From positions 7,313-71,312 of the forward strand of contig JAFGRO010000029.1 of assembly GCA_016935095.1 (NCBI GenBank): a DNA stretch of 64,000 nucleotides. The letters run 5' to 3'. How positions within the stretch are numbered: the first letter of the stretch is position 1; each line of letters starts with the position of its first letter. Source of the DNA: Candidatus Woesearchaeota archaeon. GTDB lineage: Archaea; Nanobdellota; Nanobdellia; Woesearchaeales; GW2011-AR15. Below the pieces are notes generated by a model. It saw nothing but the letters and a program-made list of their open reading frames with translations, was not told the DNA's origin and made no database searches. The translations under genes and the position numbers were made by a program. Below, piece after piece: positions 1 to 64,000 of the stretch.

Positions 1-5
1 TTTAC

Positions 6-1682
6 ATGACAATCTATATGAGAGTCAACCCTATACTGGAGAACGCAATGTATTTTGCATCCGAGCACCTGAACGGCCCTCTTGGCAAAGATTTAAAACA
101 ATGTCTATGGCTTGTTGATAATGAAAAGGTAGGTTCTTTAGAGGATTCTATACAATATTTTATTCCTTTATGGATTAAAAGGAACAAGGATTTTGTTAAA
201 TCTATTTTAATACTGCACTCAGCACTAGAGCAGCCAAGCAAAGAAGACCAGGCAAGGATACTTGACAAATCACTGGATATGATTCTTGATTCCACATATG
301 AAAAAATGAAGCATTATGCCCATGACTTACAGACTCCTGTCACGATATTACATACTTTCGGCATGATGCTTCCTCTAATCGGCCTGATTGCATTTCCAAT
401 GCTAAGCGTATTTATGTTCCAGTCAATAAAAATCTCCCATCTGTTTTTTGGTTATATTATAATAATGCCGATGCTGTTGCTCTTTTTTACAAGAAGGATT
501 ATTGCCAAGCGCCCGGGTGCTTTTTCTTATCCGGACATTACTCATAACCCGTATGTTCCTCCAGATGGCACGTATCGCTTTAAGATAAAAGACAAGAGTT
601 ATTTACTCCCTGCGCTAACTGTAGCTTTATTAATAGGGTTCCTTGTAATTGTTCCAGGGGTATATCATGTTGTGTTTTATACTGCCCCTGCAATGATTGA
701 AAACCAAAAAAAACTGATGACAGGAAGCAAACAAATCCCGAAGAACCTTGAAAATGAATATGAGTTAACAAGCATATTAATGACTCTCACAATACCCCTG
801 GGAATAGGTCTTGCAATTGCATTGTATTTCTATCTCAAAAGCATACAAAAACTAAAGATAAGGAATGAAGTTATTGAAATTGAAGATGATTTAGGGGGAG
901 CATTATTCCAGTTTTCCAACCAGTTTACTGAAAGAATACCAATTGAAGAAGCTGTCCAGAACTTTGTAAATGAGTATAATCTTTTAAACCTTAAACAAAG
1001 GAGCATCTTTCAGTTTTTTTCAAGTGTGCTGGACAGGATGCAACAGGAAGGTGTAACATTTTACCAGTCAATTTTCCAGCCAAAACTGGGAATAATTATC
1101 AGGTATCCCTCTATTTTATTAAAAGAGATTACATGGATTATAAGCGAAGGCGCTAAAAAGGGTTCTTCCATATTATACAATATTCTTATTAAAATATCAA
1201 CTTATCTTGACAATACAAAAAAAATCAAAGAATTAATTTATGACCTGCTGACTGAGACTGTAGCATCTGTCAATACGCAGGCAAAAATATTAAGCCCTTT
1301 TATTGCAGCAATAGTCGGCTCTTTGACAGCAGTTATCATAAGAGCATTATGGATTATGTCACAAAGATTAGAAGAGATTATGAAATCACTGCAGATGGGT
1401 ATGGCGGGTGTCCAGGATTCAACATCTTTTTTCGGAGATTTTGTTGATTTTACAAGAATTGTGCCTCCAACTGTTTTCCAGATTTTAGTCGGTATTTACA
1501 TGGTTGAAACAGTTGTGTTGTTGTCCTTATTGGCTAACGGCGTTGAAAACGGGTTTGATAAAGTCTCTAGAGATGTAACTATTGCAAGGAACATGTTTAT
1601 AGCGATTACTGTTTATACAATTGTAACGATTATAGGCTCATATGCTTTAAATTCATTAATCCAGACAGGAACAGCATTGTAA
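6..1682 (+). CDS. Polytopic membrane protein, ~7 TM segments in two blocks separated by a ~150-aa soluble region; possibly TadC/FlaJ/PilC-like (T2SS-F) platform protein; 5' end may extend beyond window
   Basis: Hydrophobic segments FGMMLPLIGLIAFPMLSVFMF, LFFGYIIIMPMLLLFF, LLPALTVALLIGFLVIVPGVY, ILMTLTIPLGIGLAIALYFYL, SPFIAAIVGSLTAVIIRALWIM, VFQILVGIYMVETVVLLSLL, MFIAITVYTIVTIIGSYAL; ORF reaches window edge with no upstream stop. Confidence 0.3.
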   Translation: MTIYMRVNPILENAMYFASEHLNGPLGKDLKQCLWLVDNEKVGSLEDSIQYFIPLWIKRNKDFVKSILILHSALEQPSKEDQARILDKSLDMILDSTYEKMKHYAHDLQTPVTILHTFGMMLPLIGLIAFPMLSVFMFQSIKISHLFFGYIIIMPMLLLFFTRRIIAKRPGAFSYPDITHNPYVPPDGTYRFKIKDKSYLLPALTVALLIGFLVIVPGVYHVVFYTAPAMIENQKKLMTGSKQIPKNLENEYELTSILMTLTIPLGIGLAIALYFYLKSIQKLKIRNEVIEIEDDLGGALFQFSNQFTERIPIEEAVQNFVNEYNLLNLKQRSIFQFFSSVLDRMQQEGVTFYQSIFQPKLGIIIRYPSILLKEITWIISEGAKKGSSILYNILIKISTYLDNTKKIKELIYDLLTETVASVNTQAKILSPFIAAIVGSLTAVIIRALWIMSQRLEEIMKSLQMGMAGVQDSTSFFGDFVDFTRIVPPTVFQILVGIYMVETVVLLSLLANGVENGFDKVSRDVTIARNMFIAITVYTIVTIIGSYALNSLIQTGTAL

Positions 1683-1684
1683 AG

Positions 1685-2041
1685 ATGGAAAATATATTTT
1701 TCAAATACGGGATTGTACTGGTGGGCGTGGTTGTAATCATGCTGTTAATCAGCTTTGCATTCTCAGCTTTAGATAACACTGTTAAAATCCCTGAAAAAGA
1801 AGCTGAGAAGATTTCAGGTGAAAAACAAAGTGTAATCATCGAAATAGAAAAACTATGCGATAACTGCGTAAAAGAAAAAATTAACCAGGACTGCTATATT
1901 AAAGAAATTGAAACTGATTCAGAAATAATACAAAATGATTTCAGTGAGGGTGTTGCGCTTCCTGAAAACTTATCCCGGGGAAAAAATATTATAAAGGTAA
2001 AATCAGAGGATAATGTTTGCAAAGTTATTAAGATGGAGTAA
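1685..2041 (+). CDS. Small N-terminally membrane-anchored protein, translationally coupled to upstream membrane protein
   Basis: Starts 3 nt after the upstream stop; N-terminal hydrophobic stretch GIVLVGVVVIMLLISFAF. Confidence 0.3.
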   Translation: MENIFFKYGIVLVGVVVIMLLISFAFSALDNTVKIPEKEAEKISGEKQSVIIEIEKLCDNCVKEKINQDCYIKEIETDSEIIQNDFSEGVALPENLSRGKNIIKVKSEDNVCKVIKME

Positions 2042-2835
2042 ATTATTCTGAACTTTTTTTATTAAATTAATTAAAAAGAAAAGAATATTTAAATTTCAGG
2101 ATTAGTTTTGTTATTCTGTATCAGTGGAATGAGAATGGTTTGTAAATCCGATGGTTTTTAGATATCAGGGGTTTTCTAATTTAAAGAAAAGGGGAGTTCC
2201 GCATACTATTGTATCTGAATGGCTTTCTACTTATCTATATTTTGAATCCAATCTGTCTTTCATATGAATTCAAAAGTTCACATTTGGCTGCTGACCAAAG
2301 GCCAAAAACATTTGCTCCCTTTTCTTCCATAAGAATATATATGCTTACAGTAGTCATCTCTTCAACATCTAATTTTGAATAAGTTTTATCTATGGATTTG
2401 CTTTTCACTTTATTACCTTTTTCAGTTTGCTTTTGATGAAACATGTTTTTGTCAAATTTGTTTTTTTAATCACTTGTTTTTAAGCCATATTTTTAATTTA
2501 TAATTCAGATTTCCAAAAATTGCTTTTATTAGATCAATAAAAGATACAAAAAACTCAGAGGCCAGGATAAAAAAGTCTTTCTTATTAGTCTTAGGACAAG
2601 TATAATCTATCCTACCATAATAGTTAGCTGATGACATTTTTAATCACTTTTTAACTCCAATTAGTATTATCAATATCTTTCTGTGTATGATGGATTATCA
2701 TAATTATGCTTTTTATTCCTTCCATACATATAAGATATCTTTATCCTAGTCTAAGTTAGTCAGACCAGCATAAAAAATTCCAAAATACTGGGTTTCTCAT
2801 CAGATGTTTTCTGATGTTTTTGAAAATTGTTTTTT

Positions 2836-3219
2836 TCATTTTTTTACACTGATTATTAACATATTCTCCTTGATTGTTGTTGAGAGGTTCTCTAGTTTAA
2901 TAGGAGTATCTAATTTAATGAATATTGTTTTCTTATTTGATTGCACAAGTATATATTTCATTGTAGGGATAATTTTCAGATTCTCTATTGATATTTCGGA
3001 TAAAGGTATCCTGAATACAAATCCTTCACTAGTTTCAGTAGTTTCTGTTGAATTTGTGTACTCAAATTTTTTTCGATGGGAAGACCAATTCCTTTCATAG
3101 TCATTACCCCTATAATTTCCGGTTTTATGGAAGTCTCTCTTATAATTACTCATCCTCCCTTCTTCAAATAGTGATTCTGCTCCGTTCATTTTTCTCCCTT
3201 TTGATATTAGATAATTCAT
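2836..3219 (-). CDS. Hypothetical protein, low-complexity R/N/Y-rich N-terminus
   Basis: ORF only; no recognisable motif. Confidence 0.2.
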   Translation of the reverse strand: MNYLISKGRKMNGAESLFEEGRMSNYKRDFHKTGNYRGNDYERNWSSHRKKFEYTNSTETTETSEGFVFRIPLSEISIENLKIIPTMKYILVQSNKKTIFIKLDTPIKLENLSTTIKENMLIISVKK

Positions 3220-3590
3220 TGTTGAGACCTATAGTTGATTATAAGTGAAAATCAGCCAATTATTTGGGCTGATGCTGTGAAAAACACAGCTGATACAGAT
3301 TATGCATCCCACTCCCTATAAAATACAATTCTATACGCATTACTTTTTGTATATGTCATCTCTATCAACTCCTTTAATTTCCTACACTTGTGGTTTTTTG
3401 CAGTAAGGACAGGTAATTATAAGCCCCATAACAACAAAATTATTTTTGATATTCTTTCCGCAAAACCTGCATTTTGTTATTATATCCTTATCTTCTTCCA
3501 CAATATAATTAAGACTCAGAACTATATAAGTGTGTTATAGTTGGTTACAAGATAATATTTCTAAACACTTGTAGAATACGCAAATAGCTT

Positions 3591-4157
3591 CTAAAATAAT
3601 TTTTCAAATGAGTATTCCTTTTCACTAATTGATTCGTACAACAGGCTTAAAGGGTCAAGTGTAATAATATTCTCAACAGAGAAATTGTATGACCATTTTA
3701 TTTCCATCTGGTCAATAAATAGGGTCTCCAATTTTTTCAGAAACCTGTCTTTTTGATGGATGTCCCTAAATCCAAGCGTAATCATATAAGTTATATCATA
3801 GCCAGTTATTCTATAAGCGTGAAACACATATGGAATTTTTTTAAGTTGTGATGCAATATCAGACTCCTTCTTTGTCTTCCAGACAATTGGATTGAGTTTT
3901 ACACCTAATACCTGAATGAGATTAATTCCTATTTTCTTAAAATTAATATTTGGATAGTATCCTTCAATTATTCCTAGATCTTCAAGTTTCCTTCTTATAC
4001 GAAAGACACCTTGTTGAGAAATATTCATAGATTTTGCCATTTCTGTATCTGCTATTCTTCCTTCTAGAATTATCTTCATAAGAACTTTCTTTTCGTTGTT
4101 AGTAAGTTTTAATTTTTTATTGTTTGCAGATTTTTTCATGTTTGAAAAGAGATTCAA
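3591..4157 (-). CDS. Lrp/AsnC-family transcriptional regulator (HTH + RAM-like C-terminal domain)
   Basis: N-terminal HTH NEKKVLMKIILEGRIADTEMAKSMNISQQGVFRIRRKLEDLGII followed by ~100-aa C-terminal domain, typical Lrp architecture. Confidence 0.55.
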   Translation of the reverse strand: MNLFSNMKKSANNKKLKLTNNEKKVLMKIILEGRIADTEMAKSMNISQQGVFRIRRKLEDLGIIEGYYPNINFKKIGINLIQVLGVKLNPIVWKTKKESDIASQLKKIPYVFHAYRITGYDITYMITLGFRDIHQKDRFLKKLETLFIDQMEIKWSYNFSVENIITLDPLSLLYESISEKEYSFEKLF

Positions 4158-4340
4158 TTTTGTTTTGGTATTATATTCTTTTTTAATAGTTATTCATGTC
4201 CCTCTAAAAAGTGATAAGTGAGTTAAGGTTATAAATGTTCTTAAAAAAGTAATTTCAAAATTAAATAGAAGCCCATTAATTTATTGTATCAATATGTTTC
4301 TCTCAAACTCTGCTCTGAACTCCCCCTTTATTCTTTTTAT

Positions 4341-4715
4341 TCATATAATTTTTCTGCACTTCTTGCTTTTGCAGTTGCATTTCATTTTAAGTTGAGGCGG
4401 TGAGTTTATTGAATAGTCTGTGGTAAGCTCTTCTCCCTTTTTAATATCCCTAATAGCTATATCGCAGAGGTTACCTTCTTTTGTGTTTGGCTCACAAGAA
4501 TGATTCAAATACTTTTCAGGATATTGTGCCATAATGTATTTACCCTTAAAAAATACCAGATATTTTTTATATCTTGCCGGGATTTTTTTAGCCTCTTTTT
4601 CAGTTAAAATCATTGAAGCATCCCATTTCATGACAATATCTCCTTTCTTAAAATCCTTATCTGCAAAAACTCCCCTGCCCTGTATCTTTGAATCCTTGAC
4701 AATTACAGAAGACAT
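4341..4715 (-). CDS. SET-domain protein (putative lysine methyltransferase) with post-SET Cys cluster
   Basis: GRGVFA...KKGDIV, NHSCEPN, ELTTDY, C-terminal CNCKSKKCR: the canonical SET motifs. Confidence 0.65.
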   Translation of the reverse strand: MSSVIVKDSKIQGRGVFADKDFKKGDIVMKWDASMILTEKEAKKIPARYKKYLVFFKGKYIMAQYPEKYLNHSCEPNTKEGNLCDIAIRDIKKGEELTTDYSINSPPQLKMKCNCKSKKCRKII

Positions 4716-5025
4716 ATATAGAAAGGATATTGCCTACTTAATCAATTTATTGGTTTAGCGGTGACATGTATCAATAAATGTTAGGTTTGTTATAAACAAT
4801 GTTGCGGAAAAAAAGAGGGAAGATAAAAAAATGCAAAAAATTGATAAAAGTTATCCCGAAAAGAGCAATAAAAACGAAAAAAATAAATATTTTATAATCA
4901 CAGAGAAAGATAATAAATTTATCAATTCCTTTAGTTCTTCTTTGCTAATTTACGCTATAGTTGAAGTTTCAAGTAGGGTTTTTAAAAAGAAAAATATTTG
5001 AATAAGGATAATTTAGAATTATAGT

Positions 5026-5457
5026 ATGAGTAAAGTTAAAATTGGAAAAAGGAACGAGTTTGTTATGTGGGCTTTATTATTACAAAATGGAATAGATGTA
5101 TATCCCTCTTTGGTTGATGATAAGGGAATAGATGGTATAGTTGGGTATAATGGAAAGCTTTTTGAAGTACAAATAAAATCTGCAGAAAATTGGTATAATC
5201 ATCGAGGAATTGCGTATGAAACCTGCAAACAAAATCCAGATAGAATTTTTATTATTTATAACTATTCAAAAAAAGAACTTAGGTTTGTGACTGGAAAGCA
5301 AATCATTAAGGAACCTGAGTGGCAGAAAACAATTAGATATCAAATTTCTCAATTGAAATGGAATAAAAAAATGCTAGATAAATATAAAGATCAGGATTTG
5401 AAAGGATTGATTTCATATATAAAGGATCCTAAATCTCCCATATTCTGCTCAAGATAA
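5026..5457 (+). CDS. Hypothetical protein, possible PD-(D/E)xK nuclease-like core
   Basis: GIDGIVGYNGKLFEVQIKS resembles D...E.K restriction-endonuclease-fold motif; weak. Confidence 0.25.
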   Translation: MSKVKIGKRNEFVMWALLLQNGIDVYPSLVDDKGIDGIVGYNGKLFEVQIKSAENWYNHRGIAYETCKQNPDRIFIIYNYSKKELRFVTGKQIIKEPEWQKTIRYQISQLKWNKKMLDKYKDQDLKGLISYIKDPKSPIFCSR

Positions 5458-5596
5458 TCTAAAAAATCATTGTAATTAAAGCCAAGTTCATCATTCAATT
5501 CATTAATCCATTCCTGCTGGGCTTTAATATGCTCCTTGACTGTAGGGTTATCTATTAAACCTCATCCTAACACATACTCATCTCTTAGTTTGCTTG

Positions 5597-6286
5597 ATTT
5601 CAATCCTTCTTAAGTTCTATTAAAACTGCTTTGATTGCAGCATTGATGAAAAAAAGGATCTTATTTCAATCCTTCTTAAGTTCTATTAAAACATCTCCCT
5701 CAAGCCTTATTATCTCTGGCTTTCCAACATTTCAATCCTTCTTAAGTTCTATTAAAACAAAACAGACAATATTGCAGCCTGTGAATTCAAATATATTTCA
5801 ATCCTTCTTAAGTTCTATTAAAACGCCTTCCTTTATCTCAGGAGGCGTGCTGCAATCGTAAATTTCAATCCTTCTTAAGTTCTATTAAAACCATATGCCT
5901 GGCATCATGCCCTTAGGTAAGAGGTATATTTCAATCCTTCTTAAGTTCTATTAAAACTAAAACCCGACGGAGGATTGATTAGAATGTTTGGCAATTTCAA
6001 TCCTTCTTAAGTTCTATTAAAACAGTCCCTGAATGCAGCGACAACATCAAGATATGGCTATTTCAATCCTTCTTAAGTTCTATTAAAACTTCAGATATTA
6101 TAACGGAATAAAGGGAAATGCACTAATTTCAATCCTTCTTAAGTTCTATTAAAACGTTCATATATAAGCAGAGTATATGCTGATAAATTCATTTCAATCC
6201 TTCTTAAGTTCTATTAAAACTTCTTTGCATTGTATAAAGGTTCAATAGACTTTAACATTTCAATCCTTCTTAAGTTCTATTAAAAC
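5597..6286 (-). CRISPR. CRISPR array, 11 repeats of 30 bp, 10 spacers of 35-37 bp; crRNA-strand repeat GTTTTAATAGAACTTAAGAAGGATTGAAAT
   Basis: Exact copies of atttcaatccttcttaagttctattaaaac at 5597, 5663, 5729, 5795, 5862, 5928, 5994, 6060, 6126, 6191, 6257; reverse-strand repeat ends ATTGAAAT, the usual I-A/I-B 5'-handle source; adjacent cas genes on the minus strand. Confidence 0.95.
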
Positions 6287-6389
6287 CCGCTCATTTGAGC
6301 ATATTTTAGCTAAAAGAAAGCATATTTTTATTATTTTCCTTATTTGCCCAATCATTGAAAGCTTGTTTATTTATAAGGTCTGGGCAACA
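6287..6389 (-). promoter_or_regulatory. Putative CRISPR leader (AT-rich, between cas2 stop and first repeat)
   Basis: AT-rich 103 bp catattttagctaaaagaaagcatatttttattattttcc... adjacent to repeat at 6257-6286 and to cas2; orientation consistent with minus-strand transcription. Confidence 0.4.
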
Positions 6390-6662
6390 TCACACAATAT
6401 TTGTAACTGGGCTTCTTTCAGTTCCTATTGTTTCTTTATCAAAAGAATATTTATTCCTGAATTTAAAAATCAATATAGAATCATTGTCTTTGTCTATCAT
6501 AGACTTAAGGCTTTTTTTGACTTTTACATAATCAGAATTAGAAAGTTCTCCTTCAAAAACAGAATTCTGTATCCAATTCATATATTGTTTCAGGAATTTA
6601 TTGATTTTGCTAACTTTGCATACATCAACATCATAGACTATAAGACAATACATTACCACCAC
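6390..6662 (-). CDS. cas2: CRISPR-associated endoribonuclease Cas2
   Basis: 90 aa, MVVMYCLIVYDVDV... typical Cas2 N-terminus; overlaps cas1 stop. Confidence 0.85.
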   Translation of the reverse strand: MVVMYCLIVYDVDVCKVSKINKFLKQYMNWIQNSVFEGELSNSDYVKVKKSLKSMIDKDNDSILIFKFRNKYSFDKETIGTERSPVTNIV

Positions 6663-7645
6663 ATCCTGAATGCTTCATACTGCTTTTCGCCAAGAAGGTG
6701 CTTTATCAGCTTATAACATTCAATCCTTATCAATCTTCTGTGCGAAACACGTCTTTTTAATTCAGGATGCTCTATTGTGAGCCTTAACCTGTTGTCAAAT
6801 TCCTTTATTACAAGTCTTCTTCCATTTTCATTGAGCAGGCAGCCCTTAAGTTCTTTCCTGAAATGATGCCCTTTTATCTCTTTTTTATTTACCAGCTTTA
6901 GGATTGCTCTCTGTACAATCAGCGGCTTAAACATCTCACTGAGATCAAGGGCTAATGAAAATCGCCGTTCAAACGGCTCATGAAGGTAGCTTATTGTTGG
7001 GTTGAGTTGTGTATGATAGATTTCACTTAGTACTGATGTATAAAGCATTGAGTTAAGAAAGCTAATCAAACAGTTTATCTCATTTTCAGGCGGCCTTTTT
7101 GTTCTTTTATCAAATTCAAAATCATTGGTGACTATTTCCCTGAATGTTTTGTAATATTCCTGCCAAGCCATCCCTTCAAGGTTCATTATCTCCACTATAG
7201 TATTTATGTTATCCAGCCTTAATGCGAATTTTTCGATTTTCTCCATAGTTTCTTTAACATTTTTGGAATGCTTCCTGTAATGCTCAAGCAGCCTTACAAG
7301 ATTGAAAAGAGAGGCCTTGATGAACTGTTTTGCAATAAATGTTCTTTTTTCATTGTCTATATAGTACTTTACCTGATTAACCAAAAGCGAGCCTGAAACA
7401 AGGCTTTCTTTTGGATAGAAAGAGCCTGTATAGTAGCCATAATAGTTGAAGAAGTGAATTATTATGCCTTGTTTGGATAGGTAAGTCAGCAGTTTAGTGT
7501 TTATTGTAGTTTCTCCCATGCAGTATAATGTATCAATGTTATTTATTGGAAGAGCCTTTTTTTCTTTCTCGTTCTCAAACCAGACAGTATTGTTTTTCCT
7601 TTTCAATGTTCCTGACTGGTTTATGTAAAAGCTTTGGCGTTGCAT
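6653..7645 (-). CDS. cas1: CRISPR-associated integrase Cas1
   Basis: 330 aa; position between cas4 and cas2; Cas1-like sequence. Confidence 0.85.
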   Translation of the reverse strand: MQRQSFYINQSGTLKRKNNTVWFENEKEKKALPINNIDTLYCMGETTINTKLLTYLSKQGIIIHFFNYYGYYTGSFYPKESLVSGSLLVNQVKYYIDNEKRTFIAKQFIKASLFNLVRLLEHYRKHSKNVKETMEKIEKFALRLDNINTIVEIMNLEGMAWQEYYKTFREIVTNDFEFDKRTKRPPENEINCLISFLNSMLYTSVLSEIYHTQLNPTISYLHEPFERRFSLALDLSEMFKPLIVQRAILKLVNKKEIKGHHFRKELKGCLLNENGRRLVIKEFDNRLRLTIEHPELKRRVSHRRLIRIECYKLIKHLLGEKQYEAFRMWW

Positions 7646-7658
7646 TTTGTCTCATAAC

Positions 7659-8129
7659 TTATGAAAAGCACAACTCATAATAGCTGCAATTCTTGCAGTA
7701 TCTTATCCTTTTTGCTTCCGGAGGCTTGTCTTCTCTGCAAAGCAATTCTATGTTTTTTAATACCTCTAAAAGCTCTTTCTCAAGTTCTTCTGACAGCATC
7801 ACTTCCTGAAGCCTGTTGTTTTCCTTGTATTTGATTATGCCTGTTGTATTTGTGCCATGATTCTTAAGCACATAAAGATAATATAATACCTGGAATTCTG
7901 CTGCCTTAGGAGCTGTGTTTTTCTTCTTAAGCTCAAACACCTTGCCATCCCTTAGAGCATCTATCTTTATATTGTCTATCTCTATTTTTTCCTTATCGTA
8001 ATCCTCATGGTAAATCTTTCCTATCTTAACAAAATCAGATTCATGCTCGCACTTAATATTGTGGGAAAAAAGCCACAGCTTTCTTTTGCATGTGAAGTAA
8101 TAATTGATGTGAGTGGCGGTTGGGTTCAT
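7659..8129 (-). CDS. cas4: Cas4 (RecB-like nuclease with C-terminal 4-Cys cluster)
   Basis: N-terminal YYFTCKRKLWLF (CxR-type motif), C-terminal CKNCSYYELC; 156 aa. Confidence 0.8.
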   Translation of the reverse strand: MNPTATHINYYFTCKRKLWLFSHNIKCEHESDFVKIGKIYHEDYDKEKIEIDNIKIDALRDGKVFELKKKNTAPKAAEFQVLYYLYVLKNHGTNTTGIIKYKENNRLQEVMLSEELEKELLEVLKNIELLCREDKPPEAKRIRYCKNCSYYELCFS

Positions 8130-8788
8130 TTGGATTCAAAGTCGCCTTTCTCAAGATCATTGAAATACTCTTCCCTGAGCTTGTTTATTTCGTTCATTAT
8201 AGGAATAACGAGGTTTCTGTTCTCAAGAAGGTCTAGCCTTTCGCCGATATAGGTAATCCATACTCTCTGCTCAGATGTTCTGATTTGGCTTTTAATTTCT
8301 GCAAGCATTACATCCCAATCAATACCTTTTTCTGCCAATAGCAAGCAATCATCAATATCTCCTGGCCTTTCTGTAAATGTCTTGAACATAAAAATGTCTG
8401 TTGTTGAGCATAATGAAATTGAAAGATTCTTCAGTGTCCTTATTGTTTCTGCCCTTTTCATCATGCTCTTTGAGAGAATGAATCCCTTGCAGACAGTTCT
8501 TTGAAAAAGATCAATCCTATAGTCATTTCTTATAAACATCTGATTAAGGTCAATTTTCTTGTATTCTGTAGTTGGTATTTTTGATTCAAAGCCAATATTT
8601 TTTAGAAGTTTTTCCACTGTCCTGAATTCATCAGTAGAATCAACTACAATATCAACATCTTTGGTTGCAGTCTTCATCCCATGATAGAGCATTACTGCTC
8701 CGCCTATAACATAGAAATGCACTTTTTCCTTCAGAGTTTCATCTATTTCTTTGAAGAGTTTGTCAAGGTCATTAAAGCTTAATATCAT
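8126..8788 (-). CDS. Nucleotidyltransferase-fold protein (AbiEii/MNT-like) embedded in cas operon
   Basis: GGAVMLYHGMKTATKDVDIVV matches G[GS]x9-13DxD NTase signature; overlaps cas4 start by 4 nt and upstream wHTH gene by 17 nt. Confidence 0.45.
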   Translation of the reverse strand: MILSFNDLDKLFKEIDETLKEKVHFYVIGGAVMLYHGMKTATKDVDIVVDSTDEFRTVEKLLKNIGFESKIPTTEYKKIDLNQMFIRNDYRIDLFQRTVCKGFILSKSMMKRAETIRTLKNLSISLCSTTDIFMFKTFTERPGDIDDCLLLAEKGIDWDVMLAEIKSQIRTSEQRVWITYIGERLDLLENRNLVIPIMNEINKLREEYFNDLEKGDFESK

Positions 8789-9710
8789 ACATCTCAGCTC
8801 TGTCCCTTATTTCAGACAATGTCGGATAACCCTCTATTTTGTTATTTTGAATTACTTTATTAATATTGTCCAGTATCTCATGATGGATTTTTGAAAGCTC
8901 TTTTTTATACTTTACATAAAACAATGCAAGAAGGATCAGGTTTTGTATGGTTTTTTCCTTTTCACAGCGGTAAAGAGAGTGGACAAAAACTTCTTTCTTC
9001 GATAGTCTCTTTTTGGGCAGGTAATAGTTATTGTCAACTGGATAAATCTTTATTCCATAAATTCCGTAAGCAGAAAAGCCTGTTAATGCTGCATTATATT
9101 CTGCTTTTGTCGAAAAAACAATCTCCTCTTTGGTTTTGTAATAAATTACTGAACCAGGAGGGATTCTCTTATCATATGCCTTTTCATATTTTTTAAGTTC
9201 TGCAAAAAATTCTTTTAAGCCTTTCCATAACTCCCCGTTGAACAGGTATTTGCCATCAATTGTTTTTATGAAGCTCTTTCTTCTGGCAATCCTTATCTTG
9301 TAGAATATTGTGTTTGGCCTGATGCCTGTAGCCTTAGTTATTTCTTCTATGCTTCTTGGAGTGTCTAATATGTAAAGATAAAGCGTTAAGCCGCAGCCTG
9401 AGATATCATCAATAAAGCTTGATTGCCTGCTTAACTCTCGAAGAAGCAGCTGCACATGCAGTAATTCTGATGGCTCAATTGCCTTGTTTTTCAGGCTAAG
9501 AAAGCCTTTTTGCTCTAAGGATTTGATTATCCTGTATATTTGGCTTTTATCCTTGTTTAGAGCTTGAGCTATTTCTAAGACCTGTTTTTTTCCCAGGGCA
9601 ACCTGCTCAAGCAATTGTAATTCTGTCTTTGAAAAGCGCATAACTTTAATAAAATGCAACTTATTTATAAATATTTGGTATTTTTTTGAAGTGAAATAGT
9701 TTTCTAGCAA
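8772..9710 (-). CDS. Winged-HTH transcriptional regulator (AbiEi-like?), partner of downstream NTase
   Basis: N-terminal HTH TELQLLEQVALGKKQVLEIAQALNKDKSQIYRIIKSLEQKGFL, second HTH-like TPRSIEEITKATGIRPNTIFYKIRI; first gene after the 180-bp gap downstream of cas3. Confidence 0.45.
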   Translation of the reverse strand: MLENYFTSKKYQIFINKLHFIKVMRFSKTELQLLEQVALGKKQVLEIAQALNKDKSQIYRIIKSLEQKGFLSLKNKAIEPSELLHVQLLLRELSRQSSFIDDISGCGLTLYLYILDTPRSIEEITKATGIRPNTIFYKIRIARRKSFIKTIDGKYLFNGELWKGLKEFFAELKKYEKAYDKRIPPGSVIYYKTKEEIVFSTKAEYNAALTGFSAYGIYGIKIYPVDNNYYLPKKRLSKKEVFVHSLYRCEKEKTIQNLILLALFYVKYKKELSKIHHEILDNINKVIQNNKIEGYPTLSEIRDRAEMYDIKL

Positions 9711-9890
9711 AATCTAGAATCAAAATCATCTTCATCTATGTAATTAGAATCAATTTCTTTTGGATTGATTCCTTCTTTAATTGTATAGCCCTTCTTGAGA
9801 AAGAGTATTTTTTCTCTTTCAGGCAGATTTAATTTCCTGGATAACTCTCCATAATCCTGGATTGAGAAAGTGAACTTAACAAAACAGAAT

Positions 9891-12134
9891 TTATTGGTTC
9901 AAACCATTATCAATTTCTTCCTCTTCAGTTAAACCAAGCTTGTTATCATACTTTTTATTGATAAAATTTCCATCTATTCCATTCTTCCAATATATTGGGA
10001 CTTTTGTAAGATATCCTGTCTTTTCTCTAACATATTGGCGGTATGAAATTTTTTTTTCTTTAAACTCTTCTTCTAGCTTGGCAACTTCTGTACGAAATTT
10101 AGCAGGAAACATACTTACTGACATCAATCCGTCTCTGGTTCGAACCATGTTTCTTAGTTCTTCTTCTTTCAAATCGATAGCATAGATAAAGCTATTTTTC
10201 TGCCAAATTTGTCTAATAGTTTTTGTATTCTCTTCAATTTTATTGACAAGCTTATCTTTTATTATGTCATAATACACATTATTCACCTTAAGTAAATCAT
10301 TTTCATTAGTAATTTTTCTTGTTTGAAGCAATTCTGAAGTTAAAGAAACAAATTCAGGATTATAGGGATACTTTTCTTCATATCTAAAAACTTTAACAAG
10401 CGCAGGTTTCCCAACACTAATATTATTAGGTCCATTATATGAAATTTTTCTGTTTACTCTACCAAACCTTTGGACTAACGAGTCAAAATGTGCACAGTCA
10501 GTATAAAGAACATCAAAATCAATGTCAAGTGAAATTTCCACAATTTGTGTTGATACAAAAATAAAGGGTCCTTTTTTATCTTTTAATTCTTTAAGTTCTT
10601 TTTCTCTATCACATCTATCATTAAGGATAAATCTGCTATGAAGAAGTAATTTTTTTGGAAACTTAATAAGAACCTGGAAGAGTTTTTGTGCTCTCTCAAC
10701 AGTATTGAGCACTATAAGAATTTTTTCTCCTTTTTTGTACTTTTTTCTCAATTCGTCAATCAAGGATTCATAGTCAAAGATATCCGAATCTTTGTATTCA
10801 ATCTTAACTCTCTGAATATGTGAATAAATAGAGTTTACATATTTTGTTTTTAGAACTTCAACAAATCCGTTCTCCTGAAATAATTTTCTAAGATAATCTG
10901 GAAAAGTTGCACTCATTATCAAGAAACGACTTCCATATTTCTTACTTAAATAATCAACAGCAAATTTTAGTAGGCCTAAATTCCGCTCGTCAGTAGCATG
11001 TACTTCATCAATAATGACTGAGCTATTTGAAAATACGACTTCTTTTAACCCATATTTTTTATAGTTCATTAGTGATAAAATTATTTGGTCAAACGTTGTT
11101 ACATTGAGTGCGGGAAAGAAACTCTTTAACAAAGTTTTTTTGGAAAATTCATTTTCATCTGAAAAAACTTCAAAATAGGAATGGTAAAATCCAATTTCCT
11201 CTTCTTTAAATACTTTTTTCAAACGATCATAGATTCCGTTTATACTTGCAGTTGTAGGAAGAACATAAAAATTCTTAAAATTGCTATTCTCTTTAAGCCA
11301 CAGAATAGCTGATTCTGTTTTTCCAAAGCCCGTTGGTAGTTGAAGAAACCCGTTTCCTTTAAACTTGAATATTTTCTCCTGATAATCTCTTAGAGAATAT
11401 CCTTTATGCTTTAGAATAATATCTTCAGGATTTGTCTCTAGCTTTTGTATATTCTCCCTTGAACTAGACAAGTAGTCACTATAGATTATAACTCCGGAAA
11501 TAAATACATAAATTGCTCTTAGCTCCTCACATGGTACATCAACAATATCCCATTTAATTCTATTATAAATTCTTTTTGCCAAATAAGTAGTGTTAGGCTT
11601 TTTATTTACTAATTCCAGTATATTTTCTGGGATTTCAATGTCAAAATTTTTTTGAAATAGTTGTATTTCCTCAAGAACACCACATAAACCAATATCAAAG
11701 GTACTTTGTGGGTCACTTCTATCAAATAATGATTTTTTTAGTGGTGAATGATGAGAAGCAACTGCCAGCATCATGATGTTCTTCAGCAACTTATCTTCGT
11801 CTTTCGAAGCATTGATTATATTATCAATAACAGTAAGAGATAGTAAAGCATGTGAAACCTTCTTTTTTTCACCTGACTTCAGTTGCTTTTGAAAATAAGT
11901 ATCTGCTTTACCTATATCATGAAGCAAGGCACCTATTTGTGCAAATTTGTATATTTGGGTTTCAAGTCCTAAAAAGGATTTATATTTAGGTAACCTAAAT
12001 AGCTGAACTAACTCATTTGCTCTTTCATATGTTTCAATAAGATGAGTCCCAAGCAAAACTTTCTTTTCTTTGGGAGATAAAGGAGAGGGATATTTAGCAT
12101 AAATTTTAGAGTAAGACACAATGCTCATCTCCAA
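9891..12134 (-). CDS. cas3: Cas3 fused HD nuclease + DExH helicase
   Basis: HD motif LLHDIGK near N-terminus; Walker A PTGFGKTE; DExH box VIIDEVHATDE; 747 aa. Confidence 0.9.
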   Translation of the reverse strand: MEMSIVSYSKIYAKYPSPLSPKEKKVLLGTHLIETYERANELVQLFRLPKYKSFLGLETQIYKFAQIGALLHDIGKADTYFQKQLKSGEKKKVSHALLSLTVIDNIINASKDEDKLLKNIMMLAVASHHSPLKKSLFDRSDPQSTFDIGLCGVLEEIQLFQKNFDIEIPENILELVNKKPNTTYLAKRIYNRIKWDIVDVPCEELRAIYVFISGVIIYSDYLSSSRENIQKLETNPEDIILKHKGYSLRDYQEKIFKFKGNGFLQLPTGFGKTESAILWLKENSNFKNFYVLPTTASINGIYDRLKKVFKEEEIGFYHSYFEVFSDENEFSKKTLLKSFFPALNVTTFDQIILSLMNYKKYGLKEVVFSNSSVIIDEVHATDERNLGLLKFAVDYLSKKYGSRFLIMSATFPDYLRKLFQENGFVEVLKTKYVNSIYSHIQRVKIEYKDSDIFDYESLIDELRKKYKKGEKILIVLNTVERAQKLFQVLIKFPKKLLLHSRFILNDRCDREKELKELKDKKGPFIFVSTQIVEISLDIDFDVLYTDCAHFDSLVQRFGRVNRKISYNGPNNISVGKPALVKVFRYEEKYPYNPEFVSLTSELLQTRKITNENDLLKVNNVYYDIIKDKLVNKIEENTKTIRQIWQKNSFIYAIDLKEEELRNMVRTRDGLMSVSMFPAKFRTEVAKLEEEFKEKKISYRQYVREKTGYLTKVPIYWKNGIDGNFINKKYDNKLGLTEEEEIDNGLNQ

Positions 12135-12795
12135 ATTTAAATTGCGCTACAGGTTCATAAAAATTCAGATTGACATTATAGAACATAAGTACTTCTCTCT
12201 GCTCTTCCAGCGTTCTTCTGCTTCCTTTATAAGAGAAAGAGTGCGCACACTTGCATACCTGTGGGCTTATGAAAAATCCAGTTCCAATCTGAATATTATA
12301 TTTCTCTTTTGTTTCAATGAAAGAATCTACCTTACTGTCTTCCGTGTTTGCTATTTCATACAGAGAAGAAACGTTCTCAACTACAGCAAGAAAATCAGAG
12401 TGTCCTAAGTAGAGGACCCTAGAAGGAGAGATAATTGAATCATAAATTTCTCTAATCAATTTTTCATTTTCAGTAGCTATAAAAATTTTAAAGCTTGGTC
12501 TGTTCAGAAGCTTCCTAGATGTAATAGTACTATCTGACTGCTTTTTTTTATCGGTTTTTAAGTTCTTTAATTTCCATAAGTCATTAATAAAACCAGAAAT
12601 GTTAATGATTTTGACCCCTATAAACAATTTTGCATACAGTTCATTCATTTCATCATACTGCAAACCCATAGCGTTGCCTATCATCCCAACAATATGAGTC
12701 TTTTGTGGGCCGATCAGGCTATCAAAAAAAGAAAGAGTAAAGGGATTTCTAAAGAAAGCCATGTCTCCTCTCAAAATAAAATGAAATCCTTTCAT
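12106..12795 (-). CDS. cas5: Cas5
   Basis: 229 aa, MKGFHFILRGDMAFFRNPF... Cas5-like N-terminus; overlaps cas3 start, follows cas7. Confidence 0.75.
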   Translation of the reverse strand: MKGFHFILRGDMAFFRNPFTLSFFDSLIGPQKTHIVGMIGNAMGLQYDEMNELYAKLFIGVKIINISGFINDLWKLKNLKTDKKKQSDSTITSRKLLNRPSFKIFIATENEKLIREIYDSIISPSRVLYLGHSDFLAVVENVSSLYEIANTEDSKVDSFIETKEKYNIQIGTGFFISPQVCKCAHSFSYKGSRRTLEEQREVLMFYNVNLNFYEPVAQFKFGDEHCVLL

Positions 12796-13688
12796 GATAA
12801 ATCTAGTTGTTCAAGTTTTGTCTTCAAGTCTTTCAGACTCAGAATTTCTACTTTTTTATTACTTTCAAAAGCTTTCTCCAATTCGCTAGCATTAGATATA
12901 AAATAATCTAGATATCCAATTATTACTGTTTCAAGCTGCTCATCATACAATTCAATAACCTGCTTTAACCTGCTAACATCAATATTTTTGTTTTCATCCA
13001 TCCATAGTCTGTCGAAGATTGTCAATGCTTTATCTCTCCTAATTACAGCAATCATAAATTCTGGCGAGGTCTTTGTCAGAAAATTAGTTTGTTTTCCCCC
13101 ACCCCATGAATTGAAGACTGCTTCAATTAGTTCTCTAAAATGCTTTTTTTTATATTTATCATCAATCTCTTTATCGTCGCTCTCGTCAACACCAATCCTA
13201 TCTAGTTCAATCGCGAAATTTCCTCGCATGAGATTACTGGAAACCTCAATATCATAGAGACTATGATTTGTTCCCTTTGGATCATATCTCACACCACGAT
13301 TGATATCGCCTTTATATTCATAAAGAGAAATAAGGCCATTTGTTTTTACGGGAGCTACTCTTGTCTTCTTCAGATTTGTATTCATATAGCCAAATAAATC
13401 ATCATCAATGAAACTTATATCACAAGAAGAAGAAACTTGGCTTGCTTCCTCTTTTTCTTTTTCAGTTGCTTTAGCATCTTTTTTTGATAAGACATCTGAA
13501 ATTGGGACGCCTTTTGATTTCCAGTATTCTTTAAAGGCGTATTTCAGTGAAACACCTGACACATATACTCTTTGTTTGCCGTCAAAATCTTCTGTTTTCT
13601 TCAGTGTAGCTATGTTGCCTTCAGTAGAATTGCTATTAATATTGGCATTTTCAATTCTTGTTAGATATGCTAGTTCTAGTAATTTCAT
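12792..13688 (-). CDS. cas7: Cas7 (Csh2-like backbone subunit)
   Basis: 298 aa, position between cas8 and cas5; 4-nt overlap with cas5. Confidence 0.7.
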   Translation of the reverse strand: MKLLELAYLTRIENANINSNSTEGNIATLKKTEDFDGKQRVYVSGVSLKYAFKEYWKSKGVPISDVLSKKDAKATEKEKEEASQVSSSCDISFIDDDLFGYMNTNLKKTRVAPVKTNGLISLYEYKGDINRGVRYDPKGTNHSLYDIEVSSNLMRGNFAIELDRIGVDESDDKEIDDKYKKKHFRELIEAVFNSWGGGKQTNFLTKTSPEFMIAVIRRDKALTIFDRLWMDENKNIDVSRLKQVIELYDEQLETVIIGYLDYFISNASELEKAFESNKKVEILSLKDLKTKLEQLDLS

Positions 13689-13690
13689 TT

Positions 13691-15088
13691 TTATCCCTCC
13701 ACATTATTTGATTCTTTTTTCTCTTTTAAGAAGACTGCATTTGTTAGTCCAATAAGGAAAAAGGTCTTTAGTTGTGCAAAATCATCCATATGTTCTATGA
13801 ATATGTCACCTCTAATGCCAGTCCCTATTTTCAATTGGAGCCGGTTCAGTAGATTCATGAACTCTTCTTGATTTCTTGCTCTTCTCATATCATAAATCTC
13901 TTTAATGATAACATTTTGCCTTGATTCATTCCTTTTGAATTGCATCCCTATTGAGAAGGCATGTTTATATACCTCGTTAAACAATTCTTTTTTATCCATT
14001 TCAAACACCTCAAAGTAAGATTTTAATACAGTTCTGCTGAAACTTATTAGCTGAACCTGCTTAAGCTGTTCAGCTTTACTCTTTTTTTTATACTCATCAA
14101 GCTTAAGAAATAATATTTCCTCAAGAATTCTCCAATTGAGTCTATTATTTCTACACAGGGAGAGCATAAGAGCATTTCTATTAATAAGTTGAGCTTCATC
14201 TTTAGGATTTACAATTAGTGAATTCAAGAAAGAGCTAAAAGGTCGAATCAATGTCCCTTTAGCATTTCTCTTTATAGATTGGTTGGTTTTGTTTAGAAAG
14301 GTAATAATTAGATTTAAATTATTTAGATTGTCGAATTCTCTATAGATTTTTTTACTTTTGGATAAGTCTGCTGACAGAACAAGCGCACCAACATCAAGCT
14401 GATCTTCTTTAGCAAGTTCTTTTTGCTCGTTAAGAAGTTGTGTTATATAATCAAGAAATGAAATTAATAAATAGTATGCCCCATAAATATAGTACGAGCC
14501 GGTAATGTTGACATTTTTAAAGTAATTATTTGTTGAAGCGTCCATGTTCATCCTATGAGTCATTAAATGATTTACATGTTTGGGGTTTCCATAGAGGATA
14601 ATTATTGAGGTAAGATTTTTCTCTGTTATAAAACATACATTTCGATATGCTGCAAATAGTATGTTCTTACATTTGTGACAGGCTACAAATTCAGATGTGC
14701 CACCATAAAGATTTGGAAACTTTTGCTTAGTAATGATGAACGGGAAATAGAAAGAAGTAATTGTTCCTGCCCCTTTTGATTCACAAATTATACATTTCTT
14801 TTGATTTTTTTCTTCTTTTTGAAGAAGTTCTTTCATATATTCGAAATCTGTTCTGCTTCCTTTTGATTGAAGTTGAGCGCCGAGGAAGCTGTTGGCAAAT
14901 ATAGTTCTTGTTAGCTTATTATCTTTGCTTGTGTAAAGATTGTTAATGATGATACCCTCATCAAGTCCCTTCTTTGGAATTAAATCAATGTCAATACTCT
15001 CCTCTCTTGTTTTAGAAAAAAGTCCTTTCCTAGATTTCTGAAAGTAACTTAATGTTGCCAATCCTGAACTATACCATTCTTTTATCAT
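13691..15088 (-). CDS. cas8b: Cas8-family large subunit (type I-B-like Cas8b)
   Basis: 465 aa immediately upstream of cas7 in the interference operon; Cys-rich segment CIICESKGAG...CHKCKN. Confidence 0.55.
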   Translation of the reverse strand: MIKEWYSSGLATLSYFQKSRKGLFSKTREESIDIDLIPKKGLDEGIIINNLYTSKDNKLTRTIFANSFLGAQLQSKGSRTDFEYMKELLQKEEKNQKKCIICESKGAGTITSFYFPFIITKQKFPNLYGGTSEFVACHKCKNILFAAYRNVCFITEKNLTSIIILYGNPKHVNHLMTHRMNMDASTNNYFKNVNITGSYYIYGAYYLLISFLDYITQLLNEQKELAKEDQLDVGALVLSADLSKSKKIYREFDNLNNLNLIITFLNKTNQSIKRNAKGTLIRPFSSFLNSLIVNPKDEAQLINRNALMLSLCRNNRLNWRILEEILFLKLDEYKKKSKAEQLKQVQLISFSRTVLKSYFEVFEMDKKELFNEVYKHAFSIGMQFKRNESRQNVIIKEIYDMRRARNQEEFMNLLNRLQLKIGTGIRGDIFIEHMDDFAQLKTFFLIGLTNAVFLKEKKESNNVEG

Positions 15089-15574
15089 TTATTCCCCCAA
15101 CCCCTCCATCACTTCCTCCATCGTCTCCTTATGTCCCCAGCCCTCGCAGCTTCTTTCAACTATTGAAATTAACCTATCCTTAAACAAAGGTATTAAATCC
15201 GTATTATCATTTAAGTTTTTAATAATCTGCTCAAACATCGATTCCATGCTTGAGTAGAAGGCTTCATACATATCCCCATATTCTTCTCCAATTCTTACGC
15301 CTGTCTCAACATAGAACACCATCAGCTCCAGAAGATGCTCCGGCTGCTTTGATATTCTTTTAAAGTCTGTTATTGCTTTTCTTGCTTCTCTAAGGTTAAT
15401 CCGTTCATTCCAGAGAATGCTTTTGAGCTTTTTCTTAAAGTACTCAAGGGCATCTTCCGGCTTATTCTCGAGCTTCAGCCTCAAAAAATCAGCGTTTTCT
15501 TTATTCAGGCTTGATAGCTCTAAAAGGAGTGAGTATAGTTCTTCTTTCTCCAATTGTTTAAGCACATTATTCAT
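15089..15574 (-). CDS. Hypothetical helical protein in GC-rich island inside cas operon
   Basis: 161 aa; markedly higher GC than flanks; start overlaps upstream ORF by 8 nt. Confidence 0.4.
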   Translation of the reverse strand: MNNVLKQLEKEELYSLLLELSSLNKENADFLRLKLENKPEDALEYFKKKLKSILWNERINLREARKAITDFKRISKQPEHLLELMVFYVETGVRIGEEYGDMYEAFYSSMESMFEQIIKNLNDNTDLIPLFKDRLISIVERSCEGWGHKETMEEVMEGLGE

Positions 15575-16409
15575 TTTTTTTCAATCGTTTCTTTTTCTCT
15601 GCTTCTGTCTCTAACAGATAGTTTTCCTGCGAAACAACCTTTGATCCTGATTCAAGCTCAAGATTTTTTCTTGCATCACCAGCTATTTTTCCGCCTTTTT
15701 GTGCGGCTGACCTGTTTTCAGTGAAGCCTTGTGAATCCCGGCTCCTTGTTATTTTTGTGGTTGAAGCTTCACCCAGCATTGTAAATATGAGTTCTAAGTC
15801 GTCCATATGGTCTCTTAAATTTTCCCGAGTTAAACTCTTGAAATTCTTATACTCTTCAACAGTCTTGCCAAAAGTTGCTTTGCTTATTTCATTGGTAAGA
15901 ATTGCGTATTCTTTTTGTTGCTTAACTCCTCTTTTATCCCACTCATCTGTGAGTTCCTGCCTGACTGCTATCCCTCTCACTCTTTTCTCTATCCAATCAT
16001 CTGAGTATCCTTTTGCTTTGTAAAGCTCCTTCATTCGTGCCTGGACCAGCTCAGGATTCTCTATCTCCTGCACTCTCTCATATCCAACCTGAGCCAGCCA
16101 CCGCTTGAAGGGTTCTGCTTTGGGTGACGGGATTGATTGAATAATACGAAACATGTTTCTGGTGTTTGCGCAGTCTGTTGCCCTGAATTTTCCATCTTCT
16201 GCAGGCAGTTTTAACTGTACGATTTTATCGTACGGTTCAAATCCTTCATCAGAAAGCTTAGATTTTAAGTCAGACCAATATCTCTTTGGTAGTGAGCTTG
16301 CTTCTAAAGCGTTAACCACATCTATGATAGAAAAATACCATTCATTATTATGCCAAATCCTCCGGATATTTTTGTCTTGAAATACAACCAAAGCATTGTG
16401 TTCGATCAT
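15567..16409 (-). CDS. Bro-N domain protein (DinD/Bro family-like) in GC-rich island
   Basis: N-terminal VVFQDKNIRRIWHNNEWYFSIIDVVNALEASSLPKRYW resembles Bro-N consensus (F...iR....g.pwF.a.Dva.aL); charged C-terminal region. Confidence 0.45.
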   Translation of the reverse strand: MIEHNALVVFQDKNIRRIWHNNEWYFSIIDVVNALEASSLPKRYWSDLKSKLSDEGFEPYDKIVQLKLPAEDGKFRATDCANTRNMFRIIQSIPSPKAEPFKRWLAQVGYERVQEIENPELVQARMKELYKAKGYSDDWIEKRVRGIAVRQELTDEWDKRGVKQQKEYAILTNEISKATFGKTVEEYKNFKSLTRENLRDHMDDLELIFTMLGEASTTKITRSRDSQGFTENRSAAQKGGKIAGDARKNLELESGSKVVSQENYLLETEAEKKKRLKKNE

Positions 16410-16450
16410 ATTCTAACCATCCCTTTCCTGTCTTTTCCTGCAAATTCCAT

Positions 16451-16732
16451 TTATCTCATTCCCATCATTCTGCACAACGGACAATCATCATGTCTCCAGC
16501 TAAACCTTGCATTCTTCCATTCATCATCCGATAATGTGCATATCGTCCTGTCAGTCCTGAGCATGTTCAAAAAATCCCTGTGTGTCATCTCAGTTCCTTC
16601 AAGCTTTCTTGCCAGCTCGTCCAGTTTTGGCCAATGCTCATTGTGCAATTCTTCCCGTTCATAGCATTTCCTTGTACAGTAATTCCCGTGAAACCAATTT
16701 ACCAAATGCCTGATTTTAACTGGTCTTTTCAC
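16451..16732 (-). CDS. Small Cys-containing protein (CxxxC ... CxxC) in GC-rich island
   Basis: 93 aa, CTRKC and CPLC; start overlaps cas6 stop by 4 nt. Confidence 0.35.
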   Translation of the reverse strand: MKRPVKIRHLVNWFHGNYCTRKCYEREELHNEHWPKLDELARKLEGTEMTHRDFLNMLRTDRTICTLSDDEWKNARFSWRHDDCPLCRMMGMR

Positions 16733-17478
16733 GTCTTCACCACATTCATAAACCCAAATCCAGAGCTATTCAACTCTCCAAACCCTGACTCTAAACCAAG
16801 CCATAACACTCTCCTTTTCAATTCATCTAAGTGTGAAAACCGGAATTCCCACAAACTGCCAATTGTGGGTATCTCATTTCCTTCTTCTATCCTGTGAACA
16901 CATACAGATTTCTTGAACTTGAATATCTCAAATAAATCAATAGTTTTCATTTCGGAGCTATAATACTGGTTGTATTTCTTAACAAGATTATCAGAAATCT
17001 GTTTTAGGAAAGCATTAAAGTCATATTCAGGGCGCCAGTACTCATAAGGCCTTTTACTTTTAATACCATATATATGATAATTTTGTTTTGGTATCCTCAT
17101 TACAATTGGTGTTCCTGTAATAAGGCTTGCTTTCTCAGTAATAAAAGGCTTCAGGTAGCTTATCTCATCAATGCTAAACATTGATTCTCCTATTAATACA
17201 GGCTTATTGAATTGCTTTATCTCTGCAATCCTTCCGTAAAGAAACCTTATAAAATCACTATCTGGCGAAGAAATAATAAAATGACGTTCTTCTCCTGTTT
17301 TAACATCCTCTACAGGAAATATGTTTGAATAGCAGAAAAACTTATAATATCCCTTATCATGCTTATTGAAATACTTTGATTCCTTCATAAGGCCATAGAC
17401 AAATCCCCTTAGCTTAGAATAATACTTCTCATCATAAGAAAAATCTTTCAGGGCTTTGAATTTTAATATTATACGCAT
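16729..17478 (-). CDS. cas6: Cas6 crRNA endoribonuclease
   Basis: 249 aa, C-terminal glycine-rich loop GLESGFGELNSSGFGFM typical of Cas6; first gene of operon. Confidence 0.8.
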   Translation of the reverse strand: MRIILKFKALKDFSYDEKYYSKLRGFVYGLMKESKYFNKHDKGYYKFFCYSNIFPVEDVKTGEERHFIISSPDSDFIRFLYGRIAEIKQFNKPVLIGESMFSIDEISYLKPFITEKASLITGTPIVMRIPKQNYHIYGIKSKRPYEYWRPEYDFNAFLKQISDNLVKKYNQYYSSEMKTIDLFEIFKFKKSVCVHRIEEGNEIPTIGSLWEFRFSHLDELKRRVLWLGLESGFGELNSSGFGFMNVVKT

Positions 17479-17504
17479 GAAAAAATCCCCCTTTAATCAT
17501 AAAT

Positions 17505-17530
17505 AGATGTTTAAATATAAACTTTTCTTC
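17505..17530 (-). promoter_or_regulatory. Putative archaeal TATA/BRE promoter for cas6 operon, plus GGGGG RBS at -8
   Basis: Minus-strand GTTTATATTTAAAC about 43 nt upstream of cas6 ATG; aaagggggattttttcATG gives a Shine-Dalgarno-like GGGGG. Confidence 0.3.
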
Positions 17531-17783
17531 AAAATCAGGATAAAAATCCTCATTTTTTTTCATCCCTCTCACTCCACCACCCATCCTGGCTTATTATCAG
17601 GTTATCTAAAACAGGTATCTGCAACAATCTCCAGCTTCTTTAAGATGATCCCAGACCCTTAAGTCTTCATTGGAAGGATTAAGGTTTCCTGAAGGGTGGT
17701 TGTGCACAGTTATTATCTTGTTTGCACTCTGGAGCAATTCACAAACAAACTATTTATAGTCCCCTTCATTTCCCTTAATATGT

Positions 17784-18284
17784 ATGAAAATAAAACTCAC
17801 AATAGAACTTGTACCTTCTACAGTCTGGTTTTCTTCTCTTTATAATATTTTTAAGAACAGCAGCCAGCAGGCTTTATGGAGAGATATTAAAAATATGATA
17901 TTTAAAAAAGAAGGCAGAAAATGCTGGGTGTGCGGCAGAACAGATAGAAGGCTGGAGGCACATGAGTTCTGGGATTATGATGATAAAAACAAAATTCAAA
18001 AATTGGTAGCAATTCACCATTTATGTGATTTGTGCCACAAAGTAAAGCATATAGGATTATGGTTGCATACAGATAAAGGGGCAAGGCTTCTAGATCAACA
18101 AGGATTAGATAGTTTTGATGTTGTTAATCATTTTTGTGCGGTCAACAACTGCGATCAAGATGTCTTTGATAAATGCGAAGAAGAAGCCTTTAAAGTATTT
18201 GCTGAGAGAAGCAAATATCAGTGGAAGCAGGATTTTGATGCTTATGAGAAAATAATAAGACCATTAATTAAAAATGAGTATTAA
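17784..18284 (+). CDS. HNH endonuclease-domain protein
   Basis: CWVCGR...LEAHEFW...IHHLCDLCHKVKH: CxxC / HH / CxxCH HNH signature; divergent from cas6. Confidence 0.5.
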   Translation: MKIKLTIELVPSTVWFSSLYNIFKNSSQQALWRDIKNMIFKKEGRKCWVCGRTDRRLEAHEFWDYDDKNKIQKLVAIHHLCDLCHKVKHIGLWLHTDKGARLLDQQGLDSFDVVNHFCAVNNCDQDVFDKCEEEAFKVFAERSKYQWKQDFDAYEKIIRPLIKNEY

Positions 18285-18609
18285 ATATATAAAAATTCCT
18301 GATAAATAATTCTCCTAATCATAAGCCAATGCAGGACTTGGTTTTGTGATATTCGGAACAGACAACACAGGAGAGATTTCTTTTTTATCGCTGATTAAGA
18401 AAATCTTAATTATCAAAAGGTTGTTTTTTTATATTGTTTCAACTTTACATTCTTTTAGATGCTCTAGTATTGGCTTAATCTCTAATTCTCCTGAAATATC
18501 TTTAAGAAGCCTAGAGGCTTTCAATATAATGCCCTCCCCACACAACTCTTATCTTTAAACTTCTTCTTCAATAAAAAATATAAACTCAAAGCAATTAAAT
18601 AAAAATAAT

Positions 18610-19161
18610 TTGAAAAAAGCAGATTTAGCCATTAATACTGTCTTTGTAATACTTGTTACGATAATCAGCATTATCCTTATCCTTGGAATTTTCTCTACAA
18701 AACTGCCTGGGTTTGCAAAAGGCATTTACTGCAAGACCTTTTTTTATATTCATTCTGCAGCTTTTATCCCAAAAGGGTTGAGAGCAGACCAGAACTACTG
18801 CATCTCTGAAAATGCATTGGCCCCTGCTGAAATAATAAATGACCCAGAAACACTAAACATCACTGTTCTCGGTTATGTTATAGCTTGCTGGAAAGAGATG
18901 GATTATGGAAGGTATTCTGATAATTTTCTTTGTTTTGAATTAACAGCTGGACCGAGGATTACTGATCCTGTTCCTATATCTGAGGAAGAAATAACCCATA
19001 TATTAATTGATGAAAAGATGTGTGATGTTCTTGCAAATAATGATTCAATATCAGACTGCGGGGATGAAAACAATATTCAATGGAATCTAGATGCAATATA
19101 TCCCCGGCAGAATATACTGATTGAATATAATGCTGAGAATAAGGAAGTGATTGTGAGTTAG
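18610..19161 (+). CDS. Secreted/membrane-anchored protein, possible class III (type IV pilin-like) signal peptide
   Basis: MKKADLAINTVFVILVTIISIILILG: short basic N-terminus then long hydrophobic helix, archaeal pilin-like; convergent with secretion ATPase. Confidence 0.3.
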   Translation: MKKADLAINTVFVILVTIISIILILGIFSTKLPGFAKGIYCKTFFYIHSAAFIPKGLRADQNYCISENALAPAEIINDPETLNITVLGYVIACWKEMDYGRYSDNFLCFELTAGPRITDPVPISEEEITHILIDEKMCDVLANNDSISDCGDENNIQWNLDAIYPRQNILIEYNAENKEVIVS

Positions 19162-19176
19162 TTCCACAAAAGAATG

Positions 19177-21474
19177 TTATTCCTTCCTGTTTAACTTCCG
19201 CTTCTTTATCTCCTGTTCAAACCACTGCTCCCACTCAAAATAAATTTTCTTATGGTCTAAAATGCCTGTTTCTTCTTTTACTTTATCTGCCATTAAATGG
19301 AATACGTCATTGCACAAAATCACAAATCCTGCTTCCATCATTTCATCATCTTTCAGCTTTAAAGCTGTATCTGCCAGTTTCTGCCTGCACTGGGCTCTTG
19401 TCTCTATATTTTCCCAGACTGCATCCCAGTTTGCTGCAAAATCAGGTATATTCCCTGCAATGATCTTTAAAATTTCAGATTCGCCGTTAATTAATTCAGG
19501 AGTAGGAATAAGCTCATCTTTTTTTGAATCATATTTCATCAGATCAAGGAATGCCCCCTCTAAAAGAGGATCATTTTCCCATGTTTTTCTCACTTCTGTT
19601 ATCTGAGTGATCCTCCTGAACCTGTGCAGGCCGTCTGCAGATTTAATTGGCGTGGCAATTATACATATATCCGTTGCCTTGAAGCTTGTTTTTGGAACGC
19701 CTATATCATTTACAACGCGGTCATAAATCCCGTAAGGAGAATCTCCGTGAATCGTGCCGGCAACGACATTTGCAGCAGCACCAACGCGCATTGCCTCATA
19801 GAGTGAAATTGCTTCTTTGCTGCGGACTTCCCCTACAATCAAAGATGAATCCCCTAACCTTAAAGTAGCCCTGATGCCGTCAGAAGCGCTTACTTCTGCT
19901 GTGCCATGTGATAATGCTGATGCAACTTTCAGCTGCTGGATATTGAAACCAAGATTCCTTAATTGTCTCACAGGGAGCTCTAAAGTATCTTCAATTGTAA
20001 TTACCCTGTACCTGCGCATTATCTCAACAATTAAAGCAGAAAGAAATGAAGATTTCCCTGAACTGCGTGTACCGCAGATAAGCATTGTCCTCGTACCATC
20101 AATAAGAAAACTCAATAGCCCCGCTGCAAGAGAATTAATCATCTTGAATTTCATAAATAATGGAAGTGTCCATGGCTTGTCACGATGTCTTCTGAATGAA
20201 AAAGCCAACCCGGTCGGATTTAAAGGAGCTGTTATTGCCGAAACCCTGGTATTCGCTCCCGGCAAATCAAGCTCTGTATCCAATATAGGATTCGCTTCAT
20301 CCAATGGTCTTCCGGAAATCATTCTAAGCTTGGATGCCCATGATTCTGCTTCAGTTGTCGTAGGAATAATATTTGTAACACAGTCATCAAACTTCCCATG
20401 TACAATAAATATAGGAATATGGCCCATAGGACTATTTATTGAGATATCCTGAATCTCTTCATCCTGCAGTAAAACCTCTATTAAACCAAAGCCGACAGTA
20501 TACCTGACTAAAATTGCTGTCAATTCAATAATTTCCTTTTCCCTCAGCTTCATATTCCTGTATGAGCCAAGCTCTTCAATAAGGTCCCTGCCAACATTAA
20601 AAAAGACTTCCCTCATCCTCTGGGGGTCTACAAATTCAGATTTTTTCGGCTTATGCTCCGCCATTATCTTTTTTGCAACATCCAATAACTCATATTTTTC
20701 TTCGCTTAATTTAAATTCAGGAGGCATCATATGATAAAATATCTGGACATTTTCCTGAAGTTTAAATACAGTTATTTCAGTATCTTCTGCAATTGTATAA
20801 TTGGCAATTTCTTCACCCCCTTTTGGATATGCTGACATTAATTTAGTGTACATAAAATCAGGCTTAATCATCGGCTTAAAAATTCTCCTGTAAACAGACC
20901 TGTCTCCGATTTCATATCCTGCTAAATATGGCTTTGCAATTATTATAAATCGGGTTTGTTCCAATTGTACGATGATCTGGTTTAATAATCCTATGAACTT
21001 ATTGTAACAATAATTTGATAAATTATCAATTGATTTCTCAAGTAAAATCTGTTCCTGTCTTTTTAGCCGTTTTAATTCTACATATGCACTAAACGGGTCT
21101 TTAATCATCAGGTCAAATATTATATGTTGAAGTTCATTATACCAGGCATCTACAAATCTCCTGCATCTCCCGAAAGATAATGCCTGGTAGCTGAATGTTG
21201 TTTTGTCTTTAGAATAATAAAGAAAAAGTTTTGCTATTTCATTTAACATCATGGTCTGTTCATAATCATACTCATATTCCCGTTTTTGAAAAAAGATTAT
21301 TTTTGTTATGCCATGGGTCTGTGCCAGCTTTTCAACTGTTTTTGCCATGCACCTTGGATTGTCTTCAATTGAGGGCAATTGTAAACTTTTAGAGTAATCT
21401 CCCCTCAGGATATTATCCTCACCCTCCCTGTCTACAGAAAAAACAATCTTATCATTAATTTCAGTTTTAGGCAT
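19177..21474 (-). CDS. Type II/IV secretion-system ATPase (FlaI/PilB/VirB11 family) with long N-terminal extension
   Basis: Walker A ICGTRSSGKSSF, Walker B/Asp box DSSLIVGEVRSKEA, His box TIHGDS; 765 aa. Confidence 0.8.
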   Translation of the reverse strand: MPKTEINDKIVFSVDREGEDNILRGDYSKSLQLPSIEDNPRCMAKTVEKLAQTHGITKIIFFQKREYEYDYEQTMMLNEIAKLFLYYSKDKTTFSYQALSFGRCRRFVDAWYNELQHIIFDLMIKDPFSAYVELKRLKRQEQILLEKSIDNLSNYCYNKFIGLLNQIIVQLEQTRFIIIAKPYLAGYEIGDRSVYRRIFKPMIKPDFMYTKLMSAYPKGGEEIANYTIAEDTEITVFKLQENVQIFYHMMPPEFKLSEEKYELLDVAKKIMAEHKPKKSEFVDPQRMREVFFNVGRDLIEELGSYRNMKLREKEIIELTAILVRYTVGFGLIEVLLQDEEIQDISINSPMGHIPIFIVHGKFDDCVTNIIPTTTEAESWASKLRMISGRPLDEANPILDTELDLPGANTRVSAITAPLNPTGLAFSFRRHRDKPWTLPLFMKFKMINSLAAGLLSFLIDGTRTMLICGTRSSGKSSFLSALIVEIMRRYRVITIEDTLELPVRQLRNLGFNIQQLKVASALSHGTAEVSASDGIRATLRLGDSSLIVGEVRSKEAISLYEAMRVGAAANVVAGTIHGDSPYGIYDRVVNDIGVPKTSFKATDICIIATPIKSADGLHRFRRITQITEVRKTWENDPLLEGAFLDLMKYDSKKDELIPTPELINGESEILKIIAGNIPDFAANWDAVWENIETRAQCRQKLADTALKLKDDEMMEAGFVILCNDVFHLMADKVKEETGILDHKKIYFEWEQWFEQEIKKRKLNRKE

Positions 21475-21584
21475 TTTTTTCAGAAACCTGTCTTAGATAT
21501 AACTGATGTATTTATTGTTTAAATAAGTTGCTGTTTTTTGTCAAAAAACAAAACTTTTTAAATTTCAGTAATTAATACATTATT

Positions 21585-22046
21585 ATGTTCAGCAAAGAAT
21601 CTCATCCGGATAATTCTGCTCATGAAAAAATTCCGAAGGCTCTGCCTGTAAAACATGAAAAGATCAGTCCGGAAGCTCAAAAAATTTCCATCAATATTAA
21701 TGAGATTATGCGCAGATTGCGCATTTTAGAGGAACGTTATTCCAATCTGAGGAAAAAAAACCAGCTGACAGACCAGAATATGTTAGAAGACACTAAAAAA
21801 TTATCCGATACAATTAAGGTTATTCAATCTACAATAAACGAACTTAAAAAAGAGGTTTTAGAAGTAAACTCAAAAATAAAGATGCTCAGTGAAGAAGTTT
21901 CCCAGAGTGTTGAAAAAAGGGATTTTAAATTATTAAGCAAATATCTTGATTTCTGGCAACCGTTGGATTTTATAAGAAAAGGAGAAGCTAAACTGATTAT
22001 TGAAGATATTCTTAAAGAGGAAAAAAACAAACCAAAAGTTATTTAA
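21585..22046 (+). CDS. Coiled-coil hypothetical protein
   Basis: K/E/L-rich heptad-like sequence. Confidence 0.3.
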   Translation: MFSKESHPDNSAHEKIPKALPVKHEKISPEAQKISININEIMRRLRILEERYSNLRKKNQLTDQNMLEDTKKLSDTIKVIQSTINELKKEVLEVNSKIKMLSEEVSQSVEKRDFKLLSKYLDFWQPLDFIRKGEAKLIIEDILKEEKNKPKVI

Positions 22047-22064
22047 ACTATTAAGTCACATATT

Positions 22065-22694
22065 ATGATTAAAATGCCATCAGAATCTCCAATCAACATT
22101 ATAAGACAAATGAAGCAACAGGGTTTTTCTAACAATGATATTGTCCAAAACCTGACAAGAGAAGGTTATTCTAATACACAGATTTTTGATGCAATGAACC
22201 ACATTGAAACTAAAAATGCCGTTGAAAACAGCCAGGATGACCTTATCCAAATGCCACCAGATGAAGAATTTCAAACGTTTAACAATAATTCACAAGCTAC
22301 AGGTACTGCAGACATTCCAGACAATGATATAAATTATCAGGCACAGGAAAATGAGCATTTTGACCCTAAAACAGAAGAACTCATTGAAACAATAATTGAT
22401 GAAAAATGGGAAGATTTATTGAAAGATGTCAATAAAATCATTGAATGGAAAAACCGGTCTGAACAAAGATTGCAGGATATTGAACTAAAAGTCCAGAATT
22501 TAAAAGAGAGTTTTAATGAACTTCATAAAGCTGTTATCGGCAAAGTCGCTGAATATGATAAACATATCCTGGATGTCGGAACAGAGATTAAGGCCATGGA
22601 AAAAGTTTTTTCCAAGGTTTTGCCGAATTTTACTGAAAATGTACATGAACTGGCCAGAATTACAGATACCATTAAAAAAGAAAAAAACAGGTAA
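22065..22694 (+). CDS. Coiled-coil hypothetical protein with acidic N-terminal region
   Basis: ORF; coiled-coil-like C-terminal half. Confidence 0.3.
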   Translation: MIKMPSESPINIIRQMKQQGFSNNDIVQNLTREGYSNTQIFDAMNHIETKNAVENSQDDLIQMPPDEEFQTFNNNSQATGTADIPDNDINYQAQENEHFDPKTEELIETIIDEKWEDLLKDVNKIIEWKNRSEQRLQDIELKVQNLKESFNELHKAVIGKVAEYDKHILDVGTEIKAMEKVFSKVLPNFTENVHELARITDTIKKEKNR

Positions 22695-22716
22695 CTTCTA
22701 ATAAAATTCTAATATT

Positions 22717-23295
22717 TTATAAGGGCATAAGTTTTATTGGATAAGTTATAAAAAGCACTGTAAACAATGCAACTATAAGTATTAGTACCAATCCAAGGAC
22801 TTTAGGATGAAATAATGTTGCACCCAGATTATCCTGAAAACTTCCTGTGGAAACACTGCCATCTCCGCGTGCAGCTGCAGCTGCTTCTGTCAGTGAACTT
22901 GTATTTTCACCCAAGTATGGTCCTGCCTTTTGTCCGGCTACACCTGACCAGGCAAAAACAAATATTATAATCGCAATAATTAAAATCCAGGTACTGAAGC
23001 TTGTAACTGTTGTTGCCGGAAAACTGGAGCCAAATGCCTCAACACCAATAACAACAAACGTCACAACAATTATCATAATCGTCCACCAGGGCACCGCAGC
23101 CTTAATAATCAGGATAGCATCTTCTGAAAGAATAAAGATTATTGCTATGGCAAAGGAAATTAATGCATTAACTCCTTTATTTTCTCCTATTGGTTTTTTA
23201 AATGTCAGCACTGCATAAACAGCGGTAAATACAAAAATAACTACAAAAACACTTGAAAAGTGCGTCAAAAAGCCAATATCCAGGAATGTTGCCAT
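22717..23295 (-). CDS. Polytopic membrane protein, paralog 3 of a tandem trio
   Basis: 192 aa, 4-5 TM; related architecture to the two upstream genes. Confidence 0.4.
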   Translation of the reverse strand: MATFLDIGFLTHFSSVFVVIFVFTAVYAVLTFKKPIGENKGVNALISFAIAIIFILSEDAILIIKAAVPWWTIMIIVVTFVVIGVEAFGSSFPATTVTSFSTWILIIAIIIFVFAWSGVAGQKAGPYLGENTSSLTEAAAAARGDGSVSTGSFQDNLGATLFHPKVLGLVLILIVALFTVLFITYPIKLMPL

Positions 23296-23310
23296 TTTTT
23301 TATTTATTGT

Positions 23311-23916
23311 TTATTTTCCTTTACCATAAATTCCCTGAAAAAAGTCTTTAAGGGGTTTTCTTTTGTCTTCTGGTCTCTCTTCCCTTGTAATAAACCAGAT
23401 TATCAAGCCAAAGACCAATATAATTATTATCAGTGAAGTTGTCTCTTCATCAAAAAGCCAGCCTAACCACGAAGGTGGAGTACCGATCCAGCCTGCTGAA
23501 TTTGCAAAAATAACAGCCACAGCTATTATCGAAAAAATCACAACCACACTTATTAAATCTGTTTCGCCGATGTTCACGTCTTTGCCAAAGACCCCTATCA
23601 ACAGCAGAGCCATCATGCATGCCACCATAATTAAAGAAACATTTGGCAGGGAATTGTTCATCACTTCAACAACATCAATCATTCCATTTGTTAAAATCGC
23701 ATCTGTTTTGCTGGCTGTGCCCATTAATACATGCGGAATCACAACTGCCATAGCCATTACAAAAGCCACTATCTTGTTAAAGGGCCGTTTATTATCGCCA
23801 AGAATATTGGATTTCTGCAAAACAGCAAAGCTTATTGTAAAGACCAATAAAAATGGCAGTAAAACATCTAATAAACCATAACTTTCCAAGGTCTGAATCA
23901 TTTCAACAAAATTCAT
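23311..23916 (-). CDS. Polytopic membrane protein, paralog 2 of a tandem trio
   Basis: N-terminus YGLLDVLLPFLLVFTISFAVLQKS nearly identical in pattern to 23913-24488 product. Confidence 0.45.
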   Translation of the reverse strand: MNFVEMIQTLESYGLLDVLLPFLLVFTISFAVLQKSNILGDNKRPFNKIVAFVMAMAVVIPHVLMGTASKTDAILTNGMIDVVEVMNNSLPNVSLIMVACMMALLLIGVFGKDVNIGETDLISVVVIFSIIAVAVIFANSAGWIGTPPSWLGWLFDEETTSLIIIILVFGLIIWFITREERPEDKRKPLKDFFQGIYGKGK

Positions 23917-24488
23917 TTTTCATCCTCCTTTTTGCTCTCTTCCTTACCAGGAGCACGTGTTATATAAAACATCATACCAATTACAAATAAAGTCAAAATA
24001 AGCGCGCCAAAAGAACCTGAATCCCAGTGAGCCATGACCCACTCCCAACCATAAACAAGCCAAGGCGTACCTTCTTTGGTTTTAACAGCATGCAAAAATA
24101 TCAATGCTATACCTACAAACATGATAATTGAAAAAATCGTAACATATCTTTTTTCAAGTTTAAATTCGTCTTTGCCTGTATGAAATGTCCCGACTAACAA
24201 AAGAAAACACACTGCAAGTAAAAGCAGCAGGGTAATGTTTGCAACTGCCTCGTTTATTGCAGCTACTATCTGCGTGCTTGCAACTACAAGAAATGCTGTT
24301 ACAAACGCAAACATGCTGTTAAGATTCTTCCTAGATAGTTCAACATCATTCACTACATCTACACCAAAAATCTTTGATTTTTCAAGGATCGCATATACTG
24401 TAGTAAAAACCAGCAGAAAAGGAAGTACAACATCATAAATTCCCATCCTGTCCAAAAAAACTATTGCATCCCTGAATGTTGAAGCCAT
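23913..24488 (-). CDS. Polytopic membrane protein, paralog 1 of a tandem trio
   Basis: N-terminus MGIYDVVLPFLLVFTTVYAILEKS; 4-nt overlap with next paralog. Confidence 0.45.
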   Translation of the reverse strand: MASTFRDAIVFLDRMGIYDVVLPFLLVFTTVYAILEKSKIFGVDVVNDVELSRKNLNSMFAFVTAFLVVASTQIVAAINEAVANITLLLLLAVCFLLLVGTFHTGKDEFKLEKRYVTIFSIIMFVGIALIFLHAVKTKEGTPWLVYGWEWVMAHWDSGSFGALILTLFVIGMMFYITRAPGKEESKKEDEK

Positions 24489-24582
24489 AATAATTTTAAA
24501 GAGAATATGCGGTATTTAAATCTTTTGCTTAACTTAACCTATACTTTTATTTTTAACAATATTTTTAAATGAAATACTCTTT

Positions 24583-25173
24583 TTGCAGATTATGATTAAT
24601 AAAAAGGATTTTTTGATAATTAAAAAAAACATGGAAGAAAATGAAGTTATTAGAGAAAAAACAATCCAAAAATCAAGGGAAGTCATCCAGCTTTCTAAAA
24701 AACTAATCTATGCATTGCACAGGAAAGATAATAAAAAAGCACAGAAGTTGTTTAAAGACATTAATAGAGAAATTAGTGAATTGGAAAAAATCGGGAACAA
24801 ATGCCAAAAGTTTATTTCTTTCGGGATGTATAATACCGCAATCCAGGAATTTGTCGAAGCAGCCTGCTATTATGAATTTATTGTTAATAAAAAGATTCCT
24901 GGCTTTAATGAGTTAAAGGTTGAATACGAATCTTATTTGCTAGGTTTATGTGATTTAACAGGAGAGCTTGAAAGAAAAGCAGTATACTCTACTATTGACG
25001 GTGACTACAAAAAGGTTGCAGAGATTAGGGAACTTGTAAATGAAATCTACGAGCAGTTTTTACAATTTGATTTAAGGAATTCTGAACTCAGAAAAAAATC
25101 TGATTCCATTAAATGGAACCTGAAGAGAATTGATGAAATTCTCTATGATCTGAAATTAAAGGACAAGATATAG
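24583..25173 (+). CDS. Translin-family protein (putative)
   Basis: AIQEFVEAACYYEFI...YLLGLCDLTGELERKAV...EIYEQF resembles translin conserved blocks (YL.GL.DLTGEL.R). Confidence 0.45.
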   Translation: MQIMINKKDFLIIKKNMEENEVIREKTIQKSREVIQLSKKLIYALHRKDNKKAQKLFKDINREISELEKIGNKCQKFISFGMYNTAIQEFVEAACYYEFIVNKKIPGFNELKVEYESYLLGLCDLTGELERKAVYSTIDGDYKKVAEIRELVNEIYEQFLQFDLRNSELRKKSDSIKWNLKRIDEILYDLKLKDKI

Positions 25174-25174
25174 A

Positions 25175-25666
25175 ATGGACTTTTTAGAGGCATTGGAAAA
25201 GCTTAAGCAAAGCACTGTTTTTAAGGAATTTTCTAAAGAGCATAAAGACAGCTATTTAACGCATGGATTTATTATGCTCGATGCTAATATAAAAAAAGAA
25301 TGGCAAATAGGATATTACAGCCCCAAGAAAGACAATATCATTACTTTTTGTGTAAACGGAGATATCATGCAAAACCCTGAAGAAAAGGTCTTTAAAAAAG
25401 AAAAAAAAGTCCTGAAATTAGACACCAGTAAGATTAAAGTGCCTTTTTCCGAGGCAATAATCAAAGCAAATGAAATACAGAAAAAAAAACATCCGAAGCA
25501 TGAGCCAATAAAAAAGATATACATTATCCAGCATTTAAGCGAGGGCCAGATATGGAATGTGACTTATGTTACTCAGACTTTTAATACATTGAACATAAAG
25601 ATTGATTCTGAAACTGGTAAAATAGTCAGTGATAATTTGGTTAGTTTGTTCAGGGTTGAGAAATAA
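25175..25666 (+). CDS. Hypothetical protein
   Basis: ORF, 1 nt after upstream stop. Confidence 0.3.
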   Translation: MDFLEALEKLKQSTVFKEFSKEHKDSYLTHGFIMLDANIKKEWQIGYYSPKKDNIITFCVNGDIMQNPEEKVFKKEKKVLKLDTSKIKVPFSEAIIKANEIQKKKHPKHEPIKKIYIIQHLSEGQIWNVTYVTQTFNTLNIKIDSETGKIVSDNLVSLFRVEK

Positions 25667-26386
25667 TTAGTGTGCTTTATTTTTCCATATATCTATTTCT
25701 CTTATTATTTGGCCAGTTCTATGGGCTGTACTGTCAATTAGAAAAGTAAAGGTAAGGCTATAATCTCCTGAAAGAGGATCATTATAACGATGTAATGCTT
25801 CTTCGCATCTTGTTTGAAAATCTACTTCTTTTCCTTTCAGGTTGACTGAGTCTGCATATAGTGCAATTTTTTTCATAGGTGTATTTGGAAGTGAATATGA
25901 TTGCAAGAAAATAATAACTTCCCTATCATTTATCTCTTCTTCATTAATACCTGTAAGTTCACTTACTATAGTCTTTGCTTTTGATTTCAATGTTTGATAT
26001 TCATTTGAATATACTTTAAAAGAATGTAATCGTAAATTTTTCGAGTATCTGGATTCAATCATTGGATAAATTGATGAATCTGAAAGTGACAAATTTGCCA
26101 TAATTCTTAGTGCATCTTTGCGGTCTTTAGGGCATCCTCCTCTTACTAATCCCCATTCCTCTCCTTTTGTTAAAATAAGATACGCTGTTTCAATTTCATG
26201 TAAAGGTACGCCTAATGTAACTTTTCCAATGTCATGAAGATATCCATAAGTCCTAACAAGTTCAGGAACAACTGCAGCTTCAAAATAAGGTGATGCTTTT
26301 ACTAATTTACAAGCAGAATTCCATGCAATATCCCCTGTTGTGAGATTGTGTTCAATAAAACCGTTTTCATCATATATATTCCCCAT
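25667..26386 (-). CDS. HD-domain phosphohydrolase
   Basis: YLHDIGK motif with upstream His. Confidence 0.5.
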   Translation of the reverse strand: MGNIYDENGFIEHNLTTGDIAWNSACKLVKASPYFEAAVVPELVRTYGYLHDIGKVTLGVPLHEIETAYLILTKGEEWGLVRGGCPKDRKDALRIMANLSLSDSSIYPMIESRYSKNLRLHSFKVYSNEYQTLKSKAKTIVSELTGINEEEINDREVIIFLQSYSLPNTPMKKIALYADSVNLKGKEVDFQTRCEEALHRYNDPLSGDYSLTFTFLIDSTAHRTGQIIREIDIWKNKAH

Positions 26387-26461
26387 TTCAACATGCTTTT
26401 GAATCCATTTCTTATAAAGAGCAAGTATTTCTTCTTTGGAAATATAAGTTAATGATTTTAA

Positions 26462-26935
26462 TCAGGGATCTACTGTATGCGATGAATGATGAATAGCTTC
26501 TTCCAAATTAACTTTTTTAATATTAAGAGGATATTTTAGTTCTCTTAACTTTGAAATGACTTTTTCTGCACTTTCTGATTGTATTATTATAGAAGGAGAG
26601 GGTCGTAAGTTAGAATCATCAAAGGGATCTATCCAATTACAAAAATCAGGAAAAACATCATCTAATCCTTTCAAAAACTGATTGTTAGCAAAAGTACATA
26701 GAGGCTGGACTGCAATCAATAAACTACTTACTTTTATATAAGAATACTCACAAATTGTCCAGTTATTATTATTATGTTCATCAATAACCCAACATCTTTG
26801 CCTGTCTTCAAATTTAAAACAATTTTCAGCAAGATCTCCCAAAGGGCTTCCAATTCCATATTCTCCATAATAAGTATATTCAGATAAAAAAGGAGCATCT
26901 ATAACAATAACTTCTAACATATTCCCCTGTTTCAT
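26462..26935 (-). CDS. Hypothetical protein
   Basis: ORF only. Confidence 0.3.
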   Translation of the reverse strand: MKQGNMLEVIVIDAPFLSEYTYYGEYGIGSPLGDLAENCFKFEDRQRCWVIDEHNNNNWTICEYSYIKVSSLLIAVQPLCTFANNQFLKGLDDVFPDFCNWIDPFDDSNLRPSPSIIIQSESAEKVISKLRELKYPLNIKKVNLEEAIHHSSHTVDP

Positions 26936-27152
26936 TTTTTCATAAAAAAAAGAAGTTATTTAAAAATATTAATTCTTTTCCATAATGCAACTAATTTAAT
27001 TCATTCCCAAACAATGAATCCATTTATAAATTTTATTTTGTTGAAAACTATATTTTGAATTTTCAATGTATTTATAAACCAAAAAATATTGTTTATTTTT
27101 GTTCTAAGTTAATAGAATTTTACAACAAATTTATTTAGCTTAAGGAATAAAA

Positions 27153-27581
27153 ATGGTAGATGTCAGAATATTAAAATTACAGGAAGACATGACGCTTCCT
27201 GGATATGCCCATCCGGGTGATGCTGGCATTGACTTAAGGTCCGCTGAAGAGCTTACCTTAAAACCCGGAGAGTTCAAAATCGTTAAAACAGGAACTAAAA
27301 TGGCAATTCCTCAGGGCTATGTGGGTTTAGTCTGGGACAAGAGCGGTTATGCTGCAAAGCACGGAATCCATACCCTTGCAGGAGTAATTGATTCAGGTTA
27401 TCGTGGAGAGATAGGCATTGTCATGAAAAATCTCGGTGAAGAGGAATTCCATATTGCCAAGGATATGAAGATAGCACAGCTCCTTATCCAGCCGGTTGTT
27501 ACTGCAAACCTGATTGAATCAGATAATCTAGATGAGACTTCAAGAAATGAAGGCGGTTTTGGCAGCACAGGAAAACATTGA
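27153..27581 (+). CDS. dut: dUTP diphosphatase
   Basis: GYAHPGDAGIDLRS and GVIDSGYRGEIGIVMKNLG: dUTPase motifs. Confidence 0.85.
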   Translation: MVDVRILKLQEDMTLPGYAHPGDAGIDLRSAEELTLKPGEFKIVKTGTKMAIPQGYVGLVWDKSGYAAKHGIHTLAGVIDSGYRGEIGIVMKNLGEEEFHIAKDMKIAQLLIQPVVTANLIESDNLDETSRNEGGFGSTGKH

Positions 27582-27735
27582 AAAGAGGTGTAATTAAAGT
27601 GGTAATAAAAAAGCAAGCAGAAATCCAAAAAACAAATGACATAAGCTATGAAGCAATGATCAAGAATAAAAAGCTGGACTCTTTCTTTGATACAGAAGAA
27701 TAATTTTTTTAATTCTGCTCTATTTCTCATCACAC

Positions 27736-28452
27736 ATGGAATTTTATTGCAGAGGAGTAAAAAATATTTTTATAAAAGATTCAATTTATTCCTGTGTAAT
27801 TTTCTGCGGGTGCGACTTCAGGTGTGCCTACTGCTATAACCAATCCATACTTAATTTTAAAAACGAGTTTTTAACAAGAATAATTGATATTAAAAAAATA
27901 ATTAAACAAAGCCAGAACCTGGGTGTGATTTTTGCCGGTGCTGAGCCCTGCCTGCAAAGACAGGCATTATTGAATTTAGCCCGATTCTGCAAAAAACTAA
28001 GGAAAAAAACAATATTGCATACAAACGGCTCAAAGCCGGAAACAATTAATTCACTTTTAAGAGAAAATTTAATTGATAAACTCCACTTGGATATTAAATC
28101 GCCATTTAATAATTCCTTTCAAAAGATTACAAAATCCGCTACTTATTTCAAATCATCAGAAGAGATAATAAAAAGCATAAGGAAAACAATTACACTATTG
28201 AAAAACAGTAAGTCGGAGATTACTGTAAGGACAACAATTGTTCCAAAGCTGATTTACAGAAAAGAGGATATTTTAAAAATTGCAGAAATTGTCGAAGACA
28301 TAAACTGTGAGTGGGAACTGCGGCAATTTATTCCAGGAGATACCCTAGATAAAAAACTCAAAGGAGTTAAACCCTTATCAGATAATTTTTTAGAGACATT
28401 GAAGAAGATTTGTGAAAAAGAGCACTCTGATTTAAAAATAACTACTTGTTAG
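27736..28452 (+). CDS. Radical SAM activating-enzyme-like protein (PflA/NrdG family)
   Basis: CDFRCAYC = Cx3Cx2C cluster near N-terminus; FAGAEPCLQ similar to GGEP motif. Confidence 0.5.
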   Translation: MEFYCRGVKNIFIKDSIYSCVIFCGCDFRCAYCYNQSILNFKNEFLTRIIDIKKIIKQSQNLGVIFAGAEPCLQRQALLNLARFCKKLRKKTILHTNGSKPETINSLLRENLIDKLHLDIKSPFNNSFQKITKSATYFKSSEEIIKSIRKTITLLKNSKSEITVRTTIVPKLIYRKEDILKIAEIVEDINCEWELRQFIPGDTLDKKLKGVKPLSDNFLETLKKICEKEHSDLKITTC

Positions 28453-28726
28453 TAATTAAGACAAAAAGATTTATAAATATAAAAGGATTATTATATAAAA
28501 TGCCACTTGATATTGGATATCTAAATGAAAAAATCAGTAAATGCCCCCATATTGTAGATGTATTTTGTCCTATGGCCAACAGGATAATTGAGAACCAGCT
28601 AGATAAGATGGCACATTGCGCTAACTGCACTATTTTTAAGTTAGAGGGAGAATAAGAGGGTTGAATTCTTGAATAATTTTCATAGTCATATAATTTTAGT
28701 AAAATAATCTAGTGATTGAATATATT

Positions 28727-31700
28727 TTATTCAGTAGAATAATCTTTAAACATCTCTATTCTTGGATCAGGAATACTCTCAAGAAGTTCAGGGTCTAAAA
28801 CAATATTCCTAAATTCTTCATAAGTAATAAAGTCATATACTTCCTCAAACTCTCCAACTATTCTTGTTTCATAATGTACATAATAATATCCCTTTTCATG
28901 GTATTGATGCCACATGGTCTGCAAACCATTTTTTGTAAAAACTATGTCATGTGCACCTTTTATTCTTCTTAATTCATCTGTTAACTGTTCTAGCAATACA
29001 TTTGATAGGTCTAGGTGCTCTCCACGATAATCTTCATTAATTTCAATATAAGACTTATAAATTCTTGTAGTTGAACCTGTATGTAGCCATTGATCACATG
29101 TACCCTCATCCCACATAGAATAAAAGCCTACATATTCATTACCATTATTATTAATATCATAAAGTAATATATGTTCCTGATATATATCCATAGTAGAATC
29201 ACGGATAATTAATACAACATACTCCCTCCTATTATACATTACAGATTTAGTCTCAAATTCAATATCATCACCCTTAAGATCTATTTTTACTTCTCCTCCT
29301 ACATAAGTTCTTTTAGTAACTATTCCTCCTTCAATATTATTAAATTCATTTAATCCATCAATACCAATGCTTTTAGCAGTATATTCTCCACCCCTGACAA
29401 TTCCTGCTTCAAGTTCAACTTCAGCTCCATAAAATGATAAATCTGATCCTTCTTGTGCTAATACAACATCCCTGATTCTATATTCATTTCTTTCTGAGAT
29501 AAAGTCAACTTCTGATCTTTCCCGCAATTTGGAAAAACTAGTAATATCACTTACTTCAAATACATTTACTATTGAACCATCCGGTGTTTCAAATACGCGT
29601 AAATTAGCATGTCTTAGCTGATATTGCATTGCTTCAACATTTGTATCTACATTTACCTCAATATCAAAACCAGAGATACCTCCTCCCATGCTATTTACAA
29701 TTGTAGCGAATGAACCAAGCAATGGATGAACACTAGATAGAATTTCTTCACCAACTTCTTCAAGAGCTTCTTGGGCAACTGTACTTACAACTTCAACAAC
29801 AAGTCTTCCCCCAGAAGTCTTTAAAAGAAATCTACCTACAGCATTGCCCATTAATCTTGGTCCAAGAACTCTACTTGGCAATGTAACAATATCATGTATT
29901 AATAATACTACTGCATTTCCTGATTGTGCTGCCTTACTAATAAGATAACTTCCAAGAGAAGGCAGTAGTTTTGTGTATATTGGATTGAATAAAGATGCAA
30001 TAATTTTAGGAATTTCATATCTTTGAAATTCATCAGATTGCCAGAAAAATTTTCCATTCATTGCTTCTAAAACTTGTTCTACTGTTTGGCCTTCTTTATA
30101 TCTTTTAAAAGTAGAAATATCCCCATTATATGTAAGTCCTGCTTTTCCATCTGCCATTAATCCACTTAATAAACTTGAAGATAAAGTATACTCGTCTGTT
30201 TCTCTTAATAATAATGCAGCTTTGAACATTTCCTGACTAGCCTGACTAGGGTCTTTAGGATCTTCAACATTAAGATATAAATTAAATAAAGGATTTTTTT
30301 TTAAATAAACTAAATAACTAAATCCTATAGAAGGATTTAAATTTTCATCAAATTCTGCTTCCATGTAATCAGTAAATTCACCTTTTAGTAGCCCACTCTC
30401 ATATCCATTTGAATTAAATACTTTCTCACCATAAAGTACAACAACACCTCCATCAGCATTTCCATGTTTTGATCCATAAACAACCAGTGGAGTCCTTCCA
30501 GGTGAATTAAATTCCTCTGTTTTCTCAACTGTATTTGGTGGCTCTCTATTATAAACGATGATTCCACCCCATTCACGTATGATAATATTTCTTATTGGCT
30601 CAAGACCATTTACATAATACAAATCAACAATACCTCCATTAAGTGTAATTTGACCTGTATAAAGTCCTGAAACTTCATCTTCTCTTAATTTTTCATCTCC
30701 AATTAATGAATATTTTACATATGTTTTATCATTATGTATTTCAACATAATCATTGCGCATTAATGTTATTGGTTGATTGTCTCTAATTTGAGTTTTTAAA
30801 AACTCTACTCTTCCAAGAAGTTTATTATCTGTTTCTTTCTCTAATTCCTGAACCACTCCAGTAAGAGTAAGTTCTGGATAACGATTAGTAATCTCTTTTA
30901 ATTTTAATGCCGCATTTGTTTTTGCTGTATAATAATATTCCAACCACTGTTGTGGAGTTGTACTAATATCAGCATACATAAAAATTGGATTTGCTGAATT
31001 AATCCCCAGCTGAAGAAAACTAACTATGTCCATTAAAGGACCTCCTTCAAACATAGGTTTAATATCTTTGCCAGAAGCAAGTGCCCAAAAACTATCTGGC
31101 GTAAGTCTAGCTTTAGTTTCATGATAACTAATACTTGCTCCAATAAGTGTCTTTTCAAGTGCATCATTAACAAGAAGATTTCCTTGTGAATAATCAAAAC
31201 CATATTCACTGATAAGCCAATGTTTTCTATGAGCATATTGGAGTTCTTCGACTGCTCTCCAATAAGCCATAATTGCTTCTTTGTATTCTGAAGTTTTAAT
31301 ATTATCATTAGGATCAAAAATATCTGAATCTCCTGATAAAAGTGAATAAGCAGCATGTGTGTATACTTCAGCAAGTGCTGTATTCTCCTCTAGCTCCCAT
31401 AAAAGAATCACTATTTCTTGTACATCCAAATCTGAAAGATCACCAACCACTTGCCATTTATTATCTATATAATCAATTCTTGGATCATTTTTCAGTTCTT
31501 GAAATTTATCCTTAGCAGCTTGTTCAGCCTCTTTTGATTTTCTATAGTTTTTTATAAAAGAACTTCCTTCAGTAAGTAATTCATTTTTGTTAATAAACAA
31601 AACATGTAAAGAGTCAAAATGACAAGTAATTTGAGCAAGCAATCCTGGGGATTCACCACCTCCTTCAATACTTTGTGATAAATACATAAGTGCTGAATAT

Positions 31701-32074
31701 GCATCATCAATGTCTTCTTCAGCTTTATGATTGTTACTTGGATCACCGTCAACTACATATTCTGCTGCACGATCCATATAAAAAAACACTTCCATTAATT
31801 TTCTTGTCTGAATTTCAGTCAAATCAAATGAAATACACTTTCCACACGCTCCTCGATAACGAATCAAATTTTCATAAGAATTAATTAGGTGTCTAACCTG
31901 GCAGTCTTCAACCAAACAAAGATCTTTATCACTAATATCCTTTAAAAGCTCACCATCACATTCCTCAGCAGACAGTGTTTCCTCAGGTTGAACTCCTGGA
32001 CAACATCCAGTCAACAAAACAATCAGTACAATAATACACATAATTATTAATATCTTAGAATTTTTTTTATTCAT
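28727..32074 (-). CDS. Large (1115 aa) secreted/lipoprotein-like surface protein
   Basis: N-terminal signal MNKKNSKILIIMCIIVLIVLLTGCC (lipobox-like); long uninterrupted ORF. Confidence 0.5.
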   Translation of the reverse strand: MNKKNSKILIIMCIIVLIVLLTGCCPGVQPEETLSAEECDGELLKDISDKDLCLVEDCQVRHLINSYENLIRYRGACGKCISFDLTEIQTRKLMEVFFYMDRAAEYVVDGDPSNNHKAEEDIDDAYSALMYLSQSIEGGGESPGLLAQITCHFDSLHVLFINKNELLTEGSSFIKNYRKSKEAEQAAKDKFQELKNDPRIDYIDNKWQVVGDLSDLDVQEIVILLWELEENTALAEVYTHAAYSLLSGDSDIFDPNDNIKTSEYKEAIMAYWRAVEELQYAHRKHWLISEYGFDYSQGNLLVNDALEKTLIGASISYHETKARLTPDSFWALASGKDIKPMFEGGPLMDIVSFLQLGINSANPIFMYADISTTPQQWLEYYYTAKTNAALKLKEITNRYPELTLTGVVQELEKETDNKLLGRVEFLKTQIRDNQPITLMRNDYVEIHNDKTYVKYSLIGDEKLREDEVSGLYTGQITLNGGIVDLYYVNGLEPIRNIIIREWGGIIVYNREPPNTVEKTEEFNSPGRTPLVVYGSKHGNADGGVVVLYGEKVFNSNGYESGLLKGEFTDYMEAEFDENLNPSIGFSYLVYLKKNPLFNLYLNVEDPKDPSQASQEMFKAALLLRETDEYTLSSSLLSGLMADGKAGLTYNGDISTFKRYKEGQTVEQVLEAMNGKFFWQSDEFQRYEIPKIIASLFNPIYTKLLPSLGSYLISKAAQSGNAVVLLIHDIVTLPSRVLGPRLMGNAVGRFLLKTSGGRLVVEVVSTVAQEALEEVGEEILSSVHPLLGSFATIVNSMGGGISGFDIEVNVDTNVEAMQYQLRHANLRVFETPDGSIVNVFEVSDITSFSKLRERSEVDFISERNEYRIRDVVLAQEGSDLSFYGAEVELEAGIVRGGEYTAKSIGIDGLNEFNNIEGGIVTKRTYVGGEVKIDLKGDDIEFETKSVMYNRREYVVLIIRDSTMDIYQEHILLYDINNNGNEYVGFYSMWDEGTCDQWLHTGSTTRIYKSYIEINEDYRGEHLDLSNVLLEQLTDELRRIKGAHDIVFTKNGLQTMWHQYHEKGYYYVHYETRIVGEFEEVYDFITYEEFRNIVLDPELLESIPDPRIEMFKDYSTE

Positions 32075-32083
32075 CTAATTCTA

Positions 32084-32770
32084 TTAATTTTTATTATACA
32101 ATATAAATTTTACCTTTTCCCAGACTTTCTCAGCAATCTTTTCTTTATCTAATATTTCATCATTTTCAAAGCAATCTATTCTTATCCAATTATTAGTTTT
32201 AACTAACTCAAGATAAGCTGATTCAACCTTTTTTAAATAGGTTCTATCTTTTTCATGGATGTCTTTTTTCTTGCCATCAAGATATTCACGACTTTCCTTA
32301 GTCTTAATCCATTTTTGTGTTATCTCCAGAGGCACATGGAGATATATCACTAAATCAGGCTTAGGTATTTTATTTATTTTATATTCAAGCTCATCTATCC
32401 AGTCCAAAAATAAATTTTTTTTTTCTTCAGAGCTAAATTTTGCTGAGCCGTATGCCTTGTTAGATGGCACATACCTGTTTGAAACAATGATTTTTCCCTG
32501 CTTAAGCCATCTCTCGATATTTGGCTTTGCCTCTGCCCTGTCCTGGGCATATAATAAAGAAGAGAGATAAGGCGAAATCTGGTTTATCCTGCCGAATTCC
32601 CCTCTTAGGTAGCGTGCAATTAACTTGCCAAAAAAACCAGTATAATACTGGGGAAAGTCAGCCTGCTCTACTTCATAGCCCTTTTCACTAAGCTGTTTTA
32701 TAAGCAAATCCGCCTGGGTCCTCTTCCCTGAAGAATCATTTCCCTCAATTACAATAAGTTTGCCCTGCAT
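32084..32770 (-). CDS. tmk: Thymidylate kinase
   Basis: LIVIEGNDSSGKRTQADLL P-loop typical of dTMP kinase. Confidence 0.8.
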   Translation of the reverse strand: MQGKLIVIEGNDSSGKRTQADLLIKQLSEKGYEVEQADFPQYYTGFFGKLIARYLRGEFGRINQISPYLSSLLYAQDRAEAKPNIERWLKQGKIIVSNRYVPSNKAYGSAKFSSEEKKNLFLDWIDELEYKINKIPKPDLVIYLHVPLEITQKWIKTKESREYLDGKKKDIHEKDRTYLKKVESAYLELVKTNNWIRIDCFENDEILDKEKIAEKVWEKVKFILYNKN

Positions 32771-32827
32771 ATATTAAAAAAAAATAAGTTAATATATAAG
32801 ATTTATCAAAAAAGTATATAAAAAGAC

Positions 32828-33409
32828 TTGTTTTCTATATTTACCATGGGGGTAATCATTGCTGTTGTCGGCATGTGCGGTTCTGGGAAGTCTGTTCTGA
32901 CAGAATATTTAATAGAGAAAGGTTTTTCTAAACTAAGGTTCGGCCAGATTACAATGGACAAATTAAAAGAGAATAACCTCGAAATTAATGAAAAAAACGA
33001 GCGCTTAACTAGGGAAAAGCTAAGAGAGCAGTATGGAATGGCAGCATACGCAATCCTCAATATCCCAAAAATCAAAGAATTAATTAAAAGCAATGAAAGG
33101 ATTGTTCTGGACGGATTATATTCCTGGGAGGAATATCTGGTTTTAAAAAAAGAATTTCCCGGAATGATTGTTATTGCAGTTTATGCTTCTCCTGAAACAA
33201 GATACAAAAGACTAAATTCAAGAAAGGTAAGACCTTTAAGCAATGAAGAATCTTGTTCACGTGATAAATCAGAAATAGAAAATGTGCATAAAGCAGGGCC
33301 GATTGCAATGGCTGACTTTACTCTGGTTAATGAATCTTCATTAGAAAACTTAAAAAATAACTTAGAATTATTATTTAAAAAAACTGAAAATGAAAAAAAG
33401 ACCAAGTAA
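32828..33409 (+). CDS. P-loop nucleotide/nucleoside kinase-like protein (CoaE/dNMP-kinase-like)
   Basis: Walker A IIAVVGMCGSGKSVLTEYL; size 193 aa. Confidence 0.4.
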   Translation: MFSIFTMGVIIAVVGMCGSGKSVLTEYLIEKGFSKLRFGQITMDKLKENNLEINEKNERLTREKLREQYGMAAYAILNIPKIKELIKSNERIVLDGLYSWEEYLVLKKEFPGMIVIAVYASPETRYKRLNSRKVRPLSNEESCSRDKSEIENVHKAGPIAMADFTLVNESSLENLKNNLELLFKKTENEKKTK

Positions 33410-33935
33410 GGATGAATATTATATAGACATTGCACGAGAAGTGAGCAGAAGGTCTACCTGCTTAAGGAGAAGGTATGGAGCTGTTATAGTTTCAGAAAGT
33501 GATAAAATCATATCTACAGGATATAATGGTGCTATCAGAAAAGCTATTGACTGCCTTGAAATAGGAAAATGCATGAGAAAAGAATTAAATATCAATCATG
33601 GGGAAAGGTATGAGTTATGCAAGGCATTTCATGCAGAGCAGAATGCTATTCTGAGTGCAAATCCAATGGAAAGAAAAGGCGCTACTCTTTACCTGTACGG
33701 TGAAAATTCCAATGGCAAAGTTGAGGACGCAAACCCATGCATGATGTGCCGGAGAATGATTGTACAAGGAGAGCTTAAATTGGTAAAGGCACTGCAGGCA
33801 GATGGTTCTATTAAAGTATTAGATGTAAAGGATTTTGTTTATGCTGAGGATAAAGGAGATAACTTTCCGGAAGAGATTATAAAAACAAAAGAATTTAAAA
33901 GATATATTAAATATTTTAAGAAATTAAATCTGTAA
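33390..33935 (+). CDS. dCMP deaminase (cytidine/deoxycytidylate deaminase family)
   Basis: HAEQNAI zinc-binding motif and PCMMCRRMI (PCxxC). Confidence 0.8.
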   Translation: MKKRPSKDEYYIDIAREVSRRSTCLRRRYGAVIVSESDKIISTGYNGAIRKAIDCLEIGKCMRKELNINHGERYELCKAFHAEQNAILSANPMERKGATLYLYGENSNGKVEDANPCMMCRRMIVQGELKLVKALQADGSIKVLDVKDFVYAEDKGDNFPEEIIKTKEFKRYIKYFKKLNL

Positions 33936-34170
33936 TCTCTATGATTTTTTGTTTTGATTTAAATCCTGAAACAATCCTCACATTTTTTTTGGTTAACCTG
34001 GAAAAAAACTTAATAATTGCAATATTGGCTTTGTTGTCTTCTGCTTTTTCTTTGATATTTATTCTTAGTGCCTGCTTATTTTCATCCCAGTTAATAATTT
34101 CATTTTTAGGGGAATTCGGCTTTACAATAATCTGTAATCTGTTATTTTGGATATATTCATCAATGTTCAT
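33916..34170 (-). CDS. DUF167/YggU-family small protein
   Basis: 84 aa with ...ANIAIIKFFSRLTKKNVRIVSGFKSKQKIIEI pattern resembling UPF0235. Confidence 0.45.
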   Translation of the reverse strand: MNIDEYIQNNRLQIIVKPNSPKNEIINWDENKQALRINIKEKAEDNKANIAIIKFFSRLTKKNVRIVSGFKSKQKIIEITDLIS

Positions 34171-34907
34171 TTTATCAAATTCTGTATCCTTTCAATACCA
34201 TTAAAAAATAATCTTTGTTTAAATCCATATTTCAGTTCAGTTCCTGTACAATAATTTTTCTTTTTTTTTATATTATCTAAAAACTCATCAAGATTGTCTG
34301 CTTTTGAATAAGTAATGCTTTTCCCTATTTCAAAGGTTGAGTGGCTGTCGCTTCCGGCTGTAAATGATTTCTGGTTTTTTTCAGCGTATTTTATTGCAGA
34401 GAGATTTCTTTGTCTTGTGCTTCCTGAATTAATTACTTCAATGCAGTCAGTTAGTTCAGATTCAGCAGGATTCTTATATTTTCCAGGATGTGCAAAACTT
34501 GATATACAATTATATCTTTTTGAAGATTCAATAATCTCTCTATGGTCTTTTAAAATCCTTGACATAAATCTATTGCCTTTTTTATGTTTAATGAGTTCTT
34601 TAATGAAAAACTCTTTAAGTTCTGAGGCATTGTAAAAATAAAACAAGACATCAATTCCATTTTTATCTTTGACTTCTATGCCAGCAATAATATTTTCATG
34701 TTGTAAAACCAAAGCTCCTTTTACTTCATTATGGTCTGTTATTGCAACTCCTATTTTCAATTGATCTAATCTTTTTTTTAAAGTAGAAAGTTTAGTGGAA
34801 CCATCACTATACATTGTATGGTAGTGCATGTCAATGCATTTATAGCCATTAGAAATAAGCTTAGGAAGATTTGGCTTAGAAAACTTTATATTTTCGGAAT
34901 AATCCAT
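34167..34907 (-). CDS. PHP-domain metal-dependent phosphoesterase
   Basis: IDMHYHTMYSDGS (PHP motif I) and ITDHNE. Confidence 0.6.
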   Translation of the reverse strand: MDYSENIKFSKPNLPKLISNGYKCIDMHYHTMYSDGSTKLSTLKKRLDQLKIGVAITDHNEVKGALVLQHENIIAGIEVKDKNGIDVLFYFYNASELKEFFIKELIKHKKGNRFMSRILKDHREIIESSKRYNCISSFAHPGKYKNPAESELTDCIEVINSGSTRQRNLSAIKYAEKNQKSFTAGSDSHSTFEIGKSITYSKADNLDEFLDNIKKKKNYCTGTELKYGFKQRLFFNGIERIQNLIK

Positions 34908-34912
34908 GTTAT

Positions 34913-35230
34913 CTAACCATAGTCACGCCAGATATGCTTGCATTTCTCGCATTTAAGGAATTTTGTCTCTGGCTCGTCTCCTGCACGGGTCTGCACAAGC
35001 CAGAAATATGCTTTCCTGTGATGGCACTTGGGGCACTCTGTTTCTGTAATGGGAAGAGCCTCGATTTCCTCATCAACAGGCTCAATATTTTTTTCAGGCT
35101 TTTTTATTACTTCTTTTATCTCTATATTCTCAGGCTTTTTATTAGTATAGCCGCATGAACAGCTGAGGACATTCTTCTTATTTTCTTTTTTTGGTATCAG
35201 CAATGAACCGCATTTCGGGCAAAACATCAT
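34913..35230 (-). CDS. tfs: Transcription factor S / RNAP subunit M (double zinc ribbon)
   Basis: N-terminal CPKCGSL...CSCG; C-terminal CPKC...FWLVQTRAGDEPETKFLKCEKCKHIW = TFIIS-type Zn ribbon with RSADE-like acidic loop. Confidence 0.8.
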   Translation of the reverse strand: MMFCPKCGSLLIPKKENKKNVLSCSCGYTNKKPENIEIKEVIKKPEKNIEPVDEEIEALPITETECPKCHHRKAYFWLVQTRAGDEPETKFLKCEKCKHIWRDYG

Positions 35231-35240
35231 TTTTTTTCAC

Positions 35241-35972
35241 TTAAATTGGAACATATTTGTAAATTCCGATAAATTTTAAAATATCAACAAACCATATCTT
35301 GATATATCCCAGCAAAGGAATCCTGAATACTGCTTTTCCTATAAGCCTTTCTTCAGTTATACTTGATTCAGATATATCTGAATCAGAGTTATGGTCTCCT
35401 TTTGTCTGGAAATAGTATTTGCCGTCAGAGTCCCATTTTTTAACAACCCTGTGTATAATTGGATCGGGCCTGTTGCCTCTGAATACAATAACATCCCCTG
35501 TTTTTACCTTTTCTGGTTTTCTGCCAAACAGAACAATAATATCACCTGTGTTAAAGCCGTTTTTAAAGTTATATGTTTTAAAATCATCTTTTGTTATATT
35601 ATAATTTTCATACCATGAACCGCAGATATCCCAGAAATCATCAAAATTCCTGAAATTTTTAAAATTAAAAAAAGATTTGTCTTTATAGTGCTCTTCTGTA
35701 CAGAAATAATATATCAGTTTACCGTCCTGGTTCAGGATATAATTCCCCGTATAAGGGTTAACTCTCGGAGCATACGCGTGCTCCATGCTTCCTGAGACAA
35801 CAGCCACTACAGGATGTGTTGTCCCGAATAAAAAACCCAACCCGGGATAAACAATAAATTTAATTAAAACAAATGCAAGTACAATATTGACCAGCCATGA
35901 CCATATACTGTCCTCTTCCCATATAAATCTCCAAATTCTTCCTAAAAGTGTCTTTTTTTTGTTTTTAGACAT
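35241..35972 (-). CDS. Signal peptidase I (archaeal Sec11-type)
   Basis: N-terminal TM then VVAVVSGSMEHAY (SGSME catalytic Ser box). Confidence 0.55.
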   Translation of the reverse strand: MSKNKKKTLLGRIWRFIWEEDSIWSWLVNIVLAFVLIKFIVYPGLGFLFGTTHPVVAVVSGSMEHAYAPRVNPYTGNYILNQDGKLIYYFCTEEHYKDKSFFNFKNFRNFDDFWDICGSWYENYNITKDDFKTYNFKNGFNTGDIIVLFGRKPEKVKTGDVIVFRGNRPDPIIHRVVKKWDSDGKYYFQTKGDHNSDSDISESSITEERLIGKAVFRIPLLGYIKIWFVDILKFIGIYKYVPI

Positions 35973-36031
35973 ATTCTATACTAAGCAAAAAGCAAATTAT
36001 TAAAAATTTTTGGGTTTTTTATCTGTAAAGT

Positions 36032-36541
36032 ATGATAAATCCATTTAAATCAAGAAATCCAGAAATTCATGAATCCTGTTATATTGCAGATTCAGCACAG
36101 ATTATAGGGAATGTCAAGATAGGCAGTAATTCAAGCGTATGGCCTAATGCCGTTTTAAGGGGGGATATGAACTCTATTGGAATTGGAAAAAACACTAATA
36201 TTCAGGATAATACAACAGTGCATATTGGTCCAAAGAATTCTGTTAAAATAGGTAATAATATAACAATAGGCCATAATTGTATAATACACGGCTGTATAAT
36301 TGAAGATAATTGCCTAATAGGGATGGGCTCTGTGATAATGAACGGCTCTGTAATAGAAAAAAATTCAATAATCGGAGCAGGTGCAGTTGTAACAGAAGGA
36401 AAAAATATCCCTGAAAATTCCCTTGTATTAGGTATTCCAGGAAAGGTTATAAGAAAACTGACTAAAAAAGATATTGAAAGGATTAATTTAAATTGTAAGG
36501 AATATCTGGAATTAGCAGAAGAGTATAAAAAAAATAAATAA
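36032..36541 (+). CDS. Gamma-class carbonic anhydrase / hexapeptide-repeat family protein
   Basis: Left-handed beta-helix hexapeptide repeats; VWPNAVLRGDMNSIGIGKNTNIQDNTTVH matches gamma-CA family. Confidence 0.7.
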   Translation: MINPFKSRNPEIHESCYIADSAQIIGNVKIGSNSSVWPNAVLRGDMNSIGIGKNTNIQDNTTVHIGPKNSVKIGNNITIGHNCIIHGCIIEDNCLIGMGSVIMNGSVIEKNSIIGAGAVVTEGKNIPENSLVLGIPGKVIRKLTKKDIERINLNCKEYLELAEEYKKNK

Positions 36542-36542
36542 C

Positions 36543-37421
36543 ATGTCAAAAAACAAAGCAGGTAATAATATCAAAGGATTCATCTATGTTTTTTTGTTTT
36601 CAATCTCATGGGCAATTGACGCAATAATAGCAAAACTTGCATATAAAAAAGGAGCAGACCCTTTTGTATTTTCATATCAGACTTTGCTTCTGGCAAGTTT
36701 TCTGATGATTGGATATACATTTATCTTAAAAAACAAATCCTCTCTAAAACTCACTAAAAAAGACATCCCTTTAATGATTTTTCTCGGGTTTCTTGCAAAC
36801 GGGGTTGGCACAGCTTTTGAGCAGGTTGGATTAAAACTTTCATTTGCCACAAATTACGGGTTTATTATAAAAACAGCTACGTTTTTTGTTGTTATTTTTG
36901 CATTTTTAATATTAAAAGAAAAGATTTCATTCAAAAAAATGATTTTATTATTTTGTCTTTTACTGGGCTCTTACTTTATATCAACAAAAGGGGAATCATT
37001 AATTCCTGCTTTAGGAGATATTTTCATTATATCAGCAGCTTTATGTTTTGCTTTAGTTGCAGTTTTATCCAAAAAAATTATTAATAGAAATTCAGCTGAG
37101 TTTCTTTCATTTTTCAGATTATTTTCCGGAGGATTTACTTTATTTACTATTTCTTTGATTTTAGGGAAGAATATTCTAAATACTTTGTACTTTTTCTATA
37201 TGCTGATTGATAGTGTTTTCAGATTTTTACTTATTTTATTCCTGTATAAGACTATTGAAATAAAATCAGCATCATACATGACAATGATGTCAATGATGTT
37301 TTCTGTGTTTGTTGCAGTATTTAGTTATTTTATCTTTGGGGAGACAATGAACCTGGTTCAGATACTTGGCGCTATAATGATCATTGGTTCTGTTGTTTTA
37401 ATTCAGAAATCAGAAATATAA
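36543..37421 (+). CDS. EamA/DMT-family transporter
   Basis: ~10 TM helices, duplicated 5-TM architecture, 292 aa. Confidence 0.6.
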   Translation: MSKNKAGNNIKGFIYVFLFSISWAIDAIIAKLAYKKGADPFVFSYQTLLLASFLMIGYTFILKNKSSLKLTKKDIPLMIFLGFLANGVGTAFEQVGLKLSFATNYGFIIKTATFFVVIFAFLILKEKISFKKMILLFCLLLGSYFISTKGESLIPALGDIFIISAALCFALVAVLSKKIINRNSAEFLSFFRLFSGGFTLFTISLILGKNILNTLYFFYMLIDSVFRFLLILFLYKTIEIKSASYMTMMSMMFSVFVAVFSYFIFGETMNLVQILGAIMIIGSVVLIQKSEI

Positions 37422-37459
37422 TCCATACTTTTTTAAATTCTTAATAACTTATTAATTAT

Positions 37460-38407
37460 ATGAAATTCTGCCCAAGCTGCGGAAAAAGCATAAAAAAAGG
37501 AACATTCTGCAAAGAGTGCGAGCCTTTGCCTGAGATTAAAGTAAAGGAAATAAAACTCAGATTGTGCTCTGGATGCAGCAGGTATTTCCATAAAAATAAA
37601 TGGAACAGGTTCAATAAAATTGAACATGTAATTGAAAAAGTTGCCAGAGAGCAGTTAATTAAGCAATTAGAAGAATTCCAGGTTAAAGTAAAGCTCCCAA
37701 AATATACTAATAATGCCGGTGTAAATGTCAAATTCGAGATTGAAATCATAAAAGGGAATAATTGCTTTGTCCTGCCCGGGAGCTTAGACATAACTTATTG
37801 CAGTATCTGCTCCAAAAAAGACACAGAATATTTTGAAGGGAATCTTCAATTAAGAAACCCTACTCAGTATATTCTTGATTTTATTGACAATTATTTTACA
37901 AACCAGAATAAAAGGGTTTTAATCACAAAGAAGATAAAACAAAAAAACGGGATTGACATAAAAATCACATCAAAAAAACATCTCCAGGATCTGGGCAATA
38001 AATTGCAGGATAATTTTGGGGGCACTCTTAAAATAAGCCCACACCTACAGACATTTGACCACCAGACAAGCAAACATGTTTACAGGCTGAATGTCTATTT
38101 TAAAGCGCTTGATTTCAATGTGAATGATGTAATCAAATCAGACAATAAACTAATTAAGATAAGCAAACTCGGAAAGATTGTCTACGGAAAAGACATAAAG
38201 AACAACAAGTCTGTTTCAATAGACCTGAAAAATAAAGAATATACTGTGCTGGAGAAGCACATAACTTCTGTTTCAAAAATCCATCCTTACACAGAGATTC
38301 TGCACCCCAAGACCTACCAATCAGTTAGGATTGAAAATAAGAAAAAAGTCCAGATTGGGGAAAGGGTAAAAGTTGTGATTGACGGGGGAGAGAGTTATAT
38401 TGTATAG
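37460..38407 (+). CDS. NMD3-like protein (60S export adaptor homolog)
   Basis: N-terminal MKFCPSCGKSIKKGTFCKECEP...CSGCSRYF: two CxxC pairs as in the NMD3 N-domain. Confidence 0.5.
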   Translation: MKFCPSCGKSIKKGTFCKECEPLPEIKVKEIKLRLCSGCSRYFHKNKWNRFNKIEHVIEKVAREQLIKQLEEFQVKVKLPKYTNNAGVNVKFEIEIIKGNNCFVLPGSLDITYCSICSKKDTEYFEGNLQLRNPTQYILDFIDNYFTNQNKRVLITKKIKQKNGIDIKITSKKHLQDLGNKLQDNFGGTLKISPHLQTFDHQTSKHVYRLNVYFKALDFNVNDVIKSDNKLIKISKLGKIVYGKDIKNNKSVSIDLKNKEYTVLEKHITSVSKIHPYTEILHPKTYQSVRIENKKKVQIGERVKVVIDGGESYIV

Positions 38408-38409
38408 TT

Positions 38410-39594
38410 TTATTCAGAATATCTCTCTTTTCTGTACTCCTCGACAATATTCTTTAATAAATCTTCATCATATCTCTTCTTATTTGATTCTTTTTTAAGA
38501 ATTGAGTCAAATTCATTCTTATTTACAAAAGCGAAATCCCCTATCTCGTTTAATTTAAAATTATTTTTGTTAATTAAAATAAAATTATTATTTAGAAGCC
38601 TGCCGGGGTTTTTATTATACATAAGGATATTAATTTTTCTATTAATTAGCTCAGCAATTATTTTAGAAGAGACAATGCTTATATCCTCTACCAATAATAT
38701 ATCCTTTTCTTTGATTTTCAATAATTTACTTTTCTTATTGAATTCTTCCCTGCTCAGGTCATCCAGTTTTTTAATCAAAACATAATCATTTGCAGAAGTA
38801 ATCAGATTATTCAGGTTCTGGATTTTATCTTCAAATTCTTTAATTTTCCTGTTCTGGTTTTCAATTAATTTTTCAAAAAACAGTATCTTCTGCTCCTTAA
38901 ATGAAAGAAGCTTCCTGGTTTCTTTGTCCAAATCAATTTTTTTGTTTTCCTGTTTTCTCAGCTCATTATTCTGTTTATTCAGCTCCTGCGAAAGCTTCAG
39001 ATTCTGTGATTTCAGTAATAGAATCTGTTTTTGTTCTTTTGAAAGTTTTTTTTGGGGTGTAGATTGTCTCATTCTTTTTTTCTTGATTTTTTTAATTATC
39101 TCATCGCCCTGCTTTTCAATTAAATTAAGGGCTTTGCTTATGCTTATTTCCTCAAGAATTACAATCTGTATGATTTTTTCTTTTAGATTTAGTTTGTTCT
39201 GTTTTTTCAGGCTGTTGTTAATCTTTTTTATCAGCTGCCTGTATTCATTATATGCAAAGATTGCGCTTGCCAATGCGTCTGTCTCGTGCGCATTCCTTGT
39301 GAATTTGTACAGCTTATTATCCTGGACAATCCTCTTCTTCTCGCCTTTTTTCATGTCATATCTAGGAGCAAGTATCTTTGCGCCTATTTTATTTGAGACT
39401 GATTTTATAAATGAGGGAATCTCTTTTTTATCTGTCCCGATAATAACCGGATCCCCTAGATATATGATTGAAGAAATCATCTCTGATAATGAGAATTCTT
39501 TTTTTGAGCTTATTGCAATAAGATTAAAATCAAAATCAAGGACAGCATATGCTGATGTTGTTCCGGGGTCAATGCCGATTATCAAAGGTCTCAT
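38410..39594 (-). CDS. RNase H-fold (RuvC/YqgF-like) N-terminal domain protein with long coiled-coil C-terminus
   Basis: MRPLIIGIDPGTTSAYAVLDFD at N-terminus; K/E/Q-rich coiled coil afterwards. Confidence 0.3.
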   Translation of the reverse strand: MRPLIIGIDPGTTSAYAVLDFDFNLIAISSKKEFSLSEMISSIIYLGDPVIIGTDKKEIPSFIKSVSNKIGAKILAPRYDMKKGEKKRIVQDNKLYKFTRNAHETDALASAIFAYNEYRQLIKKINNSLKKQNKLNLKEKIIQIVILEEISISKALNLIEKQGDEIIKKIKKKRMRQSTPQKKLSKEQKQILLLKSQNLKLSQELNKQNNELRKQENKKIDLDKETRKLLSFKEQKILFFEKLIENQNRKIKEFEDKIQNLNNLITSANDYVLIKKLDDLSREEFNKKSKLLKIKEKDILLVEDISIVSSKIIAELINRKINILMYNKNPGRLLNNNFILINKNNFKLNEIGDFAFVNKNEFDSILKKESNKKRYDEDLLKNIVEEYRKERYSE

Positions 39595-39715
39595 TGAATA
39601 AAAGGGAATTGAAATTTATATTAAAATATTGGGGAGAAAGAACATGTATTTATTTGAGAATAGTAATGTTTTTATATAAACTAATTTAACTAAAATTTAT
39701 TAGAAGGGGTTTAAT

Positions 39716-40867
39716 TTGAACAGGATTCTTTTTCCAGTGGTTATTGACGACACTGTTAATAGATTAACTGAACTGGACCCAGGTTTAACATTATGTCATA
39801 ATGGCGGTTCAGTATTTACAAGCGGTGAATTTTGCCCGGAATTTCCTGATAATATTGAAGGCAGTATTGCCTATATTCTCGCATCAGGTATAGGTAATTT
39901 AACCCCGCAGGACCTTTATATGAAAGCAGCTATTCTTGCAGATGGTGCAAAAACATATGGTGCAGAAAAAGTTGTTTTTATAGCTCCTGACCTTTATTTT
40001 TCAAGGGCAGATCAAAAAAAGAAAAGAAGATCTATAACAGCAAGGTTAGTAGCTGATTTTTTAAAAACTGCTGGTGTTGACCAGATAATCACAACCCATC
40101 TTCATTCTGATGAAGTTGCTGGCTTCTATAGAGACACATTTGAAAATAATTTAGAACATATAATGATTAACTTAGATTCAAAAAGAATATTTGCGCATCA
40201 TTTTTATAAGAGTCTTCAGCAAAGGGACTATAAGGGAACCGGAAAAGATATTACTCTTGTCATACCTGATTTAGGTGCAGAAGAAGAAGGGCTTGAGTTT
40301 GTTGAACTACTAAGGTCATATGGGTTAACGGATATAAGTTATATTATATGTCAAAAAGAAAGAGCTAAGCCAAATGACCCTGATTGTATTTCTTCCCGTG
40401 TTTACAAAATATCTGATAATTTTGACGGAACTATAGATGATAAATTATTGCTTGGATTTGATGATATTGGAGATACCCTTGGCACGATAATTAATGCAAT
40501 AAAAGCTGTCTGTAAGAAATATAATTCCTGTCCTGAAACTGTACTGTTCTATTTAACTCATTTAGTCCTGGCTGGTGAATCAACAGAATATATTTCAAGA
40601 TATGGCATTAATATCATTGGCTCTAATTCACGCTCAGATATTATTACAAGAGAAGGTGAATGGACAAATAATGTTGGATTAATAGATTTCACGCAATATT
40701 GGTATATGGCTATGATACAATTTGGAGAGAAGTATATCCCTGCTTCCCAAGTCCTTGAAGAATATAAGGGTGATAAGATAGGTGGATTATATAAAGTCAT
40801 AAGAGAACCTGCAATGGTAAAATTTAATGCAAAAAAATTTACAGAAGACCTAGATTTAAAAATCTAG
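39716..40867 (+). CDS. Ribose-phosphate pyrophosphokinase-like protein (atypically long)
   Basis: ITTHLHSDEVAGFY (cf. Prs DLHA.QIQGFF) and LGFDDIGDTLGT (PRPP-binding loop-like). Confidence 0.45.
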   Translation: MNRILFPVVIDDTVNRLTELDPGLTLCHNGGSVFTSGEFCPEFPDNIEGSIAYILASGIGNLTPQDLYMKAAILADGAKTYGAEKVVFIAPDLYFSRADQKKKRRSITARLVADFLKTAGVDQIITTHLHSDEVAGFYRDTFENNLEHIMINLDSKRIFAHHFYKSLQQRDYKGTGKDITLVIPDLGAEEEGLEFVELLRSYGLTDISYIICQKERAKPNDPDCISSRVYKISDNFDGTIDDKLLLGFDDIGDTLGTIINAIKAVCKKYNSCPETVLFYLTHLVLAGESTEYISRYGINIIGSNSRSDIITREGEWTNNVGLIDFTQYWYMAMIQFGEKYIPASQVLEEYKGDKIGGLYKVIREPAMVKFNAKKFTEDLDLKI

Positions 40868-42441
40868 TACTTTCCCAACCCCAGCTGACCTTTTCTCTTT
40901 CCTTTTGGGATTTCTTCTTTTTCAATATCAATGCCGACTTCTTTTTTTATTTTAAGAGCAGTGCCTCTTCCAATCAGCTGTGATAATTTCATCAAGTCTG
41001 TGTTCTTAATATCGCCAATATCTTTTATTCCGTTTCTGAACAGTTTTCTTGCACGGACTCTGCCGATGCCTTTTATTCTCACTAATGGAATCAGTTCTTC
41101 TTTTATACCGTGCTTTAACCTGAACCTGGTTTTTTTGATTGTCCTGACAATATCCCTGAACTGCAGTAATTTAGCAAGCTCTTCTGATGCATAAAGTATC
41201 CAGTCTGCATTGCCTTTTTTATAATTGAATTCACCTGGCCTGACAGAATATCTCTCTAAAAGAAACTCTTCATCTTTTTCCTCAAGCCATTCATTAAGTA
41301 CAATGGCAGTTTTAGTTGCATTCAGGAATTCATCATATTCAGGCTCATAAACAGAGGGTTCAAGCACAATCAATTGAGATGAATGCTCAGAAAGCTCTTC
41401 TTCAATTTCATTTATCTCTTTTGTTCTCACGCGAAAGTAAGGCCTTAATTCAATTGTGTTTGCAATCATATGCAAAAATGAAAATTCATTCACCATTACC
41501 TGGGTTGCTCGCCTCATGCATGTAATTATGAAATTTGCTGTAAGAGGGTCAATATAAAGCTGTGAAACTCTCATGCCGAGTTTTGTTGCCTCAAGTTTTA
41601 TTTCAGAGAACTCATCTGCAGATATGAATTCCGAGCTGTTATTTATTGAACTTGTCTTAATAAATTCCCATTCATCTAACTTATCGATAATTTTTGAGAT
41701 TATCATGTCAATCTCATTAATGTCTTTGTAATGATGAGCATAAAATGTTCTTTCAAAAAACTCTAAAAGCTGTTGTTTTGTCCTTACAAAATTTGTTGCA
41801 ACAAGGCTTAAAACATATGTCCTTAAAACTGGCTCAACAGCCAGTTTTGAAAGGATAGGCTCCGGCTCTCCTAAAAGAAACCTCTGCAAAACAGTCTCTT
41901 TTTCAGCATCATCCGAGACAATGCAGATTGCCTCTCCGAATTTGTCATTGAAATCCGGGCGGCCTGCTCTCCCTATGCATTGATGGTATTCTAAAGTAGG
42001 AATCCATTCCATGCCCCACCTGCCGCCATACCTTTTCAGGTCTTTCATGATTGCACGGAACGCCGGAAGGTTGAGGCCGAAAGCCAAAGTAGGAGTGCAG
42101 CAGATTATCTTAACTAAGCCCGCCCTGAAATTATCTTCAATTAATTTTCTTTGCTGATGAGCCAATCCGGAATGATGAAACGCAATGCCTTTTTTTAAGC
42201 ATAAAGCAAGCCTCTTGCATTGTTTTGTCGGTGTTGTAAGAGCATGAAGCGCATGATTAGCCATTTCATTTAATTTTTCATTGTTTGTCTTTACCTTCAA
42301 AGAAATTTTTTCAGCAGTTGCCTCTGCAGTCCGTTTTGTATTGCAGAAAACCAATGCCTGTTTGCCGATATTGATTGTATCCAATGCAAGATTCAAAGCA
42401 GGCAGGTCTGTCAATTCATTAATTTTAATAGATGTTTTCAT
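40864..42441 (-). CDS. Hel308/Ski2-like helicase, C-terminal half only (RecA2 + WH/ratchet + HhH); no RecA1 ATPase domain
   Basis: Starts just before motif IV (LVFCNTKRTAE); has HHSGL, motif V TPTLAFGLNLPA and motif VI IGRAGRP; no Walker A/DExH; upstream neighbour is an unrelated zinc-ribbon protein. Confidence 0.55.
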   Translation of the reverse strand: MKTSIKINELTDLPALNLALDTINIGKQALVFCNTKRTAEATAEKISLKVKTNNEKLNEMANHALHALTTPTKQCKRLALCLKKGIAFHHSGLAHQQRKLIEDNFRAGLVKIICCTPTLAFGLNLPAFRAIMKDLKRYGGRWGMEWIPTLEYHQCIGRAGRPDFNDKFGEAICIVSDDAEKETVLQRFLLGEPEPILSKLAVEPVLRTYVLSLVATNFVRTKQQLLEFFERTFYAHHYKDINEIDMIISKIIDKLDEWEFIKTSSINNSSEFISADEFSEIKLEATKLGMRVSQLYIDPLTANFIITCMRRATQVMVNEFSFLHMIANTIELRPYFRVRTKEINEIEEELSEHSSQLIVLEPSVYEPEYDEFLNATKTAIVLNEWLEEKDEEFLLERYSVRPGEFNYKKGNADWILYASEELAKLLQFRDIVRTIKKTRFRLKHGIKEELIPLVRIKGIGRVRARKLFRNGIKDIGDIKNTDLMKLSQLIGRGTALKIKKEVGIDIEKEEIPKGKRKGQLGLGKY

Positions 42442-42479
42442 CAGGATATAAGAAAAATGAATTAATTTAAATTAATAAC

Positions 42480-43325
42480 CTAATTACTCAATGTCTTGTC
42501 TTTTCCCAATAACCTGCAAGAATCAATCATAAATTCCTTAAATGGCTTTTGCTGTTTCCACAAGGGCCATAATTTTACAGCTAGCTGCTTATGATTTTCT
42601 TTTTTATAATAATCCAGTGAAAATTTAATATCAGAGAACAGGGTTCTTATTCCCGGATAGGTCAATAAAACAAAGTTAACCAGGACTTCAGACAAATTGT
42701 TATCAAAATCATCATATCTCTCTTTAAAGAATCTGGTTGTATAATTCCTGAAGATTATATGAAAAAGCTCACGTGCAATCACATAATTGCTGATTTTGTC
42801 CAGCCTGGACTGGATTATGATAAAATTCTTTGATGAATTGTGAATCCCGCCATTGCAAACCAGGCTTAAATAACAAGTATATAAATGAGACTGCCATTTA
42901 AAATTCAATAGAGTTTCGATTCCTGCAAAGTACCTGGCATGTATTTTTGACCAGTTATTCTGCATCCTGATTTCTGAATTATCTAAAATAAGTTTATGTT
43001 TTTCATATGCTTTTTTAATTAATAAAAGAGCTTTTCCTTTTAATTCAGATTTTAAATAGCCATTATTTAGTTTAAACCCGAGCAATTGCGTCCAGTCTTT
43101 GGTAAGCTTATTGTTTTTTAACCCGAGCTTAAGAGCATAAAGCTCCTGCTTCGGCTCTTTCACAAATAATAATTCAGATGTGTGTCTTTTTAAATCAAGG
43201 TCCTTTCTTGATCCTCTTTTCCCTCTAAAAAAATCCAGTTCATCAATTTCAAGGCCGCATTTCTTGCAGAAGATTTCCCCAGAAGATCTAATTATTTCTT
43301 CAGAACCGCAGTCAGGGCATTTCAT
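42480..43325 (-). CDS. TFIIB-type N-terminal zinc-ribbon protein
   Basis: MKCPDCGSEEIIRSSGEIFCKKCGLEI; remainder not recognisably cyclin-like. Confidence 0.3.
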   Translation of the reverse strand: MKCPDCGSEEIIRSSGEIFCKKCGLEIDELDFFRGKRGSRKDLDLKRHTSELLFVKEPKQELYALKLGLKNNKLTKDWTQLLGFKLNNGYLKSELKGKALLLIKKAYEKHKLILDNSEIRMQNNWSKIHARYFAGIETLLNFKWQSHLYTCYLSLVCNGGIHNSSKNFIIIQSRLDKISNYVIARELFHIIFRNYTTRFFKERYDDFDNNLSEVLVNFVLLTYPGIRTLFSDIKFSLDYYKKENHKQLAVKLWPLWKQQKPFKEFMIDSCRLLGKDKTLSN

Positions 43326-43439
43326 AGAAGCAAAAGAAAATATAGGGTATTATTAAAGATGAGGGAAAAAATAATAAAATTATGATAAGATTTAATAATG
43401 AAATAAGGGGACGCCCTTTATACTCCCCTTCCGCCTTCA

Positions 43440-43979
43440 CTACTCTGCGACTTTTAAAAAGTACGTAGTATCTTGTTCGGCGGTAAAAGAAAAAATATTT
43501 TTCTGGACATCATTAATTACTTTCACTTCATGGTGCATCTCTTGGCTTAATATATAATCATCTGCTTCATTCATGTCTTTTTTTCCTGTAGACTCATGAT
43601 GTTCATATCCTGACCAAAAACTACCTCCAGAATATCGTTTTCGAAAATTTGGATGCTTTTCAAATATCCTTTTGGATGATCTTGATTTGAGCATTATCTC
43701 AGCATTCATTATTGAATATTTTTTTGGAATATTCACTCTGAAATGCGTGTGATTTCCTCCAAATCCTATAGGTCCAAATTCAAAACCATTTCTCTCAAAT
43801 TCTCGAAAAGCTGCTACACACGTGTTCATAACTGATTGCTTTCGCAAGCAGTTATAGCGGCACTTACAAACAAACATCATAGTAATCCAATTATTTCTAG
43901 TGTCTTTATTCATTAAACTCACCTCAGAAAGATTTTTATGGTTATATCTATTGATAAATATCTGCAATAAGCGAATCAT
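43440..43979 (-). CDS. tnpA: IS200/IS605-family transposase (TnpA, HUH Y1)
   Basis: GGNHTHFRVNIPKKYS (HuH) and KSRSSKRIFEKHPNFRKRYSGGSFWSGYEHHESTG resembling IS200 TnpA C-terminus. Confidence 0.6.
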   Translation of the reverse strand: MIRLLQIFINRYNHKNLSEVSLMNKDTRNNWITMMFVCKCRYNCLRKQSVMNTCVAAFREFERNGFEFGPIGFGGNHTHFRVNIPKKYSIMNAEIMLKSRSSKRIFEKHPNFRKRYSGGSFWSGYEHHESTGKKDMNEADDYILSQEMHHEVKVINDVQKNIFSFTAEQDTTYFLKVAE

Positions 43980-44050
43980 ATCTTGCTCGGCAGGTTACCT
44001 AATGACCATTAACGCTATACGAATAGTGTCCAAATGGTGGCTCGTCGATT

Positions 44051-44413
44051 TTGGTTCGCTTATTTGCTTTATCTAAGCATAACCCACATAGAATTCTGTT
44101 TTTGTCTGAGAAAAACCTTTCGGTTTTTCTGTACCATTTCATCTGCGGGTCTTTCAGACCTCGCAGTATTCATGACACGAAAATAAGATCTATTTCCAAG
44201 AAATTAAGTAAAGATGTTGTAAATGGATTAATTAAGAGCGGACTTAGAGCTACTTGTCTCATTTGTAGAAGAAAAGAAAAAAACTGGAATGATATTTATT
44301 GTATAAGTGTTCGTGGATTTAATATGTTAAGAAGGTGGATTAAGCATATTGGCTCGAATAATCCGAAAAATATTAGAAAATTTAAGCTGGTGGAATCGGG
44401 CGTTAATAAATAA
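44051..44413 (+). CDS. Hypothetical basic protein next to IS200 tnpA
   Basis: ORF only. Confidence 0.2.
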   Translation: MVRLFALSKHNPHRILFLSEKNLSVFLYHFICGSFRPRSIHDTKIRSISKKLSKDVVNGLIKSGLRATCLICRRKEKNWNDIYCISVRGFNMLRRWIKHIGSNNPKNIRKFKLVESGVNK

Positions 44414-44414
44414 C

Positions 44415-44534
44415 TGGGCCCGATGAGATTTGAATTCGTGAATCCAAAGGATTTCTCACGACCGCCCGATTATCAGTCTCGCCCTCAAAATTTAATTTTG
44501 AAACGGGCGCTCCACCAGACTAAGCTACGGGCCC
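44415..44534 (-). tRNA. tRNA-Ile(GAU) with two putative non-canonical introns (26 nt in the anticodon-stem 5' strand at ~30/31; 20 nt at T-stem/T-loop junction ~53/54)
   Basis: Minus strand GGGCCCG-TA-GCTT-AGTCTGGTG-GAGC-G-CCCG[TTTCAAAATTAAATTTTGAGGGCGAG]A-CTGATAA-TCGGG-CGGTC-GTGAG[AAATCCTTTGGATTCACGAA]TTCAAAT-CTCAT-CGGGCCC-A; spliced form gives a 74-nt cloverleaf. Confidence 0.55.
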
Positions 44535-44602
44535 ATCTTATTCTTGGAATTAGAATATTATTTAAAAAGTTAACGAAAAAACTATAAAAAATAAAAGAAA
44601 AG

Positions 44603-44735
44603 CGCCCCGGACCAGACTCGAACTGGTGACCTCATGATCTCCGCGTTACACTTGTGCGCATTTGCACTTCGTGAAATGTAACAGTCATGCGCTCTACCTG
44701 TTGCTCCGTGCTTTACACGTCTAAGCTACCGAGGC
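44603..44735 (-). tRNA. tRNA-Asn(GUU) with canonical 37/38 intron (40 nt) and a ~20-nt insertion in the D-loop
   Basis: Minus strand GCCTCGG-TA-GCTT-AGACG[TGTAAAGCACGGAGCAACAG]GTA-GAGC-G-CATGA-CTGTTA[CATTTCACGAAGTGCAAATGCGCACAAGTGTAACGCGGAG]A-TCATG-AGGTC-ACCAG-TTCGAGT-CTGGT-CCGGGGC-G. Confidence 0.55.
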
Positions 44736-44841
44736 ATCAATAAATTTTTTTAGCTGAAGTAGAGTTGTAATAATAGGACTTTCAAGAAATTTATAAAACT
44801 TTCTGTATAGTCGAGGAATATAAAAACAAATCAAATAATTT

Positions 44842-45285
44842 TCAGGAAAGTTTAAAATAAATCAAATCTCCTTTGTTAATATGATTTTTCTCAGTAAAAT
44901 TTGCAACTACTTCAATTACATATAGTGAATCATTATCAGGATAATACACTTCACATGATTCTGATTTACAGGGAGCAAGGTCTTTTTCAATATGAATTAT
45001 TCTTTTATCTTCATTTAACCAGATTATATCAATAGGGAAATTCATGTTCTTCATCCAGAACCCATATTCATCAGGCTCTTCAAAAACAAAGAGCATTCCC
45101 TTGTTTTCTTCTAAAGTTTTCCTGTACATCAAGCCCTGTTCCCTTTCTTCAGGGGAATCCTTTACCTCGGCATCAATGCAGATGTTATTTTTAAAACAGA
45201 TTTTTTTAATATTAGTGCATGATACTAAAATCAAAAGCATGAGAATTAATAATTGAAATTTCATACACAGATTTATGCTTCGCAA
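44842..45285 (-). CDS. DUF192 (COG1430) secreted protein
   Basis: GLMYRKTLEENKGMLFVF...FWMKNMNFPIDIIWL...IEVVANF resembles DUF192; N-terminal signal peptide. Confidence 0.55.
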   Translation of the reverse strand: MRSINLCMKFQLLILMLLILVSCTNIKKICFKNNICIDAEVKDSPEEREQGLMYRKTLEENKGMLFVFEEPDEYGFWMKNMNFPIDIIWLNEDKRIIHIEKDLAPCKSESCEVYYPDNDSLYVIEVVANFTEKNHINKGDLIYFKLS

Positions 45286-45359
45286 TTTTAAATAATTATT
45301 CTTTTTCGTAGCAGGCTATAATCGAAAGATTTATATTGTAAACAAGTATTAAAAGACCA

Positions 45360-45749
45360 ATGGAAAACAAAGACAAATTCTATGTGTTTATATTTATAGG
45401 GTTATTTTCGATTATATTAATTTACATGGGAAGCTCAATCACAGGCTGGCTTATACAGTCAATGTATTGCAATGATGAGGGATGCACTAACTTCTGCAGG
45501 ATTAACCAGGACTGCTCTATTGATGAAGTCTGCTGTCAGGCAGAAAACACAGGAATATGCAAGTTAAAAACAGAATGCACTCAATTGTATAAGCCGAGCT
45601 TTGAATCAGGGGTTGAGATTGATGTTGATATAAATGCCCCTGTTGTTGAGCAACCAGGCAAAATAACCGAGCCGTGGATTTATTTAGTCCTTATCATGCT
45701 TGTTCTGGCAATAGGCATTGTTTGTTTTCTTAGAAAAAAGAAAAAATAA
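45360..45749 (+). CDS. Small Cys-rich protein with N-terminal signal/TM and C-terminal TM anchor
   Basis: 12 Cys in the ~60-aa central region (CNDEGCTNFCRINQDCSIDEVCCQ...CKLKTEC), C-terminal hydrophobic segment then RKKKK. Confidence 0.35.
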   Translation: MENKDKFYVFIFIGLFSIILIYMGSSITGWLIQSMYCNDEGCTNFCRINQDCSIDEVCCQAENTGICKLKTECTQLYKPSFESGVEIDVDINAPVVEQPGKITEPWIYLVLIMLVLAIGIVCFLRKKKK

Positions 45750-45750
45750 A

Positions 45751-45847
45751 TACGGTAGCCGGGGCTCGAACCCGGGTCACGACCTTTCTTCAATAATATG
45801 GGAGGGTCGGGTCTTTTAGTGTCAAGATACCACTGGACCACTACCGT
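45751..45847 (-). tRNA. tRNA-Gly(CCC) with 13-nt canonical-position intron and probable ~13-nt D-loop insertion
   Basis: Minus strand ACGGTAG-TG-GTCC-AGTGGTA[TCTTGACACTAAA]AGAC-C-CGACC-CTCCCA[TATTATTGAAGAA]A-GGTCG-TGAC-CCGGG-TTCGAGC-CCCGG-CTACCGT-A; acceptor and T-arm unambiguous, D-arm model tentative. Confidence 0.45.
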
Positions 45848-45894
45848 GTAAAGCAAAGGAATAAAATCTGTTTTAAATAGTTTTAGAATTATTT

Positions 45895-45948
45895 AAGTAG
45901 TCCGAACAAAAAAGAATTAAACGCGCCTGAGAAGGTTTGAACTAAGCC
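45895..45948 (-). repeat. Degenerate duplicate of 3' end + 3' flank of the tRNA at 46025-46128
   Basis: aagtagtccgaacaaaaaagaattaaacgcgcctgagaaggtttgaactaagcc vs 46000-46053 aagtagtccgaataaaatgtaaaaacgcgcctgatgagattcgaactcacgacc. Confidence 0.5.
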
Positions 45949-46024
45949 TTTAAAAAAGCCTTAAGGGAAACACATTAAGGACTACGTTAACCTTCGGTTA
46001 AGTAGTCCGAATAAAATGTAAAAA

Positions 46025-46128
46025 CGCGCCTGATGAGATTCGAACTCACGACCTATTGCTCTCTTCTTTTGAATAGGAGGTTCGACAAGTTTGTTTCAAT
46101 CGCTCTATCCAAACTGAGCTACAGGCGC
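46025..46128 (-). tRNA. tRNA gene with ~29-36-nt insertion(s) in the anticodon region; identity unresolved
   Basis: Minus strand GCGCCTG-TA-GCTC-AGTTTGGATA-GAGC-G-ATTGA...(36 nt)...GCAAT-AGGTC-GTGAG-TTCGAAT-CTCAT-CAGGCGC-G; acceptor, D- and T-arms canonical, no 7-nt loop with U33 at standard position. Confidence 0.45.
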
Positions 46129-46291
46129 ACGTCAAAGCTTTCTAAGCCTCAGCTAACTCTCTTCATCCCATTAAGGGACTACTCCAAGGGCTCTTCATCG
46201 GCTGGTTAGGCTTAATTTAAGGTTGAAACTTAATTCATTTAATAAGTTTTCTAGTAAAATATAAATAATAGTGAATTTATAAAATGTACAG

Positions 46292-47029
46292 GTGTTCAGT
46301 TTGGAGAGCTTTATAAGGGCGTCAGATATAATGTCAAAAAAGGTTTTTGTAGTTGATGCTAACTCCTCGGTTCTTGAAGCTGCAAAATTAATGACTAAAT
46401 ACAAAACCAGTTGTCTTATTACTATGAACAAGACCAAGCCTGCAGGTATTATTACTGAAAATGACATAACAAAATTCGCTTCAAGCAATAAAAATTCAGA
46501 ACAGGAGAAAATTTCATCAATCCTGTCTTCTCCTATTGTCATTGCAGAAGGAGATAACTCATTTTTTGAGGTTCTCAGCCTGATGAAGAAAAAAAAGTTA
46601 AAGAGAATCCCCATTGTTAAAAAAAACATGATTGTGGGCATAATCACTGAAACTGAGATTATAAAAGGCATAGTCTATATTAACCAAATCCTGAACAAAA
46701 CTCTCAGGGAAGGATATATCACTCCTGACCAGCATAAGAAGGGTGAAGAAGAGATTCTGAGGCATGTATTGGAAGAGGGACTGAGAAGAGAGCCGCCCTG
46801 GGTCAAAAAGGAAATTGATTTATTGAGAAGGATATATGAAGAGCAGGAAGAAGTAATTAAAAAAATCTCAAAATCAACCAGAAAATATTCCCTTACAGAA
46901 TGGAGAATGAACATATGGACTGAATGCAAATACAAAAAGGAGAAAATGAAAAATAATGAAATAATTTATATGTGCGATAAGTTAAATGGTTTCTGTGTCT
47001 ATAAAAACTGCCCTCTGAATAAAGGATGA
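46292..47029 (+). CDS. CBS-domain pair protein with C-terminal extension
   Basis: Two CBS-like repeats (VFVVDANSSVLEAAKLM... / IVIAEGDNSFFEVLSLM...RIPIV). Confidence 0.6.
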   Translation: MFSLESFIRASDIMSKKVFVVDANSSVLEAAKLMTKYKTSCLITMNKTKPAGIITENDITKFASSNKNSEQEKISSILSSPIVIAEGDNSFFEVLSLMKKKKLKRIPIVKKNMIVGIITETEIIKGIVYINQILNKTLREGYITPDQHKKGEEEILRHVLEEGLRREPPWVKKEIDLLRRIYEEQEEVIKKISKSTRKYSLTEWRMNIWTECKYKKEKMKNNEIIYMCDKLNGFCVYKNCPLNKG

Positions 47030-47055
47030 TTGCGGGCGAAAAATTCAATAATAGT

Positions 47056-48306
47056 TTACAGTTTTAATGCCCAGTCATAGAAATCATCCATTGTATCAAA
47101 TTCTGTAAATCCTTTTTCATCGACTGCCCCAAGTATTACTCTATATTTAGCAGGATAATTCCAGGCTCCAAAAAAATTAACAAACCAATTCCTGAATTTA
47201 TTTCTCCTTTCATTATAATTAATTTCTGTAATCACCAAATCTCTTTTATAATTGTTCTGGTCATATATGACAAACTCATTGTCAAATTTGCATAGCGTTG
47301 TTATGTGTGCAGGAATCAACAGATTATAACACTTTATGTCAGGATCATAATTTTTAAGAAGTGAAAGAAACGCAGTTGCCCAGTCCTCACAGTCAACCTG
47401 CAGTGTATCAAGTGTTTCATTAGGGTAACGGAAATATTCTTTTGATTTTGCAGATGTCGCATCATAAATATACATTTTGGCACTCATCATTTTATGAATT
47501 TTTGCAATTGCGTCATCATAATCATCGGGAAGGTTGATTTTTTCATTATAGAACCCTACATCCTGAGGCCTGATATAATTTGTGATTGCATAATCTGTTG
47601 CTCTTCTCGGGTTATATGAAAAATTATATTCATGCCATTGTCCTGTGAAATTACTTACATTACCTGTGAAATACCAGCAAAATTCATCACTGATCATTCC
47701 TGCATGTTCACAGCCTGTTATTATACCCTGAACACAGAAAACATCATTCTCATGGTCTGTAATAACAGTAGCACCTTCAAATTCAAATTCACCCGGCTTT
47801 GACTTATCTGTCTGGTAAGCTTTGTAATCATCCAATGAAAGAGTATATTCACTTTCTATTAAAATGCGTGAATACATATCATTTAATTTAAATGTGCCAT
47901 TTATTTTACAACCATATTTTTTATCTCTAATTGAAAAAGTGAATTCTTCTGGAGGAGTTTCGCAGTCATCCGGACAATCTGCATATGTCTCGTTCTCTTC
48001 ACAGATACTATTGCCACAACAGGGAACGATGTCTTTGTATATGCATTTATAACCGGTTTTTTCAGAACATGATGCAGTCATGCATTTTTCATTTACACAG
48101 TTTTCAGGACATTTCCCAGCTGGTTTTGCATCGTTAATATATTTTTCATCATTATTTTCAGGGATATTTGTTTTTTCAATAGATTTATCAGATGATTGAT
48201 TATGATTAATGCAGGAAACGACTAGTATAAGAAAAACAAATGCCAGGATTATTTTAACAGGTTTCATTAAAACAAGGTAATGATAATTTATATTTAAATA
48301 ATTCAC
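47056..48306 (-). CDS. Secreted Cys-rich protein with possible transglutaminase-like (Cys-His-Asp) core
   Basis: Signal/TM at N-terminus; DCEDWATAFLSLLKNY ... PAHITT ... YDQN pattern. Confidence 0.3.
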   Translation of the reverse strand: MNYLNINYHYLVLMKPVKIILAFVFLILVVSCINHNQSSDKSIEKTNIPENNDEKYINDAKPAGKCPENCVNEKCMTASCSEKTGYKCIYKDIVPCCGNSICEENETYADCPDDCETPPEEFTFSIRDKKYGCKINGTFKLNDMYSRILIESEYTLSLDDYKAYQTDKSKPGEFEFEGATVITDHENDVFCVQGIITGCEHAGMISDEFCWYFTGNVSNFTGQWHEYNFSYNPRRATDYAITNYIRPQDVGFYNEKINLPDDYDDAIAKIHKMMSAKMYIYDATSAKSKEYFRYPNETLDTLQVDCEDWATAFLSLLKNYDPDIKCYNLLIPAHITTLCKFDNEFVIYDQNNYKRDLVITEINYNERRNKFRNWFVNFFGAWNYPAKYRVILGAVDEKGFTEFDTMDDFYDWALKL

Positions 48307-48429
48307 TGCATCAAATTCAATTATTCTCCTGCTTACATCATGGATTAATACATCATAGTTTTCTATTTCAAGGTCTCTGATAGTGAAAAAACAAAAATTT
48401 TAAATAGTTTATCTGAGTTATACTATTTT

Positions 48430-48981
48430 ATGGCAAGTCCAAGCAAAGAAGAAAACATATTAAAGGTTATTTTAGAAAATAGCCCTTTAAAGCATTGGAG
48501 ATTTAAAGAATTATTAAAAGAAACAAGAATTAGTAGAAGAGCATTAAATAAATGGCTTAATAAATATGTAAAAAAGGGATTATTAATCCATGTTAATGAA
48601 AAAGGTAAATTTCCATATTTTACATGTGGAAAAGATAATGTAATTTATCAAATTAGGAAAAAACAATTCATGCTTAATAAACTGTATAATTGCGGATTAA
48701 TTTCAGAATTATTAAAAAATGAAAAAATTAAAATAGCAATTATTTTTGGGAGTTCAATCAGAGGAGACTGGTATAAAGACTCTGACATTGATGTTTTTAT
48801 TTATGGAAATCTAGGAAAAATTGAAAAAAATAAATGCGAGAAAAAGCTTAAAAAAGATATTGAATTACATGTGTTTAAGGATAAAAAAGAAATTGACAAT
48901 GTAAAAACAGGATTAATTAAAAACATTATTAATGGATATGTCGTTAAGGGAAATATTAATCAAATTGCAAAGGTAGCTTAA
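48430..48981 (+). CDS. wHTH-fused minimal nucleotidyltransferase (MNT-like)
   Basis: IAIIFGSSIRGDWYKDSDIDVFIY = GSx10DxD NTase signature; N-terminal HTH-like region. Confidence 0.55.
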   Translation: MASPSKEENILKVILENSPLKHWRFKELLKETRISRRALNKWLNKYVKKGLLIHVNEKGKFPYFTCGKDNVIYQIRKKQFMLNKLYNCGLISELLKNEKIKIAIIFGSSIRGDWYKDSDIDVFIYGNLGKIEKNKCEKKLKKDIELHVFKDKKEIDNVKTGLIKNIINGYVVKGNINQIAKVA

Positions 48982-48982
48982 A

Positions 48983-49462
48983 ATGAAAATTGATATTGAT
49001 GATTTAGAGGAAACTTATAAAAAATGTGAAGCTTCTGGTTTTATTAAAGAGAAAAATGAAATTAATATTGAATTAATTAAATCTCTTAAAAAAGTTGCTG
49101 AATCAGGGCTTGATTTTATTAAGGATAAATCAAAAACTATTAAAAAAGACAGTACAGGCTGGACTTTTGTTTTTAGAGACTATTATGAATCATTAAGGGG
49201 ATTGATTGATGCTTATTTGTTGTTTGACAGAATTGAAGCTGACAGGCACCAATGCAAAAACGCTTACTTGTGTCATAAATATCCTGAGCTGGAGTTAAAC
49301 TGGGAGTTTTTAGAGACTGTAAGACTCAAAAGAAACAGGATTAATTATAGAGGAGAAACATTGAATTATAATGATTGGCAGCAATTTAGACTACAGTTTA
49401 CGCTACATATTAATAAGCTGAAAGAAGAACTTAATAAAAAATTGGAAGAGATTGAACTATAA
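48983..49462 (+). CDS. Putative HEPN-like partner of the upstream MNT (motif degenerate)
   Basis: Starts 2 nt after MNT stop; all-helical; RLKRNRINY resembles Rx4-6H with H replaced. Confidence 0.3.
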   Translation: MKIDIDDLEETYKKCEASGFIKEKNEINIELIKSLKKVAESGLDFIKDKSKTIKKDSTGWTFVFRDYYESLRGLIDAYLLFDRIEADRHQCKNAYLCHKYPELELNWEFLETVRLKRNRINYRGETLNYNDWQQFRLQFTLHINKLKEELNKKLEEIEL

Positions 49463-49478
49463 CTAAAAGTTGGAAAAC

Positions 49479-49673
49479 TCATTTCTTCTTTTTTTTCAAT
49501 TCCTTCCTAAATTCTGGAATTTTTGATTTTTCAATCTCTGGAAACAAACCTCTATTTTCACAGTTTTTACAATAATCCGGCATAGTCATATGAATGTCTC
49601 TTCCAGCAGGAGGAATAGTATTATTAGTGCTTCCGCATTTTGGGCAGATTTTAACATATATTTTGTTCTTCAT
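49479..49673 (-). CDS. Small zinc-ribbon protein
   Basis: CPKCGS...CKNCEN, lysine-rich tail. Confidence 0.35.
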   Translation of the reverse strand: MKNKIYVKICPKCGSTNNTIPPAGRDIHMTMPDYCKNCENRGLFPEIEKSKIPEFRKELKKKKK

Positions 49674-49867
49674 TTTACATTATCAAGAAATCATTATATT
49701 TAATTCTTTCCAAGAAGAGATTAATTAATAGTGTGGGAGGGTATCTCTAAATATGCATTATAAAATTTTACAATCTCAAAATAATTTATATACTACAATC
49801 ATATTTCTAATATATATGGTAAAATGGTTTACTGAAATTAAGAAAAAGAAATAATTTTATCCTTCTC

Positions 49868-50680
49868 TCACTCAACCAGCGGTATCTCTCCGCCATACAA
49901 TGCTTTGAATTGTCCTTTTTTGAAATCAAGTGTGAAGACATTGTGGTTGCAGCTTGTTCCTCTCATCTTTACAACAGAGATTTCTCTTGTTACTTTCCTG
50001 TGCCTTTCTGTAAGGAATAATACAATTACACCGTCTGCAAGAAAATCCTCTACTTCAAAATCTGCGTATTTCATCCTGTCAAGGTGCATCTCTGAAATCA
50101 TTAAAGAAGTAATGCCCATATCCCTGAATGTCTCAAAAATAAAGAATATCTTTTTTCTCGGTTCCTTGAAATCCGCATGAATGTATAATGCTGAAAGCGA
50201 GTCTATAACCAGCAATTTAAGCTCAATTATGGACTTAATGCGCTTGGCTATATTTTCAATTGCGTTTACCCAATCGCCAGATTTAGACCTTGCTTTCTGC
50301 AGTTCTTTTCTTACTGCAGAGATATCTATAAAAAAAATAGTGCCTTTTTTCTCTTTTTTAAGCTTGGTAAGTTCAGAGCTTATAGAAGACAGGTCTGTAA
50401 TTACAATAAAATTCACTTTTGACAGGTCATACCCCAGGTTGAATATATGGTGCAGAAAATTTTCATGCGGCTGCTCCAGTGAAAAATATATTGAGCTGTT
50501 CCCTTTAAGAGCCTCGTTATAAAGTATATTGAAGCTGACAGTTGATTTCATTGTGCCTGCTGAACCGCATAGCAGAACAACATGCCCCTCGGGAATGCCT
50601 CCTTCAATCTGGTCATCCAAACCCTTGATATAAAGCGGAATCCTTGTTTTCTGGTATTCTTTTTCAGAAGTAATTTTCAT
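49868..50680 (-). CDS. KaiC/RadA-like RecA-superfamily ATPase
   Basis: GGIPEGHVVLLCGSAGTMKSTVSFN Walker A in KaiC-like context; 270 aa. Confidence 0.6.
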   Translation of the reverse strand: MKITSEKEYQKTRIPLYIKGLDDQIEGGIPEGHVVLLCGSAGTMKSTVSFNILYNEALKGNSSIYFSLEQPHENFLHHIFNLGYDLSKVNFIVITDLSSISSELTKLKKEKKGTIFFIDISAVRKELQKARSKSGDWVNAIENIAKRIKSIIELKLLVIDSLSALYIHADFKEPRKKIFFIFETFRDMGITSLMISEMHLDRMKYADFEVEDFLADGVIVLFLTERHRKVTREISVVKMRGTSCNHNVFTLDFKKGQFKALYGGEIPLVE

Positions 50681-50706
50681 CTTTTATCACCTTCATATAA
50701 TCTAAA

Positions 50707-52023
50707 TTATTTTTTCTTTTTAATTTTTGTTAATTTATTCTTAATCCTTTCAAGCTTTTCAATATATTCCTTGTCAACATCTTTATGGTCCTGCTTTGCA
50801 GGTTTTTTGTCCTTTTCTGAAACAGATTTTGACAATTTAAGCGTAAATATAATTGATGTCCCTTTTCCTATACCAGGGCTTTCGGCCCATATCTTGCCCT
50901 CATGCTTCTCAATAATGCGCCTGCATATGCTCAGGCCGAGACCGCTTCCCTTATGGTGCCTGGACGAATCTGCCTTATAGAATTCCTCAAATATCTTGTC
51001 AATATGATCCTTGCCTATGCCCTGACCGTTGTCTTTTACTGTAAACTGCAGGAAATTGCCTGTCTCTTTGGCAGAAAATGTCATTGTTCCACCTTTTTTC
51101 ATGAATTTTGTGGAATTCATAACAAGATTCTCCAGAACTTCTGTTATTTTCAACCTGTCAATATGAACAGTTGGTGTGTTTTTAGATACCTTGTTTACAA
51201 AGTTCAGCTTCAGCTTTTTAAAAGTGATTTTATTATTTTTTATAATATTCTGAGTGATATCATACATGCTGGAATCCTCAAAATTAAACTCAATTTTATT
51301 ATTATCAATCCTCGCTAATTTCAATATATCCTCAACCAGGTTCTTGAGATAATTGGCATTGTTCTCTATGACTTCCATGTCTTTTAGGATACTCTTTGAT
51401 TTAATCTCCTCTTTCATTGACTGGACAAGGTATGTTATCGGCGTCAGCGGGGTTCTCAGGTCATGCGCAAGTTCATTAATAAACTGGTTTTTACGCTCAA
51501 GAAGCAGTTTTATCTCCTCATTGGCTTTTAACAGCTGCGAGGTTCTTTCATTAACCTTTGCCTCTAATTTTTTGTTAAAGTCCTGGAGCTGGTCCTTCAT
51601 TTTTTTTAATTCCTGATTTTGCTCCGCAAGCTTTAACTCCATTAGTCTTTTTTCTGTATAATCCTCAACAGCCGCTAAAGATAACTCATCATCAAACATT
51701 GCATCAATCCATAATCTCACATAACGCTTTGTGCCCTTTTTTGTAACCAGGACAACATCATGTGCATCCGACTCTTTGAAGAACCCGAACTCAATTAGTG
51801 AAAATTTTTGTTTTTCCTCTTCTGTTTCGGGGTGAAAAATCTCTGAAAAGTTCCTGTTCAGTATTTTATTTTTTTCATAGCCCACTATTTCAGTAAACTT
51901 AGTGTTAAAGGCAATAATCCTGCCTGATTTATCAGAAATGAACAAAGGCATGATATTATGTTTAAACAGCCTTTCATACATACTTTTAGAAAATTCAAAG
52001 GTTTTTTTTTCCATATTTATCAA
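50707..52023 (-). CDS. PAS-domain sensor histidine kinase
   Basis: H-box ELAHDLRTPLT; HATPase N/G boxes VKDNGQGIGKDHIDKIFEEFYKAD...GSGLGLSICRRII. Confidence 0.8.
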   Translation of the reverse strand: MINMEKKTFEFSKSMYERLFKHNIMPLFISDKSGRIIAFNTKFTEIVGYEKNKILNRNFSEIFHPETEEEKQKFSLIEFGFFKESDAHDVVLVTKKGTKRYVRLWIDAMFDDELSLAAVEDYTEKRLMELKLAEQNQELKKMKDQLQDFNKKLEAKVNERTSQLLKANEEIKLLLERKNQFINELAHDLRTPLTPITYLVQSMKEEIKSKSILKDMEVIENNANYLKNLVEDILKLARIDNNKIEFNFEDSSMYDITQNIIKNNKITFKKLKLNFVNKVSKNTPTVHIDRLKITEVLENLVMNSTKFMKKGGTMTFSAKETGNFLQFTVKDNGQGIGKDHIDKIFEEFYKADSSRHHKGSGLGLSICRRIIEKHEGKIWAESPGIGKGTSIIFTLKLSKSVSEKDKKPAKQDHKDVDKEYIEKLERIKNKLTKIKKKK

Positions 52024-52031
52024 AAAAAAAA

Positions 52032-52433
52032 TTAAATTTTAGCCCTCAAGAGCTTATTAAATTTGAAAAACCCGACTGAAATAATTAGAAACGCAATAGT
52101 TATGATTATCCTTTCAATCAGATAAACATAAGTATAATCTGATTTCCAACCCATTCCCTGTGAAATAAAATACAACAAGTTAAGGATTGAATTAAACAAA
52201 AACAAGCCTATTGTAACATATATCAGCCTCACTATCTTGTTTTTTCTTGTTATATTAAGAAATTTGACTAAGTTTGCGGATATAATGATCACAAGAAGAG
52301 ATTCTATACCCAGAATAAGGATTGAAAAATTATTCAGAAACGCTGATTCCGAAACCTGCAAAAATGCCAGTGCAGAAGAAGCCAGGACTATGAAAAAACA
52401 AAAAGGAACAAGTAATTTCTTCATATCAATCAC
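52032..52433 (-). CDS. Small membrane protein (4 TM) between HK and RR
   Basis: Hydrophobic profile; overlaps RR stop by 4 nt. Confidence 0.35.
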   Translation of the reverse strand: MIDMKKLLVPFCFFIVLASSALAFLQVSESAFLNNFSILILGIESLLVIIISANLVKFLNITRKNKIVRLIYVTIGLFLFNSILNLLYFISQGMGWKSDYTYVYLIERIIITIAFLIISVGFFKFNKLLRAKI

Positions 52434-52900
52434 CCTCTTTTTTTAAGAGTTTTATCTATCCTCTTAATTAACAAGTTGATATCAACCGGCTTTATAATAT
52501 AATCCTCAACAGAGATGCTTGCTACAGTCTGGGTCAATTTATCATCTTTTGCTGTCAGGAATATTACAGGAATATTCTGCCATGCCTTGTTTTCGTGAAT
52601 CTTTTCAACAACATCCCAGCCATCCATTTCAGGCATCATTATATCCAGTAAAATAAGGTCCGGCTTTTCTTTCTTCAGGAGCTCAAGGCCCTTTTTTCCG
52701 GAATTTGCCTTAATTACAGAATATTTTGTCTTCTTAGTCAAGAGTTTCTCAACACTATAGAGAATATCTTCATCATCGTCAACAATCATTATCTTCGGAA
52801 TTTTTACCACCTCATTAAATTTTATAATCCAAACATAATCATTCAAAATTATAAATCTTTCGTTTTTGCAAACAAAAAAAATATAAATACCGTTGCGCAA
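52430..52900 (-). CDS. Response regulator receiver domain protein (CheY-like)
   Basis: KIMIVDDDEDIL...DLILLDIMMPEMDGWDV...KPV. Confidence 0.75.
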   Translation of the reverse strand: MRNGIYIFFVCKNERFIILNDYVWIIKFNEVVKIPKIMIVDDDEDILYSVEKLLTKKTKYSVIKANSGKKGLELLKKEKPDLILLDIMMPEMDGWDVVEKIHENKAWQNIPVIFLTAKDDKLTQTVASISVEDYIIKPVDINLLIKRIDKTLKKRG

Positions 52901-52914
52901 TTAAAAAAATAAAA

Positions 52915-53454
52915 ATGTTAGAAATTATTTCTGGAGCTGTTATAGGGATCGGCACAGGGATAGCACTGGGAAAATACTCCTGCCAAAAGATCATTTTTCC
53001 AAAGGCTCCGCCAAGAGGAAAAGAAGGCGGTCTAAATTATCTTAAGTACAATAAAAGATGCAACTATATAAAGGGATTTTCTGAAGAGATAAGAGCATTG
53101 ATAACAAACTTCATTTTTATCCTGGAAAAGATTAACACAATAAATGTATCTGTCCAGTTAAATGAATGCTTATCACCTTATTTCAATTCAATAGATTCTT
53201 CTTTATATAAGATAAAAACATATTATGAACCCATGCAGAAGATTTATTTGGCAGATACAGGCCTGGAAAAATTCACAAAAAAGATAAACCGCTCAATAAA
53301 GAAAATCAGCAGCAGTCTTAATATGCTCAAAGAAGAAGGAACTGACAAAGACCTGCTTTCCAATGAAATTAAATCTGTATTGCAGCCTTTAATCGGATAT
53401 TATTCTGGTTTTTCAGATACAATTACTGATACTAAAACATTATTATGGCTCTAA
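52915..53454 (+). CDS. Hypothetical protein
   Basis: ORF only. Confidence 0.3.
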   Translation: MLEIISGAVIGIGTGIALGKYSCQKIIFPKAPPRGKEGGLNYLKYNKRCNYIKGFSEEIRALITNFIFILEKINTINVSVQLNECLSPYFNSIDSSLYKIKTYYEPMQKIYLADTGLEKFTKKINRSIKKISSSLNMLKEEGTDKDLLSNEIKSVLQPLIGYYSGFSDTITDTKTLLWL

Positions 53455-53457
53455 AAA

Positions 53458-53922
53458 ATGATTGACTTATTAACTGCTATGTACATTGGGTTTGGCGGCT
53501 CTTTTTTAGGTTCTATAGTCCTATATACCCTGAATATGAAATTATTTGCCAACAAAGACGTGGTCTTAAAAAGAAGACTAAACCTGTTTGAAGATATTGT
53601 CAAGAGTCTGCATGAATTTGCCCTTGCTTCAAATCCTATTGTAAAGGATAATGAGACTTCTGAACGTTCATTAAAAGGGATTGATGAAAAATTCCTTAAA
53701 ATTTCCGGCTTCTATAACATCAACTATGATTTTTATAAAATAAACAGGAAATATAAGAACAGGATAGAAAAAATCCTTGACCTTGCTGTTGCGCTTCACA
53801 GCAACATTGCAAATAAAAAAGTTTATTTAGATGAAAATAAAATGATCTTACAGAATATCAAAGACAAGATTTGGGCTCTTACTGATAAATTAAAAACCGA
53901 TAGAGATTTATTCGAGCTATAA
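53458..53922 (+). CDS. Hypothetical protein with N-terminal TM
   Basis: ORF only. Confidence 0.3.
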   Translation: MIDLLTAMYIGFGGSFLGSIVLYTLNMKLFANKDVVLKRRLNLFEDIVKSLHEFALASNPIVKDNETSERSLKGIDEKFLKISGFYNINYDFYKINRKYKNRIEKILDLAVALHSNIANKKVYLDENKMILQNIKDKIWALTDKLKTDRDLFEL

Positions 53923-54746
53923 TGGATAAGGAAACTGTAACTAAATTCATGTCTGATGTACCTGCTGAATTAGTCTTCAGGACATCAAATAGTGAAATCA
54001 GTAATCTCCGCGAACTGATAGTCCATTTAAAAACACAAGGAGAAAATTTCTTTAATTTTCATGTGACTCAGGATAAGAATGATTTTGCAAACTGGATAAG
54101 GGATGTTATCCAGGATAAAGAATTAGCCAATGGGCTTTTCCCTATTAAAAGTTATAATAAAACAATTAATTTTATTGAAGAGAGAATTAATTATCTTGAA
54201 AACTATGAAAGCAGGGAAACCCTTTTTAAGAATTTAACTGATTTATCATTGAAGGGGGAACTTTCATCTGATTATTTTTTTAATATGCTCGGTTCAAAAG
54301 ACATATTTACAAATTTTTTAAATTTCCACCATCATACGTTCGAAGACAAATTAAATCATAATGAAATACTAAAATTTATAATTGGAAACGAATCCCTGCA
54401 AAAAAGAGATGAATTATCAATTTTTGAAAATAAAAATATCAATGAATTATTGTCAAAGGAAGCAGCTCTTTCCACTAGAAGAATAATCAGTTCCCCTAAA
54501 CATATTGAAAACAAAGAGCTGATAGCATATCTGGAAAAAACAAACCTGGCTTATGAGCAGCTGAATTCTGTTCTGGAAACTAAAAAAGAAAGTAAAAAGC
54601 AAGGTAAACAAAATGTATTTCTCAATAAATTTAATAAAGATTTTTTTTCAAATGTAAAAATAAATTTAAATGTCAAAGAGAATATAAACAGAATAACTAA
54701 TAAATTCTGTGATATATTATACAGTGTTCAGAAATATGAAAAATAG
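53922..54746 (+). CDS. Hypothetical protein
   Basis: ORF only. Confidence 0.3.
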   Translation: MDKETVTKFMSDVPAELVFRTSNSEISNLRELIVHLKTQGENFFNFHVTQDKNDFANWIRDVIQDKELANGLFPIKSYNKTINFIEERINYLENYESRETLFKNLTDLSLKGELSSDYFFNMLGSKDIFTNFLNFHHHTFEDKLNHNEILKFIIGNESLQKRDELSIFENKNINELLSKEAALSTRRIISSPKHIENKELIAYLEKTNLAYEQLNSVLETKKESKKQGKQNVFLNKFNKDFFSNVKINLNVKENINRITNKFCDILYSVQKYEK

Positions 54747-55395
54747 AACTAAGATTGCACCTTCGATTTTATCTGCGGATTTTTCAAAACTTAAAGATGA
54801 GATTAAATCCATTGAGCCGTATTGTGACCTGCTGCATGTAGATGTAATGGACGGTCATTTCGTGCCCAATATTACAATCGGCCCGTGTGTTGTCAAAAGT
54901 ATAAGAAAAATCTCGAAATTAGAGTTCGATGTCCATTTAATGATATCCGAACCTGAAAAATATATTGAGAGTTTTGCAAAAGCAGGCGCTGATATAATTA
55001 CTGTGCATTCTGAAGTAAAATATCCATTACTGAAATTAATCAAAGAGATTAAGAAATACGGGAAAAAAGCAGGTGTTTCCATGAACCCTGATACTGAGAT
55101 TGACAGTATAATGCCCTATATCAAAGATTTAGATTTAATTCTGGTTATGAGTGTTTTTCCCGGGTTCGGGGGCCAGAAATTCATGCCAGAGGTTCTGGAA
55201 AAAGTGAAAATGCTTGCAAACGCGAGAAATATTAACCGCACAAAAAATCTTTTAATTGAAATTGACGGCGGCATTAATGAAAAAACAGCCAAACTTGCTG
55301 TTAAAGCCGGTGTTGATATCCTTGTAGCAGGGAGCTATATTTTCAGGAGTGACAATAGAGAAAAAGCAATTGAAAGTCTAAAAAAGGCTCAATAA
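54709..55395 (+). CDS. rpe: Ribulose-phosphate 3-epimerase (true start probably internal Met near 54736)
   Basis: IAPSILSADFSKL...DLLHVDVMDGHFVPNITIGP...GFGGQKF classic Rpe motifs. Confidence 0.85.
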   Translation: MIYYTVFRNMKNRTKIAPSILSADFSKLKDEIKSIEPYCDLLHVDVMDGHFVPNITIGPCVVKSIRKISKLEFDVHLMISEPEKYIESFAKAGADIITVHSEVKYPLLKLIKEIKKYGKKAGVSMNPDTEIDSIMPYIKDLDLILVMSVFPGFGGQKFMPEVLEKVKMLANARNINRTKNLLIEIDGGINEKTAKLAVKAGVDILVAGSYIFRSDNREKAIESLKKAQ

Positions 55396-55441
55396 AAAAT
55401 AAAAATCATGGCTTTTTCTTTTTTTCAATCAATGAGGTGGT

Positions 55442-56089
55442 TTGATGAAAGTCCTTAATATTAATAATGTAAAATTAAAATGGCTTGGCCAGTCCTCTTT
55501 TAAATTAGAATATGGAGATTTAAAAATCTATATTGACCCATACCAGCTCTCTGAAGAGGACAAAGCAGATATTATTTTAATAACGCACGGCCATTATGAC
55601 CATTGCAGCATTGCCGATATTGCAAAGCTGACAAAAGCAGAGACAAAAATTATTACAACACCGGACACAACTTCAAAGCTGGCATCAAAAGTTGAAGGCG
55701 GCAATCCAATCCTCATTAAGCCGGGAGACAAGCTGGAGCTAAAAAAAGAGGATATTCTTGTTGAGGCTGTTCCTGCGTATAATACCAACAAGGCATTTCA
55801 CCCAAAGGACAACCAGTGGGTCGGCTATATTCTTACAATCAATAAGGTAAGATTCTACCACAGCGGGGACAGTGATGCTATCCCTGAAATGAATACAATT
55901 AAAGCGGATATTGTAATGCTGCCTGTCGGCGGCACATATACAATGAATGCTGGTGAAGCTGCTAAAATTGTTAATATAATAAAACCCAGGATTGCAATAC
56001 CTATGCATTATGGAAAAATAGTAGGCAGTAAAACAGATGCTGAAAGATTTAAAGAATTATGCCAATGTGAAGTCAGGATATTGGATTAA
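55442..56089 (+). CDS. MBL-fold metallo-hydrolase
   Basis: ILITHGHYDHCS (HxHxDH). Confidence 0.7.
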   Translation: MMKVLNINNVKLKWLGQSSFKLEYGDLKIYIDPYQLSEEDKADIILITHGHYDHCSIADIAKLTKAETKIITTPDTTSKLASKVEGGNPILIKPGDKLELKKEDILVEAVPAYNTNKAFHPKDNQWVGYILTINKVRFYHSGDSDAIPEMNTIKADIVMLPVGGTYTMNAGEAAKIVNIIKPRIAIPMHYGKIVGSKTDAERFKELCQCEVRILD

Positions 56090-56299
56090 GATACTCTTCC
56101 AAGCATTAAGTTCTGCTCCTGCCATTCCCACATTGAAGTAACTTTTAAAGTACACCATTTTTTTCCTTCCCAGAAGACACTGCACTTCCTGCCTAATTTT
56201 TCCCATTTAAAGCATCCTTTGCAGATTTCATTAACAGGTTCGCCATGAGATGCGGGTTTTTTCTTATGGGATTTTGATTTTTTCATTGTTTTAAGATTA

Positions 56300-56660
56300 T
56301 AATAAAAACAAGATTATTAAATTTTGTGGAAAGTGAGAGGCATGCCAAGAAATCGATCCAAACACTAAATTCTGGTTAATCTTGAATTCTCCTCGATCCT
56401 GCTACCCTCTTAGCACCAGTTTTGAAGATTAACGTTGCTTCATTCCTGATCTCTCACGTGCGCCGGCACAGGATACAATCGAATCTCCGGTTCTGACGCA
56501 TGGCGTGGTTCTCAAAAAAACCAGTCCAAAAGGACAAAATCTCATTGTTGAACCCAAGGCCAAAACTTAGCTTTAAGACCTCTTTCCAGGCTTCGACCCC
56601 ATCATACGTCCATTTATGGTTACAGGGCAGGACGGGCACCCCAGTCTAGCCTCTCAAAAG
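56300..56660. ncRNA. GC-rich ORF-poor structured segment, candidate ncRNA (RNase P RNA or SRP RNA-sized); identity and strand unresolved
   Basis: ~360 nt with GC content clearly above the AT-rich background, only one short spurious ORF, multiple hairpins (GUCCAAAAGGAC; GUGAGAGGC...GCCUCUC end complementarity). Confidence 0.3.
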
Positions 56661-56887
56661 TGCGTAAAGAACAGCTATTTAAAAAATTTTTTGAGAAAAT
56701 ACAATATAAATTTATCTGAAACTAAGAACAAATCAGTCTTTTTTCCTTTTATTTTTGTTTCATAATTAATGGAATTGAATTTTTTTATTAATATTATTTT
56801 ACTTTTAATTTATCATAAATGATTTTTTTTAATTTTAGTTATTGAGGGAGAGCGCTTCCTGCCCTTATTAAAACAAAGAAATAAAAG

Positions 56888-57098
56888 AAGGGCAGTAGCC
56901 GGAACTTTCATAATGATTTCGCCTTTGCCGTATGAGAGGGATTTCGAACAAAGTGAGAACCTCCCTCACTAATTTCGGTGTAAATGGACGAAACCATTTT
57001 TTGAATCCGGTCTAGAGGATAACTGCTTGGCAATCCACATTGAGGCAATATGTGTCCTCTGTGCTGCCAGGTTACACCACTACTGCCATATTTGCTGT
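56888..57098. ncRNA. Second GC-rich structured segment, candidate small ncRNA (termini base-pair; UGUAAC motif reminiscent of SRP Alu domain on minus strand)
   Basis: 5' GGGCAGUAG... 3' ...CUACUGCC 8-bp terminal helix; internal hairpins GAGGGA/UCCCUC, CACAU/AUGUG; only one spurious ORF. Confidence 0.3.
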
Positions 57099-57157
57099 GA
57101 AAAATATTAAATTTTAAAAACTTATCCAAATTCCATCATTACTAAAAATAATAACTA

Positions 57158-58237
57158 ATGATAAGAATGGCATATCCGGAAATACTCAACAGGTTATATT
57201 TTGGTAACACTATATTGCAATATTTGATCTTTTTCAGCAGCATAGCCCTGACTATAATCATGGGAAAGATTGTTTATTATATCTCAAAAGGTATAATAAG
57301 AAAAATTACTTCTAAAACAAAAACAAAATTTGATGATATTCTAATAGACATCATCGAAGAGCCGCTCATCTTTTTGATTATTACAATCGGATTTTTTTTA
57401 GGGTATACCCAATTGAATTTAGCAGATAATATTGCAAATATTTTTACTGGATTAACCAGGATGTTCACAACCCTGGCATTTGCCTGGTTTTTCCTAAGAT
57501 TCATTGATTCTTTAATAGTCCATTACTTAATTCCAGCTACTAAAAAAACTGAATCTGACCTGGATGATCATTTGATCCCGATTATCAGAAAGCTGAGCAA
57601 AATAATTATTATTTCAATCACATTCATAATGATTCTAAGTAATTTCGGTTATGATGTTACGTCTATTGTTGCCGGGCTCGGCATAGGCGGTTTGGCAGTT
57701 GCTTTTGCAGCTAAAGATATGCTGGCGAATTTATTTGGAGGATTTACAATAGTAATTGACAAGCCGTTTAAGATGGGACAATGGATTGAAGTAGGCGGCT
57801 ATACCGGAGAAGTTGTTGAAATCGGCTTAAGAAGCACAAGATTAAAGACCAGCAACGGCGAATATATAACTATTCCGAACAGCTTTGTAGCTGAAAAAGG
57901 GACTGTCAATTATAAAAAATACAGGCAAAGGCTGGTTACTTTTACATTAGGCTTAGCATGTGATACTTCCAATGCAAAAATGAAAAAGTCAAAAGAAATT
58001 GTAAAAAAAGTAATATCTAAACAGGCTCTGCTTAAAGAAGATTCAGTTGAGGTTAATTTTGTTAATTTCGGAGATTTTACATATGACCTGGAAGTGAGGT
58101 ATATAATAAACACTAATTCTGCTGGTGAAGTAAGAAAAGTCAAAGATGCTGTCAACACAGAAATCAAGGAATTACTGGAAAAAAACAAAATCGAGCTGTC
58201 TTACCCCACACAGACACTTTATCTGAAGAAGCTGTAA
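57158..58237 (+). CDS. MscS-family mechanosensitive channel
   Basis: GLGIGGLAVAFAAKDMLANLFGGFTIVIDKPFKMGQWIEVGGYTGEVVEIGLRSTRLKTSNGEYITIPN: MscS pore-helix/beta-domain signature. Confidence 0.8.
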   Translation: MIRMAYPEILNRLYFGNTILQYLIFFSSIALTIIMGKIVYYISKGIIRKITSKTKTKFDDILIDIIEEPLIFLIITIGFFLGYTQLNLADNIANIFTGLTRMFTTLAFAWFFLRFIDSLIVHYLIPATKKTESDLDDHLIPIIRKLSKIIIISITFIMILSNFGYDVTSIVAGLGIGGLAVAFAAKDMLANLFGGFTIVIDKPFKMGQWIEVGGYTGEVVEIGLRSTRLKTSNGEYITIPNSFVAEKGTVNYKKYRQRLVTFTLGLACDTSNAKMKKSKEIVKKVISKQALLKEDSVEVNFVNFGDFTYDLEVRYIINTNSAGEVRKVKDAVNTEIKELLEKNKIELSYPTQTLYLKKL

Positions 58238-58276
58238 AGAAAAATTTATATACAACTATCCAGTGTATATCTTGAT

Positions 58277-58921
58277 ATGAAAAAAAGAATTCTGATAGGG
58301 ATTTTTATCTTATTAATCCCTGTTTTGATTAGTTGTTATGTATATTTCGGGATAATTTCACCCCAATTTATCAAAAAACCTTACATTGAAAAACCGGATA
58401 TAATTGGTCTTGATGAAAACTCAGATAATCTTGTAATCGAGGATTCCATGGTTAATTATATAGCAAACGAGATTGGCTCCTATAATCTCCATGAGGATCC
58501 TACTTCAGGAGAAATTCCTGAAATGGAGTTTATTGTAAATGATTTTGAGGAAGTATTCACTGTGAGGATTATTGATAATATACCCAGAACTGAAAAGGGA
58601 AGTGCGGCTAACCCAGACCTAAGGATTATAGCATCCCAGCCCGTTATTTTAGATATTCTGGACTCAGAAGACATACAAGGGAGGATTGTAAAACATATAG
58701 AGGAAGGAGATGTTGAAATCGAAGTTCTTGCTAATGAAGCAACACTTGGAATGAAAGGGTATAAAGCTGTTTATGACAGCATTAACAAAAATACAGATTT
58801 AATTACAGGGAAAGTAACAATGGAACTAAATCCTATGGGCTTTGTCAGCTTAATAAAATTATGTTTTCTAATCTGTCTGTTTTTGATTATAGAACTGGCT
58901 TTTCTTTATGAAACCCATTAA
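58277..58921 (+). CDS. Hypothetical protein with N- and C-terminal TM segments
   Basis: ORF; hydrophobic ends. Confidence 0.3.
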   Translation: MKKRILIGIFILLIPVLISCYVYFGIISPQFIKKPYIEKPDIIGLDENSDNLVIEDSMVNYIANEIGSYNLHEDPTSGEIPEMEFIVNDFEEVFTVRIIDNIPRTEKGSAANPDLRIIASQPVILDILDSEDIQGRIVKHIEEGDVEIEVLANEATLGMKGYKAVYDSINKNTDLITGKVTMELNPMGFVSLIKLCFLICLFLIIELAFLYETH

Positions 58922-58923
58922 AA

Positions 58924-59466
58924 TCATTTAATCAGGTTGTATTTTGACAGGACTTCTTTGTAAGTTTCAAAATCTTCTGATTTTTTAAATTCCTTAATCT
59001 TTTCTTTAGTCAGCTGATTTATCCATTTATGCTGAATTTTAATTACTTTTTTAATATCTTCATCCAAGACGGGCTGTTCTTTATATTCCTCTGCTGGAAA
59101 TTCCTCATATTCATCGTGTGTAAATCTGAAGAAATCCAGTATTTTAGAGATAATATCTTTTTCTTTTTTTGGTTTTATTTCTTCTTCCTCTTTAGATTCC
59201 TCTGTTTGTTCCTGAAATGAATCTAATTCCTCTCCATTTTCAGTTTCTCTTATTATCTCTGCCTGTTTTTTTGGCATAAAAATGTTAAAGATTCGTCTAT
59301 AAAAAGGTTCCCTCTCCTTACAGAACTCCTGGCTCTCTTTTTCAAAATCAGAATCTGAAGCTATAATCTCAGACTCAGCTTTCTTCTTGAGTGCGCCTTT
59401 TCTTACTTTTGTACTTAAATAACGATCCAGTTCCTTGTTAAATTCTTGCTGGGTTATTTTTATCAC
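58924..59466 (-). CDS. Highly charged (E/K-rich) hypothetical protein
   Basis: ORF only. Confidence 0.3.
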   Translation of the reverse strand: MIKITQQEFNKELDRYLSTKVRKGALKKKAESEIIASDSDFEKESQEFCKEREPFYRRIFNIFMPKKQAEIIRETENGEELDSFQEQTEESKEEEEIKPKKEKDIISKILDFFRFTHDEYEEFPAEEYKEQPVLDEDIKKVIKIQHKWINQLTKEKIKEFKKSEDFETYKEVLSKYNLIK

Positions 59467-59647
59467 CCTTAATTATTAGTTAGTATAAATTAAATATTTC
59501 AATGCTATTTATATGTTTCTGAATTGCCGGGCAATTCAGAAGCCCAAAAATGGTTAAAAATGCATTTTTTATGTTTTGGAAAAACAAAGTTTTTTTTAAT
59601 TTGTTATCCAGTTAAATTTATATATGTAATACCGATATTTAATACTT

Positions 59648-60061
59648 ATGTTAAAAAAGAGGTCCCAGGTTAGTGTTGAGTTCTTAACCATATTTGGATT
59701 TGTATTTCTGATGCTAATTCCTTTGGTAATAGTCTTTCACCTTCAGTCAAATGAAACAAAAGATAGCCTGGCTTCCAACCAAATCAGAAACATGGGTATG
59801 AAAATTATTGATAAAACAGAATATGTTTATTATCTGGGAGAGCCGTCAAAAACAACATTGAAATTTATGTTTCCGGAGAGAATAGAAAACATAAGCATAT
59901 GTAACAGGGAGCTGATTTTTAATTATAAAACATATAATGAAAACATACAGCCTGTAATTTTTATATCGCTTGTAAACATAACAGGCAATTTGTCTTCTGG
60001 CTCAGGAATACACAAGATAATTATTGAAGCTAGGGGTGATTATGTATCAATCACAGAATAA
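59648..60061 (+). CDS. Archaeal type IV pilin-like protein (class III signal peptide, QxSxExxxL motif)
   Basis: MLKKRSQVSVEFLTIFGFVFLMLIPLVIV: basic N-terminus, Q-V-S-V-E-F-L, long hydrophobic helix. Confidence 0.5.
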   Translation: MLKKRSQVSVEFLTIFGFVFLMLIPLVIVFHLQSNETKDSLASNQIRNMGMKIIDKTEYVYYLGEPSKTTLKFMFPERIENISICNRELIFNYKTYNENIQPVIFISLVNITGNLSSGSGIHKIIIEARGDYVSITE

Positions 60062-60075
60062 AATCCCAGGTAAGT

Positions 60076-60438
60076 ATGGAGTTTATTTTCATGACCGGCA
60101 TGGCAATTGTCGTTACCTTTGTTCTTTTGCTTGTGGTAGGGGAAATGATCAACAGAAATGCTGATGAAAAAAAAACAATAATACTCAATGACTACGGGTA
60201 TTATATCCAGAACGAGTTTATTCTGGCTGCAGAAACAGAACCCGGCTATAAGAGGATAATAGATATTCCAAATGAACTTGAAAATATTGAATACTCAATC
60301 TGGAACACAGACAAGATATTATTTGTCAACAGTTCAAAAATTGAATTCTGGTGGCATATACCTGAAACACAGGGGAATGTCCAGAAAGGCATCAACATAA
60401 TCCAAAATATAAACGGAAGTGTTTGTATAAATTGTTAA
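60076..60438 (+). CDS. Small pilin-like/membrane-anchored protein
   Basis: MEFIFMTGMAIVVTFVLLLVVGEM; in pilin cluster. Confidence 0.35.
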   Translation: MEFIFMTGMAIVVTFVLLLVVGEMINRNADEKKTIILNDYGYYIQNEFILAAETEPGYKRIIDIPNELENIEYSIWNTDKILFVNSSKIEFWWHIPETQGNVQKGINIIQNINGSVCINC

Positions 60439-60439
60439 A

Positions 60440-60982
60440 ATGTTTATTGGGAAAAAATCGCAAATCTGGTATACTGATTTCATATTAGGGCTGACTATTT
60501 TTCTGATAGCCCTGTTAATAGCTGTAAAATATATTTCAGATAATTATATTCTCCCAAGAGAAGATACTAGTGAGATGGTTATTGTTGCACAGTCTGTTTC
60601 AGAGTCTCTGATGACAAAAGGCGTGCCTGAATCATGGAATGAGGAAAATGTCATCAGGATTGGTATTACTGACGGAGATTATGTCATAAATAATACAAAA
60701 TTAACAGCTTTTTCAAATCTCACGCAGTCAGATTATGAATACACCAGAAGCCTGCTTGGCTCTCACAGATTCGAGTACTTGATTTTTTTCAAAGACAACT
60801 ACAATAATACAATGAATTTAACTTCAGAGTATATTGGCAAACCAAACATTACTGAATATAATATAGGATCATTGGACACAGAGGAGATTATCTCTATAAA
60901 AAGGTTCATTGTCTTAAAACAGGGAGAAGAAGAAAACAGAACTGCCCAGATCCTGGAAATGAATCTGTATTTATGGCAATAA
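60440..60982 (+). CDS. Pilin-like protein with class III-type signal peptide
   Basis: MFIGKKSQIWYTDFILGLTIFLIALLIAV; starts 2 nt after the previous gene. Confidence 0.45.
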   Translation: MFIGKKSQIWYTDFILGLTIFLIALLIAVKYISDNYILPREDTSEMVIVAQSVSESLMTKGVPESWNEENVIRIGITDGDYVINNTKLTAFSNLTQSDYEYTRSLLGSHRFEYLIFFKDNYNNTMNLTSEYIGKPNITEYNIGSLDTEEIISIKRFIVLKQGEEENRTAQILEMNLYLWQ

Positions 60983-60984
60983 AC

Positions 60985-63900
60985 ATGATTACCGGAAAAA
61001 ATAAGAAAGGGATTTTTTTTACAATAGACGGCATTTTTGCAACATTGTTAATACTCTTCGGGCTAATTCTGGTATTTTCAAATTTCATTGAACAGGACGA
61101 ATCAACCGCCCAGATAAATTATCTTTCAAAGGATCTTGTAAACAGCTTGGCCAATATCAAAATTACTGAAGTGGACGACTCTTTTGTTAAAAAATTAATC
61201 TCCGACGGAAACATAACTAACCTAAATAATTCTGTTATTGTACAGATAGGGGAGTTCTATGTTTTAAATAAGACAGAGCTTGCACTGAATTTATCTAAAA
61301 TCCTCACTGAAAAGCTTATACCGGATAAATTCGGTTTTCAGATTCTAGTCAATGATGAAACAATTTTAGTTAATGACTCAAAATCAGGAAGAATGGATGA
61401 TTTAATCTCTTACAGGAGAATGGTCTCCGGCTTTGAAAAATTTAAGCCGTTAAGAGGAGCAACTTCAAGAGTCTTTTTAGAAGGCATAAATGAAAAGACG
61501 TATTATTCATACTTATATTTCGGCGGTTTTGTAGGCCAGGGCAATATTACTGGATATATTGATGACATTCCATCAAATGTAGATATAATTAACATGTACT
61601 TTGAATCTGATTCCGGTGGAAATTTTGAATTGTATATTAACGAGATAAAATGTAATGGCACATATTATCCGGGGACAGGGGAGATGACAGCAGATTCATG
61701 GGATATTACTCTGTGTAATTCTTCGGTTGTCCCCGGTGAGCGAAATAATTTTACGGTCATGTTTAAAGGGGATATCGGCAATTCATACATAGGAGGTGGA
61801 TTTATCAGAATAACTTACATGACCAGTCAAATGCAGCAGGAATCTTTTTTTGATTCATACAGATACCAGTTCCCTGAAATACGGGGCATTATCAATATAT
61901 ATTCCTCCTTTTATGTACCGGGAATCCTTGATTCAATGAATGTTTATCTGCATTTTTTTGCCAATACATCAGGTAATTCAACCAACACATTATATTTAAC
62001 TATAGGAAATGCAACTGTTGTTTCAATAGAAAATCTAACCGGAGAAAATAATGTCACTCTGACAGATATTAATTTAACACCCTATATTAGTTACTCTGAA
62101 TTAACTTCAAAAACAGTTCCCATAAGAATCGGATTTGAAAATGTAAGTTTCGGCTATATCTACGAGGGTAATGCGGATGTAGCCCTGATTACAGATGTTT
62201 CAGGAAGCATGGACTGGAGGATGAGCAGCAATGATGGAGGAACAGCAAGAAATTGTAATGACCCTGATTTAAATCTCTCTACAACAAGCAGGTTAAGTGT
62301 TGCTAAATGCCTGGATAAGGAATTTGCAGAGGATATAATAAATATAACTGGAAATGAAGTTGGCTTAATATCTTATGATACAAGCACTAATACTGGTGAA
62401 ACAGTATATCCTACAACAGACCTAAATTCATTATACCAGACAATTGGTAATGCAAGCCCTGAAACAGGTTACTCTGCAGACGGGTGGACTTGCATATGTT
62501 GCGGCATAAATTCTGCAAGAGACATACTAGTAAATGACATATCAGCAACAACATTAATATCTTCAGGTTCAAGCTGGCTTTACAATGATGATTATCTAGA
62601 TGGAGATATCCCCCAGGATCCCTCCGGCAATAACTGGTATGACATAACATATTCTAATGAATCAGACTGGTCAACAGGCAATGCAATTTTAGGCGCTACA
62701 AATAGTTATGTTTATTCACCATATGTAGATACAGAAATTACTTCTGATCTTTTAGGTGACACTAGTTATGTAAATTTATGGGAGAATAATGGAGATGTTT
62801 CCGGAGCTCCGAATGATTTTTCATCAGGTGTTTTAAATTCAACAGGAAATACATATGGCATATCAGGAGACAATGACGGCTGGGACTGGGATAATCAAGA
62901 TGGCTCAGGACCTTTTGGATATGATGATGATATTGAATATATGAATATTACAGTTTTAGGATCCGAAGAGATGATGACATTAAGATGTAATTATTACTGG
63001 GGCGGAAATATTTGCACAGACAATGACTGTTCAGGAGCATATGGAATTCTTGTTAATATTACCCAGGATATGTATGATCTGATTCTAGCAGGAGGCATTG
63101 CAACAGTTTCATTTTATTACGAATGGGCTGACGGACCTGGCAATAAATTTGAAATTGACGATCAGGTATGGACAAAAGTAAGATGGACATCCAGTATATC
63201 CGGAACTCATTTTTTAGGCAACCAGCTGGATGGCTCTCATGGGGAGGGAGATGCTGATTTTGAAATTGCCACAGCCGACAATCCAGATAATCAATATTTT
63301 GGATATTATGCCCAGGAAATCACTAACTGGATTGAATCGCCTGGATTATATTACCTTGAATTAGGGGGAAAGGTTCTTGCTGATAACAATGATGAAGTCG
63401 GAAGATGGTATTTTGATAATATACAGATTGAGATATCAAATGCAATGGATTATTATTATTTCAGGAAACATTTTACAATTGCTGACCTTAACAGTGTTAA
63501 AAAAGGAGTCTTAAATGTATTATCAGATGATAAGGCAATTATTTATTTGAATGGAGAAATAATAGATATTGATTATGAAGAGCATGAGGCAGAATATTGG
63601 AACAGTAGGGGCAAAAACATAGAAGGAAGTTATTTTAGATTAGGAGATAATGTCATTGCTGCTGAATTATTTAATTCTGAAGACGCAGCAAAATTTGATA
63701 TGGAACTAATCGGATTAAATGAATCCAGAGACAAAGCAATGATGGTAATGACTGACGGCCAGGCTAATCTTCAGTGTGCTGAACAGGGAACAGGAAGCTC
63801 TTCACAGGATGCAATCCAGGCTGCATGTGATGCCCGCGAAGATTACGGAATAATAGTCTATGCCGTTGGTTATAGTGATGAAGCGCAGGAATCTACACTT

Positions 63901-64000
63901 CAGGGGATTGCTGATTGCGGGGACGGCATCTACAGAAAAAGTGATAATTTATCTGAATTGCAGGATTTTTACGAAGATGTGGCTTCCCAGATTATATCTG
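60985..64000 (+). CDS. Giant pilin-like protein with von Willebrand factor A (vWA) domain, 3' partial (runs off window)
   Basis: Open frame from ATG 60985 to window end (>1000 codons; absent from ORF track because it has no stop); N-terminal KKGIFFTIDGIFATLLILFGLILVF; MIDAS DVALITDVSGSMDW (codon ~404); MVMTDGQAN (codon ~923); IVYAVGYSDEAQESTLQGIADCGDGIY. Confidence 0.6.
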   Translation, partial: MITGKNKKGIFFTIDGIFATLLILFGLILVFSNFIEQDESTAQINYLSKDLVNSLANIKITEVDDSFVKKLISDGNITNLNNSVIVQIGEFYVLNKTELALNLSKILTEKLIPDKFGFQILVNDETILVNDSKSGRMDDLISYRRMVSGFEKFKPLRGATSRVFLEGINEKTYYSYLYFGGFVGQGNITGYIDDIPSNVDIINMYFESDSGGNFELYINEIKCNGTYYPGTGEMTADSWDITLCNSSVVPGERNNFTVMFKGDIGNSYIGGGFIRITYMTSQMQQESFFDSYRYQFPEIRGIINIYSSFYVPGILDSMNVYLHFFANTSGNSTNTLYLTIGNATVVSIENLTGENNVTLTDINLTPYISYSELTSKTVPIRIGFENVSFGYIYEGNADVALITDVSGSMDWRMSSNDGGTARNCNDPDLNLSTTSRLSVAKCLDKEFAEDIINITGNEVGLISYDTSTNTGETVYPTTDLNSLYQTIGNASPETGYSADGWTCICCGINSARDILVNDISATTLISSGSSWLYNDDYLDGDIPQDPSGNNWYDITYSNESDWSTGNAILGATNSYVYSPYVDTEITSDLLGDTSYVNLWENNGDVSGAPNDFSSGVLNSTGNTYGISGDNDGWDWDNQDGSGPFGYDDDIEYMNITVLGSEEMMTLRCNYYWGGNICTDNDCSGAYGILVNITQDMYDLILAGGIATVSFYYEWADGPGNKFEIDDQVWTKVRWTSSISGTHFLGNQLDGSHGEGDADFEIATADNPDNQYFGYYAQEITNWIESPGLYYLELGGKVLADNNDEVGRWYFDNIQIEISNAMDYYYFRKHFTIADLNSVKKGVLNVLSDDKAIIYLNGEIIDIDYEEHEAEYWNSRGKNIEGSYFRLGDNVIAAELFNSEDAAKFDMELIGLNESRDKAMMVMTDGQANLQCAEQGTGSSSQDAIQAACDAREDYGIIVYAVGYSDEAQESTLQGIADCGDGIYRKSDNLSELQDFYEDVASQIIS

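What the first reader, a model, noticed from the sequence alone, without database searches (positions are those of the whole stretch)
8126..9710. wHTH regulator + nucleotidyltransferase pair (AbiEi/AbiEii- or MNT-like toxin-antitoxin architecture) wedged between cas3 and cas4
The interference module (cas6...cas3) and adaptation module (cas4-cas1-cas2) are separated by two overlapping genes: a 312-aa protein with an N-terminal winged HTH and a 220-aa protein with the GGx(n)DxD polymerase-beta-type NTase signature (GGAVMLYHGMKTATKDVDIVV). Overlaps with each other (17 nt) and with cas4 (4 nt) imply translational coupling with the cas genes. wHTH + NTase pairs are the hallmark of AbiE type IV TA/abortive-infection systems and of MNT antitoxins. 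Embedding in a cas operon suggests either an addiction module stabilising the locus or a regulatory link between abortive infection and CRISPR immunity.
Basis: partly seen in the sequence, partly recalled or inferred. Interest (0 to 1): 0.65.

Follow-up and report, generated by a model that had tools for sequence, protein, structure and literature searches.

The report
Self-regulated nucleotidyltransferase toxin–antitoxin-like cassette in cas operon
The two genes between cas3 and cas4 are a mobile, self-regulated regulator-plus-nucleotidyltransferase cassette of an uncharacterised archaeal family that looks and behaves like a toxin–antitoxin module. It has landed in a spot of this CRISPR locus where related genomes carry other toxin–antitoxin modules, and it is not a dedicated CRISPR component.

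Summary
The regulator gene starts at Met24 (window 9641), giving 289 aa rather than 312 aa.

**What it is.** The pair is a 1.55-kb autonomous cassette (window about 8144-9697). It consists of a nested palindromic operator around a TATA box, a double winged-helix protein with a conserved C-terminal domain, and a DUF6036 nucleotidyltransferase.

**Distribution.**
- The regulator sits directly upstream of 137 of 140 full-length NTase copies in other archaeal loci.
- Homologues occur on haloarchaeal megaplasmids, including Haloferax volcanii pHV4.
- Only one other copy lies in a cas locus, and it belongs to a different sublineage.

**Toxin–antitoxin signals.**
- The NTase model is closest in fold to TM1012, the MenT1 toxin and ANT(2'')-Ia.
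- It keeps a T-K-D-x-D motif like MenT1's T39-R40-D41-x-D43.
- Decay is one-sided: nine copies have a broken NTase with an intact regulator, and none show the reverse.
- Neither protein is a sequence member of AbiE.

**Why this position.** Of seven related type I-B loci sampled by Cas4 similarity alone, four carry AbiE, MNT-HEPN or AAA_14/DUF4143 ATPase genes between cas3 and cas1. Three show cas3 abutting cas4.

**Verdict.** This is a predicted new family of NTase toxin–antitoxin module sitting in an insertion hot spot. A functional link to adaptation remains possible but unproven.

The parts
9643..9692 (-). Promoter and operator of the cassette: two concentric inverted repeats around a TATA box. 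Outer arms are ACTTCAA (9692-9686) and TTAAAGT (9649-9643). Inner arms are ATACCAA (9681-9675) and GTTGCAT (9660-9654). The TATA box ATTTATAAAT lies at 9672-9663, about 28 nt before the ATG, which predicts a leaderless or near-leaderless mRNA.
   Evidence: Sequence. In an alignment of 94 distinct upstream regions, 77.5% of cells pair, against 31-45% when the partner column is slid. Cells changed on both sides number 197, against 26-60 in the slid controls, and 0 of 500 shuffles reach the observed value. With strict Watson-Crick pairing the mean is 10.1 of 14 and the window scores 10 of 14; slid controls give 3.1-4.8. The same layout is present upstream of the Haloferax volcanii pHV4 homologue.
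8772..9641 (-). Regulator and putative antitoxin, 289 aa. It has winged helix 1 (residues 1-57), winged helix 2 (84-134), a connecting helix (140-155) and a conserved alpha/beta C-terminal domain (165-289).
   Evidence: True start from the homologue alignment. AF2 model with pLDDT 93.5. wHTH families match. The C-terminal domain has no PDB match by sequence or by Foldseek top-50. Twelve of 36 members match Pfam HVO_2833_C below the cut-off. The family has 332 representatives at E<=1e-10, and the listed best hits are mostly 276-300 aa. dN/dS is 0.089 against the closest relative.
8126..8788 (-). DUF6036 nucleotidyltransferase, 220 aa, the putative toxin. The predicted active site is intact: G29 G30, T42-K43-D44-V-D46, D93, K136, R141, D144, D147.
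   Evidence: Pfam DUF6036 matches in 32 of 32 members. Invariant residues are listed. AF2 model with pLDDT 91. Foldseek PDB top hits are TM1012, MenT1 toxin and ANT(2'')-Ia, at E 3.5e-5 to 5e-4. dN/dS is 0.068.
8144..9697 (-). Extent of the mobile cassette, defined as the limits of DNA homology to cassettes in unrelated genomic contexts.
   Evidence: blastn of window 7400-10300 against all fetched loci. Homology starts at 9684-9697 and ends at 8144-8164 in non-cas loci.
9752..9877 (-). Non-functional remnant of the 3' end of a second cas3 gene. It lies between the intact cas3 and the cassette, in a different reading frame from the intact cas3.
   Evidence: tblastn gives 48% identity over 48 aa to residues 788-834 of the 847-aa Cas3 of locus L156, E 1.9e-4. 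The intact window Cas3 is only about 30% identical to the Cas3 of loci whose Cas4 is 58-74% identical.
7659..8129 (-). cas4. Its ATG overlaps the NTase stop codon (ATGA).
6653..7645 (-). cas1 (type I-B).
   Evidence: TIGR03641, E 7.5e-140.
6390..6662 (-). cas2.
5597..6287 (-). CRISPR array: 11 repeats of 30 nt (GTTTTAATAGAACTTAAGAAGGATTGAAAT on the minus strand).
9891..12134 (-). cas3 (HD plus helicase), the last gene of the interference module upstream of the cassette.

Best explanation
The pair is a self-contained, self-regulated two-gene module of the 'NTase toxin plus HTH antitoxin' kind. It works like AbiE or MenAT but belongs to a separate, uncharacterised archaeal family.

**Shown**
- It is a 1.55-kb cassette made of an operator/promoter, a regulator gene and an NTase gene.
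- It moves between unrelated genomic contexts.
- It keeps a compensatorily evolving nested palindrome over its TATA box.
- Both genes are under purifying selection.
- Only the NTase gene is ever found broken.

**Inferred**
- The 289-aa protein binds the four half-sites, probably as a dimer with two winged helices per subunit. This would block TBP/TFB access and repress its own operon.
- Its conserved C-terminal domain binds and neutralises the NTase. One possible route is induced auto-phosphorylation of the invariant Thr42 next to the DxD motif, as described for MenA1/MenT1.
- Free NTase nucleotidylates an RNA substrate, most likely tRNA 3' ends, and arrests translation. This gives post-segregational stabilisation or abortive infection.

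**The insertion here**
- The cassette sits at the boundary between the interference and adaptation modules. This boundary is a recurrent landing site for NTase-type toxin–antitoxin modules in related Woesearchaeota type I-B loci.
- No space separates the NTase stop from the cas4 start. cas4-cas1-cas2 are therefore probably co-transcribed from the cassette's autoregulated promoter.
For: **Autonomy and pairing**
- The regulator is directly upstream in 137 of 140 full-length NTase copies. The most common junction, in 79 copies, is the 17-nt gene overlap seen in the window.
- DNA homology is confined to 9697-8144.
- Neighbours vary and are often defence genes: R-M, Mrr, RmuC, ThsB-TIR, PIN, AbiE pairs and AAA_14/DUF4143.
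- A natural fusion protein, P0471, joins the regulator and DUF6036.
- Homologues lie on 92 haloarchaeal plasmid records. They include H. volcanii pHV4 HVO_RS01915/HVO_RS01910, which have a 4-nt overlap and are flanked by IS elements.

**Autoregulation**
- The covarying nested palindrome is centred on the TATA box and is also present in pHV4.

**Toxin-like NTase**
- Fold matches include MenT1 (8an4/8an5), with query-normalised TM 0.47-0.58.
- T42-K43-D44-x-D46, K136, D144 and D147 are invariant. MenT1 has T39-R40-D41-x-D43, K137, D149 and D152 (PMC11375011).
- Of 108 distinct cassettes, 9 have a disrupted NTase with an intact regulator and 0 show the reverse. If hits fell in proportion to gene length, the chance of that split is about 5e-4.

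**Positional equivalence**
- L160 has AbiEii overlapping cas4 by 4 nt.
- L157 and L056 have AbiEi/AbiEii between cas3 and cas4.
- L155 has MNT and MNT-HEPN there.
- L154, L158 and L159 have cas3 abutting cas4.
Against: - No toxicity or antitoxicity data exist for any member, and no paper mentions DUF6036.
- The NTase model matches ANT(2'')-Ia and the uncharacterised TM1012 about as well as it matches MenT1. The fold alone does not say 'toxin'.
- There is no sequence homology to DUF1814/AbiEii.
- The regulator is unusually well conserved for an antitoxin, with 26 invariant positions, many of them in the C-terminal domain. That could point to an enzymatic or sensory role.
- The 153 loci fetched with NTase homologues did not reveal genomes with many copies.
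- Frameshifts in metagenome assemblies can be sequencing errors, although such errors should hit both genes.
- The residue correspondence to MenT1 comes from motif spacing and published residue numbers, not from a residue-level structural superposition.
Confidence: 0.6

Rival explanations
1. Co-opted regulatory unit. Whatever its origin, the cassette here acts mainly as the promoter and regulator of the adaptation module. Its autorepressed TATA promoter would drive cas4-cas1-cas2. De-repression, for example when infection inactivates or titrates the regulator, would then trigger NTase-mediated growth arrest together with a burst of spacer-acquisition proteins.
For: - The NTase stop overlaps the cas4 start (ATGA), with no room for a terminator or a separate promoter.
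- The same tight junction recurs with a different cassette lineage in L056 (2-nt gap) and with AbiEii in L160 (4-nt overlap).
- The two DUF6036 cassettes were inserted independently. Window against L056 is 47% identical, rank 114 of 121, while the two Cas4/Cas1 are 70%/68% identical.
- The window operator is as intact as the family average.
- Four of seven Cas4-sampled sister loci carry inserted genes in this zone.
Against: - Three sister loci function, as far as can be told, with cas3 directly coupled to cas4 and no inserted module.
- In L157 the gene next to cas4 is on the opposite strand, and in L156 a module sits between cas4 and cas1. The only constant is 'somewhere between cas3 and cas1', which fits a permissive insertion zone.
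- In non-cas loci the cassette has no co-directional passenger genes.
- No expression data are available.
Confidence: 0.2
2. Non-toxic enzyme plus regulator pair. The NTase would be a benign modifying enzyme acting on a small molecule, an antibiotic or a specific RNA. The HTH protein would be its ligand-responsive transcription factor. The presence in the cas operon would be a neutral hitch-hiking insertion.
For: - ANT(2'')-Ia is among the top fold matches.
- Both proteins are strongly conserved (dN/dS 0.07-0.09).
- The regulator's C-terminal domain has many invariant polar residues, as a ligand-binding or catalytic domain would.
- The 153 loci fetched with NTase homologues did not reveal genomes with many copies.
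Against: - Decay is one-sided, with the NTase lost and the regulator kept.
- Genomic contexts are variable and rich in defence genes and IS elements, and the pair is carried on plasmids.
- It is positionally interchangeable with bona fide AbiE and MNT-HEPN modules.
- The conserved T-K-D-x-D motif and the K...R..D..D motif match the logic of MenT/AbiEii toxins.
Confidence: 0.12
3. Reversed roles, as in type VII HEPN-MNT systems. The NTase would be the antitoxin, neutralising a toxic C-terminal domain of the HTH protein by nucleotidylation.
For: - In HEPN-MNT systems the NTase is the antitoxin and modifies its partner (known from the literature, cited).
- The regulator's C-terminal domain is highly conserved and of unknown fold.
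- A natural fusion of the two proteins exists.
Against: - Nine cassettes have lost the NTase while keeping an intact HTH protein, and none show the reverse. This is the opposite of what is expected if the HTH protein were the toxin.
- An orphan regulator homologue without an NTase exists on Halobacterium salinarum PHS2.
- The gene order, DNA-binding protein first, is that of antitoxin-first operons.
Confidence: 0.05
4. Dedicated CRISPR-associated accessory genes: a Csa3-like regulator of cas transcription plus an NTase working in the CRISPR pathway.
For: - The N-terminal HTH is most similar to the HTH of Csa3/CasR regulators (E 7.6e-10 and 1e-10).
- The pair lies inside a cas operon in two genomes.
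Against: - Only one of 153 loci fetched with NTase homologues, besides the window, carries it next to cas genes.
- There is no CARF domain, and the TIGR01884 score of 38.5 is below the cut-off of 60.2.
- The closest relatives, at 88% and 79% identity, sit next to R-M and other genes, not cas genes.
- The operator it is predicted to bind is its own.
Confidence: 0.03

Closest known systems
AbiE (AbiEi/AbiEii; COG5340-DUF1814) type IV toxin–antitoxin / abortive infection system
   Same: - It is a bicistronic operon with the wHTH-plus-C-terminal-domain protein upstream of, and overlapping, a Pol-beta-fold NTase.
- Inverted repeats lie in the promoter, which in AbiE mediate negative autoregulation.
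- The NTase has a GG...[S/T]-x-D-x-D motif and a C-terminal K...R...D..D motif.
- It occupies the same cas3|cas4 position as bona fide AbiE pairs in sister loci.
   Different: - No sequence homology is detectable for either protein.
- The NTase is smaller: 220 aa against about 250-260 aa.
- The partner has two winged helices and an unrelated C-terminal domain.
- The operator is a nested double palindrome centred on an archaeal TATA box.
MenAT1 (MenA1/MenT1, Rv0078B/Rv0078A) of Mycobacterium tuberculosis
   Same: - MenT1 is among the closest solved folds to the NTase model.
- Size is similar, about 190-220 aa.
- MenT1 has the same T-[K/R]-D-x-D arrangement. There the Thr is the auto-phosphorylation site used for neutralisation (PMC11375011).
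   Different: - MenA1 is a 7.4-kDa peptide without a DNA-binding domain. Here the partner is a 289-aa three-domain DNA-binding protein.
- Sequence identity is 15-17%.
- MenT1 is classed with DUF1814, and this protein with DUF6036.
HEPN-MNT (type VII) modules
   Same: - Both are NTase-containing two-gene modules that are abundant in archaea and frequently found in or near cas loci.
- Such modules occupy the same junction in L155 and L156.
   Different: - There is no HEPN partner.
- The NTase is larger than a minimal NTase and has a helical C-terminal domain.
- The decay pattern suggests that the NTase is the toxic component here, not the antitoxin.
Csa3/CasR CARF-wHTH regulators of cas genes
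   Same: The first winged helix is most similar to the Csa3/CasR HTH.
   Different: There is no CARF domain, the family is not cas-linked, and the predicted target is its own promoter.
CreTA (CRISPR-regulated toxin–antitoxin that safeguards cas genes)
   Same: It is a toxin–antitoxin-type element embedded in a type I cas locus that could make loss of the locus costly.
   Different: CreTA is an RNA toxin/antitoxin pair that depends on Cascade for repression. This is a protein pair with its own repressor and no evident dependence on Cas proteins.

Membership tests
Pfam DUF6036 (PF19502) nucleotidyltransferases | Match to the family profile above the curated gathering score | tested here: met
   30.8 bits against a cut-off of 23.6 for the window protein. 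All 32 of 32 aligned homologues match, best E 8e-11. Haloarchaeal homologues are annotated as DUF6036 by RefSeq.
AbiE (AbiEi/AbiEii) | Toxin belongs to DUF1814/AbiEii (PF08843) | tested here: not met
   No PF08843 hit in any of 32 members at E<=0.1. hhalign against six bona fide AbiEii proteins from the fetched loci gives probability 0.1%.
AbiE (AbiEi/AbiEii) | Antitoxin belongs to the AbiEi families (COG5340; PF13338 and relatives), including their C-terminal antitoxicity domain | tested here: not met
   No AbiEi family appears among the 25 most frequently matched Pfam families for the 36 members. hhalign against six AbiEi proteins gives probability 12.6%, and only the wHTH aligns. AbiEi (6y8q) is not among the top 50 fold matches of the regulator model.
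AbiE (AbiEi/AbiEii) | Bicistronic operon, antitoxin first, with overlapping or adjacent genes | tested here: met
   137 of 140 copies have the regulator directly upstream. The most common junction, in 79 copies, is the 17-nt gene overlap seen in the window.
AbiE (AbiEi/AbiEii) | Promoter with inverted repeats bound by the antitoxin, giving negative autoregulation | tested here: inconclusive
   A covarying nested palindrome over the TATA box is present. Binding and repression cannot be tested with these tools.
AbiE / MenAT | The NTase is growth-inhibitory and is neutralised by its partner | not testable with these tools
   The only evidence is indirect: nine cassettes have a disrupted NTase with an intact regulator, and none show the reverse.
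MenT-type NTase toxins | Pol-beta NTase core with a Ser/Thr two residues before the DxD motif, plus a C-terminal Lys/Asp catalytic motif | tested here: met
   T42-K43-D44-V-D46, K136, R141, D144 and D147 are invariant in 32 sequences and conserved in the H. volcanii homologue. MenT1 residues are taken from PMC11375011. Fold match to 8an4/8an5 at E 4.7e-5 to 3.5e-4. No residue-level superposition was available.
HEPN-MNT | A HEPN-domain partner next to a minimal NTase | tested here: not met
   No HEPN match in the partner or in neighbouring genes. The partner is a double wHTH protein.
Csa3/CasR cas regulators | An N-terminal CARF domain fused to a C-terminal wHTH | tested here: not met
   Only profile positions 137-190 of 202 in TIGR01884 are matched, at 38.5 bits against a cut-off of 60.2. 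The model shows wHTH-wHTH-alpha/beta domains and no Rossmann-like CARF.
CRISPR-associated (cas-linked) accessory genes | Consistent genomic association with cas genes or CRISPR arrays | tested here: not met
   tblastn with the window's Cas proteins found cas genes in one of 153 loci fetched with NTase homologues (L056), besides the window.

The most novel reading that the evidence does not exclude
NTase-type toxin–antitoxin modules (DUF6036, AbiE, MNT-HEPN) may be repeatedly recruited to the cas3|cas4 junction of DPANN type I-B systems because their autorepressed promoters take over expression of cas4-cas1-cas2. Loss or titration of the antitoxin-repressor during infection would then impose NTase-mediated dormancy and switch on spacer acquisition at the same moment. 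That would be a hard-wired genetic form of the proposed immunity-dormancy coupling.
Probability: 0.2. Interest if true: 0.8.

Novelty: new variant of a known kind. Interest (0 to 1): 0.55.

Why it matters
**A defined, uncharacterised archaeal family.**
- Its parts are now specified: the operator, a double winged-helix regulator with an HVO_2833_C-like domain, and a DUF6036 NTase.
- The regulator family has several hundred representatives at 50% clustering.
- It is common in DPANN archaea and on haloarchaeal megaplasmids. No paper in the searched library mentions it.

**It can be tested directly.** A homologous pair with the same operator layout sits on pHV4 of the genetically tractable Haloferax volcanii. 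Toxicity, autoregulation and the NTase substrate are therefore open to experiment.

**Relevance to CRISPR biology.**
- The boundary between the interference and adaptation modules of these type I-B loci is repeatedly occupied by different NTase-type toxin–antitoxin families, sometimes fused to the cas4 start codon.
- This gives a concrete, comparable set of natural 'with' and 'without' loci.
- They can be used to ask whether toxin–antitoxin modules stabilise cas loci, regulate adaptation, or merely accumulate there.

Tried and rejected
- **AbiE membership.** Pfam scans of all family members and profile-profile comparison with AbiEi/AbiEii taken from the fetched loci were negative.
- **Solved relatives by sequence.** None were found for the NTase. 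Only generic wHTH proteins were found for the regulator.
- **Fold of the regulator's C-terminal domain.**
  - Foldseek against the PDB returned only winged-helix matches.
- **Target-site duplication at the cassette ends.** The best flank match is 13 of 18. That score was reached by 88 of 2000 shuffles and by 190 of 2000 random window pairs, so it is not significant.
- **Which winged helix reads which operator arm.**
  - I computed mutual information between operator columns and protein columns.
  - It was only slightly higher in the wHTH domains (0.23-0.32) than in the C-terminal domain (0.18-0.19).
  - It is confounded by shared ancestry, so the result is inconclusive.
- **Virus carriage.** No relatives were found in IMG/VR contigs or in GenBank phage records.
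- **Literature.** No paper mentions DUF6036 or HVO_2833.
- **Defence-system and phage libraries.** PADLOC gave only Csa3/CasR HTH hits for the regulator and nothing significant for the NTase. PHROGs gave nothing significant for either protein.
Full report
**1. The observation**

The window comes from a Candidatus Woesearchaeota (DPANN archaea) metagenome-assembled contig. Proteins identical to the two ORFs carry the tags JXB41_04070 and JXB41_04075.

A type I-B CRISPR-Cas locus lies on the minus strand:

| Feature | Window coordinates |
|---|---|
| cas6b | 16729-17478 |
| cas8b | 13691-15088 |
| cas7 | 12792-13688 |
| cas5 | 12106-12795 |
| cas3 | 9891-12134 |
| the flagged pair | 8126-9710 |
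| cas4 | 7659-8129 |
| cas1 | 6653-7645 |
| cas2 | 6390-6662 |
| CRISPR array, 11 repeats | 5597-6287 |

- The 220-aa ORF (8126-8788) contains the quoted GG...DxD stretch and matches Pfam DUF6036 above its cut-off.
- The upstream ORF has an N-terminal winged helix.
- The 17-nt overlap between the two genes and the ATGA overlap with cas4 are visible in the sequence.

One correction is needed. In the alignment, 31 of the 35 homologues start at the residue aligned with Met24 (MRFSK...), and the TTG start at 9710 lies upstream of the cassette's own TATA box. The gene is therefore 8772-9641 and encodes 289 aa. It is separated from cas3 by 249 nt.

**2. An autonomous cassette, not a cas gene**

Both proteins have well over 150 homologues at 42-88% identity. 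The named sources are mostly DPANN archaea.

I fetched 153 loci through NTase homologues, from species-representative genomes, metagenomes and exact-match look-ups.

- The regulator gene lies directly upstream of 137 of 140 full-length NTase copies.
- Two of the three exceptions sit at contig ends. The third has a 146-nt gap.
- The most common junction, in 79 copies, is the 17-nt gene overlap seen in the window.
- Nucleotide similarity between the window and cassettes elsewhere begins at 9684-9697 and ends at 8144-8164. The mobile unit is therefore about 1.55 kb: promoter, regulator and NTase.
- Flanking genes differ from locus to locus. They often include restriction-modification genes, Mrr, RmuC, ThsB-TIR, PIN, AAA_14/DUF4143 ATPases and bona fide AbiEi/AbiEii pairs.
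- Using the window's Cas proteins as tblastn probes, only one of the 153 loci (L056) carries cas genes next to the pair.
- The window's nearest relatives, at 88% and 79% NTase identity, are not in cas loci.

The family reaches beyond DPANN.

- Ninety-two haloarchaeal plasmid records carry a DUF6036 homologue.
- On Haloferax volcanii DS2 pHV4, HVO_RS01915 (HTH protein) overlaps HVO_RS01910 (DUF6036) by 4 nt, and the pair lies between IS elements.
- Both pHV4 proteins are true homologues. The regulator gives hhalign probability 96.9% over 269 columns, including the C-terminal domain. The NTase is 32% identical, E 4e-39.
- No copy was found on viral contigs or in phage genomes.

**3. The operator**

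The 50 nt before the regulator's ATG are conserved in layout in every locus. Two concentric inverted repeats flank a TATA box whose centre lies about 28 nt before the ATG. This predicts a leaderless or near-leaderless transcript.

On an alignment of 94 distinct upstream regions, the 14 proposed pairs behave as follows.

| Measure | Observed | Control |
|---|---|---|
| Cells complementary | 77.5% | 31-45% with partner slid by 1-3 columns |
| Cells changed on both sides | 197 | 26-60 (slid) |
| Shuffles reaching the observed value | 0 of 500 | — |
| Strict Watson-Crick matches, mean of 14 | 10.1 | 3.1-4.8 (slid) |

- Arm sequences differ between lineages yet stay complementary. Examples for the outer arms are TTCCGC/GCGGAA, TTCCAC/GTGGAA and GTCTAC/GTAGAC. 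Examples for the inner arms are ATGCGAA/TTCGCAT and ATACCA/TGGTAT.
- The window's operator (9643-9692) scores 10 of 14, which is the family median.
- The H. volcanii homologue has the same design in a GC-rich genome: TTGCA..AGCGA-TTTATATA-TCGCT..TGCAA.
- The left arms lie upstream of the predicted transcription start. This is therefore a DNA operator rather than an RNA hairpin.
- Four half-sites fit a dimer with two winged helices per subunit. That assignment is an inference.

**4. The two proteins**

*NTase*
- The model is confident (pLDDT 91).
- Its best solved-structure matches are the uncharacterised TM1012, the MenT1 toxin of M. tuberculosis, and the aminoglycoside NTase ANT(2'')-Ia. E-values run from 3.5e-5 to 5e-4, with query-normalised TM 0.41-0.58.
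- Residues invariant across 32 homologues include G29 G30, T42-K43-D44-x-D46, K136, R141, D144 and D147.
- MenT1 has T39-R40-D41-x-D43, K137 and D149/D152. Its T39 is the site of antitoxin-induced auto-phosphorylation (PMC11375011).
- Bona fide AbiEii proteins from my loci show S-x-D-x-D and K...R...D..D.
- The correspondence to MenT1 rests on motif spacing, not on a residue-level superposition.
- No AbiEii profile matches any family member, and profile-profile comparison gives probability 0.1%.

*Regulator*
- The model (pLDDT 93.5) has two winged helices, a connecting helix and an alpha/beta C-terminal domain with many invariant residues.
- The C-terminal domain has no solved relative that I could find.
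- It weakly matches Pfam HVO_2833_C, an uncharacterised haloarchaeal domain, in 12 of 36 members.
- It is not an AbiEi. It has no CARF domain, although its first HTH resembles that of Csa3/CasR.
- The family has 332 representatives at E<=1e-10 in a 50%-clustered library. The listed best hits are mostly 276-300 aa.
- One representative, P0471, is a natural fusion of the regulator to a DUF6036 domain.

**5. Evidence bearing on function**

- Both genes are under strong purifying selection. dN/dS is 0.089 and 0.068 against the closest relative.
- Among 108 distinct cassettes with room for both genes, 99 have both intact. Nine have a frameshifted, truncated or stop-containing NTase with an intact regulator. 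None shows the reverse.
- If disruptions fell in proportion to gene length, nine of nine in the NTase has a probability of about 5e-4. Assembly errors should not favour one gene.
- This asymmetry, an orphan regulator homologue on Halobacterium salinarum PHS2, the plasmid and IS-rich settings, and the tandem or fragmentary copies (L049, L050, L060) are all typical of toxin–antitoxin modules in which the NTase is the harmful partner.
- I therefore favour an AbiE/MenAT-like mechanism at confidence 0.6. The regulator would repress its own promoter and neutralise the NTase through its C-terminal domain. Free NTase would nucleotidylate an RNA substrate, probably tRNA 3' ends.
- The steps after "autonomous, autoregulated cassette" are inferred, not shown.

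**6. Why it sits between cas3 and cas4**

I sampled seven related type I-B loci by Cas4 similarity (58-74% identity) and contig length alone.

| Locus | Between cas3 and cas1 |
|---|---|
| L154, L158 | Nothing; cas3 overlaps cas4 by 4 nt |
| L159 | Nothing; cas3 and cas4 directly adjacent |
| L155 | MNT, then MNT-HEPN, between cas3 and cas4 |
| L156 | AAA_14/DUF4143 ATPase before cas4; Pol-beta NTase pair between cas4 and cas1 |
| L157 | AbiEi/AbiEii, plus an HTH-Pol-beta gene on the opposite strand |
| L160 | AbiEi-like gene and AbiEii; AbiEii overlaps cas4 by 4 nt |

- L056, found through the NTase, has two AAA_14/DUF4143 genes, a duplicated cas4 plus a truncated cas1, an AbiEi/AbiEii pair and an HTH/DUF6036 cassette. 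These are followed by cas4-cas1-cas2 and a CRISPR repeat that differs from the window's at two positions.
- The L056 cassette is only 47% identical to the window's, rank 114 of 121. Its nearest relatives, at 67%, are not cas-linked. Meanwhile the two Cas4/Cas1 are 70%/68% identical. The two cas-embedded cassettes were therefore acquired independently.
- The window's locus is itself a recombinant.
  - Its Cas3 is only about 30% identical to the Cas3 proteins of these sister loci.
  - A remnant of the last roughly 48 codons of an L156-like cas3 survives at 9752-9877, between the intact cas3 and the cassette.
- This junction is thus a zone of repeated recombination and insertion that collects NTase-type toxin–antitoxin modules.
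- Whether that reflects tolerance or selection (locus stabilisation, or use of the module's promoter to drive adaptation genes) cannot be decided here.
- The seamless NTase-cas4 junctions in the window, L056 and L160 make co-transcription likely. They keep the second option alive at about 0.2.

**7. Verdict**

- The pair is not an AbiE or MNT family member, and it is not a CRISPR-specific component.
- It is a member of an uncharacterised archaeal family with a well-defined operator. It represents a new variant of the NTase-toxin/HTH-antitoxin theme, inserted in a hot spot of this cas locus.
- Interest is moderate. The family and its operator are new and experimentally accessible in Haloferax, and the recurrent junction occupancy is a useful lead. 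Toxin–antitoxin modules near cas genes are, however, a known phenomenon (PMC3632139).

Noticed in passing
window 15089-16409 (minus strand): A second insertion in the same cas operon lies between cas6b and cas8b. One gene (15567-16409) matches the PADLOC candidate defence gene PDC-S13 at E 3e-121, has an Ant/Bro-like N-terminus and matches phrog_15286. The other (15089-15574) is a DUF6155 protein. In sister loci L158 and L159, cas6 is followed directly by the large-subunit gene. GC content is 0.38-0.40 here, against 0.30-0.33 in the cas genes. Homologues of both genes also turn up within 10 kb of DUF6036 cassettes in L007 and L059.
   Followed up: partly
window 9752-9877 (minus strand): A remnant of the 3' end of a second cas3 lies right after the intact cas3 stop codon. 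It is 48% identical to the C-terminus of the L156 Cas3. Together with the window's Cas3 being only about 30% identical to the Cas3 of loci with 58-74% identical Cas4, this indicates that the interference and adaptation modules were joined by recombination.
   Followed up: partly
L056:4418-5653: A duplicated cas4 is followed by a truncated cas1 (first ~140 residues). Its reading frame continues into a Pol-beta/MNT-type NTase fragment, giving a chimeric ORF. This points to repeated rearrangement between adaptation genes and toxin–antitoxin modules.
   Followed up: no
L156:8001-10761: A Pol-beta NTase gene and a 145-aa partner are inserted between cas4 and cas1, splitting the adaptation module itself.
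   Followed up: no
L161 (Haloferax volcanii pHV4 10786-12518; HVO_RS01915/HVO_RS01910): A homologous regulator-NTase pair with the same nested palindrome around its TATA box sits in a model archaeon. It is flanked by ISHvo9, ISHvo11 and a TnpB gene. A regulator homologue without an NTase sits next to a VapBC pair on Halobacterium salinarum plasmid PHS2 (L162).
   Followed up: partly
window 8131-8148 and 9715-9732: The two flanks of the cassette share a weak 13-of-18 similarity (AAGATGATTTTGATTCTA against AAGGCGACTTTGAATCCA), encoding DDFDS and GDFES. This could be a decayed duplication of the old cas3 end, but it is not significant in this AT-rich DNA.
   Followed up: yes
window 4341-4715 and 5026-5457: A SET-domain protein (E 4e-17) and a weak DUF4365 match lie just beyond the CRISPR array. 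Their relation to the locus, if any, is unknown.
   Followed up: no

Follow-up and report, generated by a model that had tools for sequence, protein, structure and literature searches.

In the canonical gene order of type I-B CRISPR-Cas loci (Makarova classification), cas8b comes directly after cas6. The complete type I-B locus of a Woesearchaeota MAG departs from this order: three genes, spanning 1644 nt, separate cas6 from cas8b (15089-16732, minus strand, of the window, the 64,000-nucleotide stretch of contig JAFGRO010000029.1 that was analysed). We asked what these genes are, and whether they belong to the CRISPR machinery, assist it or only travel with it. A preliminary description, made from the sequence alone, had placed three co-directional ORFs here, and all three are indeed present on the minus strand at the coordinates it gave (Table 1). 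The remainder of the locus has the gene set of type I-B, with cas6, cas8b, cas7, cas5, cas3 (HD and helicase), cas4, cas1, cas2 and a CRISPR array, on one strand.

Table 1. Features of the type I-B locus, in positions of the window.
Feature	Position	Strand	Remark
Gene 1, 93-aa Cys/His-rich small protein	16451-16732	minus	GTG start; 4-nt overlap with the cas6 stop
Spacer between genes 1 and 2, 41 nt	16410-16450	minus	Purine-rich (GGAAAGGGATGG) immediately 5' of the gene 2 ATG; read from the sequence
Gene 2, 280-aa Bro-N protein, PDC-S13 family	15567-16409	minus	PADLOC PDLC04920
Gene 2 Bro-N domain, residues 14-107	16089-16370	minus	Pfam PF02498, 4.7e-13
Gene 2 DdrC-CTD/DinD-like region, residues 138-228	15726-15998	minus	Family profile versus DdrC PDB sequences; hhalign; NCBIfam DinD
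Gene 3, 161-aa DUF6155 protein, predicted alpha-solenoid	15089-15574	minus	8-nt overlap with gene 2; stop abuts the cas8b ATG
cas6, upstream host gene	16729-17478	minus	TIGR01877, 1e-28; PF01881
cas8b, downstream host gene	13691-15088	minus	PADLOC Cas8b, 1.9e-16, residues 86-462; without Pfam or NCBIfam match
cas7	12792-13688	minus	TIGR02585, 1.3e-44
cas5	12106-12795	minus	TIGR02592, 1e-14
cas3	9891-12134	minus	TIGR01587, 5.9e-75, and HD domain
cas4	7659-8129	minus	ORF
cas1	6653-7645	minus	ORF
cas2	6390-6662	minus	ORF
CRISPR array	5597-6286		11 identical 30-nt repeats, 10 spacers of 35-37 nt

The tight packing reported for the insert, with overlaps of 4 and 8 nt, holds for the junction of cas6 with gene 1, where stop and start codons share GTGA, and for that of genes 2 and 3 (ATGAATAA), but not for genes 1 and 2, which are separated by the 41-nt spacer. 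At the downstream end, gene 3 runs directly into cas8b (TAAATG). Since junctions overlap or abut, and the insert has no terminator-like site on the minus strand, co-transcription of the three genes with the Cascade genes is plausible. The same absence of a minus-strand terminator, together with the identical repeats of the array and full-length Cas6 and Cas8b, makes the CRISPR-Cas system look functional. We detected no self-targeting, as none of the 10 spacers matched the window or any retrieved locus. The locus also has a second inserted pair, wHTH and DUF6036, and a wHTH (Csa3-like) regulator is encoded in it.

The Bro-N domain that had been recognized in the middle gene was confirmed (PF02498, residues 14-107, 50 bits against a gathering cut-off of 25.6). 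The 280-aa protein matched PADLOC family PDLC04920 (PDC-S13) over nearly its whole length (3.4e-121, 401.9 bits, residues 1-275 on profile positions 1-277 of 286), as well as phrog_15286 (3.8e-97); its closest PHROG and PADLOC matches are families without an assigned function. PDC-S13 comprises 828 clusters (50% identity) at E<=1e-30. An exact-sequence look-up of the protein gave no match, and a scan of viral contigs with the single sequence gave none, whereas an alignment-based scan of these contigs did. PDC-S13 is a candidate phage-defence family that emerged from 'guilt-by-embedding', having been found in type I RM, BREX and DISARM operons (Payne et al., bioRxiv 10.1101/2024.01.29.577857); the main text of that study does not mention CRISPR, and its supplements carry no text on PDC-S13. 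Like the founding members of the family, which are embedded and co-oriented in multi-gene defence operons, the window copy lies embedded and co-oriented between cas6 and cas8b. Unlike them, it is hosted by the type I-B CRISPR-Cas effector operon of an archaeon, and it has relatives in I-C and I-E loci.

The C-terminal half of PDC-S13 aligns with the C-terminal helical domain of DdrC from Deinococcus radiodurans, and the motifs W..R......R.EL and RD..T..EL are common to both. The family profile matched the DdrC PDB sequences 7udi, 8u0g and 7qvb marginally (hmmsearch, E 0.003-0.0095); hhalign gave 78% probability (E 1.8e-5) over ~90 residues only, the alignment on the DdrC side spans only residues 114-220, and the DNA-contacting residues of DdrC are only partly conserved in PDC-S13. 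The N-termini differ: DdrC begins with a winged-helix/Dachshund-like domain not found in gene 2, which begins with Bro-N. DdrC, moreover, is induced by damage, acts in repair and has been described as specific to Deinococcus; it is not a defence-island gene, and it binds and bridges nicks and double-strand breaks, in part via its CTD (PMC11347143). A similar stretch of gene 2 (residues 140-227) aligns with positions 139-228 of the NCBIfam DinD model NF008573 (E 0.0017). Gene 2 is close in size to the SOS-induced DinD of E. coli; it scores 17.8 bits, however, where the equivalog model (NF008573) requires 242, and we therefore reject it as a DinD orthologue. DinD is a regulator of RecA filaments according to PMC4457935 (citing Uranga 2011). 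Judged by these alignments, the C-terminal domain of PDC-S13 is probably related by descent to DdrC, a binder of DNA breaks, and to DinD. RhuM (PF13310) has been proposed as a toxin lodged in R-M loci (Anantharaman et al. 2013, PMC3710099). It is a family of its own, differs from PDC-S13 in the C-terminal domain and is not present in the window. Its similarity to PDC-S13 is weak and local (26% over 49 residues, in L012), and its genes share neighbourhoods with PDC-S13 and DUF6155 in the DPANN loci L003, L006, L012 and L177.

The 161-aa product of gene 3, previously thought to have no recognizable family, matches DUF6155 (PF19652) with 29 bits against a gathering cut-off of 27, over model positions 10-167 of 170. 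Most of its 58 homologues are already annotated with PF19652. Its predicted fold is that of an alpha-solenoid, and not of Cas11. We found no paper on DUF6155, and a BFVD search with the DUF6155 model returned no significant match. For the 93-aa product of gene 1 the CxxxC...CxxC pattern was borne out; C19, C23, H33, H51, C65, C84 and C87 are invariant across 10 homologues. Homologues of this gene were found only on a few DPANN-type contigs, and in L007 and L008 it occurs without PDC-S13 or DUF6155.

We found that both larger genes recur in other type I cas operons, which strengthens the earlier idea of a new Cas accessory module. In the 80 closest metagenome loci, which form our survey of PDC-S13 contexts, the gene lies inside or beside type I-C or I-E cas operons seven times. 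The order is cas3-cas5c-cas8c-cas7c-[PDC-S13]-cas4-cas1c-cas2 in the type I-C locus L157 and ...cas5e-cas6e-[PDC-S13]-cas1e-cas2e in the type I-E loci L114, L142 and L097; elsewhere PDC-S13 is upstream of cas3-cas5c-cas8c (L165), beside cas1c ([PDC-S13]-cas1c, L160) or upstream of a trio whose last member is Cas7c-like (L158). Three further copies in this survey (L105, L137, L147) belong to operons of type I RM systems. Homology among the three I-E loci extends over their whole length, embedded gene included, at 67-70% nucleotide identity, which indicates long retention of PDC-S13; these loci are counted as one insertion event. Across the family, cas-embedded copies are scattered in the tree and sit at differing positions, and thus several independent insertions have taken place. 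DUF6155 behaves alike. It lies inside type I cas loci of Bacteroidota (L025, L028, L043, L069), four loci that may likewise go back to one insertion, and both archaea and bacteria have it in type I RM operons (L010, L014, L019/L020, L024, L053, L173-176). The Cas1 of the window is 41-45% identical to Cas1 of these Bacteroidota loci. Among archaeal relatives, a Bro-N or RhuM gene lies within three genes of DUF6155 in 6 of 11 distinct loci. The lodging of PDC-S13 within type I-B, I-C and I-E cas operons is a new observation, as is that of DUF6155 within type I cas loci and type I RM operons. Most copies of both families are outside cas and RM operons: they neighbour housekeeping genes or are carried by plasmids and predicted viral contigs, the latter numbering at least 240. 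Neither family, therefore, needs a Cas or Hsd partner.

The three genes had been described as one cassette, but they differ in distribution, and a single conserved three-gene cassette was rejected. The 80 closest PDC-S13 loci all lack both DUF6155 and the 93-aa gene, and PDC-S13 was the adjacent partner in none of the bacterial DUF6155 loci. As the trio occurs together only in DPANN archaea (the window, L012 and, in part, L010), the insert is a composite of embedding-prone genes. Its horizontal acquisition, also proposed before, is upheld: the genes do not belong to the core I-B set and are horizontally mobile. The 280-aa protein is 63% identical to a protein of an alphaproteobacterial plasmid, and the DUF6155 protein is 80% identical (75% in nucleotides) to a copy that a Nanoarchaeota MAG has inside a type I RM operon; for Cas8b, by contrast, no relative could be detected (a metagenome scan gave none, and a homologue search returned the protein alone). 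An integron-like or transposon cassette was rejected, since there is no recombinase gene nearby and the insert borders have no meaningful direct or inverted repeats and no target-site duplication.

The high GC content described for the insert was confirmed by sliding-window comparison: at 0.399, against a window mean of 0.333, it is in the top 0.5% of equal-sized windows (s.d. 0.025; 0.48% reach this value). The 93-aa, 280-aa and 161-aa genes have GC contents of 0.422, 0.396 and 0.387, respectively, and the flanking cas6 and cas8b 0.335 and 0.318. In the 280-aa gene the excess is in codon positions 1 and 2 (z 1.8; GC3 z 0.7), and its homologues are above their flanks in GC in other low-GC hosts and below them in high-GC hosts; this part of the excess thus reflects conserved protein composition. 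GC3 is raised only in the 93-aa and 161-aa genes (z 2.4 and 2.0, respectively). The GC excess is, therefore, valid only in part as proof of recent transfer.

The best explanation, to which we give about an even chance, is that mobile defence-island genes prone to embedding have come together as a composite insert between cas6 and cas8b, where they are expressed with the Cascade operon and have an accessory or second-line role. The three genes are probably helper or back-up immunity genes and not core CRISPR parts. Gene 2 would be a DNA-binding protein, with Bro-N at its N-terminus and a C-terminal domain related to DdrC and DinD; gene 3 would be a helical-repeat adaptor, and gene 1 a small metal-binding protein restricted to DPANN-type archaea. 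The I-B genes and array are intact, the three genes are co-oriented with coupled junctions, and both larger families recur in immune operons built on an SF2 translocase-nuclease, either HsdR (type I RM) or Cas3 (type I-B, I-C, I-E and I-B-like). Presumably co-transcribed with Cascade, gene 2 may bind nicked or broken DNA, or recombinase filaments, arising when Cas3 or HsdR attacks an invader, as its homology suggests. In such an accessory or second-line role it could, for example, keep the invader from being rescued by recombination, bridge or hold its fragments, or set off a back-up response if the host system is inhibited, in the way that PrrC backs up EcoprrI. DUF6155 would serve as the protein-protein adaptor of gene 2. 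On the sequence data, the most likely role is that of an accessory or back-up module whose targets are DNA lesions made by Cas3 or HsdR.

Such an arrangement resembles PrrC in the EcoprrI type I RM operon and BrxU in BREX, each an extra co-oriented gene in a defence operon that could guard or complement the host system. PrrC, however, is an ABC-ATPase/HEPN anticodon nuclease and BrxU a GmrSD nuclease, whereas the insert proteins have no recognizable nuclease or ATPase domain. The CRISPR-linked accessory genes (Csa3, CARF, WYL and others; Shmakov et al. 2018 'CRISPRicity') are likewise non-core and recurrent in cas loci, but they are mostly tied to type III signalling, in contrast to PDC-S13 and DUF6155, which are tied to type I systems and type I RM. 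The searchable texts on CRISPR accessory genes make no mention of the Bro-N, DinD or DUF6155 families.

Defence loci are known sinks for insertions, and embedding alone is, therefore, no proof of cooperation. The genes might be passive hitchhikers, selfish or neutral mobile single genes that gain expression and spread in insertion-tolerant defence operons while adding nothing to CRISPR immunity. We consider this somewhat unlikely, though it is the alternative to be taken most seriously. L158 and L165 share only the PDC-S13 gene with ~25 nt on either side, at 87% nucleotide identity and with unrelated flanks, which points to single-gene mobility; a recombination scar of a PDC-S13 gene in L010, the carriage on plasmids and viral contigs, neighbourhoods that are otherwise heterogeneous (tRNA synthetases and metabolic genes among them) and the second inserted pair of the window locus are in line with this. 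A 'genomic sink' hypothesis is also discussed by Payne et al. (bioRxiv 10.1101/2024.01.29.577857). Protein identity of 55-80% across domains of life, however, argues for selection on function, and PDC-S13 has stayed intact while whole I-E loci diverged to 67-70% nucleotide identity. In addition, the embedded gene is co-oriented in every case, with tight junctions, and both families recur in Cas3-based and HsdR-based systems alike.

Alternatively, PDC-S13, with or without DUF6155, could be a stand-alone second defence system that works independently of Cascade and Cas3, as BrxU does in BREX. The listing of PDC-S13 as a single-gene defence candidate, the predominance of solo copies without Cas or Hsd neighbours, and a prophage and plasmid carriage typical of defence genes are consistent with such autonomy. 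Yet a search of the three proteins revealed no recognizable effector domain of the nuclease, NADase or pore kind, a DNA-binding protein alone would be unusual as a complete defence system, and the bias to translocase-nuclease hosts suggests dependence on them. We regard full autonomy as unlikely; it overlaps with the accessory or back-up explanation, and sequence cannot separate the two.

The Bro-N protein might instead tune cas or hsd expression, in the manner of phage anti-repressors or transcription factors. Bro-N proteins of phages are annotated as anti-repressors (PHROG matches of 1e-7 to 1e-2), and Bro-N serves as a sequence-specific DNA-binding module (PMC8263062). These anti-repressor PHROGs, however, match the N-terminal domain only, and the best PHROG and PADLOC matches are the families without assigned function. 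With a dedicated wHTH (Csa3-like) regulator already in the locus, and with solo copies among housekeeping genes in many genomes, which would be unexpected for a regulator of the host operon, we find this quite improbable.

Anti-CRISPR proteins inhibit the Cas effector and are usually encoded on a mobile element beside an aca regulator. The foreign composition of the insert and the presence of the family on viral contigs and plasmids would suit domesticated anti-defence genes of this kind, left by a mobile element. But if the genes encoded an inhibitor, their co-transcription with Cascade would shut the host system down, and yet the cas genes and array are intact; embedded copies persist through the long divergence of I-E loci, the same families are found in RM operons of many lineages, and no integrase, repeats or other mobile-element remnants lie beside the insert, all of which makes this origin very improbable indeed. 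Finally, gene 3 might be read as encoding a cryptic small subunit of the Cas11/Csa5 type, which would make the insert part of the core effector. Its product is indeed a small all-helical protein encoded directly upstream of cas8b. This reading is effectively refuted, however: the faint PADLOC Cas11b match (E 0.026, 45 residues) is non-significant, the predicted fold is an alpha-solenoid and the family also occurs outside cas loci.

Within the accessory or back-up explanation we advance, tentatively and as a rather unlikely proposal in its full form, that PDC-S13 and DUF6155 serve specifically as accessory factors of immune systems with a translocase-nuclease, namely type I CRISPR-Cas (Cas3) and type I R-M (HsdR). 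They would recognize the nicks, gaps or ends that Cas3 and HsdR leave on invader DNA, and would then prevent repair by recombination, keep fragments available for capture by Cas1-Cas2 or set off a back-up response if the host system is inhibited. If true, this would define a new class of CRISPR/RM accessory module in which DNA-damage sensing is tied to immunity, and DdrC, regarded as Deinococcus-specific, would be an offshoot of a very large mobile family. The natural I-C and I-E loci provide a short list in which the embedded genes can be probed for interference, primed adaptation and resistance to anti-CRISPR phages. PDC-S13, an embedded-defence candidate family, is shown here to lodge repeatedly also in cas operons, and DUF6155 does so in CRISPR and RM operons; this recurrence, together with the probable link to DdrC and DinD, gives an opaque candidate family a concrete and testable mechanism.

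The window, part of an 85-kb MAG contig of a Candidatus Woesearchaeota (DPANN) archaeon (locus tags JXB41_04095 to 04110), encodes a complete type I-B CRISPR-Cas system on its minus strand, with three additional genes between cas6 and cas8b. The junctions are coupled: gene 1 overlaps cas6 by 4 nt, gene 2 overlaps gene 3 by 8 nt, and the stop codon of gene 3 abuts the cas8b ATG. The preliminary description listed 4- and 8-nt overlaps but not the 41-nt spacer between genes 1 and 2. No terminator-like site was found on the minus strand inside the insert, which would be co-transcribed with Cascade.

The cas3-cas4 interval (8126-9710, minus strand) holds a second embedded pair, a 312-aa wHTH protein with a Csa3/CasR-like HTH (TIGR01884, 7.6e-10; PADLOC CasR, 1e-10) and no CARF match, and a 220-aa DUF6036 nucleotidyltransferase (PF19502, 3e-7) whose gene overlaps the wHTH gene. 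The pair could be a regulator plus nucleotidyltransferase module, or toxin-antitoxin-like. A 166-aa HNH endonuclease gene (17784-18284, plus strand; phrog_5200, 1.1e-25; weak IscB-HNH similarity) diverges from cas6, and just past the array lie two genes, one for a 124-aa SET-domain protein (4341-4715, minus strand; PF00856, 4e-17), the other for a 143-aa protein weakly similar to PD-(D/E)XK/DUF4365 (5026-5457, plus strand).

Features of the type I-B locus (window coordinates) and of related loci from other genomes and metagenomes (L-numbers, locus coordinates); [gene], PDC-S13 gene
Feature	Position	Strand	Type	Gene order
cas6	16729-17478	-		
gene 1, 93 aa	16451-16732	-		
gene 2, 280 aa	15567-16409	-		
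gene 3, 161 aa	15089-15574	-		
cas8b	13691-15088	-		
cas7	12792-13688	-		
cas5	12106-12795	-		
cas3	9891-12134	-		
wHTH protein with Csa3-like HTH	8772-9710	-		
DUF6036 nucleotidyltransferase	8126-8788	-		
cas4, cas1, cas2	between DUF6036 gene and array	-		
CRISPR array, 11 identical 30-nt repeats	5597-6286	-		
L157			I-C	cas3-cas5c-cas8c-cas7c-[gene]-cas4-cas1c-cas2
L114, L142, L097			I-E	cas3-cse1-cse2-cas7e-cas5e-cas6e-[gene]-cas1e-cas2e-array
L165				[gene]-81 aa-96 aa-cas3-cas5c-cas8c
L160				[gene]-rhuM fragment-cas1c
L158				[gene] upstream of 227-685-295 aa trio, last member Cas7c-like
~115-aa protein	L003:8551-8898, L006:8467-8817, L012:6344-6745, L013:6467-6826, L177:6486-6830, L180:6482-6817			

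We confirmed that the insert is richer in GC (0.399) than the window (0.333), cas6 (0.335) and cas8b (0.318); 0.48% of equal-sized sliding windows reach its value. GC3 is raised in gene 1 (z 2.4) and gene 3 (z 2.0), while in gene 2 GC is up at codon positions 1+2 (z 1.8) and not at position 3 (z 0.7). At 40 loci with homologues of gene 2, the gene exceeds its flanks in GC when the host is GC-poor and falls below them when the host is GC-rich. Part of the signal thus stems not from recent transfer but from the composition that strong conservation of the protein fixes. A 765-aa ORF (19177-21474) has its conserved core in the sole other stretch of the window matching the insert's GC (18650-20900), and there high GC accompanies a long ORF, not an obvious insertion.

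Gene 2 has the predicted Bro-N domain (Pfam, residues 14-107) and matches PADLOC family PDC-S13 over its full length (3.4e-121), as well as phrog_15286 of PHROGs (3.8e-97). The PDC systems are 145 phage defence candidates, proposed because their genes are embedded in operons of BREX, DISARM or type I RM systems; 96.7% of embedded genes share the orientation of their host system (Payne et al., bioRxiv 10.1101/2024.01.29.577857). PDC-S13 is a very large family: at E<=1e-30 it comprises 828 clusters (50% identity), and at E<=1e-3 it grows to 9179. Gene 2 is 63% identical to a plasmid-encoded protein from an alphaproteobacterial amoeba symbiont; plasmid copies are stand-alone genes. Relatives occur on at least 240 predicted viral contigs, and in the phage GenBank set in only four tiny records.

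A profile of 40 family members marginally matched three PDB entries of Deinococcus DdrC in their C-terminal domain (E 0.003-0.0095), and hhalign aligned gene 2 residues 138-228 with DdrC 115-202 (78% probability, E 1.8e-5). The same stretch also gave a weak match to the model for E. coli DinD, with 17.8 bits where the cut-off is 242. Given the Bro-N match and this similarity, gene 2 is most aptly called a Bro-N protein whose C-terminal domain is probably of DdrC/DinD type; it is an orthologue of neither DdrC nor DinD. DdrC binds and bridges nicks and double-strand breaks, with C-terminal domain residues touching the DNA backbone (PMC11347143), and is called Deinococcus-specific in PMC9303277; DinD regulates RecA filaments, according to a passage of PMC4457935 citing Uranga 2011. 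We found no earlier description of a PDC-S13-DdrC link.

Gene 3, said previously to lack a recognizable family, is assigned by Pfam to DUF6155, on which we found no literature; its identification as Cas11 was rejected. It has 58 homologues, many at 60-82% identity. The best 80 DUF6155 loci from a scan of one genome per species span DPANN, Halobacteriota and a dozen or more bacterial phyla, with mixed but defence-flavoured immediate neighbours (ResIII/DEAD helicases, AEP-TOTE, Cas4, PLD, Mrr, Vsr, HsdS, DUF3644). In stand-alone archaeal loci a conserved protein of ~115 aa (MIDTTLIDRLTVLANKEKKIKE...) follows DUF6155, overlapping its stop codon; where DUF6155 is embedded and hsdR or cas8b comes directly after it, this protein is always absent. 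A Pfam scan of its L012 copy gave no match.

Homologues of gene 1 (nine clusters at 56-68% identity, plus one in L012) keep C19, C23, H33, H51, C65, C84 and C87 invariant. The structure model is fair (pLDDT 81), and no fold relatives of it were found. The gene would encode a metal-binding protein.

The proposed three-gene cassette holds for DPANN archaea only: neither DUF6155 nor the 93-aa gene occurs in any of the best 80 PDC-S13 loci. Another Woesearchaeota genome (L012) carries 211 aa-93 aa-PDC-S13-RhuM-PDC-S13-DUF6155-115 aa between housekeeping genes, with gene 1 just before PDC-S13 as in the window; in L007 and L008/L009 gene 1 has unrelated neighbours. A Bro-N or RhuM gene lies within three genes of DUF6155 in 6 of 11 distinct archaeal-type loci. 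This differing co-occurrence indicates that the insert is composite, each of its genes having its own history. In a nanoarchaeotal locus (L010) the order is hsdM-...-hsdS-164 aa-[PDC-S13 piece]-[other Bro-N gene]-DUF6155-HNH-hsdR. The piece comprises only the first 71 residues (~200 nt; 78% nt identity to the window), DUF6155 is 80% identical to gene 3 in protein and 75% in nucleotides, and the other Bro-N gene shares 70% identity, over its C-terminal 207 residues, with the 211-aa gene that precedes the 93-aa gene in L012. The region (L010:4781-5967) looks like a recombination scar with domain swapping among Bro-N genes. The adjoining HNH gene is barely similar to that of the window (23% identity, E 0.003).

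The main new result is the recurrent embedding of PDC-S13 and DUF6155 in cas and RM operons. Among the best 80 metagenome loci (NCBIfam and BLAST annotation, crude ORF calls, usable flanks in only 32), PDC-S13 lies in or beside cas loci in seven and in type I RM operons in three or four (L105, L137, L147, perhaps L153). By a rough estimate, well under 1% of a genome consists of cas loci, and seven of 80 may be a large excess over this share. The cas-embedded copies are scattered in a neighbour-joining tree and occupy different operon positions, which implies a minimum of four or five separate insertion events.

DUF6155 behaves similarly. In Marinilabiliales (L025, L028, L043, L069; around position 6000) it separates the effector module of a type I cas locus from the adaptation module, in L028 as cas3-624 aa-cas7-220 aa-[DUF6155]-362 aa-cas4-GxxExxY-cas1-cas2. 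With the unannotated 362-aa gene and the GxxExxY-family gene (TIGR04256, 7.6e-41), both between cas5 and cas1, L028 thus has several embedded genes. Type I RM operons also carry DUF6155, either embedded or appended (L010, L014, L019/L020, L024, L053, L173-176), and in the window and several RM-embedded loci it directly precedes the large-subunit gene (hsdR or cas8b). Metagenome contigs L173-L176 (~2600-4200 of L173) read hsdS-NTP_transf_2 (193 aa)-178 aa-DUF6155-hsdR-YgjP-like, sharing the hsdR/YgjP backbone with L010; the partners there are the nucleotidyltransferase gene and an unannotated 178-aa gene, not Bro-N genes. Both families, then, recur in operons of immune systems that use an SF2 translocase-nuclease, Cas3 or HsdR.

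The strongest rival to a functional association is that the genes are passive hitchhikers in a 'genomic sink'. This would account for the heterogeneous neighbourhoods and for single-gene mobility: L158:5976-6834 and L165:2974-3832 are 87% identical over the PDC-S13 ORF +/- ~25 nt with unrelated flanks, so the moving unit is a single gene (the insert in the window showed neither repeats nor a recombinase). Hitchhiking, however, leaves unexplained the strong protein conservation and the long retention in type I-E loci, where L114, L142 and L097 are homologous end to end, across the embedded gene as well (67-70% nt identity), indicating that the gene was kept through long divergence. An autonomous defence gene is not told apart by sequence alone from an accessory role. 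Regulation of the host operon is less likely, because the locus already has a Csa3-like regulator, and so is an anti-defence remnant, because the host system is intact.

The candidate family of gene 2 and embedding in defence operons as a phenomenon are already known. We found no description of PDC-S13 in CRISPR-Cas effector operons (Payne et al. do not use the term 'CRISPR' in their main text), nor any mention of Bro-N, DinD or RhuM in two papers on CRISPR-linked genes.

We have high confidence that the insert is composite, embedded and, presumably, co-expressed, and modest confidence in a lesion-binding mechanism. Homology to DdrC and DinD suggests that gene 2 may bind nicked or broken DNA or recombinase filaments, and the DUF6155 solenoid may be an adaptor. 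On the favoured reading the insert would be an accessory or second-line module acting on Cas3-made DNA lesions or, alternatively, one released when the host system is blocked, by analogy with PrrC/EcoprrI.

Follow-up and report, generated by a model that had tools for sequence, protein, structure and literature searches.

A predicted tRNA-Ile(GAU) gene with two endonuclease-type introns, at positions 30/31 and 53/54, in a Candidatus Woesearchaeota archaeon

The minus strand of the 64,000-nucleotide (64-kb) stretch of DNA analysed here, hereafter the window, carries a complete tRNA-Ile(GAU) gene whose three exons are separated by two short insertions (Table 1). Read in the direction of the gene, from 44534 to 44415, the strand is GGGCCCGTAGCTTAGTCTGGTGGAGCGCCCG-[TTTCAAAATTAAATTTTGAGGGCGAG]-ACTGATAATCGGGCGGTCGTGAG-[AAATCCTTTGGATTCACGAA]-TTCAAATCTCATCGGGCCCA, where the bracketed parts are the insertions. 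Each insertion occurs once in the window, and a search allowing up to four mismatches found no copies of either of them elsewhere in it and hence nothing to suggest that they have spread across these 64 kb. The gene is flanked by a TATA-like box and by a T-rich tract. Archaeal TATA boxes lie about 26-27 nt before the start site, and the spacing of the box upstream of this gene fits that rule, which makes it a putative promoter. A gene for an IS200-like transposase is located about 440 nt from the tRNA-Ile gene.

Table 1. The tRNA-Ile(GAU) gene, its parts and flanking signals, and the other tRNA genes of the window
Feature	Coordinates	Strand	Description	Basis
tRNA-Ile(GAU) gene, complete	44415..44534	minus	120 nt precursor body; 74 nt spliced; CCA not encoded	
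Exon 1	44504..44534	minus	31 nt; acceptor 5' strand, D arm, nt 26, anticodon-stem nt 27-30	
Intron 1	44478..44503	minus	26 nt; UUUCAAAAUUAAAUUUUGAGGGCGAG; Sprinzl 30/31	motif scan, geometry, fold, relatives
Exon 2	44455..44477	minus	23 nt; A31, anticodon loop CUGAUAA (anticodon GAU), anticodon-stem 3' strand, variable region CGGUC, T-stem 5' strand GUGAG	
Intron 2	44435..44454	minus	20 nt; AAAUCCUUUGGAUUCACGAA; Sprinzl 53/54	motif scan, geometry, relative L068
Exon 3	44415..44434	minus	20 nt; T loop UUCAAAU, T-stem 3' strand CUCAU, acceptor 3' strand CGGGCCC, discriminator A73	
TATA-like box (putative promoter)	44559..44566	minus	TTTAAATA; centre ~28 nt upstream of tRNA position 1	read from sequence
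T-rich tract (putative terminator)	44405..44413	minus	TTATTTATT; right after the discriminator	read from sequence
tRNA-Asn(GUU), upstream neighbour	44603..44735	minus	introns 44720..44701 (20 nt, 15/16) and 44678..44639 (40 nt, 37/38)	
tRNA-Gly(CCC)	45751..45847	minus	two 13-nt introns, 45828..45816 (20/21) and 45798..45786 (37/38)	
tRNA-Arg(CCU)	46025..46128	minus	introns 46096..46081 (16 nt, 30/31) and 46073..46061 (13 nt, 37/38)	Rfam RF00005, 50 bits

The original prediction had read a tRNA-Ile(GAU) cloverleaf from this strand once both insertions are removed, and with the two of them deleted ARAGORN indeed calls a 74-nt tRNA-Ile(GAU) with the arms that had been listed. In the ARAGORN model the acceptor stem has 7 bp, the D stem 4 bp and the anticodon stem a perfect 5 bp, and the product has the CUGAUAA anticodon loop, a variable region of 5 nt, the T stem GUGAG/CUCAU, the T loop UUCAAAU and A73. 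All of the tRNA-Ile identity features considered are present, namely C32 U33 G34 A35 U36 A37 A38, the variable region CGGUC and the discriminator A73. The minimum-energy fold of the spliced product contains the four cloverleaf arms (-36.2 kcal/mol, z = -3.4 versus shuffles), with a D stem slightly unlike the canonical 4 bp. The closest sequences are tRNA-Ile(GAU) throughout: the product is identical to uninterrupted tRNA-Ile(GAU) of the DPANN archaea at 70 of 74 positions in the best case (L026) and at 69 of 74 in six others, and exon 1 agrees with the 5' part of the uninterrupted homologues. Slightly unusual features of the spliced tRNA are G21 in the D loop and the G49-U65 wobble.

The junctions were checked against a profile HMM built from 53 uninterrupted homologous tRNA-Ile(GAU) genes, which are 73-79 nt long and have no extra arm. 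The score of the locus rises from 51.7 bits unspliced to 65.8 bits with intron 1 removed, 64.2 bits with intron 2 removed and 78.4 bits with both removed (E = 1e-25), and it drops when either junction is moved by 1-2 nt. The sole exception is a placement of intron 1 at 29/30, which leaves the mature sequence identical; that placement breaks the central helix described below and was rejected. The D loop of the spliced tRNA has 9 nt, so that linear position 31 corresponds to Sprinzl position 30 and the assignments to 30/31 and 53/54 are correct. Coordinates, D-loop length and profile maximum thus bear out the 26 nt at 30/31 and the 20 nt at 53/54 that had been proposed.

Both insertions had also been described as hairpin-forming and compatible with the bulge-helix-bulge substrates of the archaeal splicing endonuclease. 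We tested the geometry of each junction pair by setting the four exon nucleotides that end two before the 5' cut against the four intron nucleotides that end two before the 3' cut, with the cut register at both introns dictated by the homologue-defined junctions. All four pairs of the central helix are Watson-Crick in either case: C25-G26-C27-C28 of the exon with GGCG of intron 1, and C48-G49-U50-G51 of the exon with CACG of intron 2. The bulges are 3 nt each (CG|U and AG|A at intron 1, AG|A and AA|U at intron 2), the cuts fall after the second bulge nucleotide, and the introns form hairpins of 7-8 bp and 5 bp, respectively. The canonical geometry is therefore exact at both junction pairs. Inspection of the junctions, a check that had been recommended with the original prediction, further distinguishes the two sites: intron 1 has an outer exon helix of 2 bp (A23-U33 and G24-C32), the least that the strict form of the motif asks for at either bulge, and hence a complete bulge-helix-bulge motif, whereas intron 2 lacks an outer exon helix closing its 3' bulge and represents a relaxed form of the motif. 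The two motifs occupy separate parts of the precursor, so both can form together and no order of splicing is needed. The 120-nt precursor, folded to minimum energy, shows both motifs along with the acceptor stem; in the same fold each central helix gains one pair, slipped by 1 nt at the 5' bulge relative to the canonical register. The nearest-neighbour energies are -12.4 kcal/mol for the slipped versus -8.9 kcal/mol for the canonical register in the first case and -9.0 versus -6.8 kcal/mol in the second, that is, the canonical conformers are less stable by 2-3.5 kcal/mol.

Two other kinds of interrupted tRNA gene were considered and rejected. Group I tRNA introns are roughly 200 nt long or longer, possess a conserved catalytic core and usually reside in the anticodon loop; the introns found here measure just 26 and 20 nt, and no group I family turned up when the window was scanned with Rfam. 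A split or permuted gene is excluded by the three exons being colinear within 120 nt.

To see whether the fit exceeds chance, we scanned both strands of the window without bias for introns of 11-130 nt that have a 4-bp helix between 3-nt bulges, are cut behind the second nucleotide of each bulge and contain an intron helix of at least 3 bp. The scan returned 10,332 and 11,058 candidates per strand (~21,000 in all) out of about 7.7 million (start, length) pairs per strand, i.e., some 0.14% of arbitrary pairs satisfy the motif, and with this many candidates the motif alone says little in a window of 33% GC. For two junction pairs specified in advance, the chance that both fit is of the order of 2e-6, as inferred from the candidate count. 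The candidates were then spliced out singly and as nearby pairs and the products passed to ARAGORN. With no prior on position, the sole tRNA-Ile product uses 44503..44478, and the product of 74-76 nt also uses 44454..44435. Two dinucleotide-preserving shuffles of the window gave an equal number of candidates and just 0 and 2 ARAGORN calls. The comparative evidence is stronger than these motif statistics.

A pattern scan across archaea and bacteria, with one genome for each species, identified 64 loci, and 66 related loci were retrieved in all. Most of the 64 are uninterrupted tRNA-Ile(GAU) genes of DPANN archaea (Micrarchaeota, Woesearchaeota, Aenigmatarchaeota and Undinarchaeota) and of marine group III. 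Three bacterial loci with long-variable-arm tRNAs (L010, L038 and L067) were left out of the comparison, as was L018, a pattern match that no tool called a tRNA and that we took as due to chance. The most informative relatives are those that carry insertions at the same sites. The tRNA-Ile(GAU) gene of Woesearchaeota CG08_land_8_20_14_0_20_47_9 (L063) has a 28-nt intron at 30/31 whose interior is unrelated to the 26-nt intron of the window. It shares with the window gene near-identical exons, an upstream Asn gene, the same bulges (CG|N and AG|A) and the 4-bp central helix; within that helix, exon U25 stands opposite the A of intron GGCA, so that the C25-G pair has become U25-A. On our reading of its sequence, the slip described above is impossible in L063 and the canonical register is unambiguous. 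Two further genes, from Bilamarchaeaceae (L041) and Micrarchaeota (L046), possess 16-nt introns at 30/31 with the helices CGUU/GACG and CGUU/GGCG, in which the C27-G pair of the window becomes U27-A or U-G. The second insertion of these two genes does not fit the motif at any placement in the 3' strand of the anticodon stem, and an intron at 37/38 with one mismatch is the better solution.

For the second site, a scan of metagenomes for insertions between positions 43 and 54 yielded L068, a tRNA-Ile(GAU) gene on contig Ga0233413_10116238 that has no intron 1 and carries an unrelated 23-nt intron at 53/54. Its exons are near-identical to those of the window gene and the bulges (AG|A and AA|U) and the 4-bp length of the central helix are the same, but the helix itself is CCGG/CCGG where the window has CGUG/CACG, G49-C being replaced by C49-G and U50-A by G50-C. 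L063 and L068 thus each hold one intron where the window gene holds two, and their introns differ from those of the window in interior sequence and in length (28 versus 26 nt and 23 versus 20 nt), with the helix-forming nucleotides changing in step with the exon. Compensatory double changes are present at pair 25 (L063), pair 27 (L041 and the tRNA-Arg gene of the window) and pairs 49 and 50 (L068), a qualitative result from a handful of sequences. Together with the exact junction geometry, these changes make a stronger case for the splice sites than the original prediction had put forward. The combination of 30/31 and 53/54 introns in a tRNA-Ile(GAU) gene was not found among the 66 related loci. 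Judging from presence and absence among the relatives, introns at both positions come and go, and every gene that has one preserves the helix between exon and intron.

The surroundings of the gene are conserved as well. The order tRNA-Asn(GUU) followed by tRNA-Ile(GAU) is found in the window, L014, L044 and L063, and apparently also in L068, where a tRNA 3' end resembling that of the window Asn gene lies 4 nt upstream of the Ile gene. Both genes are free of introns in L014 and L044, and the Asn gene of L063 has introns at 30/31 and 37/38. An intron-independent scan of the window for T arms and acceptor stems detected three further tRNA genes only, for Asn, Gly and Arg, all in the same 1.7-kb minus-strand cluster (Table 1). 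Each of them becomes ARAGORN-positive once two introns are removed, which brings the local density to eight introns in four adjacent genes. The introns of these three genes were placed by hand from stem complementarity and, for Asn, also from homologues, and their motifs are perfect in the best case and carry a single central-helix mismatch in the worst. A relaxed-motif enumeration for the same genes, allowing one mismatch and up to three introns, proved too permissive, giving many mutually inconsistent ARAGORN calls.

The original prediction held that a multi-intron tRNA bears on the identity of the organism, and the remaining content of the window agrees with this: the host is archaeal and belongs to the Woesearchaeota, a phylum of the kingdom Nanobdellati in the DPANN group. 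The window contains an archaeal SRP RNA (132.7 bits in Rfam), and some of its predicted proteins are of archaeal type, among them a TFIIB zinc ribbon, an archaeal helicase domain 4 and DUF460; NMD3 is encoded in an overlapping contig. Between the tRNA genes lies a coding sequence for a DUF192 protein that matches MBN2422422.1, from a Candidatus Woesearchaeota metagenome-assembled genome, with 100% identity, the next-best homologue being 57% identical. Exact look-ups retrieved only two contigs from the same sequencing run, neither with the tRNA-Ile gene.

Taken as a whole, the locus is very probably a functional tRNA-Ile(GAU) gene with two introns of the endonuclease type, a reading in which the splicing itself is deduced from sequence comparison. 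Among the alternatives, we consider it quite improbable that the locus is a decaying tRNA pseudogene, from which the two insertions are never removed and no functional tRNA is made. What speaks for decay is that ARAGORN finds zero tRNAs in the raw 64-kb window, that the Rfam tRNA model RF00005 places the unspliced gene barely above its gathering threshold (31.6 versus 29 bits, although with end coordinates identical to 44415..44534), that an IS200-like transposase gene is close by and that an endonuclease gene was not found in the searched parts of the window. With regard to the last point, a crude whole-window tblastn search with an approximate EndA query of M. jannaschii returned noise only, and Pfam scans of 40 window ORFs, a subset of the total, contained neither EndA nor RtcB ligase. 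A pseudogene is nevertheless hard to reconcile with intact stems throughout the spliced product and with exons 70/74 identical to working homologues. Random insertions would not be expected to be complementary to the adjacent exon at a precise position, as both of these are (jointly of the order of 2e-6), and relatives have unlike insertions at these sites, matched by compensatory changes. Moreover, all four tRNA genes of the cluster are built alike, and it is implausible that four genes side by side, each for a different amino acid and the only tRNA genes detected in the 64 kb, should all be pseudogenes.

It is very improbable, too, that only the insertion at 30/31 is an intron and that the 20-nt insertion is kept as an extra hairpin that separates the variable region from the T loop of a 94-nt tRNA. 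ARAGORN does accept a 94-nt tRNA-Ile model when intron 1 alone is removed, the Rfam alignment places the insertion before an alternative T stem, and the motif of intron 2 has no outer helix. That alternative T stem, however, includes several non-standard pairs, whereas splicing yields a perfect GUGAG/CUCAU stem beside UUCAAAU, and the removal of intron 2 gains about 13 bits against a profile whose 53 uninterrupted members, at 73-79 nt, lack any extra arm. Furthermore, 53/54 is a documented intron site (PMC4090602), and in L068 the same junction is occupied by an unrelated insertion in which the four pairing nucleotides track the changed exon. Finally, a chance resemblance of an AT-rich intergenic stretch to a tRNA after convenient deletions, which could draw on the abundance of motif candidates in this 33% GC window and its shuffles and on the two spurious ARAGORN calls in one shuffle, is vanishingly unlikely, being effectively refuted by the 70/74 identity to real genes and the profile score (78.4 bits, E = 1e-25), to which the above-threshold Rfam score of the unspliced interval and the conserved Asn-then-Ile gene order can be added.

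EndA cleavage, RtcB-type ligation and CCA addition are established archaeal tRNA biology, and for the two-intron gene they would combine into a straightforward pathway. Transcription, probably from the TATA-like box ~28 nt upstream, would produce a precursor of ~120 nt in which each intron uses four of its own nucleotides to pair with a stretch of four in the exon, close to the 5' side of the insertion site (GGCG with C25-G26-C27-C28 and CACG with C48-G49-U50-G51), forming 4-bp helices between 3-nt bulges. EndA would cut after the second nucleotide of each bulge, at four sites, and release fragments of 31, 26, 23, 20 and 20 nt; an RtcB-type ligase would then join the exons of 31, 23 and 20 nt, and CCA would be added afterwards. 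Given that intron 2 has no closing outer helix, the host enzyme would have to tolerate relaxed motifs, as expected of the broad-specificity type. EndA with an extra loop (L3) has been reported in multiple DPANN lineages and is associated there with many disrupted tRNA genes (PMC5829648).

The original prediction also stated that multi-intron tRNAs with introns at non-canonical positions are restricted to a few archaeal lineages. They are indeed described from particular archaeal groups, but the wording undersells the published spread, which extends over Crenarchaeota (especially Thermoproteales), Thaumarchaeota, Korarchaeota, Nanoarchaeota, ARMAN and other DPANN (PMC4033280, PMC5829648, PMC8450103). 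Genes with two or three introns are on record for Crenarchaeota, Thaumarchaeota, Korarchaeota, Nanoarchaeum and ARMAN (PMC4033280, PMC8450103), and 30/31 and 53/54 both appear on the list of non-canonical positions in a published review (PMC4090602). The earlier studies of archaeal multi-intron tRNAs by Marck & Grosjean (2003) and Sugahara et al. (2007/2008) enter here as they are cited in PMC4033280 and PMC4090602. Both positions, and multi-intron tRNAs in DPANN, were therefore already known, and the present gene is a well-supported further example, one that leaves the knowledge of how tRNA introns work unchanged. In the searchable open-access literature, we found one paper with tRNA gene predictions for a Woesearchaeota genome (PMC5829648) and no description of this tRNA-Ile gene. 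Modestly new are the host lineage, the combination of 30/31 with 53/54 in tRNA-Ile(GAU), the local density of eight introns across four genes, and the recurrence of 30/31 introns, which are shared by three tRNA species and by two DPANN phyla.

That recurrence concerns the Ile, Arg and Asn genes, in all of which 30/31 is occupied in one or another of the genomes compared. Position 30/31 is possibly a hot spot on account of A23-G24 and C32-U33, which are present in every gene examined and could serve as a ready-made outer helix. With considerable doubt on our part, the tRNA intron load of this Woesearchaeota lineage may be at least as high as that of the Thermoproteales, with introns gained recently and repeatedly at pre-adapted hot spots. 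If true, this would amount to active intron gain and loss in DPANN, akin to the intron transposition proposed for Thermoproteales. With their presences and absences, the relatives that share the gene order provide a data set, small but clean, for studying how tRNA introns turn over beyond Crenarchaeota.

There are practical consequences for annotation as well. ARAGORN misses all four tRNA genes of the window and the Rfam tRNA model finds two of the four; tRNAscan-SE 2.0 in archaeal mode looks for non-canonical introns by default (PMC8450103). Where tools miss such genes, essential tRNAs would seem to be absent from the genomes, which biases both estimates of completeness and statements on missing decoding capacity in DPANN, and incomplete tRNA sets have been noted in such DPANN genomes (PMC5829648).

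Compared with the known multi-intron tRNA genes of archaea, the window gene is of the familiar kind, having more than one intron per gene, the same 4-bp helix with 3-nt bulges, and short introns that fall within the published range of 11-129 nt. In combining a strict and a relaxed motif in one precursor, it resembles the substrates of broad-specificity endonucleases (PMC5829648). The tRNA-Ile gene of this woesearchaeon would imply a splicing endonuclease that tolerates relaxed motifs at non-canonical positions. The Thermoproteales average 0.84 introns per gene (PMC8450103) as against eight in four genes here, a sample too small to generalise from. With the canonical 37/38 intron, in which the first two anticodon nucleotides lie within the 4-bp helix, the introns described here share the predicted enzyme, the motif and the cut register, nucleotides 32-35 there corresponding to nucleotides 25-28 or 48-51 here (PMC4090602). 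They differ from it in location, being found in the 5' strand of the anticodon stem and at the boundary between T stem and T loop of a tRNA that has no 37/38 intron; at these locations, formation of the motif would need partial melting of the cloverleaf, either of the D and anticodon stems or of the T stem. Split and permuted tRNA genes (Nanoarchaeum equitans, Caldivirga and Cyanidioschyzon) rely on this motif and enzyme too, and a split at 30/31 is known from tRNA-Lys CUU (PMC4090602). Unlike in those genes, the exons of the woesearchaeal tRNA-Ile gene are contiguous on one strand, and its maturation would need neither trans-splicing nor a circular intermediate.

The tRNA-Ile(GAU) gene, with its introns at 30/31 and 53/54 (Sprinzl numbering), belongs to a cluster that also includes the genes for tRNA-Asn(GUU), tRNA-Gly(CCC) and tRNA-Arg(CCU). 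ARAGORN analysis of the raw window called none of these three neighbours, and Rfam detected only the tRNA-Arg gene. Both 13-nt introns at 37/38, those of tRNA-Gly and tRNA-Arg, share the same exon/intron central helix of the bulge-helix-bulge motif, CUCC/GAAG, in which C34 is mismatched with A. In tRNA-Asn, the 40-nt intron yields a weak motif with two G-U pairs and without an adjacent intron helix, and may adopt an alternative fold.

The tRNA-Arg(CCU) gene begins 19 nt downstream of a candidate C/D-box small RNA, with which it may be co-transcribed. The candidate shows GCC/GGC pairing at its termini and contains a D box, CUGA, as well as two copies of an AUGAAGA box. Its top Rfam match, sR47, scores 19.3 bits, far under the threshold of 40.

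Features of the window and tRNA-like loci from the pattern scans of other genomes and metagenomes
Feature	Location	Strand	Details
Large ORF	6-1682	+	558 aa
CRISPR array	5597-6286	+	11 identical 30-nt repeats, ATTTCAATCCTTCTTAAGTTCTATTAAAAC
Type I-like cas operon	6653-17478	minus	adjoins CRISPR array
Large ORF	28727-32074	minus	1115 aa
Hel308/Ski2-like helicase ORF	40864-42441	minus	525 aa; Pfam
IS200-like Y1 transposase gene	43440-43979	minus	~440 nt from tRNA-Ile gene
tRNA-Asn(GUU)	44603-44735	minus	two introns, 15/16 and 37/38
tRNA-Gly(CCC)	45751-45847	minus	two introns, 20/21 and 37/38
tRNA-Arg(CCU)	46025-46128	minus	two introns, 30/31 and 37/38
Candidate C/D-box small RNA	46147-46202	minus	box motifs and terminal pairing
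Archaeal SRP RNA, full-length	56334-56656	minus	Rfam RF01857, 132.7 bits
tRNA-Ile(GAU), D-arm insertion	L006 ~5860-5990	+	DPANN or uncultured archaeon
tRNA-Ile(GAU), D-arm insertion	L031 ~4032-4140	minus	DPANN or uncultured archaeon
tRNA-Ile(GAU), D-arm insertion	L013, L015		DPANN or uncultured archaea
tRNA-like gene, long variable arm	L010		Binatia bacterium
tRNA-like gene, long variable arm	L038		Pyrinomonadaceae bacterium
tRNA-like gene, long variable arm	L067		bacterial; metagenome contig PVBE011321901.1

Logan contig SRR13394437_73041, which was assembled independently from the same run, stops ~250 nt past the transposase gene and short of the tRNA cluster, suggesting that this region may be repetitive or variable. 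Pfam matches in the helicase ORF start at Helicase_C, followed by HTH_61, archaeal domain 4 and HhH, with no match to the N-terminal DEAD/RecA1 domain; because the upstream gene encodes an unrelated TFIIB-zinc-ribbon protein, the helicase gene may be split or truncated. Neither large ORF had a Pfam match at E <= 1e-5.

The cas operon encodes Cas1, Cas4, Cas3 (HD and helicase), Cas5, Cas7/Csa2-like and Cas6 proteins, and genes for a BRO-N protein and for a TrmB-like regulator are scattered among the cas genes; spacers of the adjacent array are ~36 nt long.

Among the scanned loci, the three bacterial tRNA-like genes present an odd combination: a long variable arm, the typical build of Leu, Ser and Tyr tRNAs, together with the isoleucine anticodon GAU in a CUGAUAA loop and an anticodon stem identical to that of the archaeal Ile genes.

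The four archaeal tRNA-Ile(GAU) genes from these scans carry insertions of ~35-50 nt in the D-arm region, probably D-loop introns, and their anticodon and T arms are uninterrupted. Thus, tRNA-Ile(GAU) appears to be interrupted at further sites in other lineages.
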